Assembly: GCA_963805065.1 (NCBI GenBank) | Contig: CAWDSS010000012.1 | Span: 44,174-108,173, forward strand | Source of the DNA: Candidatus Omnitrophota bacterium | GTDB taxonomy: Bacteria; Omnitrophota; Gorgyraeia; Gygaellales; Profunditerraquicolaceae | Reading direction: 5' to 3' | DNA: 64,000 nucleotides | Shown here: piece by piece, positions 1-64,000 of the stretch | Layout of the letters: the number at the start of each line of letters is the position of its first letter | How positions within the stretch are numbered: position 1 is the first letter of the stretch | The notes under the pieces: generated by a model | The model's input: the letters and a program-made list of their open reading frames with translations, nothing else | What the model was told of the DNA's origin: nothing | The model's database searches: none | Made by a program: the position numbers and the translations under genes

Positions 1-975
1 GCCATTAAGGCTTAATCTTTTCTTCCATACGCCATTATCCTGCTCCATCCTGGCAGAATTGTCCAATTGCCAGTTGTTAAAATCTCCTGCCACGAAAACA
101 TCTTTTGCCTCAGGTGCAGCTACGCTGAATACGACCTGTCTTAGCTTGGGCAGTTTTTCTTTCAGTACCTCTTTCATCTTTGTTTCCAGTTTCTGGGTAG
201 TTGTCGTGGCTTTCTCTTGAGTTTCCAGCGTGATAATTTCCCTGGCAAGGCTGAAGTAATCTTTTGAGCCGCGGCAATATTTGTCGTAATTTAAGATATG
301 CGTGCCCTGGTTCTGCGCCTCTTTAAGTTTTACGTTTACATGGATAATATTGGTGAACAGGATATCACTGAAATTGGATTTTATACGCCCAAGCATTTTA
401 AAGGAGTGACGCAGCCTGGAGTCAAAATTAGTCACCAAAATGCTGCAATCCACCTTATGGTTTAACCTCTCTTTTACCAAATTTATTATGCTGGTCAACT
501 GATCCAGGCCTTCAAGGGAAAACCTGCTGGCCTCAACTGGAATTATTATCCCGTTGCTAGCGCGTATGGCGTTTATAGTGAGGATTCCTAAATTCGGGGG
601 GCAGTCTATCAAAATGTAATCATAATCAGAGGTAAAATTGTTAAATGTGTCCCAGAGGCGGGATTCCCTTCCGATTTCACCGGAAAGCTCCTGTTCCAAG
701 GTACTTAAGACTATGCTTGAAGGCGCTATGTCAAAATTTTTATCCACGTTTTGCACAATATCTTCTAACCTGGCTTTTTTAATCGTGAGTTTGGAGAGGA
801 CGTCATATATACTTAAGTCTGATTTAATATTCAAGCCTAAAGTTGCGTGCGCCTGCGGGTCAAGGTCTATTAAAAGAATTTTTCTGTTATTAGCAGCCAA
901 GGAAGCAGCCAAATTAATTGCCGTAGTAGTTTTTCCGCAACCACCTTTTTGATTTGTAATTGAAATTATTCGCAT
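1..975 (-). CDS. ParA/MinD-family P-loop ATPase fused to a C-terminal CBM48/AMPK-beta-like glycogen-binding module (3' end runs off the window)
   Basis: Absent from the ORF track because it is open to the window edge. My minus-strand translation from the ATG at 975 gives MRIISITNQKGGCGKTTTAINLAASLAANNRKILLIDLDPQAHAT...YILIDCPPNLG... (deviant Walker A KGGxGKT). After about aa 280 it reads VVFSVAAPEAKDVFVAGDFNNWQLDNSARMEQDNGVWKKRLSLNG, an FNxW glucan-binding-module signature. Confidence 0.8.
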   Translation of the reverse strand, partial: MRIISITNQKGGCGKTTTAINLAASLAANNRKILLIDLDPQAHATLGLNIKSDLSIYDVLSKLTIKKARLEDIVQNVDKNFDIAPSSIVLSTLEQELSGEIGRESRLWDTFNNFTSDYDYILIDCPPNLGILTINAIRASNGIIIPVEASRFSLEGLDQLTSIINLVKERLNHKVDCSILVTNFDSRLRHSFKMLGRIKSNFSDILFTNIIHVNVKLKEAQNQGTHILNYDKYCRGSKDYFSLAREIITLETQEKATTTTQKLETKMKEVLKEKLPKLRQVVFSVAAPEAKDVFVAGDFNNWQLDNSARMEQDNGVWKKRLSLNG

Positions 976-988
976 CCTCTCTCCTTTC

Positions 989-1555
989 TTACTTAACCAA
1001 CCTCACGTTATCCAGGTAAACGATTCCTTTTTTCTCGCGCGCGTTCCATTCTTCTACAATAAAAGATAAATCCGTCATTTCCGTCCAGTCGCTTATTTTT
1101 CCGAATTCAGACAAATTAATTGTGTAAACCTGCCATTTGTATGGGACGTCTTTTAAATATATTTCGGATTTTTCCTTGAAAGCATTGCTAAATTCGACTC
1201 TCAAAGAAATTGTATCAAAATAATTAGTTTTTTTGAGGGAAAATTCAAGGGCTTTGTAACTAGACATATTCAACTTATTCAAGGCAAGAGCGTAAATTTC
1301 TTTTCTGGCAGGGTCAAAATGAAAATTTATTTTTGCGGTGTCATTCAAGAGGACAAGGGCGGTTTGCGCGTTAAAGGGTTTATTGTGTTTATTGAATTTG
1401 AGCACCCCTGCAATTCCTAAACCCACAACAAACAGAGTAACTACAATGATTATCCTTTTTGTTTGCAGAGAAAAAGATTTTTGCTTGGAAGATTTTTTGG
1501 ATGAGGCATCCAAATAGATTCTTGCCAGGTGTTCGTAGATATCTTTCTTATCCAT
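989..1555 (-). CDS. single-pass membrane protein with a C-terminal beta-sandwich (CBM/CIA30-like?) domain; hypothetical
   Basis: 188-aa ORF with a charged N-terminus, one TM helix (IIIVVTLFVVGLGIAGVL) and a C-terminus ending IVYLDNVRLVK. Its stop is 13 nt upstream of the ParA start, so the two are probably co-transcribed. Confidence 0.5.
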   Translation of the reverse strand: MDKKDIYEHLARIYLDASSKKSSKQKSFSLQTKRIIIVVTLFVVGLGIAGVLKFNKHNKPFNAQTALVLLNDTAKINFHFDPARKEIYALALNKLNMSSYKALEFSLKKTNYFDTISLRVEFSNAFKEKSEIYLKDVPYKWQVYTINLSEFGKISDWTEMTDLSFIVEEWNAREKKGIVYLDNVRLVK

Positions 1556-1700
1556 TTCGTATACCCCGCGGCTGAAACCGTGTCCCTTAGAACTCGGCTG
1601 AATTTGGCCGCTTGGGTATTCCGCTCATAAAACCTTGGTTTACTCCGTTCGCTTCATTTTTATAACACAAAACCCCTTGCCTGTCAATAGATTATCTTCT

Positions 1701-3260
1701 TTAGGCTTTAAGAGGTGCCTTTATGTAATCAGGTGGGATCTTGCCAATGATTGTGTAGAAATTTGTCAAATGCAGACGGAAAAGTTTATCAAATGCGCCG
1801 TTAGGATCCTCTCCATACCACCAAAACCAGTCGCTTCCCTCAAGAATATAAATTTGTTTGCGTGCTAATTCCCATTCGTGCGGCTGAAGTTTAAGTTCGG
1901 GCTTTTCCAACTCTTTACGAGCCTGCGCCAGATACTCCCAGGCGCGCACTTTATAAGGATTGCCTATCCATTTTCCGAATTCGCTGTAAATCCAGGAGCC
2001 GGCAGACAAGCGTTTAATTTCAGAATTGGGCGGATGAGTATTAAGGTAATCCTGGATGGTGGTAGTTTTGACAATTTTAGACTCTGATAACCTTTGATAA
2101 AGTAATTCCAGGAATTCATGGCCATCGTTATAATAATATTCCCAGGCATTTTCCCCGTCCATGGCGACTGCAATAAGGATATCACGGCCTTGGAATTCAT
2201 TATTAATATTTTCCAGGTGTTTCATAAAATCATTTACCGCATCAAGCGACTTCATATTATAGTAAACAAATCCGATTAAATCAGAAAGGTTTCTATCGCG
2301 AAAAACTATATTCAAATTACCCTCTTCTCTTTTTAAAACGTGCGGCTGATACAAAAAGGTAGTGTCTCTGGTTTTCAATTTTTTTGATTTGAATAAAATT
2401 CCTTCATCCGCAACAATCCATTTTATTCCGGATTCAATTATAAAGGGGAGTATATGTTCGCTGACTGATTCTTCGGAAGGCCACATGCCTTGGGGCACAA
2501 TTCCAAACTTATTCTTATAAAATTTAACCGCTGTCTCAATCTGGGCCCGTACGTCTTCAGGATAGGAAAATTTAATTTTCGGCAATGTGCATTTGTGGTT
2601 TGCTTCCCTGGCAATGTTGGTATTATAAATAAGCGGCAATATGGGGTGATAATAAGGATTTACGGTGATTTCAATCTGGCCGCTTTCCTGGAATTTCTTA
2701 TAGGCAGGGATGATGTCTTCCAGTATTTCTATTTGCGCGTTTAAGACTGAATGTTTCTCTTCTTCTGTGTAGAACCTCCCCTTTGCAACCAGCTCCCTTA
2801 ATTCAGGCCTGTTTTCTCTAAATACAGGGTCAATCCATGCCAGATTAAACCAAACTTGCAAATCCAGGTAATCCTGCAGGCTAAATTCAGCTTTTCTTAA
2901 TTTTTTAAAATATAATTCATAAAAACGCGGATGGATGGAAATTACCCTTTCTTTGTTAATGGAAAAAAAGTTTTCTAATATGAATTTTTTTTCTACGACT
3001 GATAATTCTTTTGCGGGCCTGTAAGATAATTCCAGAAATCTGTCTTTGATTGTGCGGCTGGTGTAATCTTCAAGCTGTTCCAATAAACAAGGCACTAGGT
3101 TAAAAGTTTGCCGGATTAGCGGATAACCCTGGAGCATCTGGACCATATCAAGATAGTCTTTAGTGCCATGCAGGCGCACCCAGGGCATATCTGTCTCTTG
3201 GGTAAGCAGGTTCTTGTAGTAAGGTTGGTGCATGTGGAAGATTATAGCGAGGTATAACAT
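1701..3260 (-). CDS. glycoside hydrolase family 57 protein (alpha-amylase / 4-alpha-glucanotransferase-like)
   Basis: 519 aa. N-terminus MLYLAIIFHMHQPYYKN...PWVRLHGTKDYLDM, plus MWPSEESVS...WIVADEG and AMDGENAWEYY, which are typical GH57 motifs. Confidence 0.85.
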   Translation of the reverse strand: MLYLAIIFHMHQPYYKNLLTQETDMPWVRLHGTKDYLDMVQMLQGYPLIRQTFNLVPCLLEQLEDYTSRTIKDRFLELSYRPAKELSVVEKKFILENFFSINKERVISIHPRFYELYFKKLRKAEFSLQDYLDLQVWFNLAWIDPVFRENRPELRELVAKGRFYTEEEKHSVLNAQIEILEDIIPAYKKFQESGQIEITVNPYYHPILPLIYNTNIAREANHKCTLPKIKFSYPEDVRAQIETAVKFYKNKFGIVPQGMWPSEESVSEHILPFIIESGIKWIVADEGILFKSKKLKTRDTTFLYQPHVLKREEGNLNIVFRDRNLSDLIGFVYYNMKSLDAVNDFMKHLENINNEFQGRDILIAVAMDGENAWEYYYNDGHEFLELLYQRLSESKIVKTTTIQDYLNTHPPNSEIKRLSAGSWIYSEFGKWIGNPYKVRAWEYLAQARKELEKPELKLQPHEWELARKQIYILEGSDWFWWYGEDPNGAFDKLFRLHLTNFYTIIGKIPPDYIKAPLKA

Positions 3261-3261
3261 G

Positions 3262-3296
3262 TTTACTTTTAACTTTTGGCTTTTAACTTTTTACTT
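3262..3296. repeat. heptanucleotide tandem array, A-rich family (5 units)
   Basis: TTTACTT TTAACTT TTGGCTT TTAACTT TTTACTT, directly upstream of the GH57 start codon. Confidence 0.8.
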
Positions 3297-3334
3297 ATAA
3301 AAAAAGCCCCCAGAGGAATTACCCTCCAGGGGCT
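3295..3334 (-). terminator. rho-independent terminator downstream of the porin gene
   Basis: Minus strand reads GCCCCTGGAGGG-loop-CCTCTGGGGGC followed by TTTTTTT. Confidence 0.6.
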
Positions 3335-3354
3335 TTGTTTGTTACATACTTAGA

Positions 3355-4734
3355 CTAGAATGTGACTTTCATTGAACCGATAACTTCATTAGCGAGCTTG
3401 CGATTGCTCTTGTCAAAACCTGCACCTGGGGCTAGCATTCCGCCCATAAGGCTAAACTGCACGTCTTCGGTGTAATCATAGGTTGCAGTTAAATCAACTT
3501 CTGAAGCTAAGAATTTATTATCACTCATCTTTGCATAGTCACCGCGAACGTCTTCGATTACCTGGCCAGCGCCGTATCTCTTATCAGCCCAGAAAGCATA
3601 ATACTCGCCTTTCAAGGTAACATCATCCATGGGCTTGGCAGTAGCTATAGCACCTAATAATTGCGCGTTTGATTGGTTCAACAGGGCATTTGCGATGTGT
3701 CCGAAACACTGATTTTCATACATCGGATCCCATGCGGTTACTTTCTTATTCTCATCACCATGTTGTCCTGAGAAATAAGCCCACAACCCGGTTATGCTAG
3801 GAGTCATCTTCATTTTAGGCATAACATAGGTTGCTGCAAGTTCTGCTGCATAAGCTTCTCTTTCAGGAGCTTTGTTGGTGAATTGATTGCCATTAGCATC
3901 AATGGTAGCATCACCAAGCTGCATAGCACCTTCTGCAGAAAGGCTAAGATTATCAATGGGCGAAGTTTTTGCCAACACACCTACTACGTGAGTAAGATCA
4001 TTCTTGTGAACATTGGTATTAACAAAGGTTGTATCCTCAGCCTGTCTGTCTCTTAACCACCAATATGCTTGCACATTGGTTTTCTTGCTTACATCATAGC
4101 TTACATTCACGCCATAAAGGTCGGTGTCATCTTTTATGTTAAGAGTGGTTTCTTTTGGTTTTGCTACGACAACATCAATCATCAAAGGATTGTAATTCAA
4201 GGTTGCGCGGATTGCATCAAAAGATTTGCGCACACTTAAATCAGCATCTCTGCCGTAAAAAGCACTTGCCTTTGAAGTCATGTTATTCGTTGCCACAGCG
4301 CCGACAATCATGTCATTGCCAAAATGCAGTTCCTGGCGGCCGACGGTTAATGTCAATGGTGAATATAGGAATTCTTTCAACGTAGCATAAGCAAGGTCGA
4401 GATCGATAGCGGTATTCTCAGTGCTAGTGCTAACACCCATATCAGTTTCGTTACCCCAGTATCTTTCATTCAATAACCTTACTGTTGCCATAACATTATC
4501 GGTGAGGTCGGCATCAACTCTTACGCGCAGGATGCTTGCCATAAAATGTTCAGCGTTACGATCAGCGTTGCTAGTGATAGCATTGGCATAGTTATCACCT
4601 ACTGTTAACTGACGGAGCGCGCCTATTACCGTCAAATCACCGCTTACCTTAACATTCTGCACCTCTGCGAATGCGGATACGGCAATGCCGACCACAAACG
4701 CAAGTGCAAGAATTACTATTAAGCGTTTCCTCAT
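3355..4734 (-). CDS. outer-membrane beta-barrel protein / putative porin
   Basis: 459 aa with a signal peptide (MRKRLIVILALAFVVGIAVSAFA), alternating beta-strand-like pattern and a C-terminal ...GSMKVTF with terminal Phe. Confidence 0.65.
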   Translation of the reverse strand: MRKRLIVILALAFVVGIAVSAFAEVQNVKVSGDLTVIGALRQLTVGDNYANAITSNADRNAEHFMASILRVRVDADLTDNVMATVRLLNERYWGNETDMGVSTSTENTAIDLDLAYATLKEFLYSPLTLTVGRQELHFGNDMIVGAVATNNMTSKASAFYGRDADLSVRKSFDAIRATLNYNPLMIDVVVAKPKETTLNIKDDTDLYGVNVSYDVSKKTNVQAYWWLRDRQAEDTTFVNTNVHKNDLTHVVGVLAKTSPIDNLSLSAEGAMQLGDATIDANGNQFTNKAPEREAYAAELAATYVMPKMKMTPSITGLWAYFSGQHGDENKKVTAWDPMYENQCFGHIANALLNQSNAQLLGAIATAKPMDDVTLKGEYYAFWADKRYGAGQVIEDVRGDYAKMSDNKFLASEVDLTATYDYTEDVQFSLMGGMLAPGAGFDKSNRKLANEVIGSMKVTF

Positions 4735-4957
4735 TTTTTATTCCTCCTTAAAGAATATCTGAATTATATTCAACTAGGTTTAAAAATTTTTCCTAGATAA
4801 TTTCTATATAGTATATCACTGGATTTGTCTGACTTTAGGCTTGTTTTGTGCTTCACTCTCCTTCCCGCCCTCAATTAAAGTCATCTCCAATGGCATAACC
4901 TAATTGTTATTTTTTTAACATATAACCTCTTATTTGTCAAGAGTTTTTTCTATTTTT

Positions 4958-7057
4958 TTATACCACTGCCCTGGGGAATTCCAGGATAAATGCTGTGCCT
5001 ACACCGAGTTCGCTTCTAAAGGATATCTCTCCCTTGTTTTTCCAGACTAACTGCCTGACTATGGATAAGCCTAAGCCTGTGCCTTTGTTAGGGCCTTTGG
5101 TGGTAAAGAAGGGCTCGAATATCCTGTCTACGTGCGTCTCTGGTATGCCCTGGCCGGTGTCTTCCACTTCAATGTGCACCTTGTTAGCCTGGGTGGTAAA
5201 GACCCTCAAGGTGATTGTGCCAGGGGCTTCTATGGCTTGTCCGGCATTACGGATGATGTTGAAGAATATCTGCTGCATCTCATGCTTGTCAGCCAGGATT
5301 TTGTTAGGGTCGCTGGAGATCTCGGTTTTGATGTTTATGCGGTCTAGCTCTAAGTCATGGCCTGCCATGTCAAGGGCCTCTTCCATCTCTTCTACTACGC
5401 TGATCAGCTCAGGCTTAAATTCCTTGCCAGGCTTGGCAAAGTTAGCCAGCTTTTTGGCGATTTGAGAGATTCTCTCTGACTGCCTGAGGCATTCATCCAG
5501 CACTGCCTCTGCTTCATCTAAGGCTTCTTGATTAGATTTATCATTGAGCAGGCCTTTTTGCCGGGCAAGCTTGAATAGCTGGATGCGGGTAGCCATGATG
5601 TTTAAGGGGTTACCTATCTCATGGTAGATGCCGGCAGACATGGTGCCTATGGCAGCGCGGCGCTCAGCCTGGGCAGCTTCCTGCAACAGCTGGGCATTGC
5701 CTACGGCTACGGATTCAGTGCGGGCAAGGTCAGAGAGTATGTCTAAGTCATCCTTGGTATAATCGGCATCAGACTTCTTCCTGCCCAGGGAGATAAAGCC
5801 GATTAGGTCATCATGCAGCATTAAGGGCAGGCAGATGACTGCCTGGATGCTCTGCATCTCCTTCTGGATTTCCTGGCTTACTCCGGTGATGCCGTCTATT
5901 TCCTTGGTGATGGCTGGCTGCTGGGATTGCTTGAAGAAGGTGATGAGTTGGGAGCTAGAGGAGAAGATAGTGTCTTTGTTTTGTATGCCTTGGGCGCTAT
6001 AGAGCTGGTATACACCTTCTGCCTTGTTGAGGATAAAGATACCGGCAGTATAGGGATGAATGGTGTCATTGAGTAATTCCAGGGTGGAGTTAAATATCTG
6101 ATCCAGGCTTAAGACAGTGATTACTTCATCGATGAAGGCCTTTAAGATCTGCTTGTATTCGTATTTCTTCTGAAAGAGGAACTTGTCGGTTGAGTCAATG
6201 AGCAGGCTTTCTAAAGGGCTTAAGCCCATGATGATGATTATGGAGCTTATGGCTAGAGAGATAAAGCTACCTGCTCCCAAGACATGGGAGACTATGAGAG
6301 TGGTGATGACAAACACGCCAAAGGCAAAGATAAACATGCCGGCAAATACAAAGGATTTCCTGATGATTACCTCGATGTCCATGAAGTGGTGGCGCACTAT
6401 GGCGTAGGTGGTGATCAGGTTAAAAAGTATAACTAACAGCTTATCTATACGGGTAATTGAGATATCAAGCGGTAGGAGTAAATACATAATCCCTGCCGCA
6501 GAAATGCAGGTTGTGGATACAATCACATGGTTCAATTGCGCTCTGTCGTACGCAGATATTTTCTCTCCCATTCTTTCTAATACAAGATAGGCGCAATAGG
6601 CTACGCAGGATAAAAAATAAGGTAAATAGAGAAAAAACCAGACGGGCCCGGGTATGGCGATATACTTAAAAAATAAACCGGGTTGAATATCCTTTACTAA
6701 CAAGGGGCGTAAATTCGGCAGGAGATTAAACAAAAGCATAACTATAGATAACAAGTAAAACGTCGTCAGGGCTGTTTTTCTTTGTTTCTTTTTTTCTGTA
6801 AGGATTAAAAGAAAACGTAAGCCTAAAATGGGAGCAAAAGCAGCACCTACAAAAACAAATTTGTCCCAGAATAACGCTTGAGCGTGGCTGGAGACCGAAT
6901 TTTCATTAAAAGAGCCAAACACCCACATGAATATGGCGATACTGAGTAATGCATAAGCCCTGTTAAGAGGATTATTTTTGTTTTTCAGGTAGACGAAGAT
7001 GCCGAGGAATGCGGATGATGCAAAGCTTGTTATGGAAGTGAGGTCGTATAAATTCAT
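4958..7057 (-). CDS. sensor histidine kinase (multi-TM N-terminus, GAF-like, HisKA, HATPase_c); no adjacent response regulator
   Basis: 699 aa with about 8 hydrophobic helices, an H-box (SAGIYHEIGNPLN), an N-box (FFNIIRNAGQA) and G-boxes (DTGQGIP...GTGLGLSI). Confidence 0.85.
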   Translation of the reverse strand: MNLYDLTSITSFASSAFLGIFVYLKNKNNPLNRAYALLSIAIFMWVFGSFNENSVSSHAQALFWDKFVFVGAAFAPILGLRFLLILTEKKKQRKTALTTFYLLSIVMLLFNLLPNLRPLLVKDIQPGLFFKYIAIPGPVWFFLYLPYFLSCVAYCAYLVLERMGEKISAYDRAQLNHVIVSTTCISAAGIMYLLLPLDISITRIDKLLVILFNLITTYAIVRHHFMDIEVIIRKSFVFAGMFIFAFGVFVITTLIVSHVLGAGSFISLAISSIIIIMGLSPLESLLIDSTDKFLFQKKYEYKQILKAFIDEVITVLSLDQIFNSTLELLNDTIHPYTAGIFILNKAEGVYQLYSAQGIQNKDTIFSSSSQLITFFKQSQQPAITKEIDGITGVSQEIQKEMQSIQAVICLPLMLHDDLIGFISLGRKKSDADYTKDDLDILSDLARTESVAVGNAQLLQEAAQAERRAAIGTMSAGIYHEIGNPLNIMATRIQLFKLARQKGLLNDKSNQEALDEAEAVLDECLRQSERISQIAKKLANFAKPGKEFKPELISVVEEMEEALDMAGHDLELDRINIKTEISSDPNKILADKHEMQQIFFNIIRNAGQAIEAPGTITLRVFTTQANKVHIEVEDTGQGIPETHVDRIFEPFFTTKGPNKGTGLGLSIVRQLVWKNKGEISFRSELGVGTAFILEFPRAVV

Positions 7058-7072
7058 AGGAAGATTCTGAAT

Positions 7073-7525
7073 TTACTTTAGAGGCTGTTTGGGTTTTTTG
7101 GTTATTTGCGACTTCGGGCCAAGAGAAATAGTCAGGAAACAAGAGCTTCCTTTGGGCGATAAGTCCACTATGCAGGTTTCATTCTCGCGCTCGAAGTTAA
7201 GCATGCGTTCGCCAAACTCTATGACATTAAGCAGATGCCAATTATACATCGGCATTTGCTCTTTGTAGAAACTGACTACCTGGTCTGCGCTTGCTTTTCC
7301 GCGGTATTTCAATACTCCCACGCGCACACCAGAGGTTTCAAAGGAATAGGAATTTTGAGGTAGAATATTAAATCCAACAGGCACGGGAACGTCGCTGAAT
7401 TTTATTGCGCTAGAAGGCTCTAATACCGCCGGCATTCCTGAAGCAGGGTCATTTTTTTGGGAAAGGTCCACACAGCCGGATAAAGCAATAACGAAAAACA
7501 AAAAAAGCGCTATTTTTGCCTTCAT
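7073..7525 (-). CDS. lipoprotein, function unknown
   Basis: 150 aa with a lipobox (FFVIALSGC). Confidence 0.5.
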   Translation of the reverse strand: MKAKIALFLFFVIALSGCVDLSQKNDPASGMPAVLEPSSAIKFSDVPVPVGFNILPQNSYSFETSGVRVGVLKYRGKASADQVVSFYKEQMPMYNWHLLNVIEFGERMLNFERENETCIVDLSPKGSSCFLTISLGPKSQITKKPKQPLK

Positions 7526-8175
7526 CTCTCCCCCCTCTTCTTTAAAAATGCGTTGATTTCCTGATAAATTTTTTCTATGTCTTCGGTTTTTAAACCCGCC
7601 TCGCCCCCCACATGATTTAAATCTTCAGGTCTAATTATTTCATCCGGGCCGTGGCTATCCGTATTCAAAATCAACTTTGCGCCAACCTTTAAGGCTTTCT
7701 GGCAAACATGTGAGTTCGTGTTACGGTGGCCATTTCTGGAAGTTATTTCCAGGAAAATGTTTTTGTTTTTTGCCAGCAGCACGTCCTCATCAATTATTAA
7801 CCCGGGATGTGCCAGGATATCTATGTCGGATTCTAATGCAGCGCGGTTGGTGCCTTTGATTACAGGCTCAACTACGGTTTCTCCATGAGCTACGATTATC
7901 TTGATGCCCCTGGAGCGCGCGCGTTTTGCTAAAGGCTTAAATTGTTCAGGGGGAAGATGAGTTAACTCTACTCCAGGCAAAACTTTTATGGGAAAATCTT
8001 TCGGCCAGTTACGGCAGAATTCCAAAATGGATTTAGTGATAAAATCTATATTGCTAAAATCAGCATGGTCGGTGATGGCTATTGTTTTGTATCCGGCAGC
8101 CAGATAACGCATGGCTATCTCTGAGGGAAGCAAACAGCCGTCGCTTAATATGGAGTGACAATGTAGATTGTACAT
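7522..8175 (-). CDS. PHP-domain (histidinol-phosphatase-family) metal-dependent phosphoesterase
   Basis: N-terminal MYNLHCHSILSDG, followed by ITDHADF, AHGE and NTDSHGP metal-ligand motifs. Confidence 0.75.
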   Translation of the reverse strand: MYNLHCHSILSDGCLLPSEIAMRYLAAGYKTIAITDHADFSNIDFITKSILEFCRNWPKDFPIKVLPGVELTHLPPEQFKPLAKRARSRGIKIIVAHGETVVEPVIKGTNRAALESDIDILAHPGLIIDEDVLLAKNKNIFLEITSRNGHRNTNSHVCQKALKVGAKLILNTDSHGPDEIIRPEDLNHVGGEAGLKTEDIEKIYQEINAFLKKRGER

Positions 8176-8193
8176 AGGTTTAAATTAAATAAG

Positions 8194-8267
8194 TGCCCCT
8201 GGCAGGAATCGAACCTGCCACACGCAGTTTAGGAAACTGCTGCTCTATCCTTATGAGCTACAGGGGC
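8194..8267 (-). tRNA. tRNA-Arg (anticodon CCT)
   Basis: Minus strand reads GCCCCTGTAGCTCATAAGGATAGAGCAGCAGTTTCCTAAACTGCGTGTGGCAGGTTCGATTCCTGCCAGGGGCA. It folds as a cloverleaf with anticodon loop TTCCTAA and T-loop GGTTCGATTCC. CCA is not encoded. Confidence 0.85.
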
Positions 8268-8794
8268 ATTATTAATACTTTATCAAGGAGAATACCGGAT
8301 AATTCCTTGAGTTTCTCTTTGCCCTTTAAGTCAGTAAGCTCGATTAAAAAAGCAATCCCTGTAATCTTACCTCCCAGTTGCTTGATTAAATCCGTTACTG
8401 CCTTTACTGTGCCGCCCGTAGCAAGCAGGTCATCCACTATTAAAACTTTATCTCCCGGGTTTATTGCATCGTGGTGCATTTCCAGGGTGTCTGTGCCGTA
8501 TTCAAGGTTATATGTCACTGAATTTGTCTTCCAGGGAAGTTTTCCTTTTTTACGCACCGGCACAAACCCGGCGCCTATTGTCTGGGCAACCGCGCCGCCT
8601 AAAATAAACCCCCGTGCCTCAACTGCAACCACGGTATCAATTTTTTTATTCTTGAACTTTCTGCTTAAAGTATCAATTGCTACCTTAAATGACTTTTTAT
8701 CTTTAAGCAGGGTTGTGATATCTTTAAATAAGATGCCGGGTTTAGGAAAATCAGGAATATCTCTTATACAGAGTTTTAGGTTTATTTTTTTCAT
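8258..8794 (-). CDS. apt: adenine phosphoribosyltransferase
   Basis: 178 aa with [21 protein letters not shown] and the PRPP motif [13 protein letters not shown]. Its 3' end overlaps the tRNA by about 10 nt. Confidence 0.9.
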
Positions 8795-8803
8795 CGCCTT
8801 CCC

Positions 8804-9616
8804 CTATTCATTTTCTTGCTGCTCGACAAACTTTCTTAGTTTTTTTAGAGCAGCTTCTTCTATCTGACGGATTCTTTCGCGCGAAACCCCTAATTTTTTT
8901 GCCACTTCTGCCAATGTCTGCGGCGCAGAATTTAACAAGCCAAAACGCATATCCAGGATTTCTCGTTCCCTGTCAGTCATGATTTCCAGAAGATTATCCA
9001 GCCTTTCTTTATTCAAGAGGCGCTCAATATCTGCGCTGGGAGCTTGGATAGTTTCATCTTCAATTAAATCCGATACCTGGCTTTCATCTTCTTCTCCTAT
9101 GGGAGCTTCCAGGGAAGAAGTGGACGATGATAGCCAGAAATTAATCTGATCCACTTTATCTTTATTCAGCCTTAATTTTTTGGCTAATTCGCGGTCGGTG
9201 GGCAGGCGTTTTAATTTTTGAGACATGCGTTCCTTTTCTTTTCTCCATTTGGTAATCAGGTCATTCATATAAACCGGAACGCGGATTATTTTCCCTGCTC
9301 GGAGAGCGAACGGGTAATTCCCTGCTTAATCCACCAGGCTGCATAGGTTGAGAAACGGTAGCCTTTTTTGGGGTTAAATTTTTCCACTGCTTTCATCAAT
9401 CCGAGGTTGCCTTCCTCGATTAAATCCAGAAACGGCATCCCCAGGTGCATATAGCGTTTGGCAATGTTGATTACAAGGCGAAGGTTGACCGCGAATCATG
9501 CTCTTGCGCGCATGCTCATCGCCTTTCTTTATTTTCTTACTCAGCGTTATTTCTTGTTCCGCTGTGAGCAGTGGAATGTGCCGGATGTCTTTAAGGTAAG
9601 TTTTTAGGGCTTCCAT
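8804..9616 (-). pseudogene. sigma-70 family RNA polymerase sigma factor (short RpoD-like), interrupted by two frameshifts as sequenced
   Basis: The N-terminal fragment (9374..9616) and C-terminal fragment (8804..9268) are in the track. A third frame between them reads [64 protein letters not shown] (region 2). Region 4 reads LAEVAKKLGVSRERIRQIEEAALKKLR. The shifts are near 9289-9292 (T4 run) and about 9485-9492. Confidence 0.85.
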
Positions 9617-9621
9617 TTGTT

Positions 9622-9656
9622 CGACTATCCTATTCTATTTGGGTCAATGGTCAATT
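9622..9656. repeat. heptanucleotide tandem array, GACTAT/GTCAAT family (degenerate, 5 units)
   Basis: CGACTAT CCTATTC TATTTGG GTCAATG GTCAATT, between the ppdK stop and the sigma-factor start. Confidence 0.55.
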
Positions 9657-9658
9657 TT

Positions 9659-12408
9659 CTACTTTTTCTTTGCGCTCTTCTCTTTCAATACTGCCTGTGC
9701 TGCTGCTAATTTTGCAATCGGCACACGGAATGGCGAACAACTGACATAATCCATGCCGACACTATGGCAGAATTCAACTGAACGTGGTTCTCCGCCGTGC
9801 TCACCGCAGATACCTACTTCCAGGTCCTTACGTGTCTTGCTGCCGCGTTCAATCCCTATTTTGATCAGTTCGCCGATTCCTTCCTGGTCGATGCTCTGGA
9901 AGGGATCTTCGGGAAGTATGCCTTTTTTGATATAGTCCGGCAGAAATCCTCCGATATCATCGCGCGAAAATCCAAAACCCATCTGGGTCAAATCATTTGT
10001 CCCGAATGAGAAGAATTGATGCGACTTGCGACAGTTTATCAGCCACGATAGCTGCGCGCGGAATTTCAATCATCGTGCCGAACATAGTGCTTGATTTTTT
10101 TTAGCGTTATATTTTGCCAAAACTTCCTCATAAACTTTTTTGGCAATGGCCAACTGGTCATTCAATTCCTTTACATCGCAGACTACGGGAATCATTATTT
10201 CCGGATAAGGTTTCTTCCCCTCTTTGATTAATTCCGCTGCTGCATCAAATATAGCGCGTATCTGCATTTCACTTACTTCAGGATAGGTAATGCCCAGGCG
10301 CACACCGCGATGCCCCATCATGGGATTTGATTCATGAAGATTTTCAGCACGCTTGGAAAGTTCTTCCATGGTGATATTTAAATCGTTGAGCCAGTTGCTC
10401 TAATTTTGCTTTTTCGCGCGGCACAAATTCATGCAAGGGCGGGTCAAGCAAACGGATGACTACCGGAAAGCCATCCATTGCTTCCATCGTGCCTTTGATA
10501 TCTTTCTTTACATAGGGGAACAGCTCTTCAAGCGCTGTCCTTCTTTCCTCCTCTGTTTTAGAAATAATCATCTTACGCAAAATGAAGAGCGGTTCATCAG
10601 AACCCTTGCCATAAAACATATGTTCGGTCCTGAACAAGCCGATGCCTTCTGCGCCAAATTGCCTGGCTTTTTTGCATCTTCCGGAGTATCGGCATTAGTC
10701 CTTACTCCCAACCTTTTTATGGAATCGCACATTTTAAGGAAATCCAGCAAAACCTTGTTTTCCTCAGAAGCATCCATCATCGGGAGCTTTCCTTCATAGA
10801 CATTGCCTTTGGTGCCGTTTAAAGTGATCCAGTCGCCTTCTTTGAAGTTTTTCCCGTCGATAATCAGCACTTTCTTAGCATAATCAACATGCAAGCTGCC
10901 GCAACCGACAATACAGCATTTGCCCCAGCCGCGGGCTACTAATGCCGCATGGGAAGTCATGCCGCCGCGGGCAGTGAGAATCGCCTCTGCCGCGCGCATA
11001 CCTTCAACGTCTTCGGGATTAGTCTCTTCACGCACAAGAATTACTTTTTTGCCCTGTTTTGCCCATTCAACAGCATCATTAGCAGAGAATACTATTTGCC
11101 CAGTTGCTCCGCCGGGGCCGGCTGGCAGACCTTTAGCCAAAGGTTTATTCGACGCTTCTGCCTTGGGTCGATAACCGGATGCAAAAGCTCATCTAATTGG
11201 GCAGGGGTTACGCGCATCAGCTGTCTTCTTTATTAATCAGTTTTTCTTTTATCATATCCACAGCCATTCTTACTGCTGCCGGCCCATTGCGTTTGCCTAC
11301 GCGGCACTGAAGCATAAATAAGCGGCCTTTTTCAATGGTAAATTCAATATCCTGCATATCGTGGTAATGTTTTTCCAGTCGATTCTGGATATGCAGAATA
11401 ATTCTTTATAAATTGCCGGCATTGCTTTTTCCAGCGTTACCAAATCTTTATTATGTTCTGATTTTGAATATTCATTGATGGGAGCAGGTGTGCGGATACC
11501 GGCGACCACGTCTTCGCCTTGCGCATTAATCAAATATTCGCCGTAGAATTTATTTTCTCCGTTTCCGGGATTACGGGTAAAGGCAACTCCGGTAGCAGAA
11601 TCATTGCCCATGTTTCCAAAGACCATGGTCTGGACATTAACTGCCGTACCCCATTCATCAGGAATATTTTCAATTCTGCGATAGCTGATTGCGCGTTTTC
11701 CCTTCCATGAAGCAAATACCGCGCCGATACCGCCCCATAGCTGGTCATATGGGTCATCAGGAAAATCTTTTTTCAGGACTTCCTTTATCTTAGCCTTAAA
11801 TGATAACGCAGAGTTTCTTTAAATCATCGCCAGTTAAGTCTGTATCGCTCTTATAGCCTTTTTCTTTCTTTACCTGGTCCATGATTTTTTCCAGCTGTTT
11901 ACGAATTCCCTGCTCATCTTTTGGCTCGATGCCGGCAGCTTTTTCCATAACTACGTCAGAATACATCATAATTAGCCTGCGGTAGGCATCATAAACAAAA
12001 CGGCTGTTACCACCGCTTTGTTTGATCAATCCGGGAATTGTTTTTTCCGTTAAGCCTACGTTTAAAACTGTTTCCATCATCCCTGGCATGGAATTTCTGG
12101 CGCCGGAGCGCACGGAAACCAAAAGCGGATTATTTGCGTCGCCGAATTTCCTTGCCCATAAGTTTTTCTACTTTTTCCAGGGCCTTATGTACCTCTTCTT
12201 TCAGCCCTTTAGGATATGTTTTTTTATTTTGATAATAATAGGTGCAAACTTCGGTGGTAATAGTAAAACCCGGAGGAACAGGAAGTTTTAAATCTTTATG
12301 CCCTGCCATTTCGGCTAAATTTGCGCCTTTGCCTCCGAGGAGATTTTTCATGCTTTCATTACCATCTGCCTTGCCGCCTCCAAAGCTGTAAACGTATTTC
12401 TTTGCCAT
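9659..12408 (-). pseudogene. ppdK: pyruvate, phosphate dikinase, split into at least 7 ORF fragments by frameshifts as sequenced
   Basis: Start MAKKYVYSFGGGKADGNESMKNLLGGKGANLAEM, preceded by a GGAGGG RBS. Later fragments carry GGMTSHAALVARGWGKCCIVG (phospho-His loop), [12 protein letters not shown] and [15 protein letters not shown]. One break coincides with the T8 run at 10095-10102. Confidence 0.9.
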
Positions 12409-12450
12409 TACTTTTAAAACCCTCCTTTTTCGATTATGATAGAGACCCAG

Positions 12451-12520
12451 GTCTATAGTCGATAGTCTATAGCCAATAGTAAAAACAAAAACCATCGGCC
12501 ATTGACCATAGACTATTGAC
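12451..12520. repeat. heptanucleotide tandem array, GTCTATA/TATTGAC family (10 in-phase units forming an inverted repeat)
   Basis: GTCTATA GTCGATA GTCTATA GCCAATA GTAAAAA CAAAAAC CATCGGC CATTGAC CATAGAC TATTGAC, between the glyQS stop and the ppdK start. Confidence 0.85.
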
Positions 12521-12521
12521 C

Positions 12522-13896
12522 TTAATCAATATCACTTAATTTTCTTAAAATATACTCTTTTAATTTATCTATGCCAATACGGTCCTGTTTCATTGAATCC
12601 CTGTCGCGCACGGTAACCTGTTTATCCTCTAACGACTGAACATCCACGGTTACGCAAAGAAGCGTCCCTACTTCATCTTGCCGGCGGTAGAGCTTACCGA
12701 TAGCGCCTGTGTCATCATATACAGTAATAAAGCTTTTCTTTAAATCGCTCGCTAGCTTCTTTGCTAATTCAACTATTTCCGGGCGATTCCTTAAAAGCGG
12801 CAGCACTGCCACTTTAACCGGAGCCAAATCCTTATGCAATTTTAAAACTACCCTTAAATCATCTTTGACTTTTTCCTCAAAATATGCGTCAGTTAAGAAT
12901 GCCAAAACACTCCTGTCTACTCCTCCCGAAGGCTCAATAATATAGGGATAGAATTTTTCCTTGGCTGCATCGTCAAAATATTGTAATTCTTTACCGCTAA
13001 ATTGGCTGTGCTGTTTCAAATCAAAATCCGTGCGGTTGGCGATTCCTTCTAATTCAGACCAGCCGAAAGGAAAATTATATTCTATATCCGTGCAGGCCTT
13101 GGCATAATGCGCAAGCTCATCCTTAGAGTGCGGCCGCTGCCTCAAGTTTTCTTTTTTAATGCCTAAATTTAAATACCAATTAAATCGGGATTCTATCCAT
13201 TCTTCTAATTCTTTGTCCGCATCTTTGGGATTAACAAAATATTCTATTTCCATTTGTTCAAATTCGCGGGTGCGAAATGTAAAGTTTCCCGGGGTGATTT
13301 CATTGCGGAAGGCTTTACCTATTTGAGCCATACCAAAGGGCAGTTTAGGATGTTTTGTGTCAAGGATATTAAGAAAATTCACAAACATACCCTGGGCAGT
13401 CTCAGGACGCAAGTAAATCAGATTTCCAGCATCTTCTACCGGTCCCTGATGAGTTTGAAACATAAGATTAAAAGGTCTACCCTCTGTTAACTCGCCTCCA
13501 CATTCAGGACATTTATTTTTATCTTTTCCCGCCAAGCTATTTATAGCAGGCGGGATCCCGCCCTCGTTTAATATCGCTTGGCGGGATAAATCCTTTGTTT
13601 TAAAACGCTTCTTACATTTCTTGCAGTCGCTTTTTAAATCAAAGAAATTTTGCACATGGCCGGAAGCCTCCCAGACTTTGGGATGCATGAGAATTGCCGC
13701 ATCCATGCCCGAATACATCATCGCGCTCATAGACTACAGATTTCCACCATGCACGCTTAAGGTTATTCTTTAGCTCAACGCCATAAGGCCCGTAGTCCCA
13801 GGTATTACTCAATCCTCCGTATATTTCCGAAGATTGAAAAATAAACCCGCGGCGCTTGCAAAGTGAAACAATTTTATCCATTAGATTATCAGGCAT
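12522..13896 (-). pseudogene. glyQS: glycine--tRNA ligase (dimeric GlyQS type), one frameshift as sequenced
   Basis: The fragments 13639..13896 ([39 protein letters not shown]...) and 12522..13730 overlap in different frames. The shift maps to the CCC run at 13708-13710. Confidence 0.9.
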
Positions 13897-13943
13897 AGAT
13901 TATTATTTTTACCTAAATTGAATTGCTTGTCAAGACATTTAAC

Positions 13944-14666
13944 TTAGGGAACCGTCTTGACGGTAGAGATTATGGCGTATACGCTGTTTAAGTCAAGGGT
14001 AGCGCCTTTATCTTTTATATAAACTTTAAAAAAACTACCTTCTTTATTGAATATATCGCAATCAAAATAATTATAGTCTTTGTTAAGGCTGTAATTAATA
14101 AAGCCGTATTTATCCTGGATAGTAAATTGAGCCATGTGCGCATCTTTCTGATTACCAAGGTCAGGGATGAAAATACCCTTTATAATTATAAAAAAGGCAT
14201 CGGTAAGAGTGTTGACCTCTGGCAGAGTCGCATACATGGTCCTTTTTATAAATTCATAATCGTTATTTACGCCGGCTTTTTTAAGCTGCGGGAACAACCC
14301 CATAAAAAATTGGGGTTTTTCATAAAGAAGATAAATCACATTATCATAAATAGGCCGCTTGCTTTTTTTGTAGTAAATCTTTTTAATCCTTTCTTTGACC
14401 ACTGTAAAGCCCTTTGGTACGCAAACAGACATATCGGGCCAGTCATTACTGGGTATAAGTTTTATTAAGCAGGTTTGTTGAACTTGCGGGTTAATAATTT
14501 CCGAACTGGGAGTCATACAAAGGATAGGGATAGTTTGGCAATCTCCAATTCCTGCTTTTATATAAGATTTGAGGACTGGGGGCATAGCGAATTTTATTAT
14601 AAAAATAATTGCCAATGATAAGAACACGATAGCAGAAAGGAAATTTTTGAGGATATTTGTTTTCAT
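13944..14666 (-). CDS. hypothetical membrane-anchored protein
   Basis: 240-aa ORF with one N-terminal TM helix (AIVFLSLAIIFIIKF). I recognise no motif. Confidence 0.4.
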   Translation of the reverse strand: MKTNILKNFLSAIVFLSLAIIFIIKFAMPPVLKSYIKAGIGDCQTIPILCMTPSSEIINPQVQQTCLIKLIPSNDWPDMSVCVPKGFTVVKERIKKIYYKKSKRPIYDNVIYLLYEKPQFFMGLFPQLKKAGVNNDYEFIKRTMYATLPEVNTLTDAFFIIIKGIFIPDLGNQKDAHMAQFTIQDKYGFINYSLNKDYNYFDCDIFNKEGSFFKVYIKDKGATLDLNSVYAIISTVKTVP

Positions 14667-14670
14667 AACA

Positions 14671-15504
14671 TTAGCCTAGCTTTTTTAATTCCTCTTCTTT
14701 TATGGAAAAGGTATGTTGCGCAGAGGGAAATTTTCCCTCAATTACCTCTGTTTTATATTCTTCGATTGCCTTTAGGATTAAGGGTGAAAGGTTGATGTAT
14801 TTTTTGACAAATTTGGGGGTAAAGCGTTCGAACAACCCAATCAGGTCATGTATTACCAATACCTGTCCGTCGCAGTTTACGCCTGCGCCGATGCCGATTA
14901 TAGGAATGTTTAATTTTCTTGTGATTAGCTCTGCGATTTTATCCGGGACGCATTCAAGCACAATGGAGAAGCAGCCGAGTTTTTCCAACTCAATCGCCTG
15001 CTGAATCAATTGCTTCGCATGCTCTGCGTCTTTACCCTGCACCTTAAAACCTCCTAATTTATCCGCGGTTTGCGGCGTAAGGCCGATGTGGCCCATTACC
15101 GGTATACCTGATTTAATTAAATTTTTGGTTACCTCAAGGCACTTATCAAACCACTCTAATTTTACCGCGTCACATTTTGCTTCCTCTATGAATCTTTTGG
15201 CATTTTTTACCGATTCTGCTGTATTAACCTGATATGAATCAAACGGCATATCACCCACAACCAATGCGTGCTTTACAGCCCTGGTGACTGCTTTAGCATG
15301 GTGAATCATCTCCTGCATGCCGACTTTGGTAGTTGAATCTAATCCCAGCACTACATTGGCTAAAGAATCGCCCACCAAAATCATATCAATACCTGCCTTA
15401 TCCACTAAAGATGCTATAGGATAATCATAAGCTGTGAGCATGGTAATCTTACGCTTACCTTTCAGTAATAATATATCCTTTACAGTAACTTTTAAATTAT
15501 CCAT
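14671..15504 (-). CDS. panB: 3-methyl-2-oxobutanoate hydroxymethyltransferase
   Basis: 277 aa with ITMLTAYDYPIASLVDKAGIDMILVGDSLANVVLG and VKLE. Confidence 0.9.
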   Translation of the reverse strand: MDNLKVTVKDILLLKGKRKITMLTAYDYPIASLVDKAGIDMILVGDSLANVVLGLDSTTKVGMQEMIHHAKAVTRAVKHALVVGDMPFDSYQVNTAESVKNAKRFIEEAKCDAVKLEWFDKCLEVTKNLIKSGIPVMGHIGLTPQTADKLGGFKVQGKDAEHAKQLIQQAIELEKLGCFSIVLECVPDKIAELITRKLNIPIIGIGAGVNCDGQVLVIHDLIGLFERFTPKFVKKYINLSPLILKAIEEYKTEVIEGKFPSAQHTFSIKEEELKKLG

Positions 15505-15540
15505 TATTGACCCCTTTTTAATGTCGAATGAAAAAACCTT

Positions 15541-16864
<1,324 letters not shown>

Positions 16865-16878
<14 letters not shown>

Positions 16879-19468
16879 ACTTTTTCATAAACCATTTCTT
16901 AACTACCTGGACTAAAAGTAAATAGGTAGCTGTCATAATAAACAGGGCTACAAAATACATGGGCGGCGGCTTGACGAATCCAAAAGGCTTAGCCAGTGGG
17001 GTAAATGGCATAGCAATACCTATGGAAACTATAATAATAGACATGAGCATCAAGAATCTGCTTGGCCGGCTTTCAATAAAAGGAATTTTACCGGTTCGGA
17101 TTATATGTATAACCAAAGTCTGGGTGCATAATGATTCTATGAACCAACCGGTATGAAAAAGTTCAGCTGAAGAATGAAAAATAAATAACATAACTCCGTA
17201 AGTTAAAAAATCGAAAATTGAACTTATCGGCCCGATAATCACCATAAAGTTCCTGATATACTTGACATTCCAGGGCCTGGGTTGAAAATATATTCTTTGT
17301 CAACTTGATCTGTAGGAATGCGCGATCTGCGATACATCATAAAGAAAATTATTCAAAAGTATTTGAATTGGCAGCATCGGTAAAAACGGCAAAAATAAAC
17401 TAGCCGCCGGTCATGCTAAACATATTGCCGAAATTAGAGCTTGAGCCCATCTTGATATACTTAATAATATTACCAAAGGTCTTTCTGCCTTCGATTACGC
17501 CATCTTCCAACACCATGAGGCTCTTTTTAAGCAGAATGATATCCGCCGATTCCTTGGCAATATCTACAGCATTATTTACCGAAATCCCGACATCGGAAGT
17601 TTTTAATGCCGGTGCATCGTTTATACCGTCACCCAAATACCCTACAATATGCCCATTTGCATGCAGGGCACGAATCACCCTTTCTTTTTGCAGAGGAGAT
17701 AGCCTGGCAAAGATATTAGTTGTTTTTACCAACTCTCTTAATTCATCATCATTTGTTTTTTCTACCTGATCTCCGGTAACCAGCCCTTTAACATCTAACC
17801 CTACTTCACTACATATTTTTCTAGTGACTAATTCATTATCTCCGGTTAATACTTTAAAATCTATACCCAGCTTTTTTAAGGCCTCGATGGCCTTTTTTGC
17901 AGTTGGCTTGGGAGGATCAAGAAAAGCAACGTAGCCTTTAAGGATCAAATCTTTCTCATCATCTTTTGAATAGGTTTCTTTATTTATGTCAAAATTTTTA
18001 TATGCAATAGCCAAAACCCTAAAGCCATCCGCGCTTAAACTATCGAATTCCTCTTTTAAATCCGAAATAATCAACGGGTCAATATCGAATATTTCACCAT
18101 CCAGTTCATAGTGAGTGCATCGCTTGAATATCTCCTCCGGTGCGCCTTTTGAAATAATCTTATGTTTATCATCCATCTCAACAACTACGGACATTATTTT
18201 CCTGGAGAAATCAAAGGGTATCTCGTCTATTTTTTTATATTGTTTTACTACTAATTTTTCATATTTAAGGATTGCTTTGTCCAAAAGGTTTTTAAGGCCT
18301 GTCTGATAAAAGCTATTAATATAGGCGTAACGCAGCACATCAGCATCCTCTTTTCTTACTACATCGCAGTGTTTTTCCAGGACTATCTTATCCATAGTAA
18401 GTGTTCCGGTTTTATCAGTACATAAAACATCCATGGCGCCAAAGTTCTGTATGGAATTCAGGCGCTTAACAATGACTTCTTTTTTCGACATGGAAATTGC
18501 ACCCTTAGAAAGATTAAGCGTTACGATCATAGGGAGCATTTCTGGCGTAAGTCCCACTGCAACACCCAAGAGAAAAGAGCAAGCTTCAATAAAATTACCA
18601 TGGCGGACGGCAATAATAGCAAATATAAACATCACCATGCAAATCATTGCCTTAACCATGAGCATGGTAAATTTATTAACCCCTTTATCAAAACTTGTTT
18701 CTACGCGCATAGTGGCATAGCTTGCGGGAAAGTTCGCCAAACTGCGTAGCAATACCGGTTTTTATGACTACTCCCAGCGCTGTACCGCTTACTACGCTTG
18801 AGCCCATAAAGGCGATATTAGATATAGACGGCTCGGAAATAGAATGGTTTTTTGGGGTGATAGGAGTGGCTGTCTTTTTCGACGGGGAAAGATTCTCCGG
18901 TTAAAGAAGCCTGGTTAATGAACAGGTCTTTGCAGGAAATAATCCGTAAGTCAGCGGGGATCATGTCTCCGGCAAAAAGGTCAACAACATCCCCGGGCAC
19001 TATTTCCCTGATACTTATTTCTTTAGATTTACCGTTACGTAATACCGTAGCGGTTGTGCGCACCATTTCACTTAGTTTTTCAGCTGCTTTACTGGCGCGA
19101 TGTTCCTGAATAAATGCCAGCATTACGCTCATCACAGCCATAAGAGAGACTATGATGGCGCTGATTTTCTCGCCAAAGAAAAGTGAGAATCCGCCGATAA
19201 TAAGCAGGACTATTACGAGAGGATTAAGGAATTTAGAAATAATTTCATGGAAGATCGTCCTCTTTTTTTTCTTGGCAGGCTCATTAAAACCGTATTCTTC
19301 AAGCCTGTTGCGGGATTCCTGTTCGCTTAAGCCCTTTTCGGATGTCTTCATTTTTTCGAAAAGGAGCTCGTTGGTGCATCCGGCGTAATCAAAATCAAGG
19401 ATTTGCGGCTTGATATTGCCGATTGTTTTAAGTTTAATATTTTTTGTTCCGTTGGGTTTTAGAGTCAT
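16865..19468 (-). pseudogene. mgtA: P-type (MgtA-like, magnesium-importing type) ATPase, split into 3 or more fragments by frameshifts as sequenced
   Basis: Fragments 18818..19468 (N-terminus, TGESFPVEK), 17400..18752 (CTDKTGTLT, GDGINDAPALK) and 16865..17245 (C-terminal TM helices). It overlaps the nfnA stop and the nfnB start. Confidence 0.8.
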
Positions 19469-20289
19469 TTAAGTTGGCTTTCCTGGTTCTTAAAAACCGC
19501 AAGCCTCATTTCTAATTCATCAAAATCTAATGCATGGCCGTCAAAATCAGGGCCATCAACACAACCAAAAACAGTTTTACCTGCTACTGTGCAACGGCAG
19601 GAGCCGCACATGCCGGTAGCGTCAACCATTATGGGGTTTATGCTTACCACGGTCTTAATGCCGCATCCTTTTGTCAATCCGCTCACAGCTTTCATCATGG
19701 GGACAGGGCCTATTGCATAAACTAATCCCGGATATTTTGTATGCGTGGATTTTTCAATTACCGTCAGTAATTCTTTTAAAACATCGCTAACATAGCCTTT
19801 TTTACCGTAGGTGCCGTCATCCGTAGTAATAAATAACTCATCACAGATTGAGCGCATTTTATCTTCCAGTATAATTAAATCTTTTGAGCGGCTGCCAATT
19901 ATGCCGGTTACGCGGTTACCCGCCTGTTTAAATGCACGTGATACAGGATAAACTTCTGCAATGCCTACGCCCCCGCCAATACAATATACTTCTCCAATAT
20001 TTTTTATTTCTGTGGGGTGGCCCAAGGGGCCAAGTATATGCGCAATATTATCGCCTGTATTCTTTTGCCCGAGTTTTTTTGTGGTAAATCCTACTTTTTG
20101 AAATATCAAAGTTACTGTTGCCTTATCTTTATCCCAGTCAGCCAGGGTTAATGGAATACGCTCTCCCTGTTCATCTAAAATCAATGCCACAAATTGCCCG
20201 GGTTTTGCGGCTTCGGCAATTGCTTTCGCTTCCACTGTAATCTGCGTAATATCTTTGGCTAATTCTGTTTTATCGATAATTTTGAACAT
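19465..20289 (-). CDS. nfnA: NfnA / PyrK-like ferredoxin-NADP(+) reductase subunit (FAD, 2Fe-2S)
   Basis: 274 aa with MFKIIDKTELAKDI...GERIPLTLADWD...NPIMVDATGMCGSCRCTV...CVDGPDFDGH, which closely matches the NfnA/SudB pattern. Confidence 0.85.
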   Translation of the reverse strand: MFKIIDKTELAKDITQITVEAKAIAEAAKPGQFVALILDEQGERIPLTLADWDKDKATVTLIFQKVGFTTKKLGQKNTGDNIAHILGPLGHPTEIKNIGEVYCIGGGVGIAEVYPVSRAFKQAGNRVTGIIGSRSKDLIILEDKMRSICDELFITTDDGTYGKKGYVSDVLKELLTVIEKSTHTKYPGLVYAIGPVPMMKAVSGLTKGCGIKTVVSINPIMVDATGMCGSCRCTVAGKTVFGCVDGPDFDGHALDFDELEMRLAVFKNQESQLK

Positions 20290-21223
20290 TTTCTATAATT
20301 TTTACGTCTGTTTCGGGAAATTTCTTCGCGAGTAACTCCCCTTTTTTCTTTCCCAAAACGAATATGGCTGTTGATAGGGCATCCGCGGTCAACCCATCAG
20401 GTGCGATTACCGTTACGAACAAAAGCCCGGAATCTGCGGGGTAACCTGTTTTAGGATTCATTATATGGCCGTAATATTTATTTTTCTTAATGAAATACTG
20501 TTCGTAATTTCCTGACGTGGAAACGGATTTGTCTTTAAGGTGCATATAACCGATAACCTTTGAGTCCCGCGGATCCACAACCGCGATTATCCAGGGTTTT
20601 CCAAACCTTTCACCTAAACAATACACCTGTCCGCCTGCATTAATCAGGCAGGAATTGATACTTGCTTCCTTTAATTTGGCAACGGCACAATCCAAGGCAT
20701 AGCCTTTGCCAATCGCACCCAGATCAATTTTCATTCTTGAAATTTTAAATTGTATCACATTATCTACGTCATTCAAAATAATTTTATCTGAACCAACTAA
20801 ATCCAGGGTATCCCTGATTTCCTTTTCTTTGGGGGCGCGGTATTTTTTATCCGTAAATCCCCAAAGATCAGATAACACAGCAGTAGTGATATCAAATGCG
20901 CCATCACTTGCCTGATAGAACTTTTTGGATTCTTTTATGATGTAGAATGTATCGCTACTAGCCTTTATTTTTCCTGTCTTATTAAGCTTAGAAACTTCAC
21001 TTTCCGGCCTATACTTGCTTAATAAATCTTCTATTCTTTTAATTTCTTTGAAAACTATACCCGGCGCTTCTTTATAAGGTGATTTTACCTGAACAAAAGT
21101 CCCCATCATCACGCGGGTGTCTTTGTAAAGTTGCCTGTTCTGACAGCCGCTTAATAACGTAAAACTCAAAGCGCAAAGCGCAAAACTGATTTGACTTTTG
21201 CATTTTACGTTTTGAGTTAACAT
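20270..21223 (-). CDS. apbE: FAD:protein FMN transferase (ApbE family) lipoprotein
   Basis: 317 aa with a lipobox (LLSGC), RVMMGTFV, VSTSGNYEQYF and HIMNPKTGYP. The N-terminal signal peptide is encoded by heptamer repeats. Confidence 0.85.
   Translation of the reverse strand: MLTQNVKCKSQISFALCALSFTLLSGCQNRQLYKDTRVMMGTFVQVKSPYKEAPGIVFKEIKRIEDLLSKYRPESEVSKLNKTGKIKASSDTFYIIKESKKFYQASDGAFDITTAVLSDLWGFTDKKYRAPKEKEIRDTLDLVGSDKIILNDVDNVIQFKISRMKIDLGAIGKGYALDCAVAKLKEASINSCLINAGGQVYCLGERFGKPWIIAVVDPRDSKVIGYMHLKDKSVSTSGNYEQYFIKKNKYYGHIMNPKTGYPADSGLLFVTVIAPDGLTADALSTAIFVLGKKKGELLAKKFPETDVKIIENVQNYR
21158..21218. repeat. two opposed heptanucleotide arrays, A-rich family, inside the apbE 5' coding region
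   Basis: CGTAAAA CTCAAAG CGCAAAG CGCAAAA, then ctgat, then TTGACTT TTGCATT TTACGTT TTGAGTT. Together they encode MLTQNVKCKSQISFALCALSF. Confidence 0.8.
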
Positions 21224-21224
21224 G

Positions 21225-22934
21225 TCATTTTTTAATTGTCTTTATCAGCTCTTCTACACTAAGCGTATTTAACACATCTTCCTTACAAAGCCATCCCCGC
21301 CTTGCCACTGAAACACCCAATTTCATTGAATCCAACTGATTGATGGAATGAGAATCAGTGTTTATAGCTAACCTTACGCCCATTTCTTTTGCCCGGCGGC
21401 TGTTATGGTCATTTAAGTCCAGCCTTTCAGGAAAGGCATTAATTTCCAGGTGCGTATTTGTGTCTTTAGCCGATTTTAATATTTCATCAAGGTCAATATC
21501 ATAAGCTTCCCGCGTCCCCCAGAGCCTTGCCGTAGGATGCGCAATAATATGCACGTATTTATTTTTGCAGGCACTGATAATTCTTTTGGTCAATTGTAAA
21601 CTTGATTGCTTAAAACCCGTATGAATCGCAGCCACAACAACATCGAAGCCCTTTAAAACTCTATCCGGATAATCAATTTTTCCATCGGAATCTATATCAA
21701 CTTCCGTTGCAAACAGAATCCGAAAGCCATGGAGTTTTGAATTAAGCCTGTCCATTTCTTTCTTTTTTCTATTTAAATCTGCGATACTTAAGCCATGTGC
21801 AACCTTCAGGCTCACGGAATGGTCTGTAACCGCTGCATAAGAATACCCGATTTTACGGCAGGCATTAATCATTTCTTCAATACTATTTCCTCCGTCGGAA
21901 TATTTGGAATGAATGTGCAGGTCCCCTCTAATATCCTTTAATTCTACTAATTTGGGAAGTTTGCATTTTAAAGCCAGTTCAATCTCTCCCGTATCTTCGC
22001 GCATTTCCGGCTCAACATAGGCCATGCCCAATAATTTGAATATTTCTTCTTCTGTACTGCCTGCGACAAATTTTTCTTTCTTAAATACCCCGTATTCGTT
22101 TATCTTTAATCCCTTCCTTATAGCCAACTGCCGGATTTTTATATTGAAATTCTTTGAGCCGGTAAAATATAAAAGCGCAGCCCCGAAAGATTTTTCTTCT
22201 ACCACCCTGCAGTCAATTTGCGTGTCTTCTTTCGTGCGCACAGAAGCCTTGGTTTCTCCTTCGGCCAAAATATCTTTGACAGAGGGCAATTTTGTGAATG
22301 TATCCATTATTTTTTTGGGCTTGTGGGAAATTACAAGAATATCGATATCGCGCACTGTTTCTTTTTGGCGGCGTAAGCTCCCTGCTACAGAAATTCTTTT
22401 AACTTCGGGCAATTTTGATAATGGCTTTAAAAATTCATCTGCTGCAAGTATTGCCTGGCCCAAGGTCATTCGTTCCTTGCCTTTTTTGACAATGCTTATA
22501 CCCTTAGAAATATTTTCTATGGTTTTTTCTTTCACGCCGAAAATTCCCTGTAGTTTATGTTTGTCTATTGCCTTTTGTAAATCTGCGACGTTTTTAATCT
22601 TTAATTTTTCATATAATAGCTTGGCTTTTTTCGGGCCAACCGAAGGGATATTTAATAATCCCAATAACCCCTGCGGAATTTTCTTCTTTAAGTCTTCGTA
22701 AGCCCTAATTTTTCCGGTATCGAGGAACTCTGTAATTTTGCTGGAAAGATCCGGCCCGACACCGGGTATATCAGTAAGCCTGCCTTGCTTAGACAAATTC
22801 TCAATGCTTTCCGACAGGCCTTCGATGTTTTGCGCAGCCCTTTCATATGCGCGTATCCTAAATAGATTGTCGCCTTTAATCTCCAATATTTTGGCAAAAT
22901 CACGAAATATCGTGGCAATTTGTGAGTTTTTCAT
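21225..22934 (-). CDS. polX: family X DNA polymerase with C-terminal PHP domain
   Basis: 569 aa with MKNSQIATIFRDFAKILEIKGDNLFRIRAYERAA, GSLRRQKETVRDIDILV, and PHP motifs DLHIHSKYSDG and NTDSH. Confidence 0.9.
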   Translation of the reverse strand: MKNSQIATIFRDFAKILEIKGDNLFRIRAYERAAQNIEGLSESIENLSKQGRLTDIPGVGPDLSSKITEFLDTGKIRAYEDLKKKIPQGLLGLLNIPSVGPKKAKLLYEKLKIKNVADLQKAIDKHKLQGIFGVKEKTIENISKGISIVKKGKERMTLGQAILAADEFLKPLSKLPEVKRISVAGSLRRQKETVRDIDILVISHKPKKIMDTFTKLPSVKDILAEGETKASVRTKEDTQIDCRVVEEKSFGAALLYFTGSKNFNIKIRQLAIRKGLKINEYGVFKKEKFVAGSTEEEIFKLLGMAYVEPEMREDTGEIELALKCKLPKLVELKDIRGDLHIHSKYSDGGNSIEEMINACRKIGYSYAAVTDHSVSLKVAHGLSIADLNRKKKEMDRLNSKLHGFRILFATEVDIDSDGKIDYPDRVLKGFDVVVAAIHTGFKQSSLQLTKRIISACKNKYVHIIAHPTARLWGTREAYDIDLDEILKSAKDTNTHLEINAFPERLDLNDHNSRRAKEMGVRLAINTDSHSINQLDSMKLGVSVARRGWLCKEDVLNTLSVEELIKTIKK

Positions 22935-22950
22935 CTATAAGAATTATTTT

Positions 22951-23877
22951 TCAGGCGAGAGCCAATTTGTAGCTTGACTCAATGGTTTTTATCAAATCCA
23001 GTAAAATTGAGTTTACAGGAGCGGGAATGCCTAATTCCTGGGCCTGGCGCACAATTACCCCATTTATAAAATCAATTTCCGTGCGCCTCTTTCTTAATAT
23101 ATCCTGAAGCATGGAAGATACGTTTGCACTTGTGGCCTCGCAAACCGCCTCAACTTTTGCCAGCGGGTCGTCATATATAAGCTTAATTTTCTTCCTCTTG
23201 GCGATTTTTGTTGCCTCTGTAACTGCATCCCGTAATATTTTTCTGGTGCCTTCAAATTCAAGCAGCTTTCCGTTATTCAGCCTGGTTATCCCGGTTAAAG
23301 CGTTTATACCCACATTGATGATTAACTTTGACCAAAGAATCCCTTTTATATCCTTTGATATCCTGGTTTCAAATCCTGCCTTGTTCAATATTTCGCGAAT
23401 GGAGCGCATTGAGGCGGGGATTTTGCCATCGAGGCGTCCGATTACTGTTTCTCCTCTGCCGGCATGCCTGACGTGGCCTGCGCCAAGCCAGGTAGCCCCT
23501 TCATTAGTTACGCCTCCGATTACTTTATCGCTGCCCACAACCTCACTAATAATTTCCACATTACCGATACCGTTTTGCAAAGTCAGTACCTGTGAATTTT
23601 GTGAAACCAGCCCACCTGCCAGCTTTATAGCTTCTTTTGTATCATAAGACTTTACGCAAATAATTATCAAATCAGCAATTCCAACTTGCGCCGGGTTAGC
23701 CGTAACGATAACTTGCGTCTTAATAGCCGATATTCCTTCTACAGTCAATCCTTGTTTGGATATAATTTCAGCGCGTTCCTTATTTTTGTCTAAAAGCCAG
23801 ATTTCTTCGCCAGTCTTTGCCAGCGATGCTGCCAGAAGAATTCCCATTGCACCCGGACCTACTATTACTATTTTCAT
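22951..23877 (-). CDS. panE: 2-dehydropantoate 2-reductase
   Basis: MKIVIVGPGAMG (Rossmann fold) and SMLQDILRKRRTEIDFINGV. I prefer the second ATG (23877), which has a GGAGG RBS, over the track start at 23889. Confidence 0.8.
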   Translation of the reverse strand: MKIVIVGPGAMGILLAASLAKTGEEIWLLDKNKERAEIISKQGLTVEGISAIKTQVIVTANPAQVGIADLIIICVKSYDTKEAIKLAGGLVSQNSQVLTLQNGIGNVEIISEVVGSDKVIGGVTNEGATWLGAGHVRHAGRGETVIGRLDGKIPASMRSIREILNKAGFETRISKDIKGILWSKLIINVGINALTGITRLNNGKLLEFEGTRKILRDAVTEATKIAKRKKIKLIYDDPLAKVEAVCEATSANVSSMLQDILRKRRTEIDFINGVIVRQAQELGIPAPVNSILLDLIKTIESSYKLALA

Positions 23878-23892
23878 CCTAACCTCCATAAT

Positions 23893-23955
23893 AAAAGGGG
23901 ACGTTTCTATTTTTCTTCTAATTAGGGAACGTTAAAAATAGAAACGTCCCCTTTT
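23893..23955. repeat. 64-bp palindromic element (GGGGACGTTTCTATTTTT arms), copy 1; probable bidirectional terminator after recO
   Basis: AAAAGGGGACGTTTCTATTTTT, a 19-nt loop, then AAAAATAGAAACGTCCCCTTTT. Confidence 0.8.
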
Positions 23956-23957
23956 AT

Positions 23958-24710
23958 TTAGACAGTAACTAATCTATTGAGTACTTTTTGAGATTTTAAT
24001 TCCCTTTCCAAATGAAAATTCAAAAACGCGTTTAATATTATATCCAGCTCTTTTTTTATCGCCGGATTCAACCCCAGTTTAAGGTTATTGGAGAAGTTGT
24101 TTTTTTCAATGTGCAGTATTGAGGCAATTGTGCCGTGAAAAATGTTACGGCTGCTTACGTCTTTAGAAAAGCACCCCTGGCAAAGCAGTCCCCCGAGTGC
24201 GAGGCTGAATTTCGTCTGGCCTAAGATCCTGTTGCCGCAGGAAACACAGGAATCAAAATGCGGCTTGAATCCGGAAAGCGCCAGCATCTTTATCTTAAAA
24301 ATAGTCATGATTTTATGCGCATTATTCGTTGTCCTTAATTCGCTAAGGCAGGTAAGAATCAGGTCAAACACCTCTTCGTTTTTATCTTCTACCGGCATAA
24401 CCGCGGCCACAAGCTCCATCATGTAACTGGCCATTGCGGATTTAATCATATCCATCCTGACAGCATCAAAATTATCCCTTGCATCAGCCTGGCTGACTAA
24501 ATGCAAAGAGGAGTTTATTTTCTTGTAAAATATGATTTCATTAAAAGAAAACGGCTCCACAGAACTTGCGAATTTCTTAGGCTCTGTCCTTATGCCTTTA
24601 AATATGCCGCTCATTTTGCCAAAATCCCGGGTGAAAAACTCGGCGATAAGCGAAGTCTCGCGGAAATCCATCCTTTTAATCACAAATGCCTCAGTTTTAT
24701 GTATGGGCAT
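23958..24710 (-). CDS. recO: DNA repair protein RecO
   Basis: 250 aa with an OB-fold N-terminus (EAFVIKRMDFRETSLI) and Zn-finger-like motifs CVSCGN...CQGC. Confidence 0.8.
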   Translation of the reverse strand: MPIHKTEAFVIKRMDFRETSLIAEFFTRDFGKMSGIFKGIRTEPKKFASSVEPFSFNEIIFYKKINSSLHLVSQADARDNFDAVRMDMIKSAMASYMMELVAAVMPVEDKNEEVFDLILTCLSELRTTNNAHKIMTIFKIKMLALSGFKPHFDSCVSCGNRILGQTKFSLALGGLLCQGCFSKDVSSRNIFHGTIASILHIEKNNFSNNLKLGLNPAIKKELDIILNAFLNFHLERELKSQKVLNRLVTV

Positions 24711-25116
24711 ATTTTCTTTCTCTCCTTCGCATTTCCAGTATTCCTTTTTTTGTGCTGTCGTTATACCCTAAAATATGCAGCATTCCGTGCACTGCGTATA
24801 AATCAAGTTCACAAGCGGGAGTTGTATTAAAAATTTTGGAATTTTTCACAGCCTCATCGGCAGATACGATAATTTCCGCAATTAAACTTTTATGGATACG
24901 GGGGTTACTTATATCAAAAACCAGGACATCGGTAGGAAGATCCCTATTTAGATATCTTTTGTTTAGCTCTTTTATAATTTTTTCGTTTACAAATGAGATG
25001 GTTATTTCACCGGATAATTTGGCGCCTTCAGCAGATAAGACTTTAAGAATTGTCTTTTTTATCCTTGTCGGATTGATGGGAATTTTCTTTTGGAAATTTT
25101 TTATGGTTATTTTCAC
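24697..25116 (-). CDS. ybeY: rRNA maturation RNase YbeY
   Basis: 139 aa with the metal site YAVHGMLHILGYND. Confidence 0.85.
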   Translation of the reverse strand: MKITIKNFQKKIPINPTRIKKTILKVLSAEGAKLSGEITISFVNEKIIKELNKRYLNRDLPTDVLVFDISNPRIHKSLIAEIIVSADEAVKNSKIFNTTPACELDLYAVHGMLHILGYNDSTKKGILEMRRRERKYAHT

Positions 25117-26434
25117 TTCTTGATTCTTCGGGATAAATTATACGGCTGTGGTATATACCGCTTAATATCCTGATAAAAACAGCAGAGATTTTTTCCAGGT
25201 CTTTCAGTGTAAGATCGCATTCATCGAGCTGGCCTTCAATAAACTTATTGTTAATTACCTTGTGGACCATTTCTTCTATCTTGGAAGGAGTGGGGTCCTT
25301 TAGAGAACGGGTTGCTGCCTCAACAGAATCAGCCAGCAAGACTATTGCCGTTTCTTTTGTGTCCGGCTTTGGGCCGGGATACCTGTAAACATCCTCTTTT
25401 ACTTCCTGGTTTTCATCCAGGTTTTCCAGCGCTCGTCGGTAAAAATAAAATACCAAGCCTGTGCCGTGATGTTTCTGGATAAAATCGATCAAAGCCGGAT
25501 GCAGTTTATATTTTCTGGCTAGTTCCACGCCTTCTTTAACATGGTTCATGATGATAAGCTTGCTCATTGCCGGTGATAGTGAATCGTGCTTATTTTCCTT
25601 AATATACTGGTTCTCGCCGAAATAATCAGGCTTAGAAAGCTTGCCAATGTCATGATAATATGCCCCAATCCGCGCTAACAGCGCATTTGCACCCACGCAT
25701 TGACAAGCGCTTTCGCATAAATTGCCCACCATTAAGCTGTGATGATAAGTTCCCGGGGCCTCTAATATTAAACGCTGCAGCAGAGGATGGTCAAAATCTG
25801 CCAATTCTAATAAACTTATATTGGTAAACGTCTTAAACAAATATTCAAATACCGGCAAAACCCCCAGGACAATAATACTCGTAGCAAGGCCATTTAAAAC
25901 AAGGACAATATACCTGTTAGGCATTCCTATCCAAAACCGCTCAATTAGAATCAGGGATAATGCCTGGATAATGCCCGTAATAAATCCTGCGCGTATAATG
26001 GTCATGCGTTTACGTGCGCCCTGGGCCAAAATAATAGAAAATACACCACTTATCAAAAACAACAAAAGCAAGACAAAGGGAGTATTTGAAAGCGAGGCAA
26101 CAGCGATAGAAACCGCAAGCGTAATTAAAAAGGAGGTTCCTAATTTATTAAACAAAAGAATGGAAAGCATGGGGATAAAAGCAAAAGGTAGGTAATAAAT
26201 CGAGCCTCCCTGCCTAATGATGAAATAAGAATAGACGAAAATAATCAGAAATAAAAGCAAGGTATAAAGCGTGTTTAAGTTTAGCCTTCTAAAGTTAGCG
26301 TATACATATAAACAAATCAAAAGTAATGCAACAGCCAGATTTACGCGAAGGATAAAACTTAAAATGAAGGCTATCGCCGACCAGAAAATGAATACTAAGA
26401 TATTTTTAACGCCCGCTTTTATCATAAGCCTCAA
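25043..26434 (-). CDS. 7TM-HD (HDIG) membrane phosphohydrolase, PgpH/YqfF-like
   Basis: 463 aa with multiple TM helices followed by HHSLMVGNL...GAYYHDIGK (HD domain). It sits in the conserved phoH-pgpH-ybeY context. Confidence 0.8.
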   Translation of the reverse strand: MRLMIKAGVKNILVFIFWSAIAFILSFILRVNLAVALLLICLYVYANFRRLNLNTLYTLLLFLIIFVYSYFIIRQGGSIYYLPFAFIPMLSILLFNKLGTSFLITLAVSIAVASLSNTPFVLLLLFLISGVFSIILAQGARKRMTIIRAGFITGIIQALSLILIERFWIGMPNRYIVLVLNGLATSIIVLGVLPVFEYLFKTFTNISLLELADFDHPLLQRLILEAPGTYHHSLMVGNLCESACQCVGANALLARIGAYYHDIGKLSKPDYFGENQYIKENKHDSLSPAMSKLIIMNHVKEGVELARKYKLHPALIDFIQKHHGTGLVFYFYRRALENLDENQEVKEDVYRYPGPKPDTKETAIVLLADSVEAATRSLKDPTPSKIEEMVHKVINNKFIEGQLDECDLTLKDLEKISAVFIRILSGIYHSRIIYPEESRSENNHKKFPKENSHQSDKDKKDNS

Positions 26435-27353
26435 TAATCCTTTGTACTAACGCATGCCTTACCACATCAGATCCGCTGAAATAAACGAATTTTATGCCCT
26501 CAATGTCCTTAAGGATGTCCTGCGCCTGAAGTAAGCCAATGGGTTTTCCGTCCGGAAGGTCGCTTTGCGTCAGGTCTCCGGTAATCACCGCCTTTGAATC
26601 AAAGCCCAGGCGGGTTAAAAACATTTTCATCTGCTCTGCTGTGCAATTTTGCGCCTCATCTAAGATGATCAACGCGTCGTTTAATGTCCTTCCTCTCATA
26701 TATGCCAGCGGCACAACTTCAATAATGCCGGTTTCCAGGTATTTTTCAATGCGTTCAGCATCCATCATATCATATAGCGCATCATAAAGAGGCCGAAGGT
26801 AGGGTGAAATTTTTTCTGAAATATCCCCCGGGAGAAACCCCAATGATTCACCGGCTTCTATAGCCGGCCTGGTGAGGATGATCCTACGTACCTCCTGTTT
26901 TTTCAAAGACTCTACAGCGCAGGCCATAGCCAGATACGTTTTTCCTGTCCCCGCAGGCCCGATTCCGAATACGATATCATGCTGTCTTATTGCTTCCACG
27001 TATTCGCGTTGGCCTTTGGTTTTTGGGCCGACGTGCTTACCTGCTGATACTGGAGAAATTGTTTCCTGTGTATTTAAGGGAGGGATAGTATCCTGCCTCT
27101 TAAAATTCTTTAACAGATAATTAAAATCCGCTTCTCCAATGCCTGTTTGGCCTGACCTTATCGCAGCGAGAATGTATTCTATCAGGTTTTTAGCCTTATT
27201 GATATTGGCCGACGTGCCGCTTATTTCCAAATGCTCCCCGCGAAGATTCAGCTTGACCCTGTATTCCTTTTCGATTTTTTTAAGGCTGCCGTCGTGAGGG
27301 CCAAAAAGCGCCTGCGCTTCCTCATGTGTTTCTAATTTTACGCCTTTTTTCAT
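26406..27353 (-). CDS. phoH: PhoH-like ATPase
   Basis: Walker A GPAGTGKTYLA and ILDEAQN. I place the start at MKKGVKLETHEEAQALFG (27353); the track's TTG start at 27422 would translate a repeat element. Confidence 0.85.
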   Translation of the reverse strand: MKKGVKLETHEEAQALFGPHDGSLKKIEKEYRVKLNLRGEHLEISGTSANINKAKNLIEYILAAIRSGQTGIGEADFNYLLKNFKRQDTIPPLNTQETISPVSAGKHVGPKTKGQREYVEAIRQHDIVFGIGPAGTGKTYLAMACAVESLKKQEVRRIILTRPAIEAGESLGFLPGDISEKISPYLRPLYDALYDMMDAERIEKYLETGIIEVVPLAYMRGRTLNDALIILDEAQNCTAEQMKMFLTRLGFDSKAVITGDLTQSDLPDGKPIGLLQAQDILKDIEGIKFVYFSGSDVVRHALVQRIIEAYDKSGR

Positions 27354-27370
27354 TTTGAATGGATATGAAT

Positions 27371-27474
27371 TAGATCCTTGCCACGAATTCGATGACATGC
27401 AATTCTGAACCTTTCGTGTCAAGGATAAGTTCGTGCATACAATTTATGTCACTTACGTTCCATAAATTGTGCAC
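27371..27474 (-). repeat. two-hairpin leader element, copy 1 (upstream of phoH)
   Basis: ATCCTTGCCACG-29 nt-CGTGTCAAGGAT plus the hairpin GTGCATACAATTTATG...CATAAATTGTGCAC. It is homologous to 44684-44790. Confidence 0.7.
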
Positions 27475-28029
27475 TTACTTAAGGTTCTTTTCTGTCTCTT
27501 TCAGGCTTTCTTTTTCAACGGGAACATTGATGACTTGGCCTCGGTATATTTTATTAGGGCCTTTCATTGTATCTTTATTGGCTTCGTAAATCCGCTTCCA
27601 TTTCTTAGTAGTACCATAATATTTTTTAGAAATCTTCTGAAGGGTATCGCCCTTTTGCACCGTATACTTTTCAGTAGCGTAGGGCTCTGCTATTTCTGGC
27701 GAAACGCTTGAGGTAATGTAGCCTTTATTACCGCTAGTTTGCTCTTCGTTTTCTAACATGGGAGATGTGGTTTCAATCTTTGTTGGTTTAGGCGCTTTTT
27801 CGAATCTTAAAGGTGAATGCAGTTCTATCTCTACGACTTGTGTTGTGCGTGTAGATTTTCTTTCTTTTACCTCTTCTGCTGGAGCCTGGCCCTGGATATA
27901 ACCGCGGTTACCGGTTAAATCCTGGTCAATCCTGTCTTTGGTAACCGGGTATGACCTGACTACGCAACCTGCTAAAACAAATGCAAAAATAACTGCTCCT
28001 GACAACAAAAACAAATCTTGCCTTTTCAT
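27475..28029 (-). CDS. LysM-domain lipoprotein
   Basis: 184 aa with a lipobox (VLAGC) and a C-terminal LysM domain (YTVQKGDTLQKISKKYYGTTKKWKRIYEANK...). Confidence 0.75.
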   Translation of the reverse strand: MKRQDLFLLSGAVIFAFVLAGCVVRSYPVTKDRIDQDLTGNRGYIQGQAPAEEVKERKSTRTTQVVEIELHSPLRFEKAPKPTKIETTSPMLENEEQTSGNKGYITSSVSPEIAEPYATEKYTVQKGDTLQKISKKYYGTTKKWKRIYEANKDTMKGPNKIYRGQVINVPVEKESLKETEKNLK

Positions 28030-29423
28030 TTCATTTCCCTCCCTTTCCTGATGGTTAAATTTAATTCTTTTAATTGTTTTTCATCTACTTCTGAAGGCGC
28101 GCCTGTTAGGGGACAAATACCAGCACTCGTCTTGGGAAAGGTAATGACTTCCCTGATGCTGTCTTCCCGGGAAATTATCGCCAAAAGTCTGTCCAAGCCG
28201 AAAGCAACACCACCATGAGGCGGCGCACCGAACTGAAAAGCTTCCAATAAGAAACCGAAACGCCTTCTTGCATCCTCCTTTTCTATGCCGATAATTTTAA
28301 AGATTTTTTCCTGTAATTCCTGGTTATGGATTCTTATGGAACCAGAACCAATCTCCATTCCGTTTAACACCAAATCATAGGAACGCGATTTTACTTTATC
28401 AGGAGACTTTTCCAGGATATCTAAATCCTGCTGCCTGGGAGACGTAAACGGGTGATGCTCGCTTTCCCAGCGCTTTTCTTCTGCGTTGTATTTGAATAAA
28501 GGAAAGTCAGTAACCCAGACAAAAGCGAATTCAGATTTTAATTCCGGGCGTAAATCAGGTTTATCGGAATTATATTTTTTCTGCGCCTCATCGAATGTAA
28601 TTCTGGGAAAGGGAATTTTGATTTCAACACCTCTTAATTCTTTTAACACTAATTGCATCAGTTGTTCAGTTAAGGAAAAAATGTCCTCTTCGTTAACAAA
28701 AGACATTTCTAAATCTAATTGCGTGAATTCAGGCTGGCGGTCAGCGCGCAAATCCTCATCCCTGAAACATTTGGCGATTTGATAGTATTTTTCGATTCCC
28801 GATACCATTAAAATCTGCTTAAATAACTGCGGCGACTGCGGAAGGGCATAAAAATCACCGGGATTAAGCCTTGAAGGCACCAGGTAATCGCGTGCTCCTT
28901 CAGGCGTAGATTTTGTAAGTATAGGGGTCTCACACTCTATAAACCCCAACGGGCCTAAATAATTTCGGATAACTTTATAAAGGTCGCTCCTTAATACTAA
29001 ATTATTAAATACCTTCTTTCTTCTTAAGTCTAGGTAGCGGTACTTAAGCCGCATCTCCTCGCCGATATCCACTTCTTCCAGTATTTCAAAAGGCGGATTT
29101 AAACTAGGGTTTAATATTTCCAATTCTTTCGCGAGTATTTCAATTTCACCGGTTGGCAACTTGGGATTAACAGTGCCTTTAGGCCGGTTGTTAACCGTAC
29201 CCTTGATCTTAATTACAAATTCACTCCTTAAATCCTGTGCCAATTTGTAAGCCTCTCCCGATTCCTTGGGTATAAAAACAACCTGGGTGAGCCCGTATCT
29301 ATCCCTTATATCAATAAATATAAGCTTTCCATGGTCCCTGCGAGTGGCTACCCAACCGCAGAGAGTTACCTCTTTGCCGACATCGTTAGCAGTTAACTGG
29401 CCGCAAGTATGAGTTCGTAACAT
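28026..29423 (-). CDS. aspS: aspartate--tRNA ligase, bacterial-type but lacking the GAD insertion domain
   Basis: 465 aa with MLRTHTCGQL...GWVATRRDHGKLIFIDIRDRYG, motif 2 (FRDEDLRADRQPEFTQLD) and GGVAFGLDR. SDKPDLRPELKSEFAFVWVTDFPLF joins directly where E. coli AspRS carries about 130 aa. Confidence 0.85.
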   Translation of the reverse strand: MLRTHTCGQLTANDVGKEVTLCGWVATRRDHGKLIFIDIRDRYGLTQVVFIPKESGEAYKLAQDLRSEFVIKIKGTVNNRPKGTVNPKLPTGEIEILAKELEILNPSLNPPFEILEEVDIGEEMRLKYRYLDLRRKKVFNNLVLRSDLYKVIRNYLGPLGFIECETPILTKSTPEGARDYLVPSRLNPGDFYALPQSPQLFKQILMVSGIEKYYQIAKCFRDEDLRADRQPEFTQLDLEMSFVNEEDIFSLTEQLMQLVLKELRGVEIKIPFPRITFDEAQKKYNSDKPDLRPELKSEFAFVWVTDFPLFKYNAEEKRWESEHHPFTSPRQQDLDILEKSPDKVKSRSYDLVLNGMEIGSGSIRIHNQELQEKIFKIIGIEKEDARRRFGFLLEAFQFGAPPHGGVAFGLDRLLAIISREDSIREVITFPKTSAGICPLTGAPSEVDEKQLKELNLTIRKGREMK

Positions 29424-29457
29424 ATTAACCTCGATTGAATAAATTCAAAACGTAAAT

Positions 29458-29521
29458 AAAAGGGGACGTTTCTATTTTTAACGTTTCCTAATCAAAAGGA
29501 AAAATAGAAACGTCCCCTTTT
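29458..29521. repeat. 64-bp palindromic element, copy 2 (after hisS); loop in the opposite orientation to copy 1
   Basis: Arms are identical to copy 1. The loop AACGTTTCCTAATCAAAAGG is approximately the reverse complement of the copy-1 loop. Confidence 0.8.
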
Positions 29522-30753
29522 ATTAACTCATCTATAATATTACCTATTTTAACCTCTCTTTGTTCCCCTGAAATCATATCTTTCAACGTTACTACACCTT
29601 TTTTTAATTCGTCTTCGCCTAATATTAAAACAAATTTAGCTTTTAAATTATTGGCGGAGCGTAAGGCACCTTTAAGTGACTTTCCTTCATAATCGGTATC
29701 ACAAGCAATGCCTTTATTACGTAAGGTCATCAACAAATTTATTCCGGATTTTTTTGCCTCATCTCCCAAAGTTATCAAATAGACTAAGCCTTCAAGTGGC
29801 GCCTGCGGTGTACTACGGGAAACTAACAATAACCTTTCTACGCCAAAAGCAAATCCTATTGCTCCCACATCCGGCCCTCCTAATTCCTTGACCAGATTAT
29901 CGTACCTGCCTCCTGCGCCAATAGCATCCTGCGCCCCTAAATCAGGATGTGCAATCTCAAAAACAGTGCGGGTATAATAATCTAAGCCGCGGACCAGCCG
30001 AGGGCTAACTTCATAATTAATATTCAATGCATCCAGTCCTGATTTTACTTTATCAAAATGAGACTGGCAATCTGCACAAAGAAAGTTCTTACCAATATCT
30101 AATTTATTGACCACTTCCACACAGGCTGCATTTTTACAATCCAGGACCCTGAAAACATTGGTCTTGAATCTTAGATTGCAGTCATCGCAGAGTTTATTTA
30201 ACTTACCCTTAATTGCGTTACGTAATATCGCAGATAATTCCTTTTTGTCTTTGGCACACCCCAGGTTATTTATTTTAATTTTGTAACCACTAATAGAGAA
30301 ATTTCTAAGCAAGGTATCGGCAAGCGATATAATTTCCACATCCAAATTTGCGTCTGCTGAGCCTATGGCCTCACAGCCGATATGATGAAATTGACGCAGC
30401 CTGCCCTTTTGAGGCCTCTCCAGCCGAAACATAGGGCCCAAATAATATAATTTTAGGAACCCGCTGGTTTTATCCAGATTATTTTCGATGTAGGCGCGTA
30501 CGATAGAAGCCGTGCCTTCCGGCCGTAAAGCATATAAATCCTCTTTATTATGGAAGAGAAACATCTGTTTTTGCACTATTTCCGTGGATTCGCCAAGAGA
30601 GCGGTTGAATAAAGAGGCGTCTTCAATTAAAGGCGTGCGTATTTCACTATAGTTAAACCGAGAAAAAACATTGCGGCTTATTTCTTCTAGCTCCTGCCAA
30701 AGAAAGGCTTCTTCAGGCAGGATATCTTTTGTCCCGGGAACTCGTTTAAACAT
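29488..30753 (-). CDS. hisS: histidine--tRNA ligase
   Basis: 421 aa with GTKDILPEE, ALRPEGTASIVRAY, FRLERPQKGRLRQFHHIG and GGGRYD. The last codons run into a palindromic repeat. Confidence 0.9.
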   Translation of the reverse strand: MFKRVPGTKDILPEEAFLWQELEEISRNVFSRFNYSEIRTPLIEDASLFNRSLGESTEIVQKQMFLFHNKEDLYALRPEGTASIVRAYIENNLDKTSGFLKLYYLGPMFRLERPQKGRLRQFHHIGCEAIGSADANLDVEIISLADTLLRNFSISGYKIKINNLGCAKDKKELSAILRNAIKGKLNKLCDDCNLRFKTNVFRVLDCKNAACVEVVNKLDIGKNFLCADCQSHFDKVKSGLDALNINYEVSPRLVRGLDYYTRTVFEIAHPDLGAQDAIGAGGRYDNLVKELGGPDVGAIGFAFGVERLLLVSRSTPQAPLEGLVYLITLGDEAKKSGINLLMTLRNKGIACDTDYEGKSLKGALRSANNLKAKFVLILGEDELKKGVVTLKDMISGEQREVKIGNIIDELIKGDVSIFPFD

Positions 30754-30816
30754 AATATGAATTTATAATAATAAGGCTAAAAAATAATTTTGTCTTTTTG
30801 GTTTAGCGGATTCGGG

Positions 30817-31089
30817 TTACTTTACTTTTTGCTTCATTTCTAAGCCGGCTTTAAAGACTACTACTTTTCTGGGAGGGACAGGGATTACTTGATTAGTGCG
30901 AGGATTTCTGCCTGTGCGGCTTTTTCTCTGCTTTATCTTAAAAACTCCGAAATTACGTAATTCAATCTTTTCCCCTCTTATTAAAGCTTCCACAATGCAA
31001 TCAAATGTTTTCTGCACGACCTTCTTTACGTCAATCTGCTTTATACCGGTTTCATCTGACACCTTTAAAATGATATCTTTTTTAGTCAT
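30817..31089 (-). CDS. hup: HU/IHF-family DNA-binding protein
   Basis: 90 aa with ELRNFGVFKIKQRKSRTGRNPRT. Confidence 0.85.
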   Translation of the reverse strand: MTKKDIILKVSDETGIKQIDVKKVVQKTFDCIVEALIRGEKIELRNFGVFKIKQRKSRTGRNPRTNQVIPVPPRKVVVFKAGLEMKQKVK

Positions 31090-31112
31090 TATGCCACCTC
31101 CGTTTGCTAACT

Positions 31113-31141
31113 ATAATAACACCAAAAATTTACGAAGTCAA
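31113..31141 (-). promoter_or_regulatory. hup sigma-70 promoter
   Basis: Minus strand reads TTGACT, a 17-nt spacer, then TATTAT. Confidence 0.6.
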
Positions 31142-31197
31142 GAAAAACTTTCATTAATGAAAGTTTTTCTTGATTTTGGGACAATGTGGCCCAAAAT
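31139..31197 (-). promoter_or_regulatory. paired palindromes upstream of and overlapping the hup -35 box (module shared with groESL)
   Basis: A perfect 34-nt palindrome, CAAGAAAAACTTTCATTAATGAAAGTTTTTCTTG, followed by ATTTTGGGACAATGTGGCCCAAAAT. Confidence 0.4.
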
Positions 31198-31263
31198 CTT
31201 ATTCAGCAATGAATTTTTCCCTTAGGGGACACCCTGCCGATTGATTTCAAGGGTGTCCCTGGA

Positions 31264-34200
31264 TTAAATAACCAGAGAAAGGCGTTCTTCGCCTAAAAGA
31301 TCCTCTATATCCTGGATTAATTGCTCGGATGGAGAAACATAGAAATTTTCTCCCACGACTATATGGGTCCTGGTTTTGGTAGGCGTGTCTAAATGAAGGT
31401 ATATGGGGATATTCCCGCGCGAGGAAGCCAATAATTCCTTTAAGCTTTCAAAAGTATTTTCCCTCACGCCGGAAATGTTTAAATTAAGGCCGGTAATTAG
31501 TTTATAAATTTCATCAAAGGGGAATAAATCATTAACCAGTATCTTAGGCGTGTCTTCCTTGAGATTGAGGTTCCCCCTGACCATGACAACTGTATTAGGC
31601 TGAATATAGCGGGATACCTTTTGATAAGCCCTTGGAAACACTAAGGCTTCTACAACACCTTCCAAATCTTCAAGTTTTAAAATAGCCATTTTTTCCTGTT
31701 TTGCGCGGGTGGTAGTCTGCTTAATCTTAGCTATTAATGCTACTAATTTGATTTCATCCTGGTCGTGATGCTGGAACAAGGTACTTGTAGAGGAAGAAAC
31801 AAAGCGTTTTAATTGCTTGGCGTAGCGTGCCAGGGGATGGCCAGTTATGTAAAAACCCAGCATATCTTTTTCAAAGGAAAGTAACTGTGGCTCAGGCCAT
31901 TCCTTTATCTGCGGAAGGCTGTTGGGAGTCTTTTTAAAACCATTCTGCTGGAATGCCTGGTCGAAAAAGGAAATCTGGCCCTTTGCTTTTTCTCTTTGCG
32001 TCTTGGAAGCGGATTCCAGTATTATGTCAAGGGAAGCAACCATCTGAGCCCTGGGCAGATTAAACCGGTCTAAGGCGCCGCATTTAATTAAAGCCTCCAA
32101 TACCTTTTTATTGGCAAGCCTAAGGTCGATATGCTGGCAGACCTCTTCCAGGGAAGCAAACTTTCCCATTTTCCTTGCCTCTACAATGGATTCAGCAGCA
32201 CCCCTTCCTACATTTTTTACCGCTAATAAGCCGAATCTGATGGTATTTTGGTCTTCAACTTTAAACAGGACTTCACTTTCATTAATATCCGGAGGTAACA
32301 CCTTAAGCCCCATCCTGCTTGTCTCGTTTACATATTCCACTATTTTATCAGTATTATCGCGCTCAGAAGTTAAAAGCGCAGTCATAAATTCCACCGGGAA
32401 ATTTGCTTTGAGATATGCCGTGCGGTAAGAAATTAAAGCATAGGCGGTCGAATGTGATTTATTAAAGCCATAACCGGAAAAATATTCTATAAGGTCGAAT
32501 ATTTTGTTAGCCGTATTCTGGCTGATATCGTTTTTGATGCAGCCGGAAACAAACTTGTTTCTTTGTTTCTCCATTACCTCAGGAATCTTTTTGCTCATTG
32601 CGCGCCGCAGCAAATCTGCTTGCGCTAAGCTAAAACCCGCGAGGCTGGAAGCAATTTGCATAATCTGTTCCTGATAAACCATGATCCCGTAAGTTTCTTT
32701 TAGCACTACTTCCAGCTTTTTATGGTCGTATTTTATGGGCACGCGGTTGTGCTTACGCTGCATAAAATCATCCAACATGCCTGAACCAATAGGCCCCGGC
32801 CGATACAAAGCCAATAGAGCGATTAGATCCTCAAATCGGCTGGGTTCAAGCTTCTTTAATAAATCGCGCATGCCTGAACTTTCCACCTGAAATACCCCCA
32901 TGGTTTGTGAAGAAGCTAAAAGTTTATAGGTAGTCGGGTCATCCAGGGTCAGACTTTCAATATCAACCAGTTTATTCTGCGTTTGTTTAATCAGTTTCAG
33001 AGTCTCGCTGATAACAGTCAGTGTCCGTAACCCCAAGAAATCTACTTTCAGTAAGCCGATCTTTTCCAAAACTCCCATGCTAAAGCCTGTAGTCACCTGG
33101 TCGTCGCTGGTCTTAAACAGAGGCATGTAGTTATTAAGGGGTTTATCTGCTATAACTACTCCTGCGGCATGAACTGAGGCATGGCGGTTAAGGCCTTCCA
33201 GCATAAAGCCCGTATCAATAAGTTTTTTTACCTGCTCGTCGTTTTTGTACAAGTTATTCAATTCGGTTTCGCTCTCCAGCGCATTTTTCAGGGTAATCGA
33301 CGGGTCAGGAGGTATCATCTTGGCAATTCTGTCAACATCTGCATAACTCATCGCCATGACTCTTCCCACATCCCTGATAACTGCGCGCGCCTGCATTGTC
33401 CCGAAAGTAATAATCTGCGCAACGTTTTCCTGCCCGTATTTTTTCGTGACGTAATCAATTACTTCCTGCCTTCTTTCGTAACAAAAATCAATATCTATAT
33501 CGGGTAAACCTAAACGCTCAGGGTTAAGGAACCTTTCAAATAACAGGCCGTATTTTAAAGGATCGATGTCTGTAATGCCTAAAAGATAGCTCACTAAGCT
33601 TCCTGCTGCTGAGCCGCGGCCAGGGCCAACGGGAATTCCCTGGCTCTTGGCATAATGTATAAAATCCCAGACAATCAAAAAGTAACTTACAAATCCCATT
33701 TCCTTAATTATTTTTAATTCATGCTTTAAACGTTCTTCTATGGCAGGAACGGTATTCTCGAATCTTACCTTAAGCCCTTTATCGCAAAGTTGTTTTAAAA
33801 ATTCTTCTTTGTTTTGGCCGTCAGGCGGCTCATATTTAGGCAAATGAATCTTGGAAAAATCTAACTCCAAATTACAACGCTCTGCGATTTTTAATGTATT
33901 AGTTAGGGCTTCCGGTGTTTCTTTAAACAGCTCTTTCATTTCCTGCGGGGATTTAAAATAAAATTCATCGGTTTGAAAACGCATGCGGTTGGGGTCATCC
34001 AGCGTAGTTTGTGTCTGGATACACAGAAGCGCTTCGTGGCTAGCAGCCCTATCTTTGGTAAGGTAATGCACGTCGTTGGTTGCCACAAGAGGTATATTCA
34101 ATTCTTTGGATATTTTGATTAATCCCTCATTTACGATTTTTTGTTCAGGGATGAGATTTTCCTGAATCTCCAGGTAAAAATTATCCTTTCCGAAAATATT

Positions 34201-34698
34201 TAAATAAGTATCTGCTGCTTTAAGGGCATCGTTGAAACGCCTTTGTTGCAATAATACGGGGATTTCTCCTTTTAAACAGGCGCTGGAACCAATTAATCCT
34301 GCTGAAAGTTGTGATAAAATTTCTTTGTCGATGCGCGGACGGTAATAAAATCCTTCCAAATAACCGATACTCACCAGTTTCATCAAATTCTGGTAACCTG
34401 TTTCATCTTTTGCCAAAAGTATTAAATGATAGGAAGCCTCATCGATGCCTACGGAGGTTTTATCCAGCCGGCTTTGGGGCGCAATATAGACTTCGCAGCC
34501 GATAATGGGTTTAATGCCTGCTTTTTGCGCTTCCGTGTAGAATTCAATTGCCCCGAACATATTGCCATGGTCGGTGATAGCGAGGGAATCCATCTTAAAC
34601 TGGTTTGCCAGGTTTAAGATTTCATGTATGCGGCAGGCGCCATCTAAGAGGCTGTATTGGGTGTGCAGGTGTAGATGGATGAATTCAGAACGCGGCAT
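31264..34698 (-). CDS. dnaE: DNA polymerase III alpha subunit
   Basis: 1144 aa with a PHP N-terminus (FIHLHLHTQYSLLDG) and GLPDIDIDF. The ORF is intact. Confidence 0.95.
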   Translation of the reverse strand: MPRSEFIHLHLHTQYSLLDGACRIHEILNLANQFKMDSLAITDHGNMFGAIEFYTEAQKAGIKPIIGCEVYIAPQSRLDKTSVGIDEASYHLILLAKDETGYQNLMKLVSIGYLEGFYYRPRIDKEILSQLSAGLIGSSACLKGEIPVLLQQRRFNDALKAADTYLNIFGKDNFYLEIQENLIPEQKIVNEGLIKISKELNIPLVATNDVHYLTKDRAASHEALLCIQTQTTLDDPNRMRFQTDEFYFKSPQEMKELFKETPEALTNTLKIAERCNLELDFSKIHLPKYEPPDGQNKEEFLKQLCDKGLKVRFENTVPAIEERLKHELKIIKEMGFVSYFLIVWDFIHYAKSQGIPVGPGRGSAAGSLVSYLLGITDIDPLKYGLLFERFLNPERLGLPDIDIDFCYERRQEVIDYVTKKYGQENVAQIITFGTMQARAVIRDVGRVMAMSYADVDRIAKMIPPDPSITLKNALESETELNNLYKNDEQVKKLIDTGFMLEGLNRHASVHAAGVVIADKPLNNYMPLFKTSDDQVTTGFSMGVLEKIGLLKVDFLGLRTLTVISETLKLIKQTQNKLVDIESLTLDDPTTYKLLASSQTMGVFQVESSGMRDLLKKLEPSRFEDLIALLALYRPGPIGSGMLDDFMQRKHNRVPIKYDHKKLEVVLKETYGIMVYQEQIMQIASSLAGFSLAQADLLRRAMSKKIPEVMEKQRNKFVSGCIKNDISQNTANKIFDLIEYFSGYGFNKSHSTAYALISYRTAYLKANFPVEFMTALLTSERDNTDKIVEYVNETSRMGLKVLPPDINESEVLFKVEDQNTIRFGLLAVKNVGRGAAESIVEARKMGKFASLEEVCQHIDLRLANKKVLEALIKCGALDRFNLPRAQMVASLDIILESASKTQREKAKGQISFFDQAFQQNGFKKTPNSLPQIKEWPEPQLLSFEKDMLGFYITGHPLARYAKQLKRFVSSSTSTLFQHHDQDEIKLVALIAKIKQTTTRAKQEKMAILKLEDLEGVVEALVFPRAYQKVSRYIQPNTVVMVRGNLNLKEDTPKILVNDLFPFDEIYKLITGLNLNISGVRENTFESLKELLASSRGNIPIYLHLDTPTKTRTHIVVGENFYVSPSEQLIQDIEDLLGEERLSLVI

Positions 34699-34705
34699 AT
34701 GTTAA

Positions 34706-34740
34706 CTTAAAACGTAAAAGGCAAAACGAAAAACTAAGGA
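34706..34740. repeat. heptanucleotide tandem array, A-rich family (5 units)
   Basis: CTTAAAA CGTAAAA GGCAAAA CGAAAAA CTAAGGA, between the guaA stop and the dnaE start. Confidence 0.8.
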
Positions 34741-34758
34741 TCATCCTGTATTACAACT

Positions 34759-36300
34759 TTATTCCCATTCAATAGTAGCAGGAGGCTTGGATGAAATATC
34801 GTAGACTACGCGGTTTACTCCTTTGACTTCGTTGATAATGCGATTGGAAATTTTCTCTAATAATTCATAAGGAAGCTTGACCCAGTCCGCAGTCATTCCG
34901 TCAAAGCTGGTAACGCAGCGTAAAGCCACTACATTCTCATAAGTCCTCTCATCACCCATTATACCAACACTTTTAATGGGAAGCAATATCGCAAATGACT
35001 GCCAAATTTGTTCATAAAGCCCGGCGTTTCTGATTTCCTCAATTACCCTGCGGTCTACTTCGCGTAATAATTCCAGGCGTTCTTTAGTGATTTCGCCGAT
35101 TATCCTGATAGCCAGCCCCGGGCCGGGGAAAGGCTGACGGTGAATTATGGCTTCAGGCAAACCCAATTCTTTTCCAATTTGGCTGACCTCATCTTTGAAT
35201 AAATCACGCAAAGGCTCAATTAGTTTTAGTTTCATATGCGCTGGAAGCCCTCCTACATTATGATGGCTTTTTATGCGTTTGCTGGGAGCTCCCGATGGAG
35301 AAATAGACTCAATTACATCCGGATAAAGCGTGCCTTGTGCCAAGAATTTTACTTTTTTTACTTTGTTAGCTTCTTCTTCAAACACTTTTACAAATTCATC
35401 TCCGATAATCTTGCGTTTTTCTTCCGGATCAGTTACACCCTTGAGGCGATCCAGGAACCTCTTGCTTCTATCCACATAACCCAGGTTTAAATGATACATA
35501 TTCCTGAATACCTTTTTTATTTGCTGGGGCTCGTCTTTACGCAACAATCCATTATCTATAAAAATACTCCTTAAATTTCTTTTAATTGCCTTGTGCACTA
35601 ATAATGCTGCCACAGAAGAATCAACTCCGCCGCTTAATCCTAAAACAACTTTATCTTTGCCCACGGTTTTCTTTATTGTTTCTACCGACTCTTTGATAAA
35701 TGACTGCATAGTCCAGCGGCTAAGGCAACCGCAAATCTTAAACAGAAAGTTGCTTAAGATTTGATTGCCTCTTTCAGTATGGGTTACTTCGGGATGGAAT
35801 TGAACTGCATATATTTTTCTTTTATGCGCTGCCATGGCTGCAATAGGAGTATTCATGCTATGCGCAATTGTATGAAATCCGGGAGGCACTTTGGCTACAG
35901 AATCTCCATGGCTTTCCCAACAGGTAAAATTACCGGGAAGATGATTGAATAAGCCCTGGGTATCGTCAATAAACAATTCTGCCTTGCCATATTCGCGCTC
36001 TTTTGAATGCTTCACTCTTCCTCCCAGCATTTGAGCAACCGCTTGCATGCCGTAGCATATGCCTAATATGGGAATGCCGAGTTTAAAAATATTTTTATCC
36101 GGAAGAGGGCTTTTCTTTTCCACTACGGAAGCAGGGCCACCGGAAAGGATTAATCCTTTAGGAGCAAGTGCTGCAATTTCTTTTGCGGTTATATTGTAAG
36201 GAACAATTCTGGAGAAAACCTTGTTTTCTCTTACGCGCCTGGCAATTAACTGAGTATACTGTGAACCAAAATCCAAAATTAGAATTGTCTGTTTTGTCAT
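34759..36300 (-). CDS. guaA: GMP synthase (glutamine-hydrolysing)
   Basis: 513 aa with [16 protein letters not shown] and a C-terminus ending ATIEWE. Confidence 0.95.
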
Positions 36301-37457
36301 GTGCCCATTCCTACTTTTTGACCAACCTGGAATATTTTTCCTTCGGTTTGTATGGATGGCGCGATAATTATTTCTACGTCGTGCATTTCTTTTAAATTCA
36401 TCACCCCTAATGAGCCCATGGAGGTTTTTAAGGCGCCGACTAAATTCTGGGAGCCGTCATCAACTTTTGCCGGGCCGAACAATATTTCTTTTAAACTGCC
36501 GGTTGTGCCCACATATATGCGGGTCCCGCGCGGTAAATTCATATGGGAAGTAGCCATGCCCCAATGATAACCTCTGCCCGGAGCTTCTTTTGCGCGGGCA
36601 AAACTTGAACCAATCATTACCGCATCTGCTCCGCAGGCAAAGGCCTTGCAGATATCTCCACCGCGGTTCATGCCGCCGTCGGTAATTATAGCCACATATT
36701 TGCCCGTTCTTTTATAATGAAAATCGCGGGCTGAAGCTGCGTCAACAGTTGCAGTAACTTGCGGCACCCCTATTCCTAAAACCCCTCTTGTAGTGCAAGC
36801 AGCTCCCGGGCCAACGCCAATTAATAATCCGGCAGCACCTGTTTCCATGAGTTCAACAGTTGTTTCATAGGTAACGCAGTTACCGAGAATTACGGGAATT
36901 TTTGTGGATTTGCAGAATTTGAATAAATCCAGGCTTTTGTATTCTTTGGCGATATGTTTTGTGGTTGTAACTGTGGATTGCACCACAAACATATCTGCTC
37001 CGGCCTGAATTGCCAGCTTAGAAAATTTTTCTGCGTGCGCAGGAATGCAACTTACTACAGCAGTAGCTTTCTTTCTTTTAATTTCAGCAACGCGTTTTGT
37101 GATCAGGTTTTCTTTAACCGGTTTTGTGTATACTGACTGGATTAATTCTGTGGCTTTTTGCGGCGAGGCTTTGGAAATCTGCTCTAACACTGAATCGGGA
37201 TTTTCATAGCGGGTCTGGACCCCGTCAAGATTCAATACGGCTATACCACCCAGGCTTGACATCTCAATGGCAAATTTAACATCTACCACGCCATCCATAG
37301 CTGCGGCAAGTATGGGAACCTTGAATTTCTTTGCGTCAATTTCAAAGGTAGTATCAGCTTCATTGGGGTTTGCGGTTTGAGAACCGGGAACCAGTGCAAT
37401 CTCATCAAAACCATAACACCTGCGTGCGCGCCTGCCTATGCCTATCCACTCTGCCAT
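36297..37457 (-). CDS. IMP dehydrogenase-family protein, GuaB3-like (no CBS subdomain)
   Basis: 386 aa with [26 protein letters not shown] and the catalytic-loop-like [20 protein letters not shown]. It overlaps the guaA start by 4 nt. Confidence 0.75.
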
Positions 37458-37475
37458 TTTACTCTCCTGTAGATA

Positions 37476-37525
37476 GGGACTGTTCCCGCCAAAGCTATTC
37501 CAAAGCTTTTAAAGGGGACTGTCCC
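37476..37525 (-). promoter_or_regulatory. two near-identical palindromic boxes (GGGAC-N-GTCCC type) in the guaB3-guaA leader
   Basis: GGGACTGTTCCC at 37476-37487 and GGGGACTGTCCC at 37514-37525, lying between the predicted promoter and the start codon. Confidence 0.4.
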
Positions 37526-37605
37526 TAAATATTATAAGTAGTTATTCTACAATAGGTTACGACTTTCGATGTATTTTAACGAGTTAACCAAAACGAAGAT
37601 AGTAA

Positions 37606-37634
37606 ATTTTACACTACCTCGCTCTAATTGTCAA
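37606..37634 (-). promoter_or_regulatory. sigma-70-type promoter for guaB3-guaA
   Basis: Minus strand reads TTGACA, a 17-nt spacer, then TAAAAT. Confidence 0.5.
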
Positions 37635-37680
37635 TACATATTTTTGGGTGATAATTTATACCTTAGCCTTCTATTTTGCT

Positions 37681-38077
37681 GCGGGTATTTGTTCGCGTGC
37701 TGAAATTTTTTGCCGTCTGCTTCGGTTTACGCCTCACTTTCGGTCATGGTGACTTACGCTTAAGCGCTGCCTTTCGTTCGGCGTAATTCCTCGCAGACTA
37801 TCATATTTAAACGAGGTGCCAAAAAATTTCTAATGCACGCTCACAAATCCCTCCGCAAAAATCTATACTGAAGAATGAATTTGATGAGCTTTGGAACACT
37901 AAGTGACTTTTTGTGGGTGACGAGGCTTAATTTGAGCAGCACATACGAAAATTTGAGCGGGCACGGTTTGCTGCTATTCCAGAGTATCCAAGAGCGAAAA
38001 TTTTCGCTGAGCGAAGAATTTCCACGCTGGGGAAATTCGAGCGCTGCTGCGAAAACAAGCCTCGGCAGGACCCACAA
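37681..38077. ncRNA. unclassified, highly structured non-coding region (two rod-like imperfect hairpins of about 170 nt each); candidate ncRNA(s) or decayed inverted-repeat element
   Basis: Hairpin A (37681-37856): GCGGGTATTTGTTCGCGTGCTGAAATTTTTTG pairs with CAAAAAATTTCTAATGCACGCTCACAAATCCCTCCGC, and there are inner helices GTCTGC/GCAGAC and TTTACGCC/GGCGTAA. Hairpin B (37911-38077): TTGTGGGT..GAGGCTT pairs with AAGCCTC..ACCCACAA and encloses three sub-hairpins. The ORFs called on both strands here overlap each other, which is typical of non-coding sequence. Confidence 0.3.
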
Positions 38078-38103
38078 AAACCGCTCAAGCGATTAAGTAT
38101 TGC

Positions 38104-38132
38104 AAAAAGGGCGAAGATTTTAGCCTTCGCCC
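38104..38132 (-). terminator. rho-independent terminator of the giant gene
   Basis: Minus strand reads GGGCGAAGG-loop-CTTCGCCC followed by TTTTT, about 36 nt after the stop codon. Confidence 0.75.
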
Positions 38133-38167
38133 TTCCCCACCAGCCGTTTTCTAATCTTACACTTCTC

Positions 38168-41100
38168 TTAATTTTTCAAATAAGCTAATTCTTTGTTCTT
38201 TGCTGCATTATCCTGCTCTTCTCCCACTTTAGGAAAAGTGTTGAATATTACGTTTAAGTTATTTATCGGCTGCATCCTGATAATCTGAAAGGTAAAACCT
38301 TCTAAGTTACTCAGGTCAATTGGAGGCATTTTCACAGGTACTGAATTAGGAGCAGCTGCAACATCAATCGCACCTAAATCAATACCGCCTGGGTTATCGG
38401 CAATCTCAGAAGTCACCGCTGAGCTGGCAGCCATGAAAACATTATTTATAGTTATATTTCCTTTGCTTTCACGACTATCGTGAAGTGATTTGCTATAAAC
38501 TTTATGGCATTCGTAGGATAGTACAACATCCCGGCCTTGTCTACTAAATGATGTTGTAGTATGTAAGCGGCTTTCATCTTGCCATGTTGAATTATCTTGA
38601 TAATAACCAGACTGATATTGTTTTATTGCATCTTGATCTTTGTTTATAACACTCCTTACAAAGTTTTCAAATTGCGTTAGAATGCTCTTTATATTTTCCT
38701 TTATTAATGGAGCATAAATTATATCTCTCAATTCCTTCTGCAGTTGCTTCTTTGCTTGAGCAATTTGTGTAGTAACGGCTTCAGTTATCTCTGAGCTGGC
38801 CATATTATTAAGTAAGCTTGCTTCAATTTCACGCACACTCTGGCTCTGGCTTAGGGTAAATTTAACCTCCATTCCTTCCTTGAAGAAAAATCCTGTTTTC
38901 CAAATATTGTGCACTAATGCACGTAGGTTGGGTTTAGATGAACTATCGGAGAAATCATCGGTATAATGTGCAAGAAGATTCACGCCTCTAACGTTTTGTC
39001 TCCTCAGAGGATCCAGGGTGATCATATATTCTTTTCCGCCGATATCCTTTATTGTGATTGTGTTCAAGATTGCTTTTTTTGTAATGTGGCCCTCAGAGTC
39101 TTCCCCTGCCTCTAATGCATCATATATCAGCTGTGCAAGTTCCTTTACTGCCTTGCTGGATTGTGTTTCTATCGGCGAGCCGGCGGCTGCTAATCTTTCA
39201 GTATTAGATAATGGTGCTGCTTCGAGCAATTTAGTTATGTCTTCCTGGCGTGCCTGATTAAGCATAAGTTGCCTTACTAAGTCCATTTCCTTGGTTGAAA
39301 AACTCCATTGGTTATCATAGCCAACAGGCGTAGTGTAAAGCGGCCCTGCAATCTGCTCAATCATATCGTCAAAAAGAATAGAGCCTGTACTTTGACCAGT
39401 GATGGTATCTTCCCAGCGATATCGCCCATTAACTTTATCCTTTTCGCTAAATATTTTGATGTCCTCGGGGAATTCCTTTGCAATCATGGAAAGATAAAGT
39501 TTTACAGTTTCCTGCGGGACATTCTGAGGCAATAAAAGACTGAGGTCAAACACAGAACCACCCTTAATTATAACGTTACCATCCAAATAAGCAGTAGGTG
39601 TACGCATGGCTGTAAAAAGTGCATTTACCATGAGATGTTGAGCTACTCCTTTTGCCGCTCCGGTTGCCTTAGGGCTTAAATGGCCCTCGGGGTTTTCTTT
39701 ATCTTTACCGGTATACATATGAAAGGTTGGCCCTATTTCTGTAATGATCATAGTTCCAAATCCAGCTGCTAATTCCGATAGCGCTAGAGTAACATAGCTA
39801 TCACCATTAGTAGAACAAGAAGTTGTACTTATATACGATGCTCCTTTGGACTTGGTATAAGGCATTTTCTGTAAATAATCGCCTAGTTCATTAAAAGGAG
39901 CTCCCATAGGCACAAGCAATTTCTTAGGAATCTGGGCTTTTATATAAATGAATTGTTCGGCTCTTCCTTGCGCTAAACGATCTTTTTCTACCTGGGTTAA
40001 TATTTCCTTAAGGCGTGCTAATTCTTCCGGAGCGTCTCCTAATTTATCACTAGAGAAACTTAAATTATTTTTAGCTACAAAATCCCAAAGCGGAGTTCCA
40101 TCAAGCTTGATTTTCTTCTGCTTAAATAACTCGGAAATCTGTTGGTCGCCAATTTCTACTCCACCAGGTGTAGCATCAATAATAATCCCAAAGTAGTATG
40201 GTTTGCCGTCTTTTTCGTAAACAATCATCGGGCGAGGTATATTATCCAAATTTGTGCCTTCCAGTTTAAACGCTTCCACTAAACCCTGGTTAAACTGTCC
40301 TACATCTACATACCAGATAATCCCTACTTTCTTACCATCAAGAAGCACATTAACCGGATAAACGCTGGGAATTTGTGAAGGAGTTTGGAAATCAAGTTGT
40401 GCATTAAGCAATTCATTTCCTGGTTCAAAAGTCAGGCGATTAGCAGCTAAAAGATCGGTAACTTTCACTGATTTCCCATCACTTGTAACCAAACTCACAC
40501 CTGAACTTTTAACCTGCGGATCCTGAAAAATATCTTGCTTGGTTTTATTTACAGCAGTGGCAAATTTTTCTTCTGGAGTATTACCTTCAAGACTTCTAGT
40601 CCTTACTAAGAATCTACCGATAAAATTGGGATCCTTGTTATTATTAATGTTATATCTTAAGGTATAAACAACAGTAATGCTTCCAATCTCACCAGTTCCA
40701 TCAATGGCAATAAGAGGATTCTTCGAAGGAAGATCGGTCTTAGGATTATCATTTTTAAGATGTTTAAAACTAGCAATAAAATTATCCGTGCTTAATATCC
40801 CGGCAAGCTGAAGTATATCATAACACCAAATTCCTCCCTCATTAGCATAGGTAGAATATACTCTGGATAAATTATCTTTCTCAGCCTGTGATAGCGCTAT
40901 GCCTTTGCTTGCTAGATGACGAATTATGGCATCTGCATTTGCTCCATTTAGCTCTATAGCATCGCTGTTTCTCAATAGCTGGTTCAGTTTTGTGGCGTAC
41001 TTACCAATCTGAGCTCTTGCAGGTTCCATAACACGAGCTTCTTTGAAATGTTCCTGCGATAATTTTAGCAAATACCTATAAGTTCTGGCATAAAATCCAG

Positions 41101-44100
41101 TAAGGGCATCTGTAAATTTGCTTCCATCAGGAGCTTTTGATGCTAAAATTGATAAAATATACATAGGCCTAGATATTTGTTGAAGAGTGTTAAGGCTTGC
41201 CTCAAATTTTTCCACATTCTTTCCAAAGCCAGGAGTTTTTGCTTCCTGGTCAGCCTTTGAAATATAACCTCCTAAAAGTTTATCAATTTCAATACCTTCT
41301 GGATTGACAAGAGATTGCGCGTCTAAATTACTAACTGCTTTAGCTAACAAGTCCATACGAGAAAAATCGCCCTTGTTAAAATCTGCCAGAAAAAGCTGGT
41401 AATATTTACGTAGGACATCAAAGGATGCTTTATGGGTTGAAGCATCTATTTCTTCCTTAGGCCAGACAACCGGCTCCATCAATGCCGAAAGGGCATCGGC
41501 CAAATCAGGTAATTGTTCCTTAAGATCACTCTTAATTTTCGCATTAAGAGCATCAATTGCCGCATAATCTCGTTTCACCCACAAAGGAATGAATACCAGT
41601 ATCACGTTGTCTGGAGACTTAATGGCAATCAATGATGCTAAATCTACGCCTGCAGCACCGATTTTGCCAACATCCAACTTATGGGATTTTGTTTCTGCTG
41701 TGGTAACTCCCACGCCCTCTTCTTTTAAATAGCCAGCGAGATATTCCTGAAATGCTCCACCAACTGCTTTAGCGTCTTTAGCAGCAGCTATTTTTGCGCG
41801 TAATTCATCAGGAAGGTTTTCCGGCATAAAAACCATAGGAATATAGGCACCGCCGTAAAATATATCTGACCTGCCTGCAAATGGACCCTCAGCTATTACT
41901 CTAAACTTAGTTCCTAAATCTGAGGTATAAAGATCGAGTGCTGCGGCCCTATTAGCATCGTTTCCATTAATAGAGGTATCTTCATGCCTGGTAGCAGGCG
42001 TAGGTAATAACACTCCTTCGGGAAACGCATTTTTGACTGCTGAGTAAATATTAAAAAGCGACTTCTCGGTGTCCATTTTAAGCACTGCTCTTACAGGAGG
42101 AAGATTAGCAGCTCCTTTGGTTAAAGCAGTTAATAAAGAACCGCCGCCTGTAGAAAAATTTACTTTATCACTGAGTTTCCATGCTGGATTTATGGTTTTC
42201 ATTTCCTCAACAACTATATCTAGTGCATTTTTCATATCTCCACCAGCAAAAAATACTGCCACGCCACGCTCTGCCGCTGCATTAGCTGCTACCACTAAGG
42301 CGATAGTTCCTTTTTTTGATCCCCAATCCTTATCAAAAACTCCTGCTCCGCCATTTAAAATCAAGCCATCGCCTTCTTGTAGGCTGTCTATATGATCAAC
42401 ATCTTCTTTAATAGCTGTGTTACCAATATCTATCTGCTCATCATCCAAAGTTAAATCTTCTAGCCTTACGCTTCCTTCCTTCTCTTTAACAAAGAAATCT
42501 TTGGGGGTAATAAGGTAAACTCCGGACTCTCCTATTTTCTTTATTCCGACAGCTACATCTTTCTCTTCTTTTGCTAAAGGCATCTTAGACTTCCCCATCT
42601 GGAAACCTTTCTCCCTAAGATAGGGATTAACCTGTGCACCTACTAACATAATCGTTCCACCTGATTCAGCTATAGGCTTGGTTAGCTCTCCAAAATTCTT
42701 ATATTTATCAAATTTAGCACCTCCAGCCATAAGAGATAATTTTCCAGTCACTTTTCCTTGAAAATCAAGTACTGCCTGGACATTTTCAGCTAAATTATAA
42801 CCTGCAGCACGATTTTCCTCAGGGAAAAGCCAAGCCATTTCCATAGAAGCTTCTTCGCCGCGATGTGCTTTATCAAATGCCTCGTTAAGATAGACCAACT
42901 TATCAACGGATCTATCTGTTAAACCAATTATTCTTTCTTCAAAAGCCTGCCTCTTTCCAGCAATATCAGATTTTTCTGACCCGCTGGCTTTTTTATCCGC
43001 CTTTAGTTGCTCTTCAGGATAGAGCCGTATATTATCAAATATAAACATATACCTTCTATTGCTCGCTAATTTAGCCTCTCGAATAACTTTCCCTGCTTCC
43101 GATAAATCATAAGGAAGTAAAACAATTCCAATGTCTTTATTGAGGCCGTTTTTATATAGAATCTCCTCGGCTTTAGCTACTGTAGGAGCTAAGTTAAAGT
43201 CTTCAAACCTTTTCTGTATATCGCTCTCATCTGCCGGCCTTCCTAAATGAGTCATAACATACAGGTATTGAAGCCCCAGGTCATCGAATGCGCTTACTAT
43301 GGTTTTAACAGACTGATCAATTCGTTCGGTTTTATTTTGCTCAAGGTCCTTGCGCGCTATATTCCAATCAAGCACAGCCATGCCTGAATCAATGCCGTTT
43401 TTGGCAACTACACCTTTAAGGTCACCTACTGTCCTTACTTCTAGCGGAGAACCAGAACTCTCTTCTCCAGCTTTATCTAATCGTGCGATTTTATCCGTAG
43501 GACTTCCGGCTGATGCTATAGCTACATCCACCCCGGTTAAAATTTTTCCACTTAAATCATCATTTTGAATAGCAGATGAAGATCTCTCTTCAAATTTTGC
43601 AAACTGGCTGATGGGCAATATAGCTCCGCCAGAGAAGTATTGTCTTTTGATGTTTCTGTGTGTGGCTGGGTCAAAGTCTGACTTTACGTAGTTGTATACG
43701 CCTTTTTTGAAGGCTTCCACATAGAGGTTGTAAATCTTATCCTTAGCTGACTTATCAGCTAAGTCTATGCCTTGTATTTTGCCTTTATCTATATAGTATG
43801 AATAGATGGATTCCTTGAATTTCTTCTTAAACCAAGTAGCTAAGATTAGGGATGAGTAAATTTGCCTTAAAGTGGCAAAGTTCTTGCCTGAATTAACTTC
43901 AGCATTGATTTTAGGCAGGATTAGCTCACGCATGACCTTAGATGAGGCTTCATCTACTTTATTAATCAGGTCTTCCTGCATATTTTGCTTTTTGCTCTGG
44001 ATATCTGACAGATTGTTCTTTAGGGCTAGGTAATCCTTATCCAGCATGGTTTTTAAGCTAGCTTCTGCTACTACGGCAAAGTTGCCATTTTCATGAACCA

Positions 44101-44665
44101 CTGCCTTATCAGGCATAATCCAGATTTTGTTAAAGGTATTGACCGGTAGCTTGGTAGTATGGGCTATACGTTGCACTTCCTGGTAGGTTTTCTGCCAATA
44201 GTCTTTACCAGTGTCGCTTTCAGGATAGGTTAAGGAGGCTGAGATTTGTTTTAAGATGTAGTCCTGTGAAAGTAGATCTTTACCTAAGTCAGTTTCAGAG
44301 AGTGCCTGGGTAATCATTTTATCCTTTTCATAAGGAGACATATTTACCCAAAGTTCACTTTCCGGTATGGTTAAGCCAGCTAAGAAGTATTTAATCAGCT
44401 GGGCAGCTTCTTCTTGGCTTACCTTGCCCTGGTCTGCTGTATCAATGATAAACTGCATCTTTAAGGGGTCAGAGGGGTCAAATTTCATACCTTTTAACAG
44501 CGGGAAGGAATAAGAACCGGATAATTGCACAAATTGAGTAGGCGCGGGTAGAGTTATGGAGCCTGCGCGCACTGAAGCAGGTAAGACCATGTTACTGATG
44601 AAAGATATTGCTACAACTAAACAAGCGATTCTTGAAACGAGTTTGTTTTTCCTGAATCTACTCAT
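38168..44665 (-). CDS. giant (2165 aa) signal-anchored multidomain protein containing phosphoglycerate-kinase-like and GAPDH-like modules
   Basis: Signal/anchor: MSRFRKNKLVSRIACLVVAISFISNMVLPASVRA|GS. aa ~35-350: conserved-looking N-domain of unknown function. aa ~410-865, PGK motifs: VMTHLGRP, FDNIRLYPEE, LNEAFDKAHRGEEAS, GGAKFDKY, IDIGN, NGGAGVFD, AGGD, STGGGS. aa ~1317-1805, GAPDH motifs: IAIDGTGEIGS, STTSCSTN (Cys1617), TFHMYT, KATGAAKGV, MRTPT, GYDNQWSFS. C-terminal tail: NPGGIDLGAIDV...FTFQIIRMQPINNL. RBS AAGGAGG. Confidence 0.8.
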   Translation of the reverse strand: MSRFRKNKLVSRIACLVVAISFISNMVLPASVRAGSITLPAPTQFVQLSGSYSFPLLKGMKFDPSDPLKMQFIIDTADQGKVSQEEAAQLIKYFLAGLTIPESELWVNMSPYEKDKMITQALSETDLGKDLLSQDYILKQISASLTYPESDTGKDYWQKTYQEVQRIAHTTKLPVNTFNKIWIMPDKAVVHENGNFAVVAEASLKTMLDKDYLALKNNLSDIQSKKQNMQEDLINKVDEASSKVMRELILPKINAEVNSGKNFATLRQIYSSLILATWFKKKFKESIYSYYIDKGKIQGIDLADKSAKDKIYNLYVEAFKKGVYNYVKSDFDPATHRNIKRQYFSGGAILPISQFAKFEERSSSAIQNDDLSGKILTGVDVAIASAGSPTDKIARLDKAGEESSGSPLEVRTVGDLKGVVAKNGIDSGMAVLDWNIARKDLEQNKTERIDQSVKTIVSAFDDLGLQYLYVMTHLGRPADESDIQKRFEDFNLAPTVAKAEEILYKNGLNKDIGIVLLPYDLSEAGKVIREAKLASNRRYMFIFDNIRLYPEEQLKADKKASGSEKSDIAGKRQAFEERIIGLTDRSVDKLVYLNEAFDKAHRGEEASMEMAWLFPEENRAAGYNLAENVQAVLDFQGKVTGKLSLMAGGAKFDKYKNFGELTKPIAESGGTIMLVGAQVNPYLREKGFQMGKSKMPLAKEEKDVAVGIKKIGESGVYLITPKDFFVKEKEGSVRLEDLTLDDEQIDIGNTAIKEDVDHIDSLQEGDGLILNGGAGVFDKDWGSKKGTIALVVAANAAAERGVAVFFAGGDMKNALDIVVEEMKTINPAWKLSDKVNFSTGGGSLLTALTKGAANLPPVRAVLKMDTEKSLFNIYSAVKNAFPEGVLLPTPATRHEDTSINGNDANRAAALDLYTSDLGTKFRVIAEGPFAGRSDIFYGGAYIPMVFMPENLPDELRAKIAAAKDAKAVGGAFQEYLAGYLKEEGVGVTTAETKSHKLDVGKIGAAGVDLASLIAIKSPDNVILVFIPLWVKRDYAAIDALNAKIKSDLKEQLPDLADALSALMEPVVWPKEEIDASTHKASFDVLRKYYQLFLADFNKGDFSRMDLLAKAVSNLDAQSLVNPEGIEIDKLLGGYISKADQEAKTPGFGKNVEKFEASLNTLQQISRPMYILSILASKAPDGSKFTDALTGFYARTYRYLLKLSQEHFKEARVMEPARAQIGKYATKLNQLLRNSDAIELNGANADAIIRHLASKGIALSQAEKDNLSRVYSTYANEGGIWCYDILQLAGILSTDNFIASFKHLKNDNPKTDLPSKNPLIAIDGTGEIGSITVVYTLRYNINNNKDPNFIGRFLVRTRSLEGNTPEEKFATAVNKTKQDIFQDPQVKSSGVSLVTSDGKSVKVTDLLAANRLTFEPGNELLNAQLDFQTPSQIPSVYPVNVLLDGKKVGIIWYVDVGQFNQGLVEAFKLEGTNLDNIPRPMIVYEKDGKPYYFGIIIDATPGGVEIGDQQISELFKQKKIKLDGTPLWDFVAKNNLSFSSDKLGDAPEELARLKEILTQVEKDRLAQGRAEQFIYIKAQIPKKLLVPMGAPFNELGDYLQKMPYTKSKGASYISTTSCSTNGDSYVTLALSELAAGFGTMIITEIGPTFHMYTGKDKENPEGHLSPKATGAAKGVAQHLMVNALFTAMRTPTAYLDGNVIIKGGSVFDLSLLLPQNVPQETVKLYLSMIAKEFPEDIKIFSEKDKVNGRYRWEDTITGQSTGSILFDDMIEQIAGPLYTTPVGYDNQWSFSTKEMDLVRQLMLNQARQEDITKLLEAAPLSNTERLAAAGSPIETQSSKAVKELAQLIYDALEAGEDSEGHITKKAILNTITIKDIGGKEYMITLDPLRRQNVRGVNLLAHYTDDFSDSSSKPNLRALVHNIWKTGFFFKEGMEVKFTLSQSQSVREIEASLLNNMASSEITEAVTTQIAQAKKQLQKELRDIIYAPLIKENIKSILTQFENFVRSVINKDQDAIKQYQSGYYQDNSTWQDESRLHTTTSFSRQGRDVVLSYECHKVYSKSLHDSRESKGNITINNVFMAASSAVTSEIADNPGGIDLGAIDVAAAPNSVPVKMPPIDLSNLEGFTFQIIRMQPINNLNVIFNTFPKVGEEQDNAAKNKELAYLKN

Positions 44666-44683
44666 TTTAAATCCTCCTTGTTA

Positions 44684-44790
44684 TAGATCCTTGACACGAA
44701 TTCGACAACATTTGTCTATGAACCTTACGTGTCAAGGATTATTTCGCCCAAATAACTTACGTTGCACTTCGTGCTTCCGTAAGTTATGGG
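44684..44790 (-). repeat. two-hairpin leader element, copy 2 (immediately upstream of the giant gene RBS)
   Basis: ATCCTTGACACG-29 nt-CGTGTCAAGGAT (44687-44739) plus a second hairpin, CCCAAATAACTTACG...CGTAAGTTATGGG. The core matches the copy at 27371-27474 at roughly 80 percent by eye. Confidence 0.7.
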
Positions 44791-44794
44791 CTCA

Positions 44795-44860
44795 ATAAAA
44801 AAGCCACGATTGTTAATGAACTTTTTCAAGCTCAATTAAGAACCGTGGCAAATTCTTAAT
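44795..44860 (-). promoter_or_regulatory. terminator/antiterminator-like alternative hairpins inside the giant-gene leader (candidate attenuator or riboswitch expression platform)
   Basis: Minus strand reads GCCACGGTTCTTAAT...ATTAACAATCGTGGC followed by TTTTTTATT, which is terminator-like. The upstream ATTAAGAA (complement of 44853-44860) can instead pair with the TTCTTAAT of the terminator 5' arm. Confidence 0.4.
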
Positions 44861-44922
44861 CTACCTCGATTATGGTAAACTTTTAAAAAGACTTTTGAAA
44901 GCGTTTTCTAAATTCTTTAGTA

Positions 44923-44950
44923 AGTATAACATTTCTCCTTCTATTGTCAA
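44923..44950 (-). promoter_or_regulatory. candidate sigma-70 promoter of the giant gene
   Basis: Minus strand reads TTGACA, a 16-nt spacer, then TATACT. This implies a leader of about 260 nt. Confidence 0.45.
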
Positions 44951-45011
44951 GTTTTTTTTATGTTTTTTGGGAGGTCTATATCTTATTAATATTGGAAGGG
45001 TTAGCTCAAAT

Positions 45012-45042
45012 AAAAAGGGCGAAGATTTGAATTTCTCCGCCC
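45012..45042 (-). terminator. rho-independent terminator of groES-groEL
   Basis: Minus strand reads GGGCGGAGA-loop-TCTTCGCCC followed by TTTTTATTT. Confidence 0.7.
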
Positions 45043-45050
45043 TTCTTAAA

Positions 45051-45078
45051 CGACTATAGACTATCGACTATTGACTAT
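45051..45078. repeat. heptanucleotide tandem array, GACTAT family (4 units)
   Basis: CGACTAT AGACTAT CGACTAT TGACTAT, abutting the groEL stop codon. Confidence 0.85.
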
Positions 45079-46720
45079 TTAATACATCCCTCCGCCCATT
45101 CCTCCCATTCCACCTCCGGGTGCCATAGGCATAGGAGCTTCTTTTTCAGGCTTATCAGTTATTAACGCTTCAGTAGTTAATAACAACGCAGCGATACTGG
45201 AAGCATTTTGCAAAGCTGAACGAGTAACCTTGGTAGGATCAATTACTCCTGCATCAATCATGTCAACATAGGCATCTTGGGTGACATCATAACCGATGTT
45301 GGTTTTTTCCTGCTTAACGCGCTGCACAACCACAGAGCCTTCAAGGCCGGCATTATTTGCCAAATGCCTGATTGGCTCTTCTAATGCACGCTTTACAATA
45401 TCAACACCGATTTTTTCATCGCCTTCCAGCTTCAGCTTATCTAATGAAGGAATTGTGCGTAATAATCCTACACCGCCGCCAGGAATAATTCCTTCCTCAA
45501 CTGCAGCGCGGGTTGCATGAAGGGCATCTTCTACTCTGGCTTTCTTCTCTTTCATTTCTGTTTCAGTAGCAGCGCCGACATTTATCACGGCTACTCCACC
45601 GGCAAGTTTAGCCAGCCTTTCCTGGAGTTTCTCTTTATCATAATCTGAATCAGTATTCTTCAATCTGCTTTCTTAATTTGAGCGATCCGGCCATTGATGG
45701 CGACTGATTTTCCTGCTCCTTCAACTATGGTCGTATTTTCTTTGTCAACTTTAATTCTTTTGGCGCGGCCTAAATCATCAATATCAACATTTTCAAGCTT
45801 TACGCCTAAATCTTCGGTAATTGCCTTGCCACCGGTAAGAATGGCGATATCATCTAGCATAGCCTTACGCCTGTCGCCGTATCCAGGAGCTTTAACTGCG
45901 CAAGCTGTAAATGTGCCGCGGATTTTATTTACCACTAAAGTTGCCAATGCCTCACCCTCAACTTCTTCGGCAATAATCAATAAGCGGCTTTGCCGGTGCG
46001 GGCAATTTTCTCTAATAGCGGTAATACATCTTTTAGAGAAGAAATCTTTTTCTCATAGATGAGTATATAAGGCTCCTCTAAAATCACTTCCATTCTTTCT
46101 GCATCTGTAACAAAATAGGGAGAAAGATATCCTTGGTCAAACTGCATACCTTCTACAACTTCCAGGGTGGTAGCGGTTGATTTAGCTTCTTCAACGGTGA
46201 TTACTCCGTCTTTACCGACTTTATCCATTGCCTCTGCGATTAAATCTCCGATAGCAGTATCGCAGTTGGCAGCAATTGAAGCAACCTGGGCAACTTCTTT
46301 TTTATCTTTGATAGGGGTGGAAAGCTTCTTTAACTCTTCAAAAACTTTTTCCACTGCTTTTTCAATCCCGCGCTTTAATGCCATGGGGTTTGCACCGGCA
46401 GTAACGTTCTTTAAACCTTCGCGATAAATCGCTTCGGCTAAAATTGTAGCTGTAGTTGTACCATCGCCTGCGATATCAGAAGTTTTTTCCGCGACTTCCT
46501 TAACCATCTGAGCGCCCATATTTTCAAAAGGGTCCTCAAGGTCAATTTCCTTTGCCACTGTGACGCCGTCTTTGGTTATTGTGGGTGAGCCGAATTTCTT
46601 ATCAATCACGACATTGCGGCCTTTGGGGCCTAATGTCACCTTGACTGCCGCAGCTAATTGCTCGACACCGCTTAAAATCTTTCTGCGGCCTTCATCTTTG
46701 AATAATAATTGCTTTGCCAT
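45079..46720 (-). pseudogene. groL: chaperonin GroEL, interrupted by two single-base frameshifts as sequenced
   Basis: Three collinear fragments: [19 protein letters not shown]...; [21 protein letters not shown]...; and ...[23 protein letters not shown]...[11 protein letters not shown]. The breaks are at about 45982 (AA, expected AAA) and about 45664. Confidence 0.9.
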
Positions 46721-46755
46721 ACATCCTCCTCAAATTTGCGAAGCAAACCTGCTTC

Positions 46756-47046
46756 TTATTTAATGATTGCTAAGATGTCTTCTTCGCGCATGATTAACAA
46801 CTCATCGCCATCTTTGGTGGTAATTTCATTTCCCGAATATTTCCCGTATAATACCTTATCTCCAACCTTTACTTCCGGCGCCTGCACAGAGCCATTCTCC
46901 AAAACCTTACCTTTGCCCACTGCTACGACTTTGCCCTCTTGCGGCTTTTCTTTGGCAGTATCAGGCAAGACTATGCCGCCCTTTGTCTTTGTTTCTGCTT
47001 CTAAGGGCTTAATTACTACTCTGTCTCCTAATGGTTTTATGTCCAT
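46756..47046 (-). CDS. groS: co-chaperonin GroES
   Basis: [44 protein letters not shown].... The start at 47046 has a GGAGG-type RBS; the track ORF start at 47184 is an upstream extension through the promoter. Confidence 0.9.
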
Positions 47047-47075
47047 TCCTACACCTCCCTTAAATTGTTTATTGT

Positions 47076-47102
47076 TTAGCACTCTGTTTTCCAGAGTGCT
47101 AA
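47076..47102 (-). promoter_or_regulatory. CIRCE operator (HrcA binding site)
   Basis: A perfect TTAGCACTC-N9-GAGTGCTAA lying between the -10 box and the groES RBS. Confidence 0.9.
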
Positions 47103-47129
47103 TTATAAAATAAAAAAAATCTTTGTCAA
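47102..47129 (-). promoter_or_regulatory. groESL sigma-70 promoter
   Basis: Minus strand reads TTGACA, a 16-nt spacer, then TATAAT, abutting CIRCE. Confidence 0.65.
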
Positions 47130-47142
47130 GAAGTTTTTCATA

Positions 47143-47200
47143 TTTTGTTTTCATTAATGAAAGCAAAATATGATGCCGTGGCAATGTGCCACGGCATCAT
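47143..47200 (-). promoter_or_regulatory. paired palindromes upstream of the groESL promoter (module shared with hup)
   Basis: TTTTGTTTTCATTAATGAAAGCAAAA and ATGATGCCGTGGCAATGTGCCACGGCATCAT. Compare 31139-31197. Confidence 0.4.
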
Positions 47201-47207
47201 AAGTAGT

Positions 47208-47240
47208 AAAAAAAGCCTCTTTTTTAAAAAGAGGCTTTTT
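47208..47240 (-). terminator. bidirectional rho-independent terminator
   Basis: AAAAAAAGCCTCTTTTTTAAAAAGAGGCTTTTT. Confidence 0.7.
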
Positions 47241-47262
47241 AAATTTAATACTTAATTAACTG

Positions 47263-47757
47263 TTATTGGCCTATTAGGTTTAGCCTTTGCGGAGTATTTA
47301 CAGAGTTTGCGGAATAGCCAACCGTGTTTGCCTTTTCAACGCTGAGCTTTGGAGCTTTCAAAGTTCCGGTACCTGAAACTGATGTAGAACCCTGCTTGAC
47401 ACTCGTAGCTACACTCCTTATCTTTACGGCATACGTATTGCCTGTCGTAGAAGCGCCATATGCTGATTTTTTCGACGAGGTTGTTCCAACCTGATAATTC
47501 ATACTGGCAACTTCATTCCTGCTTGCGCTTATGTTTCCGTTATTTTCCAGGTTTTGAGTGCTTTTCTGCTCTGCCTGAACCTTAAATGCAGATATATTCT
47601 TTACACTTCCGGTTTGAACTTGCTTAACATCATCAGACTTAATCTTATCAGGCTTAATCTTATCAATTTTAATTTTCTGGATGTCATCTGCATAAGCATT
47701 TAGAGCAAAACCTGTTACAAAACACATTGCTAAAACTATCATTAATATTTTTTTCAA
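47263..47757 (-). CDS. secreted low-complexity protein, function unknown
   Basis: 164 aa with a signal peptide (MKKILMIVLAMCFVTGFALNAYA), a KIKIDKIKPDKIKSD repeat, and a Ser/Thr-rich composition. Confidence 0.45.
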   Translation of the reverse strand: MKKILMIVLAMCFVTGFALNAYADDIQKIKIDKIKPDKIKSDDVKQVQTGSVKNISAFKVQAEQKSTQNLENNGNISASRNEVASMNYQVGTTSSKKSAYGASTTGNTYAVKIRSVATSVKQGSTSVSGTGTLKAPKLSVEKANTVGYSANSVNTPQRLNLIGQ

Positions 47758-47939
47758 CTTCCACCTCCCTTTTCACTGACCCAGTTAATAATCTATCGAC
47801 ATTTAAACTTTTCTAAACTCATTAAAAAGTACCTAAATAAAAACAGGCAACCCAAAAAGGGCACTTACCTGTATAAACCGTGGCTTTCTGTATGCGTTTA
47901 AAGTATAACACACAGGTGTTTGTTGTCAACCCGAATTTT

Positions 47940-48695
47940 TTAAGTAAAAGATAGCGCTTTCTTTACGTAAATCAGCTGCAATCCCTTTAATGTCAAATCA
48001 TTATCCACTCTTGTAAATTTACAATAATCACGCATTAATCCGATATCGCCGCCCGTACCGATAATTTTGGCGTCCTTACCTATTATATGCCTAATCTTGG
48101 CTGTAAGGCTATCTGAAAGCATAGCAAAGCCATAAATTATGCCGCTTAACATACTGTTTTTTGTATCTGCGCCGATTAATCCCTTAGGTTGGGATAATTT
48201 TATTTTAGGTAATAATGCGGTCCTGTCAGCTAACGCATCCAAAGCGATTTGCAAACCAGGCAAAATCAAACCGCCGAGGTATTCTTTTTTTCGGGAAATT
48301 ACATCGAAGGTAATGGCTGTTCCAAAATCAATTACTATCAAGGGAGCGCCAAAGAACATGGTTCCCGCATAAGCATTAACTAGTCGATCCTGACCGACTT
48401 GCTTAGGTTGCCGATAGAGGTTTTTAATTGGTACTAACACGTCCTTACCTATTATTATCGGCTTTTTCCCTAATAATTTACTTAAATCTTTGTTTAGGGC
48501 TGCTGTTTTTTTAGGAACAACGCTACAGATTATCGCGTTATCTATGTTGTGTTTATTAAATATCTTTTTGAGGTATTTAAGGCATCTGTTTTGCTTTGTG
48601 GGAATGCTATAGCGTTTTAAAATCCGCCTGCCTTTAAATACGCCTAAGCTGATATTGGTATTACCTATGTCTATGGCTAATAACATGTTTTTCAT
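47940..48695 (-). CDS. coaX: type III pantothenate kinase
   Basis: 251 aa with MLLAIDIGNTNISLGVF, VIDFGTAITFD and GTGG. Confidence 0.85.
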   Translation of the reverse strand: MKNMLLAIDIGNTNISLGVFKGRRILKRYSIPTKQNRCLKYLKKIFNKHNIDNAIICSVVPKKTAALNKDLSKLLGKKPIIIGKDVLVPIKNLYRQPKQVGQDRLVNAYAGTMFFGAPLIVIDFGTAITFDVISRKKEYLGGLILPGLQIALDALADRTALLPKIKLSQPKGLIGADTKNSMLSGIIYGFAMLSDSLTAKIRHIIGKDAKIIGTGGDIGLMRDYCKFTRVDNDLTLKGLQLIYVKKALSFT

Positions 48696-48703
48696 AGAAT
48701 AAA

Positions 48704-48731
48704 GTCAAAACGTAAAAGTCAAAAGGCAAAA
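48704..48731. repeat. heptanucleotide tandem array, A-rich family (4 units)
   Basis: GTCAAAA CGTAAAA GTCAAAA GGCAAAA, directly upstream of the coaX start. Confidence 0.85.
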
Positions 48732-48739
48732 CTGTGAAT

Positions 48740-48800
48740 AAATGGGGACGTTTCTATTTTTCTGCTGCCCCAGAGACGTAAAAAATAGAAACGTCCCCAT

Positions 48801-48803
<3 letters not shown>
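48740..48803. repeat. 64-bp palindromic element, copy 3 (after uvrB)
   Basis: AAATGGGGACGTTTCTATTTTT, a loop, then AAAAATAGAAACGTCCCCATTT. Confidence 0.8.
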
Positions 48804-50771
<1,968 letters not shown>

Positions 50772-50774
50772 CTA

Positions 50775-51602
50775 CTAAATAATTTCCAGGCTTATATCTA
50801 CAGAATCTAGGGAATGGGTAAGCGCACCGATAGAAATCATATCGACGCCAGTAGAGGCAACTTGCTTTACGTTATTTAGGGTAATGCCGCCAGAGGCTTC
50901 TATTTTTACAGGAGAGCCGTGTTTAAGCCTTACTGCTCTTTTCATATCTTCAATGCTCATGTTATCCAACATAATAATATCCGGCTTCAAATTTAAGGCC
51001 TGCTTGAATTCTTTAATATTTTTTACCTCAATTTCTATTTTTTCCGGGCTTTTGATTTTGGGCAACCTATCTATGCCGCCGACTACTTTCAGGTGATTAT
51101 CTTTAACAAGCACCATATCATCCAAATACATCCTGTGGTTAAAACCACCTCCGATTCTCACCGCGTATTTTTCCAGAATCCGTAACCCAGGAATAGTTTT
51201 ACGCGTATCAATAATCTTTGCTTTGTAAGGCAAAGCAGCCTCAACAAACTTCCTGGTTTTAGTAGAAACAGCGCTCAACATGCTTAAAAAATTCAATGCC
51301 ACACGTTCGGCGGTTAAGATACTCCTTGCTCTCCCCTCAACCTTAGCCAAAATCTTGCCTTTTTTAACGCTTGCACCCTCCTTAACCAATGCTTTGAATC
51401 TAATATTCTTATCAATTAATTTAAATACGTATAGAGCAACTGCCAGGCCGCAAATCGCGCAGTCTTGTTTTGCCAAAATAACTGCTTTTATGGATTTATT
51501 TACAGGAATAACCAAATCAGTAGTAATATCTTTCTTACCGATATCCTCGCTTAAGGCCCTTACAAATAAATCTTTAATATTAAGCTCGTTATTGTAATTC
51601 AT
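50775..51602 (-). CDS. nadC: nicotinate-nucleotide diphosphorylase (carboxylating)
   Basis: 275 aa with TAERVALNFLSMLSAVSTKT, DTRKTIPGLR and MLDNM. Confidence 0.85.
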   Translation of the reverse strand: MNYNNELNIKDLFVRALSEDIGKKDITTDLVIPVNKSIKAVILAKQDCAICGLAVALYVFKLIDKNIRFKALVKEGASVKKGKILAKVEGRARSILTAERVALNFLSMLSAVSTKTRKFVEAALPYKAKIIDTRKTIPGLRILEKYAVRIGGGFNHRMYLDDMVLVKDNHLKVVGGIDRLPKIKSPEKIEIEVKNIKEFKQALNLKPDIIMLDNMSIEDMKRAVRLKHGSPVKIEASGGITLNNVKQVASTGVDMISIGALTHSLDSVDISLEII

Positions 51603-54288
51603 TGTGCATTTTCTCTAACCTTTTTAATTCATCTTCTAATGCCGCTTTGCTTTCCTTTTCCTTTTCCACAATTTCCTTGGGAGCCCGTTTTAAGAAGTCA
51701 TCGTTTTTTAACATCGCCTGTTTTGATTTGATGATTTTTTCCAGGCTAAAGATTCTTTCTTTAATCTTACGCTGTTCAGCCGAAATATCCAGTATGCCGC
51801 TAAAATGCAGGTAAATATCGGTATCCTCAACCGCAGCGCTAATCGTAGACTGCGGCCTCTTGTTTACAGCAAGAAATTCCAGCTCTTCTAATTTAACCAG
51901 GTTTTTAATTAATCCGGCATTTTCCTTAATTAATTTGATTTTAGCTTTATTATGAGGGTAGATTGAGACGTTAACCTTCTGTTCAGGCTTAATTTCAATG
52001 GAGCTACGCATATTCCTCAACTGGGTGATAATATTAAAAATAGACTGTGCTTGCTTTTCCAGTTTCTTATCGATAATTTGTTCCTGAATATGCGGCAAAG
52101 ACTGGAGCATAATAGAGATTCCCTCATGAGGCAGCCTTTGCCAGATGTCTTCGCTGATAAACGGCATAAACGGATGCAGGATCCTTAAGAATTTCTCCAA
52201 AACCTTAAACATAACCAGCTGATTATCTTTGTTTTTTATATCAGGCTTGATTATTTCCAAATACCAGTCGCAAAATTCATGCCAGAAAAAACTATAAAGG
52301 CTATTGGCTGCTTCATTGAATTTGAATTCATCGAGGTCCTGATTTACCTCTTTTAATACCGAATAAAACCTGCTTAATATCCAGCGATTAATTATATCTA
52401 AATCTGCCTTTCTGAAAAACCTGGCATAAATCAAAGTTTACATTGCCTTCATCAAGGTTCATCATGATAAACCTTGAGGCATTCCAGATCTTATTGGCAA
52501 AATTTCTCCCTTGTTCAAAACTCTCTCTTTGATAAGAATACATCCTGTCCTTGCGCAGTAATGGATATCAGGCTGAAACGTAATGCATCGGTTCCGTATT
52601 CATTGATAATTTCCAGAGGGTCGATGATATTACCCAGCGATTTTGACATTTTCTTTCCCTCAACATCGCGCACTGTGCCATGGATATAAACATCCCTAAA
52701 GGGCTTCTTACCCATGAATTCAAATCCTGCCATAATCATCCGGGCAACCCAGAAGAAGATTATTTCAGGAGCAGTAACCAAGGCTGAAGTCGGATAAAAA
52801 TATTTCAGATCTTCAGACTCATTTAGGCCAGTAGAATGTGGCAAACGGCCAAAGCCAGGATGAAAACCAGGTATCCAGTACATCATCATCCTGATAAATT
52901 TCCGTTGAGCCGCAATGGGGACACTTTGATGGTTTGCTACGGGAAACAATCACACCTTCTTCTATTTTTGACTTTTGGCTTTTTACTTTTGACTTCAGAA
53001 TTCCCGTTTCGTAACATTCTTTACAATAATAAACAGGAATTCTGTGCCCCCACCATATCTGCCTTGAGATACACCAATCCTGGATATTCTCCATCCAGTT
53101 TAAGTAAACCTTTGTCCAACGGGCAGGATAAAATTTGATTTTTCCCTTTTTCACCGCATCAATGGCTGGCTTAGCCAAAGGCTTCATTTTCACAAACCAC
53201 TGCTTGGATAAATACGGCTCGATTATCGTATGGCAGCGGTAACAATGCCCCGCGGATAATTGATGCGGCTCAATTTTTTCCAGCAACCCCTTTTCTTTTA
53301 AATCTTCTAATATCACTTCCCTTGCTTCAAACCTGTCCATATCTTTATAATCGCCGGCATTTTCATTCATTCTACCGTCGGGATGCATGACATTTATAAA
53401 TTCCAGGTTGTGCTTTTTGCCTAAGGCATAATCATTGAGGTCATGCGCAGGCGTTACCTTAACAGCGCCTGTGCCGAATTTCATATCCACCATACTATCA
53501 GCAATTATTTTGATTTCCCTGTTTACTAAAGGCAAAATCAGGGTTTTACCGATTAATTTTTTGTAGCGTTTATCTTTGGGGTTAACTGCAACCGCAGTAT
53601 CGCCTAGCATTGTTTCCGGCCGAGTAGTAGCAACCACTATATATTCCAAACTTCCCGTCTTAATCTTTCAAGCGGATATCTTAAATAATACAGATTACCC
53701 TGCAATTCATGATGAGGAGCTTCTTCGTCAGACAAAGCGGTTTGGCAGCGCGGGCACCAATTAATTATATAGCTTCCCCTGATAAATTAATCCTTTTTCA
53801 TAAAGCCTGATAAAGACCTCTACCACAGCTTTGGAATATTCATCGTCCATAGTAAAACGCGTCCTGGCCCAATCGCAGGAGGCGCCTAATTTCTTAAGTT
53901 GTTTAATAATGGTTGAGCCGTATTGCTCTTTCCAAAGCCAGACCCTTTCAATAAATTTTTCCCTGCCTAAATCCTGGCGCTTTAAACCTTCTTTGGCAAT
54001 AGCTTTTTCTACCACATTCTGTGTAGCGATGCCGGCATGGTCAGTACCCGGCATCCAAAGAGATTCTTCGCCCTTCATACGATGATACCTGATAAGTATA
54101 TCCTGGATGGTATTATTCAAAGCATGGCCCATATGAAGAATTCCGGTTACATTAGGCGGAGGGATAACTATACAGAAAGGCTTCTTGGCTGCGTTTGGTT
54201 TAGCGTAGAATTGGTGATTTTCTTCCCAAAACTTATACCATTTATCTTCCGTTTCTTTTGGATTATAACGGGTAGGAATTTCATTCAT
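51589..54288 (-). pseudogene. valS: valine--tRNA ligase, split into 4 fragments by frameshifts as sequenced
   Basis: Fragments carry [14 protein letters not shown] (HIGH), [26 protein letters not shown] (KMSKS) and a C-terminal coiled coil. The breaks are near 53650-53760, 52820-52830 and 52435-52515. Confidence 0.9.
52966..52993. repeat. heptanucleotide tandem array, A-rich family, inside the valS coding sequence
   Basis: TTTTGAC TTTTGGC TTTTTAC TTTTGAC. It encodes [10 protein letters not shown] within the Zn-knuckle region of ValRS. Confidence 0.8.
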
Positions 54289-54295
54289 CGTTAAC

Positions 54296-55864
54296 CTAAC
54301 TAACCTTATCCTTTAATAATTTATACTCAACGCTATCAACAAGGGCTTGCCAGCTGGCCTCAATAATATTTTCGTGTACGCCGATAGTGCTCCAGGAATC
54401 AGTTTGGTCCTGAGACTGGATAAACACGCGCACGCGCGCGGCAGTGCCTGCCTTTTCATCCAACACGCGGACTTTAAAATCAGAAAGATGCATCTTGGAT
54501 AATGTGGGATAGAAATCTTTGAATGCTTTTCTAAGTGCATTATCCAATGCATTTACCGGGCCGTCACCTTCAGCAGCTGTATGTTCCTTTGCTCCTTTGA
54601 CTTTTAATTTGATGATTGCTTCTGAGGTAATCTTTTTATCCGAGCGTTTCTCAATAACAACCCGAAAACCCTCAAGATCAAAGAATTTCTTATATTTCTT
54701 AAGCGTTTTCTTCATCAACAGCTCAAAAGATGCCTCCGCCGCCTCAAAATGATAGCCTTGGCTTTCCAGTTTCTGAATAAGCTTTAAAAGTTTTTTAGTT
54801 TTAGGGTCCTCTTTGCTTAAATCGAATTCCAAATCTTTTGCTCGTACGAGGATTCCGGTTTTGCCGGCTAGTTCAGAAACCAGAATTCTGCGCCTGTTTC
54901 CGACGATAGTAGGATCAATATGTTCATAACTTTTGGGGTTCTTCATCACGGCATTGATATGTACACCTGCCTTATGCGCAAATGCTGACAAACCAGTATA
55001 AGGTTGATCATCTCTCAAGCGCATATTGCTGATTTCGCTTACAAAATGAGAAACCTTGGTCAATTCTTTTAATTTATCATCGCGAATGCAATCAATCTGC
55101 ATTTTAATCTTAAGGTTGGCAATAATAGGAATTAGATCCGCGTTTCCGCAGCGCTCGCCATATCCATTAATTGTGCCTTGCACCATATCAGCGCCAGCCT
55201 CAACCGCAGCAAGCGAATTAGCTACAGCTAAACCGGCATCATTATGACAATGGATACCCAATGAAACTTTAATTTGGGGAAGAATTTCTTTGACTACCTC
55301 CTGTATTCTGGAAGTAAGCGTACCGCCGTTTGTATCGCATAAAACAATTGCTTTGGCACCTGCTTCCTGGGCGGCAAGAATACACCTTAAGCTGTATTCT
55401 CTATTCGCATTATAGGCATCAAAAAAATGTTCCGCATCATAAAAGACAATCACGCCTTTTGAAACCAGAAAAGCCACTGAGTCCCTGATCATGTTAAAAT
55501 TTTCATCGAGTGTAGTTTTTAAAACATCCCGCACGTGCAAATCCCAGGTTTTTCCAAAAATTGTTACTACCTTTGTCTGTGATTTTAGAATAGATTTCAG
55601 GTTGCTATCTTCACTTGCTTTTGAGTTGGCCTTGCGCGTTGAGCCGAAGGCAACGAGCTGACTTGTTTTTAATCGCGTCTTAGCCATTTTTAAAAAGAAT
55701 TCCATATCCTTCGGATTAGAGCCGGGCCAGCCTCCCTCAATATAATGGACACCCAGCATATCCAATTCCTGGGCAATGCGTATTTTATCCATTACAGAAT
55801 AGGAAATTCCTTCTCCCTGAGAACCGTCGCGCAATGTAGTGTCATATAGTTTCATTTTAGGCAT
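54296..55864 (-). CDS. cimA: (R)-citramalate synthase / 2-isopropylmalate-synthase family
   Basis: 522 aa with [48 protein letters not shown] and [16 protein letters not shown]. Confidence 0.8.
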
Positions 55865-55875
55865 ATTTTACCTCT

Positions 55876-57096
55876 TTACCTTGACAAGCCGAATTTTCCG
55901 TGTAAAGCGCGCACAGCTGTTTCTGCAAATTTATTCTTAATAATACAGGAAATGCTGATATCTGAAGTTGAGATCATCTCAATGTTAATTTTATTTTTTG
56001 CCAGGGTATCAAACATAGTGGCAGCGACTCCCGGATGAGACTTCATGCCGACGCCGACAACCGAAACCCGCGCAATATCTTCGTTCTCCAAAACTTCCCC
56101 TGCTTGGAAATGGGAAGCCATTTTTTTGGTAAGCTTTATCGCCTTTAAAGCCTCTGATTTAGAAATTGTGAATGAAATGTCGGTTTGGCGTAAGTGGCTT
56201 ACGTTTTGCACAATCATATCTACGTTTACTCCGGCACCGGCTAACTCCTTAAAAATCTTGGCAGCCATTCCCGGCTTGTCAGGGACGTCACAAATCGTAA
56301 TCTTCGCTTCATTCCTATTCAATGTTACGCCACTCACAACCACGTCTTCCATTCTTCTAACCTCCTTAATAATCATGGTTCCCGGTTTATCGGAGAATGA
56401 CGAACGCACATATATCGGGACATCGAATTTCTTTGCTACTTCAATGGAACGAGACTGCATAACCTGCGCTCCCAAAGAAGCCATTTCCAGCATTTCATCA
56501 TAAGTTATCTCTTCAATTTTTTTTGCCTCCGGGACAATCCGCGGGTCGGTAGTATAAATACCTTCAACATCAGTATATATTTCACATTCATCAGCCTTGA
56601 GTTCCTTTGCCAAGGCCACAGCTGTTAAATCCGAGCCTCCGCGGCCAAGCGTGGTAATATCACGGTTGAGGGTAACTCCCTGAAACCCTGCCACGATGAC
56701 GATTTTTCCTTTTTTTATCTCTTCTTTTATTTTATCAGCATTGATTTTAATAATCCTGGCACGGGTGTGGCTGGCATCAGTGATAATCCCCACTTGTGCC
56801 CCGGTAAAAGAAATCGCTTCAAATCCCAGCTTATGTATTGCCATGGCTAACAGAGATACGGAGATTTGCTCTCCCGTGGACAATAACATATCCATTTCAC
56901 GCTCAGAAGGCTGGGTATTTATCTGGTTAGCGAGTTTAATGAGATCGTCCGTCGTATCTCCCAATGCAGAAACCACCACCACAACATTATATCCGGACTT
57001 TTTGTAACTTACCACACGCTTAGCTACGTTTTTTATACGCTCTACATTGGCAACGGATGAACCGCCGAATTTTTGAACAATCAGACCCTTACGCAT
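55876..57096 (-). CDS. lysC: aspartate kinase
   Basis: 406 aa with IVQKFGGSSV, GRGGSD and C-terminal ACT repeats. Confidence 0.9.
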   Translation of the reverse strand: MRKGLIVQKFGGSSVANVERIKNVAKRVVSYKKSGYNVVVVVSALGDTTDDLIKLANQINTQPSEREMDMLLSTGEQISVSLLAMAIHKLGFEAISFTGAQVGIITDASHTRARIIKINADKIKEEIKKGKIVIVAGFQGVTLNRDITTLGRGGSDLTAVALAKELKADECEIYTDVEGIYTTDPRIVPEAKKIEEITYDEMLEMASLGAQVMQSRSIEVAKKFDVPIYVRSSFSDKPGTMIIKEVRRMEDVVVSGVTLNRNEAKITICDVPDKPGMAAKIFKELAGAGVNVDMIVQNVSHLRQTDISFTISKSEALKAIKLTKKMASHFQAGEVLENEDIARVSVVGVGMKSHPGVAATMFDTLAKNKINIEMISTSDISISCIIKNKFAETAVRALHGKFGLSR

Positions 57097-58300
57097 TTTG
57101 ATTTCTCCCCGATAACAAATAATCCATTAACTCGTAACCTTTTTCAAAATAAATATCGGAATTTTGCGCCTCTTTTTCGCAGTACTTGGAAAAATTCCCC
57201 GCCGGGATATCCTTGCCGAAAATACCAAACAGAACCGGTTCTGCCGTGTGAGTCTTTACTGAAATTGGCGTAGCATGGTCCGGTAAAACTAAGATGCGAA
57301 AATCCTTCTTCTTTTTGTATGCATTTAATATTGTGCCTACGACTAATTGGTCGAACCTCTCAATTGCATTAATCTTTTCCCGCAAATCTCCGTTATGCCC
57401 TGCTTCATCAGGAGCTTCAACATGCACAAATACGAAATCGTTTTTCTCCAAAGATTTTAATGCTGCTTTGGCTTTCCCTTCATAATTAGTATCATAATAT
57501 CCTGTTGCGCCGGGGACATTTATCACTTCCAGGCCCAATAGCCTGCCTAAGCCTTTAATCAAATCTACAGCTGAGATGACACTGCCTGTTAGTGCGTATT
57601 TTTCCGTAAATTTTGGCATGGAAGGCTTCTTGCCCTGGCCCCATAGCCAAATCATGTTGGCGGGATTTTCTTTCAAATCTATTCTTACTAAATTTATTTC
57701 ATGTTTTTCCAATATTTTACGGGATTCCTCCATTAATTTAACCAAAATTTCAGCACCCTCTCCTTTAGGAAGATTCTTAAGAATGCTCTGCCCGGAAATA
57801 TCATGCGGAGGCTTACATACCAAAGAATCAAGATGGTCATCAGTGCCTCTTTTTACCAGCATTACATGCCTGTAACTTACCCCGGGGTAAAATTTAATCC
57901 TCTCGGTTCCCAGGCTTTTGTCAATAAATTCAATAATAGTTTTTGCTTCTTTTGAACTTATATGGCCTGCGCTGTAATCTACCAGCGTATCTTGCGAAGC
58001 AGTGATTAAATTACAACGAAAAGCCACGTCATTATCCTCAAGATCTATTCCTAAATTTGCTGCTTCCAGAGGCCCTCTTCCAGTATAATATTTTTGTACG
58101 TCGTAACCAAAAATTGTAATATTTGCCACGTCAGAACCAGGAGTGGCTTTATCTGGAATAGTCTTTACCTTGCCTAATTTGCCGTTTTTGGCAATAAAAT
58201 CCATGTTCGCAGTCCTCGCCACTTCCAAAGGAGTCCTGCCATTTAACTCCTGGACAGGATAATCTGCCATCCCGTCGCCGACTAAAACAATGTATTTCAT
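57089..58300 (-). CDS. cofactor-independent phosphoglycerate mutase (archaeal aPGM) family protein; candidate non-canonical homoserine kinase
   Basis: 403 aa with MKYIVLVGDGMADYP...GRTPLE...PGSDVANITIFGYD...HVEAPDEAGH. It sits between lysC and the hom/thrC cluster, and no thrB is visible in the window. Confidence 0.7.
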   Translation of the reverse strand: MKYIVLVGDGMADYPVQELNGRTPLEVARTANMDFIAKNGKLGKVKTIPDKATPGSDVANITIFGYDVQKYYTGRGPLEAANLGIDLEDNDVAFRCNLITASQDTLVDYSAGHISSKEAKTIIEFIDKSLGTERIKFYPGVSYRHVMLVKRGTDDHLDSLVCKPPHDISGQSILKNLPKGEGAEILVKLMEESRKILEKHEINLVRIDLKENPANMIWLWGQGKKPSMPKFTEKYALTGSVISAVDLIKGLGRLLGLEVINVPGATGYYDTNYEGKAKAALKSLEKNDFVFVHVEAPDEAGHNGDLREKINAIERFDQLVVGTILNAYKKKKDFRILVLPDHATPISVKTHTAEPVLFGIFGKDIPAGNFSKYCEKEAQNSDIYFEKGYELMDYLLSGRNQNA

Positions 58301-58342
58301 AATAAGTATGGATTCTCGCTGCTAGGTTATCGGCTGTCGAAA

Positions 58343-58370
58343 GAACCAAAAACCAAGAACCTAGAACCTA
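58343..58370. repeat. heptanucleotide tandem array, GAACC family (4 units)
   Basis: GAACCAA AAACCAA GAACCTA GAACCTA, between the lemA stop and the aPGM-like gene start. Confidence 0.85.
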
Positions 58371-58385
58371 ATTTTCTATCAGTTC

Positions 58386-58943
58386 CTAAAACTTTACTTC
58401 CGGAACTGCTTTTGCTTTTTCTTCAGCCTTAAAATATTCGGAGGCAGGCTTATAACCAAACATGCCTGCTATTACGTTACCCGGGAACATCCTTACGGTT
58501 ATATTAAAATCTTTTACCGAGTCATTATAACGCATTCGTTCTACTGCAATGCGGTTTTCTGTCCCGGATAATTCATCCATTAGCCGCAAAAATGTCTGGT
58601 CAGCTTTCAAATTAGGATAATTCTCTACGACCAATAACAACCTCGCCAATGCAGCATCAACCTGTGAAGCTGCCTGGACTTTTTCATCAATACTGTTTGC
58701 CTTTGCCCATTGGGAACGCGCATTAGTTACATCCTCAAATACGGTTTTTTCATGCGCAGCATAACCTTTTACAGTGTTTACCAGATTAGGAATCAGATCA
58801 TTTCTTCTTTGCAGTTGATTTTCAACCTGCGCCCACTTAGCAGCCATTGTTTCATGTTTTGAAACTATTCCGTTATAGACTGAAATGAAAGATATAAAAA
58901 TTAAGACTGCTATGACACCAATGATTATCATAATCTTTTTCAT
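58386..58943 (-). CDS. lemA: LemA family protein
   Basis: 185 aa with an N-terminal TM helix and QLQRRNDLIPNLV...YPNLKA...ENRIAVERMRYN. Confidence 0.85.
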   Translation of the reverse strand: MKKIMIIIGVIAVLIFISFISVYNGIVSKHETMAAKWAQVENQLQRRNDLIPNLVNTVKGYAAHEKTVFEDVTNARSQWAKANSIDEKVQAASQVDAALARLLLVVENYPNLKADQTFLRLMDELSGTENRIAVERMRYNDSVKDFNITVRMFPGNVIAGMFGYKPASEYFKAEEKAKAVPEVKF

Positions 58944-58958
58944 GTTTAACCTCTCCTT

Positions 58959-59714
58959 TTAGAATCCTCCGCCTGCCCCTCCTCCTCCGCCACCACCGCC
59001 TCCAAAGCCGCCTCCGCCAAATCCACCCCCTCCGAATCCACCACCGCCAAAACCACCGCCTAGCCAGCCTCCCAAAAAGTAACCACTGCCCCTGCGACTT
59101 GCCACAGCAAAGATATATATCCTTGTAATTATAATCATAATCATTAAGGCGAAAATAAACAAGGTTAGCTGCGATGAAGTTTTGTCAGGATACGTGGGTG
59201 CCACTAAGACGCCTTCTAAATTGGCTAACGATACGCCGGAATTTTTAGCGATAATATAAGCGATTTGCTTTGTGCCTTCATATAACCCTAAAGCATACTC
59301 GCCGTTTTTAAAATACGGCACCATGTAATTACGGCCGATTTCACCGCAAAGGCCGTCAGGCAAAATCCCTTCCACTCCGTAGCCGGTTTCAATGCGCCAG
59401 CGTCTTTCTTTAACAGCTAACAGCACTAAGACACCGTTATCTTTGCCTTTTTTGCCTGGTTTCCAATTGTCAAAGAGCATTCTTGCGTACTGAATCTCAT
59501 CATAAGGTGCAATAGAAGTTACTGTTACAACCGCAATCTCAGAGGATGTTTTCTCTTCCAATTCCTGGATTACATCCGTCAATTTTTGCCGGTAATCCTC
59601 ATGAATAACATTCGCGAAGTCATTAACCCAGCCTTGAGGTTGCGGATAATTTTGAGCGTATGTAAAGAGCGGAAGAGCTAAAAAAACAATAGACAAAAGC
59701 AAGAGCTTGCGCAT
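58959..59714 (-). CDS. TPM-domain (YgcG-like) protein with a TM helix and a Gly-rich tail
   Basis: VNDFANVI...EIAVVTV... (TPM domain), a TM helix, and a C-terminal GGFGGGGFGGGG tail. I prefer the ATG at 59714 (MRKLLLL) to the track's TTG at 59732. Confidence 0.75.
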   Translation of the reverse strand: MRKLLLLSIVFLALPLFTYAQNYPQPQGWVNDFANVIHEDYRQKLTDVIQELEEKTSSEIAVVTVTSIAPYDEIQYARMLFDNWKPGKKGKDNGVLVLLAVKERRWRIETGYGVEGILPDGLCGEIGRNYMVPYFKNGEYALGLYEGTKQIAYIIAKNSGVSLANLEGVLVAPTYPDKTSSQLTLFIFALMIMIIITRIYIFAVASRRGSGYFLGGWLGGGFGGGGFGGGGFGGGGFGGGGGGGGGAGGGF

Positions 59715-59718
59715 GCAA

Positions 59719-60441
59719 TTAAAGTTTATCAACTATTTTGATGAGCTTTTCTACTTCTTTCACAAAACTCGCAAACAACTCCTCAACTCCATCGGATTTT
59801 ATTTTTATCGTCTTACTCTTAATAGCCAATAATTTGTCCCATAGAGGTTTGTCAATCTGTAATTGCTCAGATAATTGATTTATGATGTCCTGTTTAAGGT
59901 ATAAAGGCTTATTGCCTTTTAAGCGCAACACGTTCCTTGAGATATGTAAAACAGATGTGAATGATTTTGTTAAAACGCTAAGCAATCCAGCCTTGTTTTC
60001 ATTAAGGCTTAAATACGCATGTTTTAAATTAAGGAGTTTGCCTTTTAATTCCTGCTCGCATTGGAATCTCAAATTAAAAGTACTAATTTCAATATTCTTT
60101 AAAATATCTTCTCCATATAAAATAAAGTAATTTTCCTGCATATCCAGAAATTCGATAGGGAAAACATCCGTAGAGCTGGCAATATAATCCTTGGTCAAGA
60201 ATAAAGGGATGATTGATTTGAATTTCGAAACTACTCCGGATGATTTCTTCAATTCAACGGGGTCCGTATTATTCAGCACAACCAGCACATTTAAATTAGA
60301 ATGTTTATGCACAAATTCCCCACTAGCAGCGCTCCCATAAAGGATTACAGAAACCAAATCTTGTTGATAAATCTCTTTTAAAACATCAGTAAATCGTTGC
60401 AACAGATTTTTGAGTTTTTCAGGCAATTTTAATTCCGGCAT
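59719..60441 (-). CDS. nucleotidyltransferase-domain protein
   Basis: LVSVILYGSAASGEF...SNLNVLVV, followed by a helical C-terminal half. The ATG at 60441 has a GGAGG RBS. Confidence 0.55.
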   Translation of the reverse strand: MPELKLPEKLKNLLQRFTDVLKEIYQQDLVSVILYGSAASGEFVHKHSNLNVLVVLNNTDPVELKKSSGVVSKFKSIIPLFLTKDYIASSTDVFPIEFLDMQENYFILYGEDILKNIEISTFNLRFQCEQELKGKLLNLKHAYLSLNENKAGLLSVLTKSFTSVLHISRNVLRLKGNKPLYLKQDIINQLSEQLQIDKPLWDKLLAIKSKTIKIKSDGVEELFASFVKEVEKLIKIVDKL

Positions 60442-61115
60442 AAGCAACCTCCAATTATATCTATCAACTTGCAACTCATGACCTTCTTATTTGCTAATTC
60501 CATGGATATATTTTCCTTATCAATAACGTATGCCAAGTAATGGTTATCTGTAATAGAATTGGCAACGACGATATCCAAATTAGCCCGGTGCAAAAGTTTC
60601 TTTGCCTTTTTTTTAAGCAGCTGTTTGTTTACTTTGGGTTCAAATTTAAATCCCACCACTAAAGAAGACGGGCTTAACTTTTTTAAAGAATCGATTATTT
60701 TAGGAGTAGCCTTTAGCTTAAGTTGCCAGCTTTCTAGCCCCGAACTAATTTTAGAATTAAAATATCTCAAAGGCTTATAATCAGAAACTGCCGCTGAATG
60801 TATAATAATATCGTATTTTTTACGTTTTAGTTCCAACCTCATCAGCTTCTCTAGTTCTTCAAAAAACTTAAAGCGTATAAGCTTTATTTTTTTATCCAAA
60901 CAGCATGATTCAACCGGGCCTAAAAGTAATGTGACTTTAGCGCCTGAATCTTTTAATTTTTCGGCTAACAAAATACCGGTTTCACCTGATGCTGTGTTAC
61001 TTATTACCCTCACCTTGTCTATTGAAACCCACGTCGGGCCTGCGGTGATTAAAACTCGTTTGCCACTTAGGGTTCTAGGTTTTAGGTTCTTGGTTCTTGC
61101 TCTATCAGTAGCCAA
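60429..61115 (-). CDS. coaB: phosphopantothenate--cysteine ligase (stand-alone CoaB)
   Basis: [30 protein letters not shown] and AAVSDY. The N-terminal 15 aa are encoded by a heptamer repeat. Confidence 0.75.
61069..61096. repeat. heptanucleotide tandem array, GAACC family, inside the coaB 5' coding region
   Basis: AGGGTTC TAGGTTT TAGGTTC TTGGTTC. It encodes [11 protein letters not shown]. Confidence 0.8.
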
Positions 61116-62184
61116 TCTCTTTTAATACGGCTTTTAAATTCAGCTTTATCAATTTAGGTTCTTTTATACTCTTTATTGCGCGGTCAGGATCTTTCAATCC
61201 GTGCCCGGTTAAAATGCATACTATACGGATATTTTGGTTCTGGGTTCTTTTGTTTAGGTTCTTAAAATAACCCTTTCTCGCCATTTTTAATAATCCTGCA
61301 ATGGAAGCTGCAGAAGCCGGCTCCACAAAAACCCCTTCTTTGCTTGCCAGTAATTTATAAGCTTCAATAATTTTATCGTCGGAAACCATATCAATTAATC
61401 CGGCTGACTCATCACGCGCTTTTTCCGCGGACTTCCAACTAGCCGGATTTCCGATGCGTATGGCAGTAGCGATTGTCTTGGGTTCTTTTATTGGGTACCC
61501 TCTTACAATGGGCGCTGCGCCTTCTGCCTGAAAACCCAGCATTTTCGGCAGATTCTTAATCTTGCCCCGTTGTTTGTATTCCTTGTATCCTTTCCAATAT
61601 GCCGTAATGTTGCCGGCATTTCCTACCGGCATAACTTGAAAATCCGGAGCCTCACCCAAACAATCGCATACTTCAAAACTTGCGGTCTTCTGGCCTTCAA
61701 TCCTGTAAGGGTTTAAAGAATTAACCAGGGTTATGGGGTATTCATCGGTAATCTTTCTTACTAATTCCAAAGCATCATCAAAATTGCCGTTAACTGCTAA
61801 AACCTGGGCGCCGTGGATTAACGCCTGGCTAAGCTTTCCCAGAGCAATTGCCCCGCTAGGGATTAAAACTATGCATTTAATTCCCGCTCTTGCTGCGTAG
61901 GCAGCTGCAGAGGCGGAAGTATTGCCTGTGGAAGCGCACATTACCGCAGTCGAACCTTCCTCGCAAGCTTTGGAAATAGCCAAGGTCATCCCCCTGTCTT
62001 TGAATGAACCAGTGGGATTCAGGCCCTCGTATTTCAAGTAAACTTCAAAATTCTTCCCGATTAATTTACTTAAGTGTTGCGCATAAATCAGAGGGGTATT
62101 CCCTTCTAAAAGCGTAATAACCGGGGTCTTGTTTGTTACAGGCAAATATTTTCTGTATTTTTCTATTACTCCTCGATAATGCAT
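61105..62184 (-). CDS. thrC: threonine synthase
   Basis: 359 aa with [15 protein letters not shown] (PLP lysine) and TGHGLKDP. Confidence 0.9.
61234..61261. repeat. heptanucleotide tandem array, GAACC family, inside the thrC coding sequence
   Basis: TTGGTTC TGGGTTC TTTTGTT TAGGTTC. It encodes NKRTQNQN just before the conserved TGHGLKDP. Confidence 0.75.
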
Positions 62185-63480
62185 TTAAGCTTCCTCTATT
62201 CTTATTGCTACGGATTTTTCTTTTATGGCATCCATTTTGTCAATCATTGACAATGCAGTACGTAAGTCCCTTTCTTTGGCATTATGAATTACCATGACGA
62301 TGGGGACCACGTGGGCCTTTCGCCTTTCTTTTTGAGTAACAGAGGCGATGCTTATGCCGAATTTGGCCAGAATTCCCGATATCTTTGCCAAGACTCCGGG
62401 TTTATCCAGCGCCATGAAACGTATATAGTATCTGCTTTCAAAATCGTCGGTCTTACGCAGTTTCTTTATAGAGTTGTCGGTAACGACATTTAACGTCTGA
62501 CGGAAAAGCCCCGCTTTTATATCCTGGGTAAGATCCACTAAATCAGCAACCACTGCAGAAGCTGCCGACATTTGCCCTGCTCCGGGGCCGTAAAATAACA
62601 GGTCCCCCGCTAAATCGCTGGACACATATATTGCATTAAATACCCCGTCAACCGAAGAAAGCAGGTGGGCTTTAGGTATAAGGGTGGGATGAACCCTTAC
62701 TTCCAGGTCGTTTGCCTCTTTTTTGGCAATAGCCAAAAGTTTTATTTCCAACCCCAGTTCCCTTGCATAATTGATATCGGCTAAGGAAATTCTGGAAATA
62801 CCTTCGATAAATACGTCGTTTAGCTTTACCATTCTTCCGAAAGCCAGATACGTAAGCAATACAAGCTTGTGCGCAGAATCAATGCCTTCAATGTCCAGCG
62901 TAGGGTCTTTTTCAGCAAAGCCTTCTCTTTTGGCCTGGTTTAGCGCATCCTCGAAAGAACGATTGTCTCTGGACATTTTGGACAATACAAAATTTGAGGT
63001 GCCATTCAAAATTCCGAAGATGCTGTTGAATTTGTTGGCAACTAATCCTTCGCGTAACGATTTTATAATCGGTATGCCTGCGCCTACCGAAGCTTCAAAA
63101 TAAATATTCTTTCCTTTGTCGAAAGCCAAGCCGAACAATTCACTGCCCTCTTGAGCAAGTAATGCCTTATTAGCGGTTACGACGTTTTTGCCCTTTTTTA
63201 ATGCTTCCATAATGTATTCCTTGGCAGGGTGAATTCCACCCATCAATTCCACCAGGATATCTATCTGGGGGTCATTGATAACTTCAGAGGCATTCTTAGT
63301 TAACAGCTGTTTGTCTACGGAAACGTTTCTCTTTGAAACAAGATCCTTGTCGCAGACCTTCTTAACATTAATTTCCACTCCGATTTTCTCTGCTAAAAAG
63401 GATTTCCTCTCCCTTAAAATTTTAATCACTCCCGAGCCTACGTTACCGAACCCTATAAGCCCAATGTTTATCTTTTTCAT
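62185..63480 (-). CDS. hom: homoserine dehydrogenase
   Basis: 431 aa with IGLIGFGNVGSG, NGTSNF and a C-terminal ACT domain. Confidence 0.9.
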   Translation of the reverse strand: MKKINIGLIGFGNVGSGVIKILRERKSFLAEKIGVEINVKKVCDKDLVSKRNVSVDKQLLTKNASEVINDPQIDILVELMGGIHPAKEYIMEALKKGKNVVTANKALLAQEGSELFGLAFDKGKNIYFEASVGAGIPIIKSLREGLVANKFNSIFGILNGTSNFVLSKMSRDNRSFEDALNQAKREGFAEKDPTLDIEGIDSAHKLVLLTYLAFGRMVKLNDVFIEGISRISLADINYARELGLEIKLLAIAKKEANDLEVRVHPTLIPKAHLLSSVDGVFNAIYVSSDLAGDLLFYGPGAGQMSAASAVVADLVDLTQDIKAGLFRQTLNVVTDNSIKKLRKTDDFESRYYIRFMALDKPGVLAKISGILAKFGISIASVTQKERRKAHVVPIVMVIHNAKERDLRTALSMIDKMDAIKEKSVAIRIEEA

Positions 63481-63836
63481 TATTGCCCTTTCTTCATATA
63501 ATAATCTATTGTTTCATTAATAACTTTTCTATGCCTTTCATCCACAGCCAAAAATATTAACCTGGTATCGTAGATTAAGTTCCTGGTTATCTCGCGCGAC
63601 TCCTGGACTTTACCGATAATCATTATCGGATGAGGGTCAAACGGCAGCCTGATTTCCAAGGCGAGGTTAGTGCCAGGCTCAAACCTCCTGTTCGTAGTAA
63701 GAAGCATGCCTCCTAAGCTTACATTCCTTGTCTGGGTAATATCTGCGTTATCGACCTCATCCAGTATGCGGTAAGATACGATAAAACGTCCAGAAATCCG
63801 GGGACACCTTCTTCTTTCAGGTCCATTGTAAGCCAT
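63480..63836 (-). CDS. PilZ-domain protein
   Basis: 118 aa with ERRRCPRISGRF...NVSLGGMLL (RxxxR ... D/NxSxxG). Confidence 0.7.
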   Translation of the reverse strand: MAYNGPERRRCPRISGRFIVSYRILDEVDNADITQTRNVSLGGMLLTTNRRFEPGTNLALEIRLPFDPHPIMIIGKVQESREITRNLIYDTRLIFLAVDERHRKVINETIDYYMKKGQ

Positions 63837-63880
63837 TTATGCCTCCTTTTTTTCAAAAACCTTCTGGTTCAAGCAAGACT

Positions 63881-63958
63881 TGGTCGGGGAGGTGGGACTT
63901 GAACCCACGACCTTTTGAACCCCATTCAAACGCGCTAGCCAAACTGCGCTACTCCCCG
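63881..63958 (-). tRNA. tRNA-Pro (anticodon GGG), CCA encoded
   Basis: Minus strand reads CGGGGAGTAGCGCAGTTTGGCTAGCGCGTTTGAATGGGGTTCAAAAGGTCGTGGGTTCAAGTCCCACCTCCCCGACCA. Confidence 0.85.
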
Positions 63959-64000
63959 AGTTTTAATATCTATAGCTTGTCGGTAAAACATCCCGAGTTT

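Follow-up and report, generated by a model that had tools for sequence, protein, structure and literature searches.

Short tandem arrays of seven-nucleotide units recur across the window (the whole 64-kb stretch of DNA analysed here), and period 7 is special among its tandem repeats. With a probability of about 0.6, we read them as slippage-prone heptamer SSR arrays residing in low-constraint DNA, and the opposed pair of half-arrays at 12451-12521 as an ORF-less element that resembles the 23S rRNA intervening sequences (IVS) and carries an RNase III-type stem. Tandem Repeats Finder (TRF) returned 12 period-7 rows in the 64-kb window, compared to a mean of 1.74 and a maximum of 5 in 100 dinucleotide-preserving shuffles, while periods other than 7 (and its multiple 14) were at expectation in the same comparison. 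Arrays of at least 3.5 copies stood well above the shuffled level, with 10 observed in the window versus 0.08 in shuffled sequence (maximum 1) and, in intergenic DNA alone, eight versus 0.15 (maximum 2). In intergenic DNA, the autocorrelation of base matches peaked at lags 7 and 14, and coding DNA had no such peaks. All the sites listed in the preliminary description were recovered by TRF except for 9622-9656, which had been described as strictly in phase and turned out to be degenerate, imperfectly phased and under the TRF threshold. Three TRF loci were additional to that list, namely 52966-52995, 61071-61097 and 21167-21184, the last of which is a portion of an opposed pair at 21156-21216.

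The host is not a cyanobacterium, since its GlyRS is 80-82% identical to Candidatus Omnitrophota MAG proteins (82% being the highest identity to any relative in a metagenome scan) and since a contig designated L082 is syntenic with window positions 24323-1076 (approximately 23 kb) at 65-77% nucleotide identity. The window is bacterial chromosomal DNA of about 41% G+C, and its genes include dnaE, uvrB, polX, GH57, guaA, panB, thrC, groEL, valS, glyS, ppdK and apbE. Nearly all genes in the window (1-64000) are on the minus strand and the plus-strand GC skew is steadily negative, which makes up an unusually long one-directional block; as all arrays lie in this block, they are presumably transcribed. 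Several essential genes are split into several ORFs (valS, 51589-53649; groEL, 45079-46720; sigma-70, 8804-9616; and the segment upstream of glyS, 13639-13896), glyS seems to be missing its N-terminus, and ppdK (9659-12408) has at least 11 single-base indels, not at homopolymers, relative to the intact 914-aa gene of L082. The 6.5-kb ORF at 38168-44665 and dnaE are intact. The broken genes could reflect a locally poor assembly or real pseudogenes, and the frameshifts in essential genes make the local accuracy of the window sequence uncertain.

Intergenic DNA constitutes only about 8% of the window, yet eight of the 11 array loci are located there. The distance between an array and the nearest stop or start codon was 0-8 nt and both orientations were represented, in agreement with the placement noted earlier; the mRNA-sense orientation was mixed, and arrays following stop codons were as numerous as those preceding start codons. 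All loci described below are on the minus strand. Three single arrays, identified by TRF and in the sequence, precede start codons. The array at 3265-3300 (AAAAGTT AAAAGCC AAAAGTT AAAAGTA on the mRNA) follows a terminator hairpin and stops 4 nt short of the ATG (3260) of the GH57 gene. The array at 34709-34734, U-rich on the mRNA (TTTTTCG TTTTGCC TTTTACG TTTTAAG), is situated between the guaA stop codon (34759) and the dnaE ATG (34698), and the one at 48701-48731, also U-rich on the mRNA and additionally examined by folding, between a palindromic terminator-like element and the coaX ATG (48695). Single arrays, which are the majority in the window, were unstructured as RNA (approximately 0 kcal/mol; 0 kcal/mol for 3265-3300). 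None of the three downstream genes has a Shine-Dalgarno sequence, a strong GGAGG being found in about a quarter of the window genes. These unstructured arrays might take the place of the Shine-Dalgarno sequence by binding a translation factor, such as ribosomal protein S1, a cold-shock protein or a CsrA-like protein, or by offering it an unstructured landing pad, and the same pattern gave rise to the same proposal for the TAACTGA repeats of Beggiatoaceae (PMC4679880). We consider this improbable, as there are three cases only, two U-rich and one A-rich on the mRNA, so that no single RNA motif is shared; moreover, other genes without a Shine-Dalgarno sequence have no array, and many arrays are found after stop codons or inside genes.

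The remaining arrays outside the flagged pair and the fully coding loci are associated with gene ends. A single family-iii array at 45052-45079 (AATAGTC AATAGTC GATAGTC TATAGTC; TRF and sequence) lies directly past the groEL stop codon and ahead of an intrinsic-terminator hairpin, which places it in the 3′ UTR; it is identical at 26 of 26 nt to a portion of an array arm in L082. A single family-ii array at 58341-58368 (GGTTCTA GGTTCTT GGTTTTT GGTTCTT on the mRNA; TRF and sequence) is found between the stop codon (58386) of a LemA/MamQ-like gene and the downstream gene apgM (58300). The remnant at 9622-9656 consists of two TTGACCA units followed by ATAG-type units and is flanked by the ppdK stop codon (9659) and the sigma-70 start (9616). 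The single A-rich array at 15542-15573 (CTCAAAA CGTAAAT AGCAAAA CGCAAAA; TRF and sequence), upstream of panB (15504), runs over the final five codons of a gltD-like gene and its stop codon (15555), and no array was present at the orthologous L082 junction.

Three array loci are translated, a feature absent from the preliminary description: one encodes a signal peptide, one an N-terminal tail and one an inserted loop. The opposed pair at 21156-21216, recognized in the sequence, encodes the signal peptide of the ApbE lipoprotein, MLTQNVKCKSQISFALCALSFTLLSG|C, with the A-rich arm (21189-21216) specifying the basic n-region rich in Lys, Asn and Gln and the T-rich arm (21156-21188) the hydrophobic h-region. 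The signal peptide of the L082 ApbE orthologue is also heptamer-encoded, A-rich and then T-rich, with different units. The RNA fold of this pair is weak (z = −1.7). The family-ii array at 61071-61097 (AAGAACC AAGAACC TAAAACC TAGAACC on the mRNA; TRF and sequence), in the opposite orientation to the one at 58341-58368, makes up codons 7-15 of CoaB, just past the thrC stop codon. The array at 52966-52995 (TRF) is translated in frame in ValRS; alignment to the T. thermophilus enzyme (1GAX) placed it in a 13-residue insertion, in the loop joining the two Cys pairs of the zinc knuckle. All window arrays are confined to low-constraint sequence: the intergenic ones occupy spacers at stop or start codons, and the translated ones fall in the ApbE signal peptide, the N-terminal tail of CoaB and the surface loop of ValRS. 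The intergenic placement proposed earlier held for eight of 11 loci; the exceptions are the ApbE, ValRS and CoaB arrays, and the array at 15542-15573 runs into the end of the gltD-like gene. The arrays at the coding 5′ ends of apbE and coaB also bear on a very improbable explanation, according to which the loss or gain of a 7-nt unit shifts the reading frame or the promoter-to-start spacing and turns a gene on or off. Heptanucleotide phase variation is established for Haemophilus hmw (PMC12721329), and the unit number does vary among the paralogous copies described below. However, valS, dnaE, groEL, glyS and coaB are housekeeping genes whose switching would either kill the cell or bring it no benefit, the units are imperfect and most arrays are outside coding sequence.

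Several other candidates were rejected. Array-encoded small ORFs are incompatible with a phase of 7 nt. Intrinsic terminators do not explain the arrays, as ordinary GC-hairpin/T-run terminators merely adjoin some of them (at 3305-3340 and approximately 45000-45040) and single arrays do not fold. Heptad operator sites of the Omega/RHH type were dismissed because the loci and unit families are too many and most arrays are downstream of genes. Two further kinds of repeat were observed in the window. A palindromic repeat of approximately 65-70 nt, AAAAGGGGACGTTTCTATTTTT-[19-20 nt]-AAAAATAGAAACGTCCCCTTTT, is present in three copies (23890-23958, 29452-29527 and 48740-48800), all in gene spacers, and its 16-mer has six exact matches, where 0.07 would be expected. 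It resembles a terminator hairpin of the REP/MITE-like kind, and the copy at 48740-48800 is directly upstream of the heptamer array at 48701-48731. Tandem repeats with periods of 15, 18 and 30 (CCACCACCGCC…) at 58965-59061 encode a Gly-rich stretch in the ORF at 58959-59732 and are unrelated to the heptamers.

The flagged pair at 12451-12521 was characterized by TRF, which called it as 12451-12480 and 12491-12521, as well as by inspection of the sequence, RNA folding and arm alignments. It begins right after the TAA of the glycine-tRNA ligase gene glyS (12522), and downstream of it comes ppdK, which starts at 12408 and has the Shine-Dalgarno sequence GGAGGG. On the mRNA strand, the 5′ arm (GGTCAAT AGTCTAT GGTCAAT GGCCGAT GG) is followed by a 12-nt loop and the 3′ arm (CTATTGG CTATAGA CTATCGA CTATAGA CC). 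The RNA was predicted to fold into a stem of approximately 30 bp with one mismatch per 7 nt (−42.3 kcal/mol, z = −8.6), which substantiated the long hairpin that the preliminary description had suggested for the opposed half-arrays at 12451-12520. The terminal inverted repeats of an IVS, which pair into a long stem, thus have a counterpart here, and once transcribed the pair would probably adopt a stem of the RNase III type. The element occupies the glyS-ppdK spacer and not a 23S rRNA helix, and the window had no Rfam match to rRNA, two tRNAs being its only Rfam matches at gathering thresholds.

Comparison with related contigs suggested that the pair belongs to a dispersed family, a membership that had escaped the preliminary description. 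It is 78% identical over 81 nt, including the loop start TAGTAAAAAC, to an ORF-less pair in L082 (15335-15415). The latter occupies a non-orthologous site between apt and tRNA-Arg, at which the window is empty. The arms of the flagged pair also align with those around genes of the PF05635 family in L082, L167, L174 and L170. The 64-kb window has no PF05635 gene and the flagged pair has no ORF, and therefore its link to PF05635 rests on the related contigs. In L082, a 118-aa ORF at 18593-18949 matches PF05635, "23S rRNA intervening-sequence protein" (E = 5.7e-38), and is bracketed by the same arms as the ORF-less pair at 15335-15415. Filled and empty versions were found at two sites. The apt/tRNA-Arg site, empty in the window, holds the ORF-less pair in L082 and an ORF plus arms in L009 and L167, and the spacer between the porin and GH57 genes, which in the window has the single array at 3265-3300, holds a PF05635 gene with flanking arrays in L082 and L174. 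No target-site duplication was seen when filled and empty sites were compared. On this sequence comparison, an ORF-less, IVS-like element of a dispersed family is the best reading of 12451-12521.

The orthologous spacers revealed a rapid turnover of the arrays. The glyS-ppdK spacer has an opposed pair right after the stop codon in the window and in L002, L006, L010, L082 and L088, and arrays are also present in L085; the unit of the pairs differs per genome, and the two arms are complementary within each genome. The spacer contains a plain GC hairpin in L009, L012, L028, L086 and L089, and it is only 25 nt long, with neither array nor hairpin, in L001, L003, L004, L084 and L087. Most syntenic junctions between the window and L082 differ by the gain, loss or replacement of an array. 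Some related Omnitrophota contigs are rich in heptamer arrays (11 in 17.8 kb of L006 and seven in 21 kb of L082), and it is through such contigs that dispersal beyond the 64 kb was shown; opposed heptamer pairs were also found in contigs from other phyla. Each genome has unit families of its own, which turn up again at unlinked loci within it; a single conserved unit common to all genomes was rejected, since 94 arrays across the contigs gave 72 canonical units. Arrays were also noted in L058, a contig labelled as a Methanosarcinales archaeon MAG, at 6876-6912, 13849-13963 and 18962-18999, including NATAGTC units and (ACTAACG)x9; this contig encodes a bacterial-type GlyRS (55% identical) and may be misbinned.

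The association between arrays and PF05635 genes was consistent in the loci sampled. A heptamer array adjoined every PF05635 gene in the Omnitrophota-type loci examined (L009, L098, L137, L161-L169 and L170-L176), and most of the genes were bracketed by an opposed pair. Where the PF05635 proteins were at least 80% identical, the unit family GTCNATA/NGACTAT was kept at unrelated sites, and more distant proteins were accompanied by other units. Unit numbers were compared between paralogous and orthologous copies, in place of strain-level variants, and four paralogous copies in one assembly differed by whole units (3 versus 4 and 2 versus 5). Near-identical PF05635 genes are present in several copies per metagenome (L161-L165, L163 and L170-L173), with IS3 transposase and toxin-antitoxin genes (PIN, DUF433/DUF5615, HepT/NTP_transf_2) as neighbours. 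Many PF05635 homologues are on very short contigs, as repeated or mobile DNA would be.

A tblastn search of 72,556 plasmids with an Omnitrophota PF05635 protein as the query matched 30 records, of which 27 were from cyanobacteria, the classical STRR hosts. Short tandem arrays were present on both sides of the PF05635 gene at 12 of the 13 plasmid loci examined, the exception being Calothrix PCC 7716, which had no arrays around its gene; by comparison, of the 59 further genes in three of the plasmid regions that served as controls, not one had arrays at both ends, the PF05635 sample as a whole being modest and non-random. Ten of the 12 bracketed loci had opposed pairs (Nostoc, Aulosira, Geminocystis, Calothrix brevissima, Stanieria, Anabaena 90 and Azospirillum), and one of these, from Azospirillum lipoferum (L188), is a true 23S rRNA IVS with the arms CAGAGGA CGGATGA… and …TCTGTCA TCCGTCT. 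The other two, from Pseudanabaena and Gemmatirosa, had direct arrays on both sides. The latter locus, on plasmid 1 of Gemmatirosa kalamazoonensis (L189, approximately 1007600-1007915), belongs to a high-GC genome and its direct arrays have period 8, CTCCTGCC. In two cyanobacterial plasmids, the PF05635 gene, flanked by long heptamer arrays, lies within a CRISPR-cas locus: between cas6 and cas4 in Pseudanabaena galeata pPg_01 (L180, 46268-46627), and adjoining cas4 in Anabaena sp. 90 pANA02 (L187).

These data also bear on a simpler but, in our view, unlikely account, in which the arrays are neutral by-products of slippage, generated by a polymerase preference for 7-nt units and devoid of any RNA role, and the PF05635 association is incidental because both reside in permissive spacers. 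It accommodates the restriction of the arrays to low-constraint DNA, including the protein loop and the signal peptide, the mixed mRNA orientation, and the rapid gain, loss and unit turnover between syntenic genomes. It also agrees with the polymerase slippage that Mrazek (2007), as relayed in PMC4679880 and PMC4692102, proposed as the cause of long SSRs. Nevertheless, it does not predict that the two arms of a pair complement each other in every genome even though the units vary from one genome to the next, or that genome-specific unit families recur at unlinked loci. The bracketing of 12 of 13 plasmid PF05635 genes versus 0 of 59 controls argues against it as well, as does the conservation of arms across insertion sites where the PF05635 proteins are at least 80% identical. 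Each of the alternatives, i.e., neutral slippage, landing pads and on/off switching, covers part of the data, and none covers the PF05635 bracketing or the within-genome arm complementarity.

Under the preferred reading, slippage-prone arrays plus an IVS-like element, slipped-strand events of 7 or 14 nt at a time would lengthen, shorten and renew the arrays, and selection would restrict them to permissive sequence. Single arrays would yield unstructured A-rich or U-rich untranslated RNA, and opposed pairs would form long stems, mismatched once in every 7 nt, that most likely act as RNase III-type stems in polycistronic transcripts. With the Coxiella 23S IVS and the Haemophilus hmw 5′ UTR as precedents, the stem of the flagged pair would most likely be a substrate for RNase III, and cleavage there would part the glyS from the ppdK portion of the transcript. 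The ORF-less and ORF-bearing forms may have been derived from one another by ORF loss or by ORF gain. Some observations count against this reading, among them that the window has no PF05635 gene, that filled and empty sites showed no target-site duplication and that the window sequence is of uncertain local accuracy. Slippage is expected to be slower with imperfect units; family i units combine a conserved A4 block with three variable positions, which is unlike the simple decay of a slipped repeat; and the stem model explains pairs only, because most window arrays are single and unstructured. Same-family arrays in opposite orientation bracket gene blocks at two places: 58341-58368 and 61071-61097, which are complementary and 2.7 kb apart, and 48701-48731 and 52966-52995, 4.2 kb apart. 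Long-range pairing between such arrays is conceivable.

A broader idea, which we advance tentatively and regard as rather doubtful, is that the STRR-type arrays of Omnitrophota, cyanobacteria and others are, instead of free-standing microsatellites, arms or remnants of a widespread family of IVS-like hairpin elements built around PF05635 genes. In a partnership like that of RAYTs and REPINs, the hairpins would be recognized, maintained or spread by the PF05635 protein, a pentamer, or by the action of RNase III on their stems. If this were true, the 23S rRNA IVS would be merely the best-known insertion site of a far broader class of elements. The present data extend heptanucleotide arrays to an uncultured phylum and show that such arrays can form part of proteins, as in a signal peptide and a loop of ValRS. 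They also tie opposed arrays to the functionally uncharacterized PF05635 family and to RNase III-processed 23S rRNA intervening sequences. An old descriptive puzzle is thereby turned into testable questions: RNase III action on mRNA stems, PF05635 binding of hairpins, and array density in relation to PF05635 content.

The window arrays belong to the STRR/long-SSR class, which is already known, and the phylum Omnitrophota is new for this class. Heptanucleotide arrays have been catalogued in cyanobacteria since 1990 and across prokaryotes since 2007 and have, to our knowledge, no agreed origin or function. Cyanobacterial STRRs were first described in Calothrix PCC 7601 and are also found in Nostoc/Anabaena; their canonical units are CCCCAGT (STRR1), TTGGTCA (STRR2) and CAACAGT (STRR3). 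The resemblance to STRRs noted in the preliminary description was upheld at the level of the class. Like STRRs, the dispersed heptanucleotide tandems of the window lie mainly between genes, run in either orientation, comprise several families per genome and have no function established for them, and sampled cyanobacterial arrays also bracket PF05635 genes. The likeness did not extend to the host, which belongs to the Omnitrophota and not to the cyanobacteria (classically heterocystous), or to the units, as STRR1-3 did not occur even twice in tandem in the window; the window arrays are also short, with 4-5 units. The TAACTGA, GGGAATC, GACAGAT and ATCTTTC units likewise had no tandem occurrence in the 64-kb window.

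The preliminary description knew of no such repeats in other lineages, which the literature contradicts: heptamer repeats have been described in Xanthomonas, Beggiatoaceae, Bacteroidetes, Coxiella and Haemophilus (PMC4692102, PMC4679880, PMC4990558, PMC12721329). The literature searched contained no link between Omnitrophota and such repeats. According to Mrazek (2007), as cited in PMC4679880, heptanucleotide long SSRs are the most abundant class in most prokaryotic genomes. The window arrays conform to this type, being head-to-tail repeats of 5-11-nt units longer than expected by chance and, as is typical of units that are not a multiple of three, preferentially outside coding sequence. Heptanucleotide repeats have been detailed in Xanthomonas and Nostoc (PMC4692102), and in the GGGAATC arrays of Xanthomonas five positions are conserved and two vary, with 70-75 of about 185 forming convergent pairs (Rehm 2015, PMC4692102). 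The window shares with them the enrichment of period 7, about five conserved and two variable positions, approximately four units per array, many convergent (opposed) pairs and a repeat type that is kept between relatives while length and sequence vary. In contrast to Xanthomonas, the window units are AT-rich and allow no G-quadruplex, the phylum is different and some arrays are in coding regions. The TAACTGA arrays of Beggiatoaceae, described also in Cyanobacteria and Bacteroidetes, end just ahead of start codons without a Shine-Dalgarno sequence (MacGregor 2015, PMC4679880). Window arrays similarly end a few nt before such starts and in some cases lie in ORFs, but one dominant unit and orientation prevails in Beggiatoaceae, whereas the window has several families in mixed orientation.

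Repeat-gene partnerships of the REP/REPIN-RAYT kind offer a further parallel. Short palindromic repeats are dispersed in spacers as singlets and inverted doublets, and a gene is flanked by inverted copies, as are most of the sampled PF05635 genes. PF05635 proteins differ from RAYTs in having no known catalytic activity, and no biochemical function is known for the family (bioRxiv 10.1101/2024.02.27.582315; PMC4990558). Moreover, the arms of the window type are tandem arrays of variable unit number instead of a fixed palindrome of 20-40 nt, and the dependence of the repeat on the PF05635 gene is hypothesized only. In Haemophilus influenzae hmw1A, a transcribed heptamer array, (ATCTTTC)n in the 5′ UTR, forms one arm of a long hairpin that is processed by RNase III, and the change in repeat number requires RNase III, transcription and the hairpin (PMC12721329). 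Unlike the window pair, hmw1A is a single, phase-variable virulence locus with at least 10 perfect repeats and a non-repeat, G-rich partner arm.

A likeness in architecture also exists to the 23S rRNA IVS with an S23p/PF05635 ORF (Coxiella burnetii; Leptospira; Azospirillum L188), in which the terminal inverted repeats pair into a stem of some 28 bp and the four-helix-bundle ORF in the loop is optional; the corresponding stem of the window pair was obtained by folding. The Coxiella IVS carries three or four GACAGAT repeats, in strain-variable copy number, just upstream of the start of the S23p ORF, and RNase III cuts its 28-bp stem at the first repeat (Warrier 2016, PMC4990558). In the literature searched, Coxiella was the only case in which heptamers had been linked to S23p (PMC4990558). 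The window element differs in residing, without an ORF, in the glyS-ppdK mRNA spacer, and cleavage within repeats is a property of the Coxiella IVS that we infer for the flagged pair by analogy. In Azospirillum, the IVS arms themselves are tandem heptamers, as are those of the pair at 12451-12521.

Follow-up and report, generated by a model that had tools for sequence, protein, structure and literature searches.

What occupies the long non-coding stretch upstream of guaB3 in this Candidatus Omnitrophota-like genome segment? Throughout the 64-kb stretch of DNA that we analyzed (41% G+C; hereafter the window), all open reading frames (ORFs) of at least 120 aa that look real lie on the minus strand. 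Genes keep to this one strand, and the cumulative GC skew is monotonic. Among them are the gene for a GuaB3-type, IMPDH-related protein, followed on its 3' side by guaA and then dnaE, and, upstream, a giant ORF, with 710 nt of non-coding DNA between the two (Table 1). A preliminary description of the window had singled out this gap as its longest, devoid of coding potential, rich in GC and dense in secondary structure, and had proposed that it holds one or two novel structured RNAs or a decayed mobile element. The gap is indeed the longest, as the longer ORF-free stretches elsewhere in the window are frameshifted genes. Its ORFs, on either strand, reach at most 78 aa, and none has a Pfam match at the curated cut-off; this includes the ORFs of 73 and 78 aa, the former of which gives the sole Pfam match in the gap (DUF1664, 18.5 bits against a cut-off of 34.6). 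A coding remnant of groEL, groES or another gene was rejected, as tblastn gave no signal there, and no ORF has the homologs or the domain match of a protein-coding gene or pseudogene. The GC excess is present and only slight, at 0.42-0.48 against a window mean of 0.41, and other gaps in the window range from 0.29 to 0.46. We found no tandem repeats and, by eye, no consensus matching a replication origin, dif or parS. Two papers on giant genes of Omnitrophota do not mention hairpins, palindromes or intergenic regions.

We compared the junction with about 130 loci of GuaB3 relatives (70-93% protein identity), nearly all of them from Omnitrophota MAGs or metagenomes and designated here by L numbers. 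The block had been described as bounded by the terminator of the giant gene and the promoter of guaB3, and the conservation of both bears this out. The terminator is a perfect 10-bp stem (38107-38116 with 38125-38134) with an 8-nt loop and, on the minus strand, five T residues. It is nearly identical in L051, and the same type of terminator follows the upstream gene in L001, L020, L035 and L115. A simple terminator scan did not call the hairpin at 38104-38134. A similar copy of the terminator lies 3' of groEL, at 45012-45045.

At the other boundary, the promoter sequence TTGACAA-N16-GTAAAAT is kept in about 85 of the 112 sequences with a located guaB3 start. Between this promoter and the ATG lie 148 nt in the window, against about 80-95 nt in relatives, and alignment with L051 and L052 reveals a 54-nt insertion in the guaB3 5' UTR, which forms an inverted repeat (I5). 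RNAalifold predicted no consensus RNA structure in the conserved guaB3 5' UTR. The preliminary description had also pointed to a promoter-like pair on the plus strand, back to back with the guaB3 promoter, that might drive a plus-strand transcript. The pair is present; its -35 element, however, is the reverse complement of the conserved, palindromic -35 region of guaB3, and a matching plus-strand -10 is absent from L051 and L049, whose sequences were read by eye. Conservation does not support the proposed transcript, and the match probably does not function as a promoter.

Table 1. Features of the junction between the giant gene and guaB3 in the window, and homologous hairpins in related loci
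Feature	Sequence	Positions	Strand	Details
GuaB3-type IMPDH-related gene	window	36297-37457	minus	Pfam IMPDH, 6e-50
Non-coding gap between guaB3 and giant ORF	window	37458-38167		710 nt
guaB3 5' UTR	window	37458-37605	minus	conserved blocks and window-specific 54-nt hairpin insertion (37474-37527)
guaB3-guaA promoter	window	37606-37634	minus	TTGACA-17-TAAAAT, 11 of 12 consensus positions
Promoter-like match	window	37628-37655	plus	TTGTCA-16-GATAAT, 10 of 12 match
H1	window	37679-37858	minus	180-nt rod-like imperfect hairpin, 20-nt one-sided internal loop
H2	window	37906-38082	minus	177-nt multibranched hairpin, same orientation as guaB3
H2 basal module, 3' side	window	37908-37928	minus	P2 AAGCCUCG, mismatch U, CA step, P1 CCCACAAAAA
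H2 apical expansion	window	37929-38056	minus	absent from 77-nt members
H2 basal module, 5' side	window	38057-38080	minus	alignments A4 and A6; RNAalifold; pair counts
P2, 5' strand	window	38064-38057	minus	CGAGGCUU
C of C/U mismatch	window	38065	minus	
UG step	window	38067-38066	minus	
UCC bulge	window	38070-38068	minus	
P1, 5' strand	window	38080-38071	minus	UUUUUGUGGG
Intrinsic terminator of 2165-aa ORF	window	38104-38134	minus	GGGCGAAG-loop-CTTCGCCC, then T5
Giant ORF	window	38168-44665	minus	2165 aa
Family member	L001	1309-1385		77 nt; L057 is a duplicate of L001
Family member	L130	2088-2163		
Family member	L051	3662-3758		
Family member	L115	2270-2363	opposite	inverted relative to guaB3

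Between these boundaries, two consecutive rod-like imperfect hairpins had been described, and folding confirms them. For the 469-nt block, the minimum free energy (MFE) is -146 kcal/mol (plus strand) and -151 kcal/mol (minus strand); the block beats 100 of 100 dinucleotide shuffles (z of -3.4 and -5.9, respectively). Taken separately, the rods, which we call H1 and H2, each reach a z of about -5 to -6 against shuffles: -4.8 on the plus and -6.1 on the minus strand for H1 (37676-37862), and -5.0 and -5.4 for H2 (37905-38083). The MFE of H1 on the minus strand is -68 to -70 kcal/mol, and that of H2 is -64 to -67 kcal/mol. The sub-hairpins noted earlier, AGCGAAAATTTTCGCT and GAATTTCC-N7-GGAAATTC, are all present, together with the direct repeat. 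Both hairpins are real and non-coding.

Is either of them an RNA of a known kind? A search of Rfam 15 gave no match in the block, either at the gathering threshold or at E≤10, in agreement with the earlier failure to recognize RNase P, tmRNA, SRP or 6S RNA features. Over the whole window only two tRNAs reach the gathering score; the best match in 37300-38300, to isrK (19.8 bits against a gathering score of 50), falls on the terminator; and nothing credible emerged from four homologous loci. The likeness of the GCGGG...CCCGC base to SRP RNA or a tRNA acceptor was judged superficial; neither covariance model matches there at E≤10. Because the conserved guaB3 promoter lies downstream of both H1 and H2, they are not a leader, which sets aside a guaB or purine riboswitch. 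Nor do they look like intrinsic terminators: no U-tract follows either hairpin, the 5' T-runs in their flanks pair with 3' A-runs on both strands, and a terminator scan found just a weak 5-bp site in H2.

The preliminary description had suggested a search for homologs in relatives, and this search found homologs of H2 at the same junction. Judged from sequence comparison, H2 is an expanded member of a small, previously undescribed family of predicted hairpins at the junction that leads from groEL or the giant gene to guaB3. The family consists of H2 in the window and hairpins in four other lineages, five or six members in all. Covariance model R1, built from L001, L130, L115 and L051 only, with the window excluded, recovers 38082-37906 on the minus strand (25.6 bits, E=3.9e-4), treating 107 nt of the apex as an insertion, and finds nothing more in the rest of the window or across about 750 kb of related loci. 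By nhmmer, H2 is homologous to L050 and L051. Each of the five is found 12-270 nt upstream of the guaB3 -35 element. The members are 3' of the terminator except in L130, where the groEL stop codon comes first, then the hairpin and then the terminator; in the L134 group the hairpin is degenerate.

Family members share a common basal architecture. A sequence-conserved helix of 9-10 bp, P1 (TTTWGYGGG/CCCRCWAAA), is followed by a 3-nt UCC bulge on the 5' side, a UG/CA step and, as a rule, a pyrimidine-pyrimidine mismatch; above these is a second helix, P2, the sequence of which differs in each member while its pairing is always kept. At the base of H2, the arms are perfect over 11 nt (37908-37918 and 38070-38080; inverted repeat I9). 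Across the 17 basal pairs of the four-sequence alignment, 97% of cells are paired, compared with just 38-49% in slid controls; 6 of the 17 pairs have changes on both sides, and none of 500 shuffles reached the observed covariation score, statistics that are weak because the family has only five or six members. With homologs that carry compensatory base-pair changes, H2 is therefore not a chance fold. L001, L130 and L115 are near-identical over a 15-nt 5' segment and a 13-nt 3' segment of the base and cannot be aligned over the remaining spacer, which suggests that some factor, probably a protein, recognizes the base. The geometry of bulge and mismatch recurs in five lineages.

The apex of the family varies: L001 and L130 have a simple 77-nt hairpin, L051 has a three-way junction, and the window has the multibranched form of 177 nt. 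Within the apex of H2 are the sub-hairpins GAAUUUCC-N7-GGAAAUUC and AGCGAAAAUUUUCGCU, as well as four sense-strand CGCTC motifs. Compared with L050 (GTTTTGCC-CCTGCGA-GGCAAAAC), an H2 sub-hairpin has three compensatory pairs, and the 14-mer AACCGTGCCCGCTC is common to H2 and L050, a more diverged relative of the expanded form. On the guaB3-sense strand of the expanded spacers there are 10 copies of the hexamer TCGCTC where 0.39 would be expected, and on the antisense strand there are two (p about 1e-11); five such spacers contain it, including the L132/L134 group, which lacks a good hairpin. A universal TCGCTC operator upstream of guaB3 was rejected because the motif is missing at most loci. 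The hexamer is similar to the 3' arm of terminators of the local type (CTTCGCCC; TTCGCCC), and a 14-nt repeat family (D1) ties two H2 sub-hairpins to the terminator arm. Tentatively, we regard these motifs as decayed, duplicated terminator-like hairpins, which would explain both their orientation bias and the apical growth of H2.

For H1, we found only one homolog, and that a partial one. The 3' arm of H1 is about 75% identical to the first 112 nt of L049, where the contig ends inside the element, and model R2 of H1 matches only H1 in the window and L049. L051 and L055, whose guaB3 is nearer to that of the window, are without H1. On either side of H1 is the tetranucleotide TCTA (37670-37673 and 37862-37865), a direct repeat that is weak evidence and possibly due to chance.

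How are the hairpins distributed among relatives? An exact-protein look-up returned no record for the GuaB3 protein of the window, and its 90% cluster has one member, so no strain-level variants were available. Among the P0015 contigs, seven are identical over the spacer and an eighth has only 37 nt upstream; they thus offer no microdiversity. From the upstream stop codon to the -35 element, about 70 distinct loci usually measure 30-125 nt; the longest spacers are those of the window (533 nt), L050 (503 nt), L115 (469 nt), L051 (315 nt) and L001 (283 nt). In most relatives guaB3 comes directly after groES-groEL. In the window the giant ORF intervenes, with groES and groEL on its upstream side. 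Rearrangement has affected this junction repeatedly: groEL adjoins guaB3 in most relatives, and here the giant gene is inserted. The spacer of the closest relative, L052/L055 (93% GuaB3 identity), measures 79 nt and holds a terminator only, with neither H1 nor H2; both hairpins are therefore dispensable. Unrelated hairpins, for example three in L126, fill the same spacer in other relatives. We built a neighbor-joining tree from the first 750 nt of guaB3 and compared only its leaf order, in which the carriers of H2-type hairpins are adjacent, except for L001/L057. This adjacency suggests vertical descent of the predicted family with losses. Among the carriers, guaB3 nucleotide identity is about 77-84%.

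If the hairpins were mobile, further copies might be expected elsewhere. We found a second copy of neither H1 nor H2, whether in the window (64 kb) or in the related loci (about 750 kb), and BLAST of the block against plasmid and phage collections gave no match. A gapped pattern of the H2 basal module has 31 matches in viral contigs, a number estimated to be compatible with chance, and R1 scored none of them. Given that no other copies exist in the window or the related loci, neither hairpin is a high-copy MITE or REP. Hairpins of other families are dispersed in these genomes: a 36-nt hairpin (ATAACTTAYG...CRTAAGTTAT), for instance, has a copy in the window (44752-44787) and recurs in six other distinct loci at unrelated positions. 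A dispersed H1 or H2 family would thus have been detectable.

Pairing in the hairpins is almost purely Watson-Crick. G-U pairs account for 0-5% of pairs, sense-minus-antisense MFE scatters around zero across eight hairpins, and on a Watson-Crick-only skeleton there are two G-U-type mismatches against one of A-C type. An MFE-based count of 16 G-U to 0 A-C was set aside because a strand-neutral recount did not reproduce it. In L001, R1 scores 85.6 bits on one strand and 36.1 bits on the other. Near-pure Watson-Crick pairing with no strand bias marks a palindrome that is under constraint on both strands. Neither H1 nor H2 is framed by a conserved promoter or terminator of its own, and in five of six loci the hairpin follows a strong terminator with no room for a promoter, L130 being the exception. 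The evidence does not favor a dedicated RNA gene for the hairpins.

The block is probably neither a single RNA gene nor, judged from the window and about 750 kb of related loci, a high-copy mobile element. The reading to which we incline, tentatively, is that it may consist of two lineage-restricted, locus-anchored, fast-evolving, quasi-palindromic spacer modules with a role in punctuation or insulation like that of REP or BIME elements. The modules would fill the spacer between the terminator of the upstream gene and the conserved guaB3 promoter, and the H2 family, with its expandable apex, would have descended vertically at one junction within an Omnitrophota subclade. Both strands pair in Watson-Crick fashion while orientation and position vary, which argues that constraint acts on the hairpin itself, whether it forms as a DNA cruciform, as a single-stranded DNA hairpin or in read-through RNA. 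The hairpins could shield the guaB3-guaA-dnaE promoter from the transcription unit that precedes it (groESL or the giant gene): they might halt or stabilize read-through transcripts, or they might take up supercoiling. Growth may have come about by local duplication of terminator-like sub-hairpins and template switching. We infer both this mechanism of growth and any function of the hairpins; an insulator or 3'-end-protecting role is plausible by analogy. Against the REP/BIME-like reading, REP and BIME elements are multi-copy and the H2 family is apparently single-locus, any function would be dispensable given the closest relative and the L134 group, H1 has a single partial homolog, and the conserved base and bulge would also fit an RNA recognized by a protein.

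That RNA reading, close to what the preliminary description had proposed, would make H2, and perhaps H1, novel small structured RNA genes of an Omnitrophota subclade, with a UCC-bulged base that binds protein and a variable apex. The RNA would come from guaB3-sense read-through of groESL or the giant gene, from processing of the 3' UTR of the upstream gene, or from the divergent plus-strand promoter. Several observations speak for it: the hairpins are real, non-coding and outside any known RNA family; the sequence of the base, the bulge and the mismatch are conserved and the helices covary; z-scores in the window are somewhat better on the minus than on the plus strand; TCGCTC is strand-specific; a 10/12 promoter match exists on the plus strand; and the hairpin of L130, in the groEL 3' UTR ahead of the terminator, has the layout typical of 3'-UTR-derived sRNAs. 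We nonetheless consider this reading unlikely, as there is no conserved promoter ahead of the hairpins or terminator behind them, a strong terminator precedes them in five of the six loci, neither has a 3' U-tract, pairing lacks strand bias across homologs, one member is inverted, Rfam gives no match and the closest relative has neither hairpin. The last point, together with patchiness among other close relatives, rapid sequence turnover and very variable length, would be expected if the hairpins were neutral by-products of a rearrangement-prone spacer that gains quasi-palindromes by template switching or inverted duplication. Such neutrality would also accord with the unrelated hairpins that other lineages carry in this spacer, with the giant gene lying between groEL and guaB3, unlike in most relatives, and with the Watson-Crick-only pairing that palindrome correction at the DNA level yields. 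Template switching, however, keeps pairing and not sequence, and yet the 15-nt and 13-nt basal segments are near-identical and the same bulge and mismatch geometry is found in five lineages. Pure neutrality is thus hard to accept, and we rate it as rather improbable.

Decayed non-autonomous transposable elements, be they MITEs or REPIN-like doublets, were the other possibility raised by the preliminary description. Both hairpins have long terminal complementarity (in H2, the I9 arms) and a size of 170-180 nt, one member is inverted, position relative to the terminator varies, the L049 contig breaks within H1, and dispersed hairpin repeats of other families exist in these genomes. The check for target-site duplications that had been suggested gave a divided answer: H1 alone has a flanking repeat, the TCTA tetranucleotide that may be chance, and H2 has no flanking direct repeat at all. 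The absence of a second copy in the window, in the related loci and in the plasmid and phage collections tells against transposition, as do the confinement of all members to one junction, the grouping of carriers in guaB3 leaf order and the interior of H2, which is multibranched and not a simple inverted repeat. We judge the transposon reading to be quite improbable. Still less do we expect the spacer to be upstream regulatory DNA for guaB3-guaA, in which TCGCTC(R)AA repeats and the palindromic base would bind a transcription factor or nucleoid protein. The number and strand specificity of the TCGCTC motifs, and their presence in the hairpin-poor L132/L134 group, would fit; however, loci with the conserved promoter do not generally carry the motif upstream of it (14 sense matches within 150 nt over 84 loci), its distance to the -35 element varies from 35 to 460 nt, in the window H1 separates the motifs from the promoter, which is more than 320 nt away, and the spacers of most relatives are too short for such sites. 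We therefore regard regulatory DNA as very improbable.

The spacer-module reading invites comparison with the REP, BIME and REPIN elements of Enterobacteria and Pseudomonas. REP and BIME elements have been proposed to protect mRNA 3' ends, to punctuate transcription and to bind gyrase. REPs measure about 35 nt and REPINs about 70-110 nt, and they occur in tens to hundreds of copies per genome, mobilized by a RAYT transposase. Like these elements, the H2 family comprises imperfect palindromic hairpins that lie between genes, at gene ends, before or after terminators, and pair on both strands; REP-type elements are also often clustered. In both, a conserved bulge or mismatch asymmetry sets the orientation, and either orientation occurs: here the asymmetry is that of the UCC bulge and the 1x1 mismatch, and L115 supplies the inverted case. 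In contrast to REPs and REPINs, the hairpins here are 77-180 nt long and occupy a single locus across about 800 kb, well short of REP-like copy numbers in the window and the related loci.

Other known systems share fewer of these traits. MITEs such as Correia elements, Nezha and RUP resemble H1 and H2 in size, long terminal complementarity, non-coding content, intergenic position and occasional flips; unlike them, H1 and H2 lack multiple copies in the DNA examined and are apparently inherited vertically at one junction, and H2 has no target-site duplication and a multibranched interior in place of two mirrored arms. 6S RNA (RF00013) and rod-shaped sRNAs are likewise imperfect rods of about 180 nt with self-closed ends and internal loops. 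The hairpins here differ from 6S RNA in giving no covariance-model match at E≤10, in lacking a conserved central bubble, a promoter and a terminator, in the near absence of G-U pairs, and in having one inverted homolog. With 3'-UTR-derived sRNAs and tandem terminator hairpins, the H2 family has in common a place directly 3' of a highly expressed gene, the L130 hairpin that precedes its terminator, and sub-hairpins in H2 that resemble the local terminator. In the window and four other loci, unlike in 3'-UTR-derived sRNAs, the hairpin comes after a strong terminator and has no U-tract.

If the spacer-module reading is correct, then H2 and its relatives would constitute a small, hitherto undescribed family of palindromic hairpins, anchored at one locus, in a phylum that is uncultured and has compact genomes, and a concrete case in which the spacer from terminator to promoter grows by hairpin expansion while the base, probably recognized by a protein, is conserved. 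Transcription of the elements, if it occurs, would make them a new family of Omnitrophota sRNAs. The finding alters no major open question. Models R1 and R2 let annotators label such elements rather than call them RNA genes or MITEs. Hairpins are not peculiar to this spacer: a GC-corrected sliding MFE scan places the block only about 17th in the window, and stronger hairpin clusters sit in several of its other intergenic regions.

In most relatives, groES-groEL lies immediately upstream of guaB3, as is apparent when the window is compared with the related guaB3 loci L125, L126 and L130. In the window itself, and in the related loci L051, L018, L029 and L134-L138, the giant ORF stands between them. 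Judged from this gene order, the giant gene thus looks like an insertion at the groEL-guaB3 junction. Pfam recognises a single domain in the giant ORF, that of phosphoglycerate kinase (aa 433-849, E 8e-32), an odd sole match for a protein of 2165 aa. Its C-terminus diverges rapidly, such that 91 aa, and no more, can be aligned with L051.

One type of terminator hairpin, GGGCGAAG-loop-CTTCGCCC followed by a T-run, recurs behind different genes, both in the window and behind the upstream genes of four related loci (L001, L020, L035 and L115). Either it was duplicated together with the giant-gene insertion, or it represents a lineage-wide terminator consensus. The motif TCGCTC, often as TTCGCTCRAA, is enriched about 25-fold in expanded spacers, the unusually long intervals between terminator and guaB3 promoter (window, L050, L051, L115 and L132/L134). 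There it is strand-specific, with 10 copies on the guaB3-sense strand versus 2 antisense, and in the L132/L134 group it occurs without a good hairpin. TCGCTC may derive from terminator arms that have decayed, or it may be a motif for binding.

Location of features in the window and in related loci
Feature	Location	Remark
Sigma-70-like factor	window 8804-9658	several ORF fragments
Pyruvate phosphate dikinase (PPDK)	window about 9659-12495	several ORF fragments
groEL	window 45139-46720	matches to GroEL of a relative in three consecutive frames
guaB3 5' UTR	window 37458-37605	
54-nt hairpin insertion	window 37474-37527	guaB3 5' UTR; this genome only
GGGCGAAG-loop-CTTCGCCC terminator	window 38107-38134	after giant ORF
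GGGCGAAG-loop-CTTCGCCC terminator	window 45012-45045	after groEL
ATAACTTAYG...CRTAAGTTAT hairpin	window 44752-44787	
Same hairpin, relatives	L069 1848; L072 306; L083 391; L085 273; L111 2442; L126 2827	
Intergenic regions folding more strongly than H1/H2	window 47041-47340; 31051-31350; 44611-44910; 48631-48870	
Palindrome TTTCATTAATGAAA	window about 47150; about 31150	
guaB3-guaA spacer	L134-L138 2662-2792	131 nt

Across about 70 loci, the guaB3 5' UTR is about 80-95 nt long and carries conserved blocks. One of these, ATCCTTTC, lies close to its 5' end and could pair with the Shine-Dalgarno sequence; another, TAACCnATTG-N-AATAAnTTA, sits directly 5' of the RBS. RNAalifold returned no consensus structure for the 5' UTR, and Rfam gave no match to it in the window or in the four relatives scanned. 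The region may represent a leader or an operator of an uncharacterised kind. With the window's hairpin insertion, which reads TAGGGACAGTCCCC...GGGAACAGTCCCTA on the sense strand, the promoter-to-ATG distance comes to 148 nt instead of about 90 nt; hairpins of a similar, GGGGAC type are found in two related loci, L010 and L105.

A further hairpin of 33-38 nt, ATAACTTAYG...CRTAAGTTAT, occurs at unrelated intergenic sites in several Omnitrophota genomes and appears to be either a REP-like dispersed repeat or a palindromic operator. Its half-site ATAACTTA is also present in the conserved guaB3 5' UTR. At L126, it adjoins two more hairpins, and part of the ATAACTTA motif recurs in one of these two. 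Local folding stronger than that of the two hairpins H1 and H2 between the giant gene and guaB3 was found in four intergenic regions of the window, where GC-corrected z falls as low as -7. These regions contain several consecutive near-perfect hairpins.

Frame breaks run through essential genes of the window (groEL, PPDK and the sigma-70-like factor), suggesting either an indel-error-prone assembly, possibly from long reads, or real pseudogenes. Finally, guaB3 and guaA overlap by 4 nt in the window, as they do in the other relatives with both genes called; in L134-L138, the spacer separating them holds a short tandem run of AAAGTC.

Follow-up and report, generated by a model that had tools for sequence, protein, structure and literature searches.

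A putative new terminator/antiterminator leader, with no aptamer found, in front of a giant gene of Omnitrophota

We report that the interval directly upstream of a giant gene in a 64,000-nt stretch of Omnitrophota DNA (the whole stretch analysed, hereafter the window) is probably a 5' leader that acts as a factor-dependent transcription attenuator, in which a small conserved hairpin, P1, competes with an intrinsic terminator. Judging from sequence and folding, this leader is most likely a new on/off switch for giant genes, and its assignment to an ordinary kind of cis-regulatory element, placed in an unusual setting, is well supported. Giant genes are a hallmark of the Omnitrophota, and neither what they do nor how they are controlled is known (PMC10066038; bioRxiv 10.1101/2023.11.21.568195; bioRxiv 10.64898/2026.06.07.730766); term searches of PMC10066038 and 10.64898/2026.06.07.730766 show that neither paper mentions riboswitches or leader elements of another kind.

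The giant gene of the window is encoded on the minus strand and specifies a protein of 2,165 aa, the N-terminus of which (MSRFRKNK) aligns with those of other family members. The giant proteins are made of glycolytic-enzyme-like domains, and the transcription units of the family are unusually long single genes of 6.5-11 kb. Neither the window's own giant protein nor P0005, its closest paralogue, was located on a contig by exact look-up, a cluster look-up returned no names, and the AlphaFold model of the N-terminal domain reached a pLDDT of 47, too poor for a fold search. Scanning genome contigs with an alignment of the N-terminal domain gave three loci only, and the peptide patterns were too specific, while a second homologue search with this domain returned short partial proteins only, which did not help with leaders. 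The related DNA considered here (~256 kb) is made up of the 64-kb window together with related loci amounting to about 190 kb. The assembly carries frameshifts in groEL, so that single-base errors are possible in the leader. The features of the interval are listed in Table 1; the elements named in a preliminary description of this DNA all lie on the minus strand, at or within a few bases of where they had been placed.

Table 1. Features of the giant-gene leader and a related repeat, in window coordinates.
Feature	Position	Strand	Basis or remark
A-rich tract ccaaaaaacataaaaaaaac, putatively UP-element-like	44951..44970	-	directly 5' of the -35
Sigma-70-type promoter, TTGACA-16-TATACT (TTGACA 44950-44945, TATACT 44928-44923)	44923..44950	-	scores 11/12
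12-bp palindrome GAAAACGCTTTC, candidate operator	44897..44908	.	starts 15 nt after the -10
P1, putative antiterminator hairpin, AUUAAGAA (44860-44853) / UUCUUAAU (44842-44835), 8 bp	44835..44860	-	folding, covariation
Intrinsic terminator, hairpin 44849-44803 and U-tract UUUUUUAUU 44802-44794	44794..44849	-	folding, terminator scan
H2 hairpin	44746..44791	-	directly after the U-tract; -23.9 kcal/mol, z -6.2
H3 hairpin, 12-bp perfect arms, 29-nt interior	44687..44739	-	ends 21 nt before the ATG; -23.4 kcal/mol, z -6.5
Shine-Dalgarno AAGGAGG (44679-44673) and ATG (44665-44663)	44663..44679	-	sequence
H3, second copy	27371..27427	-	18 nt 5' of the ATG at 27353 that starts a PhoH-like gene

The promoter match, described earlier as the best of sigma-70 type and about 260 nt from the start codon, is indeed the best site in 43500-46000, with a TG one base 5' of the -10 hexamer, which ends 258 nt from the ATG; the number of promoter-like matches in the region (5) is close to that in shuffled sequence (5.5). 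A promoter of the form TTGACA/TTGAAA-16/17-TAnAnT is found 5' of the terminator in all eight leaders with enough upstream sequence (seven of eight by a stricter rule, the leader of L004, with TATATA, being recognised only by a looser pattern), and A-runs like that of the window precede the promoter in L004, L005, L129 and L130. Between terminator and ATG, a promoter-like site was found in none of ten leaders, the distance from terminator to ATG ranging from 37 to 136 nt and measuring 37-48 nt in L131, L004 and L133.

The 261-nt leader as a whole folds at -88.7 kcal/mol compared with -49.1 +/- 4.1 kcal/mol for shuffled sequences (z -9.6), none of 200 shuffles being as good. The imperfect 15-bp hairpin with U-tract recognised earlier has arms of 15 nt (44849-44835 and 44817-44803) that are 87% complementary, and it extends to a 20-bp hairpin of 47 nt with -23.4 kcal/mol (z -7.6), the 5' arm of which opens with GCCACGG and the 3' arm of which closes with CGUGGC. 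A stable hairpin followed by UUUUUUAUU identifies it as an intrinsic terminator. A simple terminator scan listed neither this hairpin nor that of groEL, which we attribute to its stem and loop rules, and a second scan found both. The stem base and the U-tract recur in L002, L004, L005 and L131, where the inner stems differ in sequence yet still pair. Terminator stems of GCCACGG/CCGUGGC are widespread among unrelated bacteria (at least 120 metagenomic matches), and the invariance of GCCACGG therefore speaks less strongly for specific recognition than it might seem to. Within the window, GCCACGG is also present at two other promoter-proximal spots (47170-47200 and 47884), and a second unit of promoter followed by terminator lies 3 kb away at 47929-47835.

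Conservation and covariation in related genomes, the absence of which the preliminary description would have counted against the switch, are found in the leaders of three other full-length family members from other Omnitrophota assemblies, i.e., the syntenic orthologue of the giant gene (L004) and two paralogues (L002 and L005). All three show the same module, in the order promoter, P1 with GCCACGG in its loop, terminator based on GCCACGG/CGUGGC and UUUUUUAUU, and in all three P1 is kept with compensatory changes; L131, a truncated orthologue, shows the 3' half of the module. Outside this conserved core the leaders are unalignable, and GCCACGG and CCGTGGC lie 10 to 51 nt apart, depending on the leader. 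The core of this leader class (class A) consists of one hairpin with a loop of 3-12 nt, preceded by 18 to ~130 nt of unconserved sequence. A second, larger class (B), built on the same logic, is present in five paralogues; here the ACCGG at the opening of the terminator has a possible pairing partner in a 5' CCGGU. An internal hairpin of class B covaries in five of seven pairs (0/500 shuffles), the class-B domain includes a conserved 12-nt loop, and GCCACG stands free in three of the five class-B leaders.

The alternative pairing previously suggested as an antiterminator is real: P1 of the window folds at -5.7 kcal/mol (z -3.1). Classical pairing with the 5' arm of the terminator is absent; P1 instead holds that arm, with the invariant GCCACGG (44849-44843), in its loop. 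Across the four full class-A leaders (window, L002, L004 and L005), the P1 helices measure 6-11 bp, with no broken internal pair. MAFFT did not produce an in-register alignment of the leaders, and P1 was therefore counted on arms and core after removal of 0-3-nt spacers. In register, 91.7% of the cells are paired and both sides have changed in five of nine pairs, a covariation that comes largely from L002 (the P1 sequence is nearly identical in three of the four leaders). Of 500 shuffles, 2-5 attained what was observed for four of the measures (pairing, number of pairs with both sides changed, additional pair types and covariation score) and 13 attained the count of cells changed on both sides, while controls in which P1 was slid out of register were 39-59% paired. 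As a further control we used generic terminators from a metagenome scan for GCCACGG N{8,38} GTGGCTTTTTTATT (at least 120 matches); a P1-like helix of at least 6 bp occurs in 4 of the 120 unrelated terminators listed with the frame GCCACGG...GTGGCTTTTTTATT, and none of these 120 listed matches adjoins the giant-gene family. Two pattern scans of viral contigs gave one chance match in coding DNA and at least 120 random matches. In the leader of L004, the terminator stem consists of GCCACGG/CCGUGGC only, the 3' arm of P1 forms the loop of the terminator, and P1 is still present, which argues that P1 is selected for its own sake.

From these elements and their energies we infer termination, read-through, their regulation and the nature of the effector as follows. 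The strong sigma-70-type promoter would start the transcript, and about 60 nt into it the small AU-rich P1 would fold with GCCACGG in its loop; in three of the four leaders, that of the window included, P1 has the lowest energy of all folds of the nascent RNA, at the stage before the 3' arm of the terminator has been transcribed. As the polymerase advances, the stabler hairpin would form, using GCCACGG as its 5' arm and capturing the 3' arm of P1, and together with UUUUUUAUU it would terminate transcription, giving a default transcript end at about 44795. Across the leaders, P1 amounts to -5.7 to -10.4 kcal/mol against -15.6 to -34.1 kcal/mol for the terminators, and once the terminator is complete the P1 state is worse by 7-12 kcal/mol, which makes termination the predicted default. 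The giant gene would then be expressed only if P1 is held closed, or GCCACGG otherwise sequestered, until the polymerase has passed the U-tract. GCCACGG is invariant beyond the needs of pairing and P1 is too weak alone, which together point to a sequence-specific factor acting in trans, most likely an RNA-binding antiterminator protein working in the manner of the RAT/BglG type. In leaders with a long linker, the helices of P1 and of the terminator may sterically coexist as a pseudoknot. A leader peptide was also considered and rejected: no short ORF is common to the four class-A leaders, and a TTG ORF with an SD-like sequence occurs in the window only.

The same layout would be produced if the unit from promoter to terminator were an sRNA gene, or the constitutive source of a 5'-UTR-derived sRNA, of ~120 nt, with P1 as no more than its structural hairpin and the giant gene expressed by constant leaky read-through with no switching at all. 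The unit does combine a strong promoter with a short transcript and a strong terminator, the energy difference of 7-12 kcal/mol is in favour of the terminator state, and the second promoter-then-terminator unit of the window suggests that such a layout may be usual in this genome. We nevertheless consider the sRNA unlikely, as the unit always lies directly 5' of one gene family and on the same strand, no other promoter-like site is available for these genes even with the ATG as near as 37-48 nt, the helix with compensatory changes (P1) is exactly the competitor of the terminator, and the region 5' of P1, where the seed of an sRNA would be expected, is unconserved.

A metabolite or ion riboswitch would replace the trans-acting protein of the attenuator by a ligand, bound in class A by P1 and the GCCACGG loop, perhaps in a pseudoknot with CGUGGC as in very small aptamers of the preQ1-I type, and in class B by the CCGGU/ACCGG domain. 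This fits the logic of an expression platform, the invariant loop nucleotides and the multi-element domain of class B, with a closing helix that shares bases with the terminator and with its conserved 12-nt loop; moreover, given the glycolytic-enzyme-like domains, a metabolite signal would make sense. Against it, the core of class A amounts to a single simple hairpin, with 5' sequence that is variable and unconserved, the linker of 2 nt in L004 makes the pseudoknot sterically implausible, and no Rfam family reached its gathering score, with nothing relevant at E values up to 10, so that we regard a riboswitch as quite improbable. In detail, searching the window and eight related loci with Rfam at gathering and permissive thresholds gave only tRNAs at the gathering score, the matches below it being at chance level, and a T-box had no match at E up to 10 in 44400-45200 or in the relatives. 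The preliminary description, which recognised no known aptamer, agrees with this Rfam result; of the attenuator or riboswitch platform that it proposed, the terminator and antiterminator stand, being conserved and covarying, whereas for a riboswitch aptamer the class-A core looks too small and hairpin-like and Rfam gives no match.

Additionally, the interval contains an element missing from the earlier inventory, which was otherwise borne out, namely the conserved palindrome just 3' of the promoter. Its motif, GAAArCGyTTTC, has four sites in 256 kb of Omnitrophota DNA, all four in leaders of the giant-gene family and in either orientation, compared with a background of three sites in 1.71 Mb; the palindrome begins 15, 16 and 21 nt past the -10 hexamer in the window, L129 and L005, respectively. 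By its sequence and position the palindrome looks like the operator of a DNA-binding regulator, and it would probably provide repressor control at initiation, added to the RNA switch. A tblastn search with CcpA, PurR and Cra as queries gave no gene of the LacI family in the 256 kb of related DNA; the regulator may be encoded elsewhere. One could go further and take both GCCACGG/CCGTGGC and GAAAACGCTTTC for DNA-level sites bound by transcription factors, with the RNA hairpins as by-products, and a palindrome occurring in either orientation does suit a DNA site, as do the two further promoter-proximal occurrences of GCCACGG. However, the spacing of 10-51 nt between GCCACGG and CCGTGGC is incompatible with a dimeric DNA site, the U-tract is always on one strand only, and the inner stems and P1 covary with RNA pairing kept, which leaves this explanation very improbable; the palindrome as a DNA site may well add to the RNA switch rather than replace it.

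Scarcely credible, finally, is that the hairpin and U-tract serve only as a back-up terminator or insulator of the groESL operon and that the giant gene is not transcribed from TTGACA-16-TATACT: the hairpin does lie 280 nt past the groEL stop codon and promoter-like matches are as frequent in shuffles, but groEL already has its own hairpin and U-run at 45048-45011, upstream of the giant-gene promoter, the module of promoter and terminator follows unrelated genes in other genomes (a family member in L004, a 75-aa ORF in L005 and dnaE in L129), and no leader has a promoter-like site downstream of the terminator, so that the terminator is not a spare one of groEL, an option raised in the preliminary description.

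Two further hairpins between terminator and start codon had been described as well; both are present, but they are no part of the conserved unit, outside of which we place them on sequence comparison. Nothing resembling H2 in sequence is present in L002, L004 or L005. H3 can pair weakly, through its 5' arm, with the ribosome-binding site of the giant gene, and it is a repeat: a second copy precedes a gene identified as PhoH (4.2e-96), and the copies have their stems and some of the loop in common, with 5 matches where 0.38 would be expected. The 64-kb window contains two copies of H3 and the related loci none, and a hairpin abutting the ribosome-binding site is also present in L004 and L005, with sequences unrelated to H3. 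Two other identities for H3 were rejected, namely a tRNA-like element (loop GGTTCA...TCGAAT), as ARAGORN finds no tRNA there, and a promoter, as by eye neither copy has a -10-like hexamer 16-18 nt after the TTGACA that H3 contains.

For the attenuator as preferred here, the wider meaning would be a lineage-specific family of at least two structural classes that share GCCACG and a terminator, and through which one dedicated RNA-binding antiterminator, or a new small-ligand riboswitch, would co-activate the many paralogous giant secreted proteins, with the shared operator as a second layer; we put this forward tentatively, as a possible but doubtful extension. If true, an uncultivated phylum would have a new RNA switch that spans a whole regulon and is linked to the most enigmatic genes of that phylum. 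A leader switch common to orthologues and paralogues would offer a handle on the timing of giant-gene expression, the candidate regulon could be traced by a covariance model, and the P1/GCCACGG hairpin and the palindrome could serve as bait for regulators. A metabolite as effector would imply a new riboswitch class, a protein a new antiterminator family.

The two near-identical intergenic hairpins of 55 nt with 12-nt terminal inverted repeats, both just 5' of a gene within one 64-kb window, are reminiscent of small palindromic repeats such as REP elements or Correia-like MITEs; unlike those, H3 is known in two copies, which have the same orientation and distance to the start codon and no evident target-site duplication. 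The palindrome resembles operators of the LacI/GalR family (CcpA cre, Cra boxes), with which it has in common a short, perfect or near-perfect form, a central CG, GAAA/TTTC half-sites and a position just 3' of a promoter, here of genes with glycolytic-enzyme domains; it spans 12 conserved positions compared with 14-16 in those operators, and its binding is a prediction. As in riboswitch expression platforms, including preQ1-I, mutually exclusive helices precede a U-tract, a conserved loop can pair with a 3' strand, and the leader lies between a promoter and a single gene; unlike riboswitches, class A has no recognisable conserved ligand-binding domain and no Rfam match.

The closest parallel to the proposed mechanism are the RAT leaders of BglG, SacY and LicT, where a small early hairpin likewise overlaps a far stabler terminator, termination is the default, and the RAT hairpin has to be stabilised by a sequence-specific RNA-binding protein before it can block termination, as we propose for P1. 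The leader differs from RAT in that P1 encloses the 5' arm of the terminator in its loop rather than pairing with it, and in having no match to the consensus: the Rfam bglG-cis-reg model has no match in the window, and its match elsewhere, only on the class-B leader L133, reaches 16.4 bits, the gathering score being 80. No gene emerged as a candidate antiterminator, and none of PRD type was seen in an unsystematic look through the 256 kb. Antitermination of very long transcription units is exemplified by the EAR RNA of the eps operon, the LoaP leader hairpins and RfaH/ops, systems that modify the polymerase to ignore downstream terminators. Unlike there, only one leader terminator is evident here, and no NusG paralogue was identified; like there, a leader element, with a terminator in the leader, stands before an unusually long unit.

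The minus-strand 5' leader (44950-44665) of the giant gene downstream of groEL is best read as a factor-dependent transcription attenuator, a reading we consider probable. From the anatomy, energies, conservation, covariation and lack of any other promoter-like site observed, we infer that transcription terminates here, that this is regulated and what kind of factor would act. The preliminary description had outlined a best sigma-70 match about 260 nt before the start codon, a hairpin with a following U-run, an upstream segment able to pair with the terminator's 5' arm and two further hairpins ahead of the RBS (H2 and H3), all of which were recovered. The promoter is the top-scoring match of the region and is separated from the groEL hairpin and U-run by an A-rich tract on the minus strand, while the 3' arm of P1, the small competing hairpin, overlaps the 5' side of the terminator hairpin. 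Overall, the predicted folding energy of the 261-nt leader is -88.7 kcal/mol, compared with -49.1 +/- 4.1 kcal/mol for shuffles (z -9.6).

Coordinates and sequence elements of the leader, its relatives and neighbouring features (window positions unless a related locus, L-number, is named)
Feature	Position	Strand	Details
groEL end	45079	-	window sequence
groEL own hairpin and U-run	45048-45011	-	sequence, inverted-repeat and terminator scans
Promoter	44950-44923	-	TTGACA-16-TATACT, 11/12; TG one base upstream of -10
Palindrome	44897-44908		GAAAACGCTTTC; starts 15 nt after -10
P1	44860-44853 x 44842-44835	-	AUUAAGAA x UUCUUAAU; -5.7 kcal/mol, z -3.1
P1, L004			UAAGAA/UUCUUA
P1, L005			UCUUAAGAA/UUCUUAAGA
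P1, L002			AAAGAAGUA/UACUUCUUU
Terminator hairpin	44849-44803	-	-23.4 kcal/mol, z -7.6
U-tract	44802-44794	-	UUUUUUAUU; abuts terminator hairpin
H2	44791-44746	-	inverted repeats and folding
H3	44739-44687	-	12-bp perfect arms
ATG of 2,165-codon ORF	44665	-	258 nt beyond promoter; AAGGAGG ahead
groES promoter and CIRCE	47064-47135	-	TTGACA-16-TATAAT, perfect; CIRCE directly after
Perfect palindrome	47170-47200		ATGATGCCGTGGCA-cat-TGCCACGGCATCAT; 13-nt arms ATGATGCCGTGGC / GCCACGGCATCAT
Second promoter-then-terminator leader	47835-47929	-	TTGACA-16-TATACT; hairpin and UUUUUAUUU
Class-B leaders	L129 9790-9945; L130 6745-6901; L132 325-491; L133 231-368; L136 1-91

Window-type leaders (class A) were compared in four full examples, namely the window, a syntenic orthologue with 76% identity in the N-terminal domain (L004) and two paralogues with different cargo domains (L005 and L002), plus the 3' half of the core from an orthologue on a truncated contig (L131). 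They are unalignable outside a core of P1 5' arm, 2-3 nt, GCCACGG, 0-2 nt and P1 3' arm, followed by a variable 2-40-nt insert, (C)GUGGC and UUUUUUAUU, and each full leader has a TTGACA/TTGAAA-16/17-TAnAnT promoter 66-182 nt upstream of the U-tract. P1 spans 6-11 bp with no internal mismatches in all four. After removal of short spacers to restore register, 91.7% of P1 cells were paired and 5 of 9 pairs had changed on both sides, in a small sample (n = 4) in which L002 supplies most changes. Pairing, both-side pair changes, further pair types and covariation score were each matched by 2-5 of 500 shuffles, the cells changed on both sides by 13 of 500, and pairing fell to 39-59% when the partner was slid out of register. 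Moreover, the L004 terminator comprises GCCACGG-uucuuaaa-CCGUGGC only, with the P1 3' arm as its loop, and still keeps P1, so P1 is not simply a by-product of terminator stem length. A control set of 120 listed metagenomic terminators, unrelated but sharing the GCCACGG...GTGGCTTTTTTATT frame, contained four with a flanking helix of at least 6 bp and none that adjoined a giant-gene family member.

Class-A terminators range from -15.6 to -34.1 kcal/mol, compared with -5.7 to -10.4 kcal/mol for P1. In nascent RNA ending before the terminator 3' arm, P1 lies within the minimum-energy fold in three of four leaders; enforcing it with the terminator complete costs 7-12 kcal/mol. Because the terminator outweighs P1 by this amount, termination is the default outcome predicted at class-A leaders, so that polymerase would read through only if something stabilised P1 or masked GCCACGG. 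Since none of 10 leaders has a promoter-like site between terminator and ATG, a gap as short as 37 nt (L131), 46 nt (L004) or 48 nt (L133), the giant genes must, to judge from sequence, be transcribed through the terminator. Ribosome-mediated attenuation was rejected, as no short ORF is common to the four class-A leaders. That these terminators yield a constitutive sRNA or are leaky, with no switching in either case, is unlikely. In a factor-dependent attenuator, P1 would form first in the transcript with GCCACGG held in its loop, and without a factor stabilising this state the terminator would fold and transcription would halt near 44795.

The second leader type, class B, was found in five paralogues (L129, L130 at 7002, L132, L133/L135 and L136) and runs from the promoter through CCGGU, a hairpin whose loop UUAUGGAGGUAG is conserved, and a linker to the terminator (ACCGGAUUGAC...GUCrrUCCGG plus U-tract). 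Its hairpin stem shows covariation (97% pairing, both sides changed in 5 of 7 pairs, 0 of 500 shuffles), and pairing is possible between the 5' CCGGU and the ACCGG that opens the terminator, an architecture that appears riboswitch-like and would follow the same logic as class A. In three of the five, GCCACG lies directly 3' of the hairpin, in the linker, with a chance expectation of about 0.02 per leader by our own estimate. GCCACG(G) looks like a candidate recognition element in its own right, and mainly because it recurs as such we favour a sequence-specific trans factor; a small-ligand riboswitch is more doubtful still than a terminator without switching. Across 256 kb of Omnitrophota DNA, intergenic class-A and class-B cores occur solely ahead of family genes; one further match, to a class-B 10-mer, is on the opposite strand at L005 5243 and looks like chance. 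Cores are absent where a family member directly follows another family gene, and the L001 leader has neither.

The palindrome behind the promoter is best read as a candidate DNA operator, which would add a control layer at initiation. Its form GAAArCGyTTTC has four sites in the 256 kb, all in family leaders and in either orientation, against a background of 3 sites per 1.71 Mb. Its start lies 15 nt past the -10 in the window, 16 nt in L129 and 21 nt in L005; in L002 the site is 3' of the terminator. The central CG and GAAA/TTTC half-sites presumably resemble LacI/GalR-type boxes, which is a lead only; tblastn found no LacI-family gene in the 256 kb. That the conserved leader elements as a whole act at the DNA level only is improbable. 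Least credible is a back-up groEL terminator, as groEL has its own hairpin and U-run and the module follows unrelated genes in other loci.

H2 has no counterpart in the other leaders. A near-identical copy of H3, agreeing in stems and portions of the loop, lies at 27371-27427 (-), 18 nt ahead of a PhoH-like gene's ATG, and we take H3 to be a repeated element, not a component of a gene-specific sensor. Another 12-bp hairpin (27470-27433) precedes this copy, so that hairpins stand in tandem there as they do ahead of the giant gene. As RBS-abutting hairpins of sequence unrelated to H3 recur in L004 and L005, such hairpins may have a generic role, e.g., in mRNA 5' protection or as a processing site. 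Weak pairing of the RBS with the H3 5' arm can also be drawn, but the perfect 12-bp stem should outcompete it.

Elsewhere in the window, groEL (45079-46720, -) occupies three reading frames, all recognisable as GroEL, with single-base frameshifts near 45975 (GCTTATTG) and 45665. Assembly indels or a pseudogene are the likely cause, so single-base errors are possible elsewhere in the window. The groES CIRCE is canonical (TTAGCACTC-N9-GAGTGCTAA, the HrcA operator). The perfect palindrome flanked by the terminator of the upstream gene and the groES promoter includes the GCCACGG heptamer, as does the giant-gene leader. The second promoter-then-terminator leader, which precedes a lipoprotein-like ORF (TTG at 47757), has GCCACGG 17 nt past the -10 and no P1-like helix. 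Near-identical long hairpin terminators at ~29395-29470 and ~23830-23905 (-; GGGGACGTTTCTATTTTT ... AAAAATAGAAACGTCCCC plus U-run) represent what we regard as another repeated intergenic element.

The giant gene has more than 2,000 relatives, every named one from Candidatus Omnitrophota, which share an N-terminal domain of ~345 aa (AlphaFold pLDDT 47) with a variable series of enzyme-like domains strung behind it. The window protein (38168-44665, -) matches phosphoglycerate kinase (Pfam, 7.9e-32) and, weakly, a GAPDH C-domain (E 0.006); relatives carry enolase, TIM, PFK, aldolase, PPDK, phosphoglucomutase and iPGM domains, with (A/S)(G/S)SP(I/L) linkers between them. By eye, the protein has an N-terminal hydrophobic segment. 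With multi-enzyme-domain relatives it shares a C-terminal motif, GGIDL...F.I..., that ends in LAYLKN. The neighbouring IMPDH-like gene, guaA and dnaE are found again in L004 and L129. Small PilZ-domain genes beside and between family members (L130 3857-4231 and 14285-14635) hint that c-di-GMP signalling may be tied to giant-gene loci.

No Rfam family matched class A or class B in the window and related loci, in keeping with the earlier failure to recognise an aptamer, and sequence-based membership failed for all curated families tested. A term search of two papers on Omnitrophota giant genes (PMC10066038; bioRxiv 10.64898/2026.06.07.730766) returned no riboswitch or leader element. Combining a known working logic with no curated family match, the leader is, on present sequence comparison, a new, unnamed motif of a known leader type, which would work like RAT/BglG-type antitermination or like the expression platform of a riboswitch.
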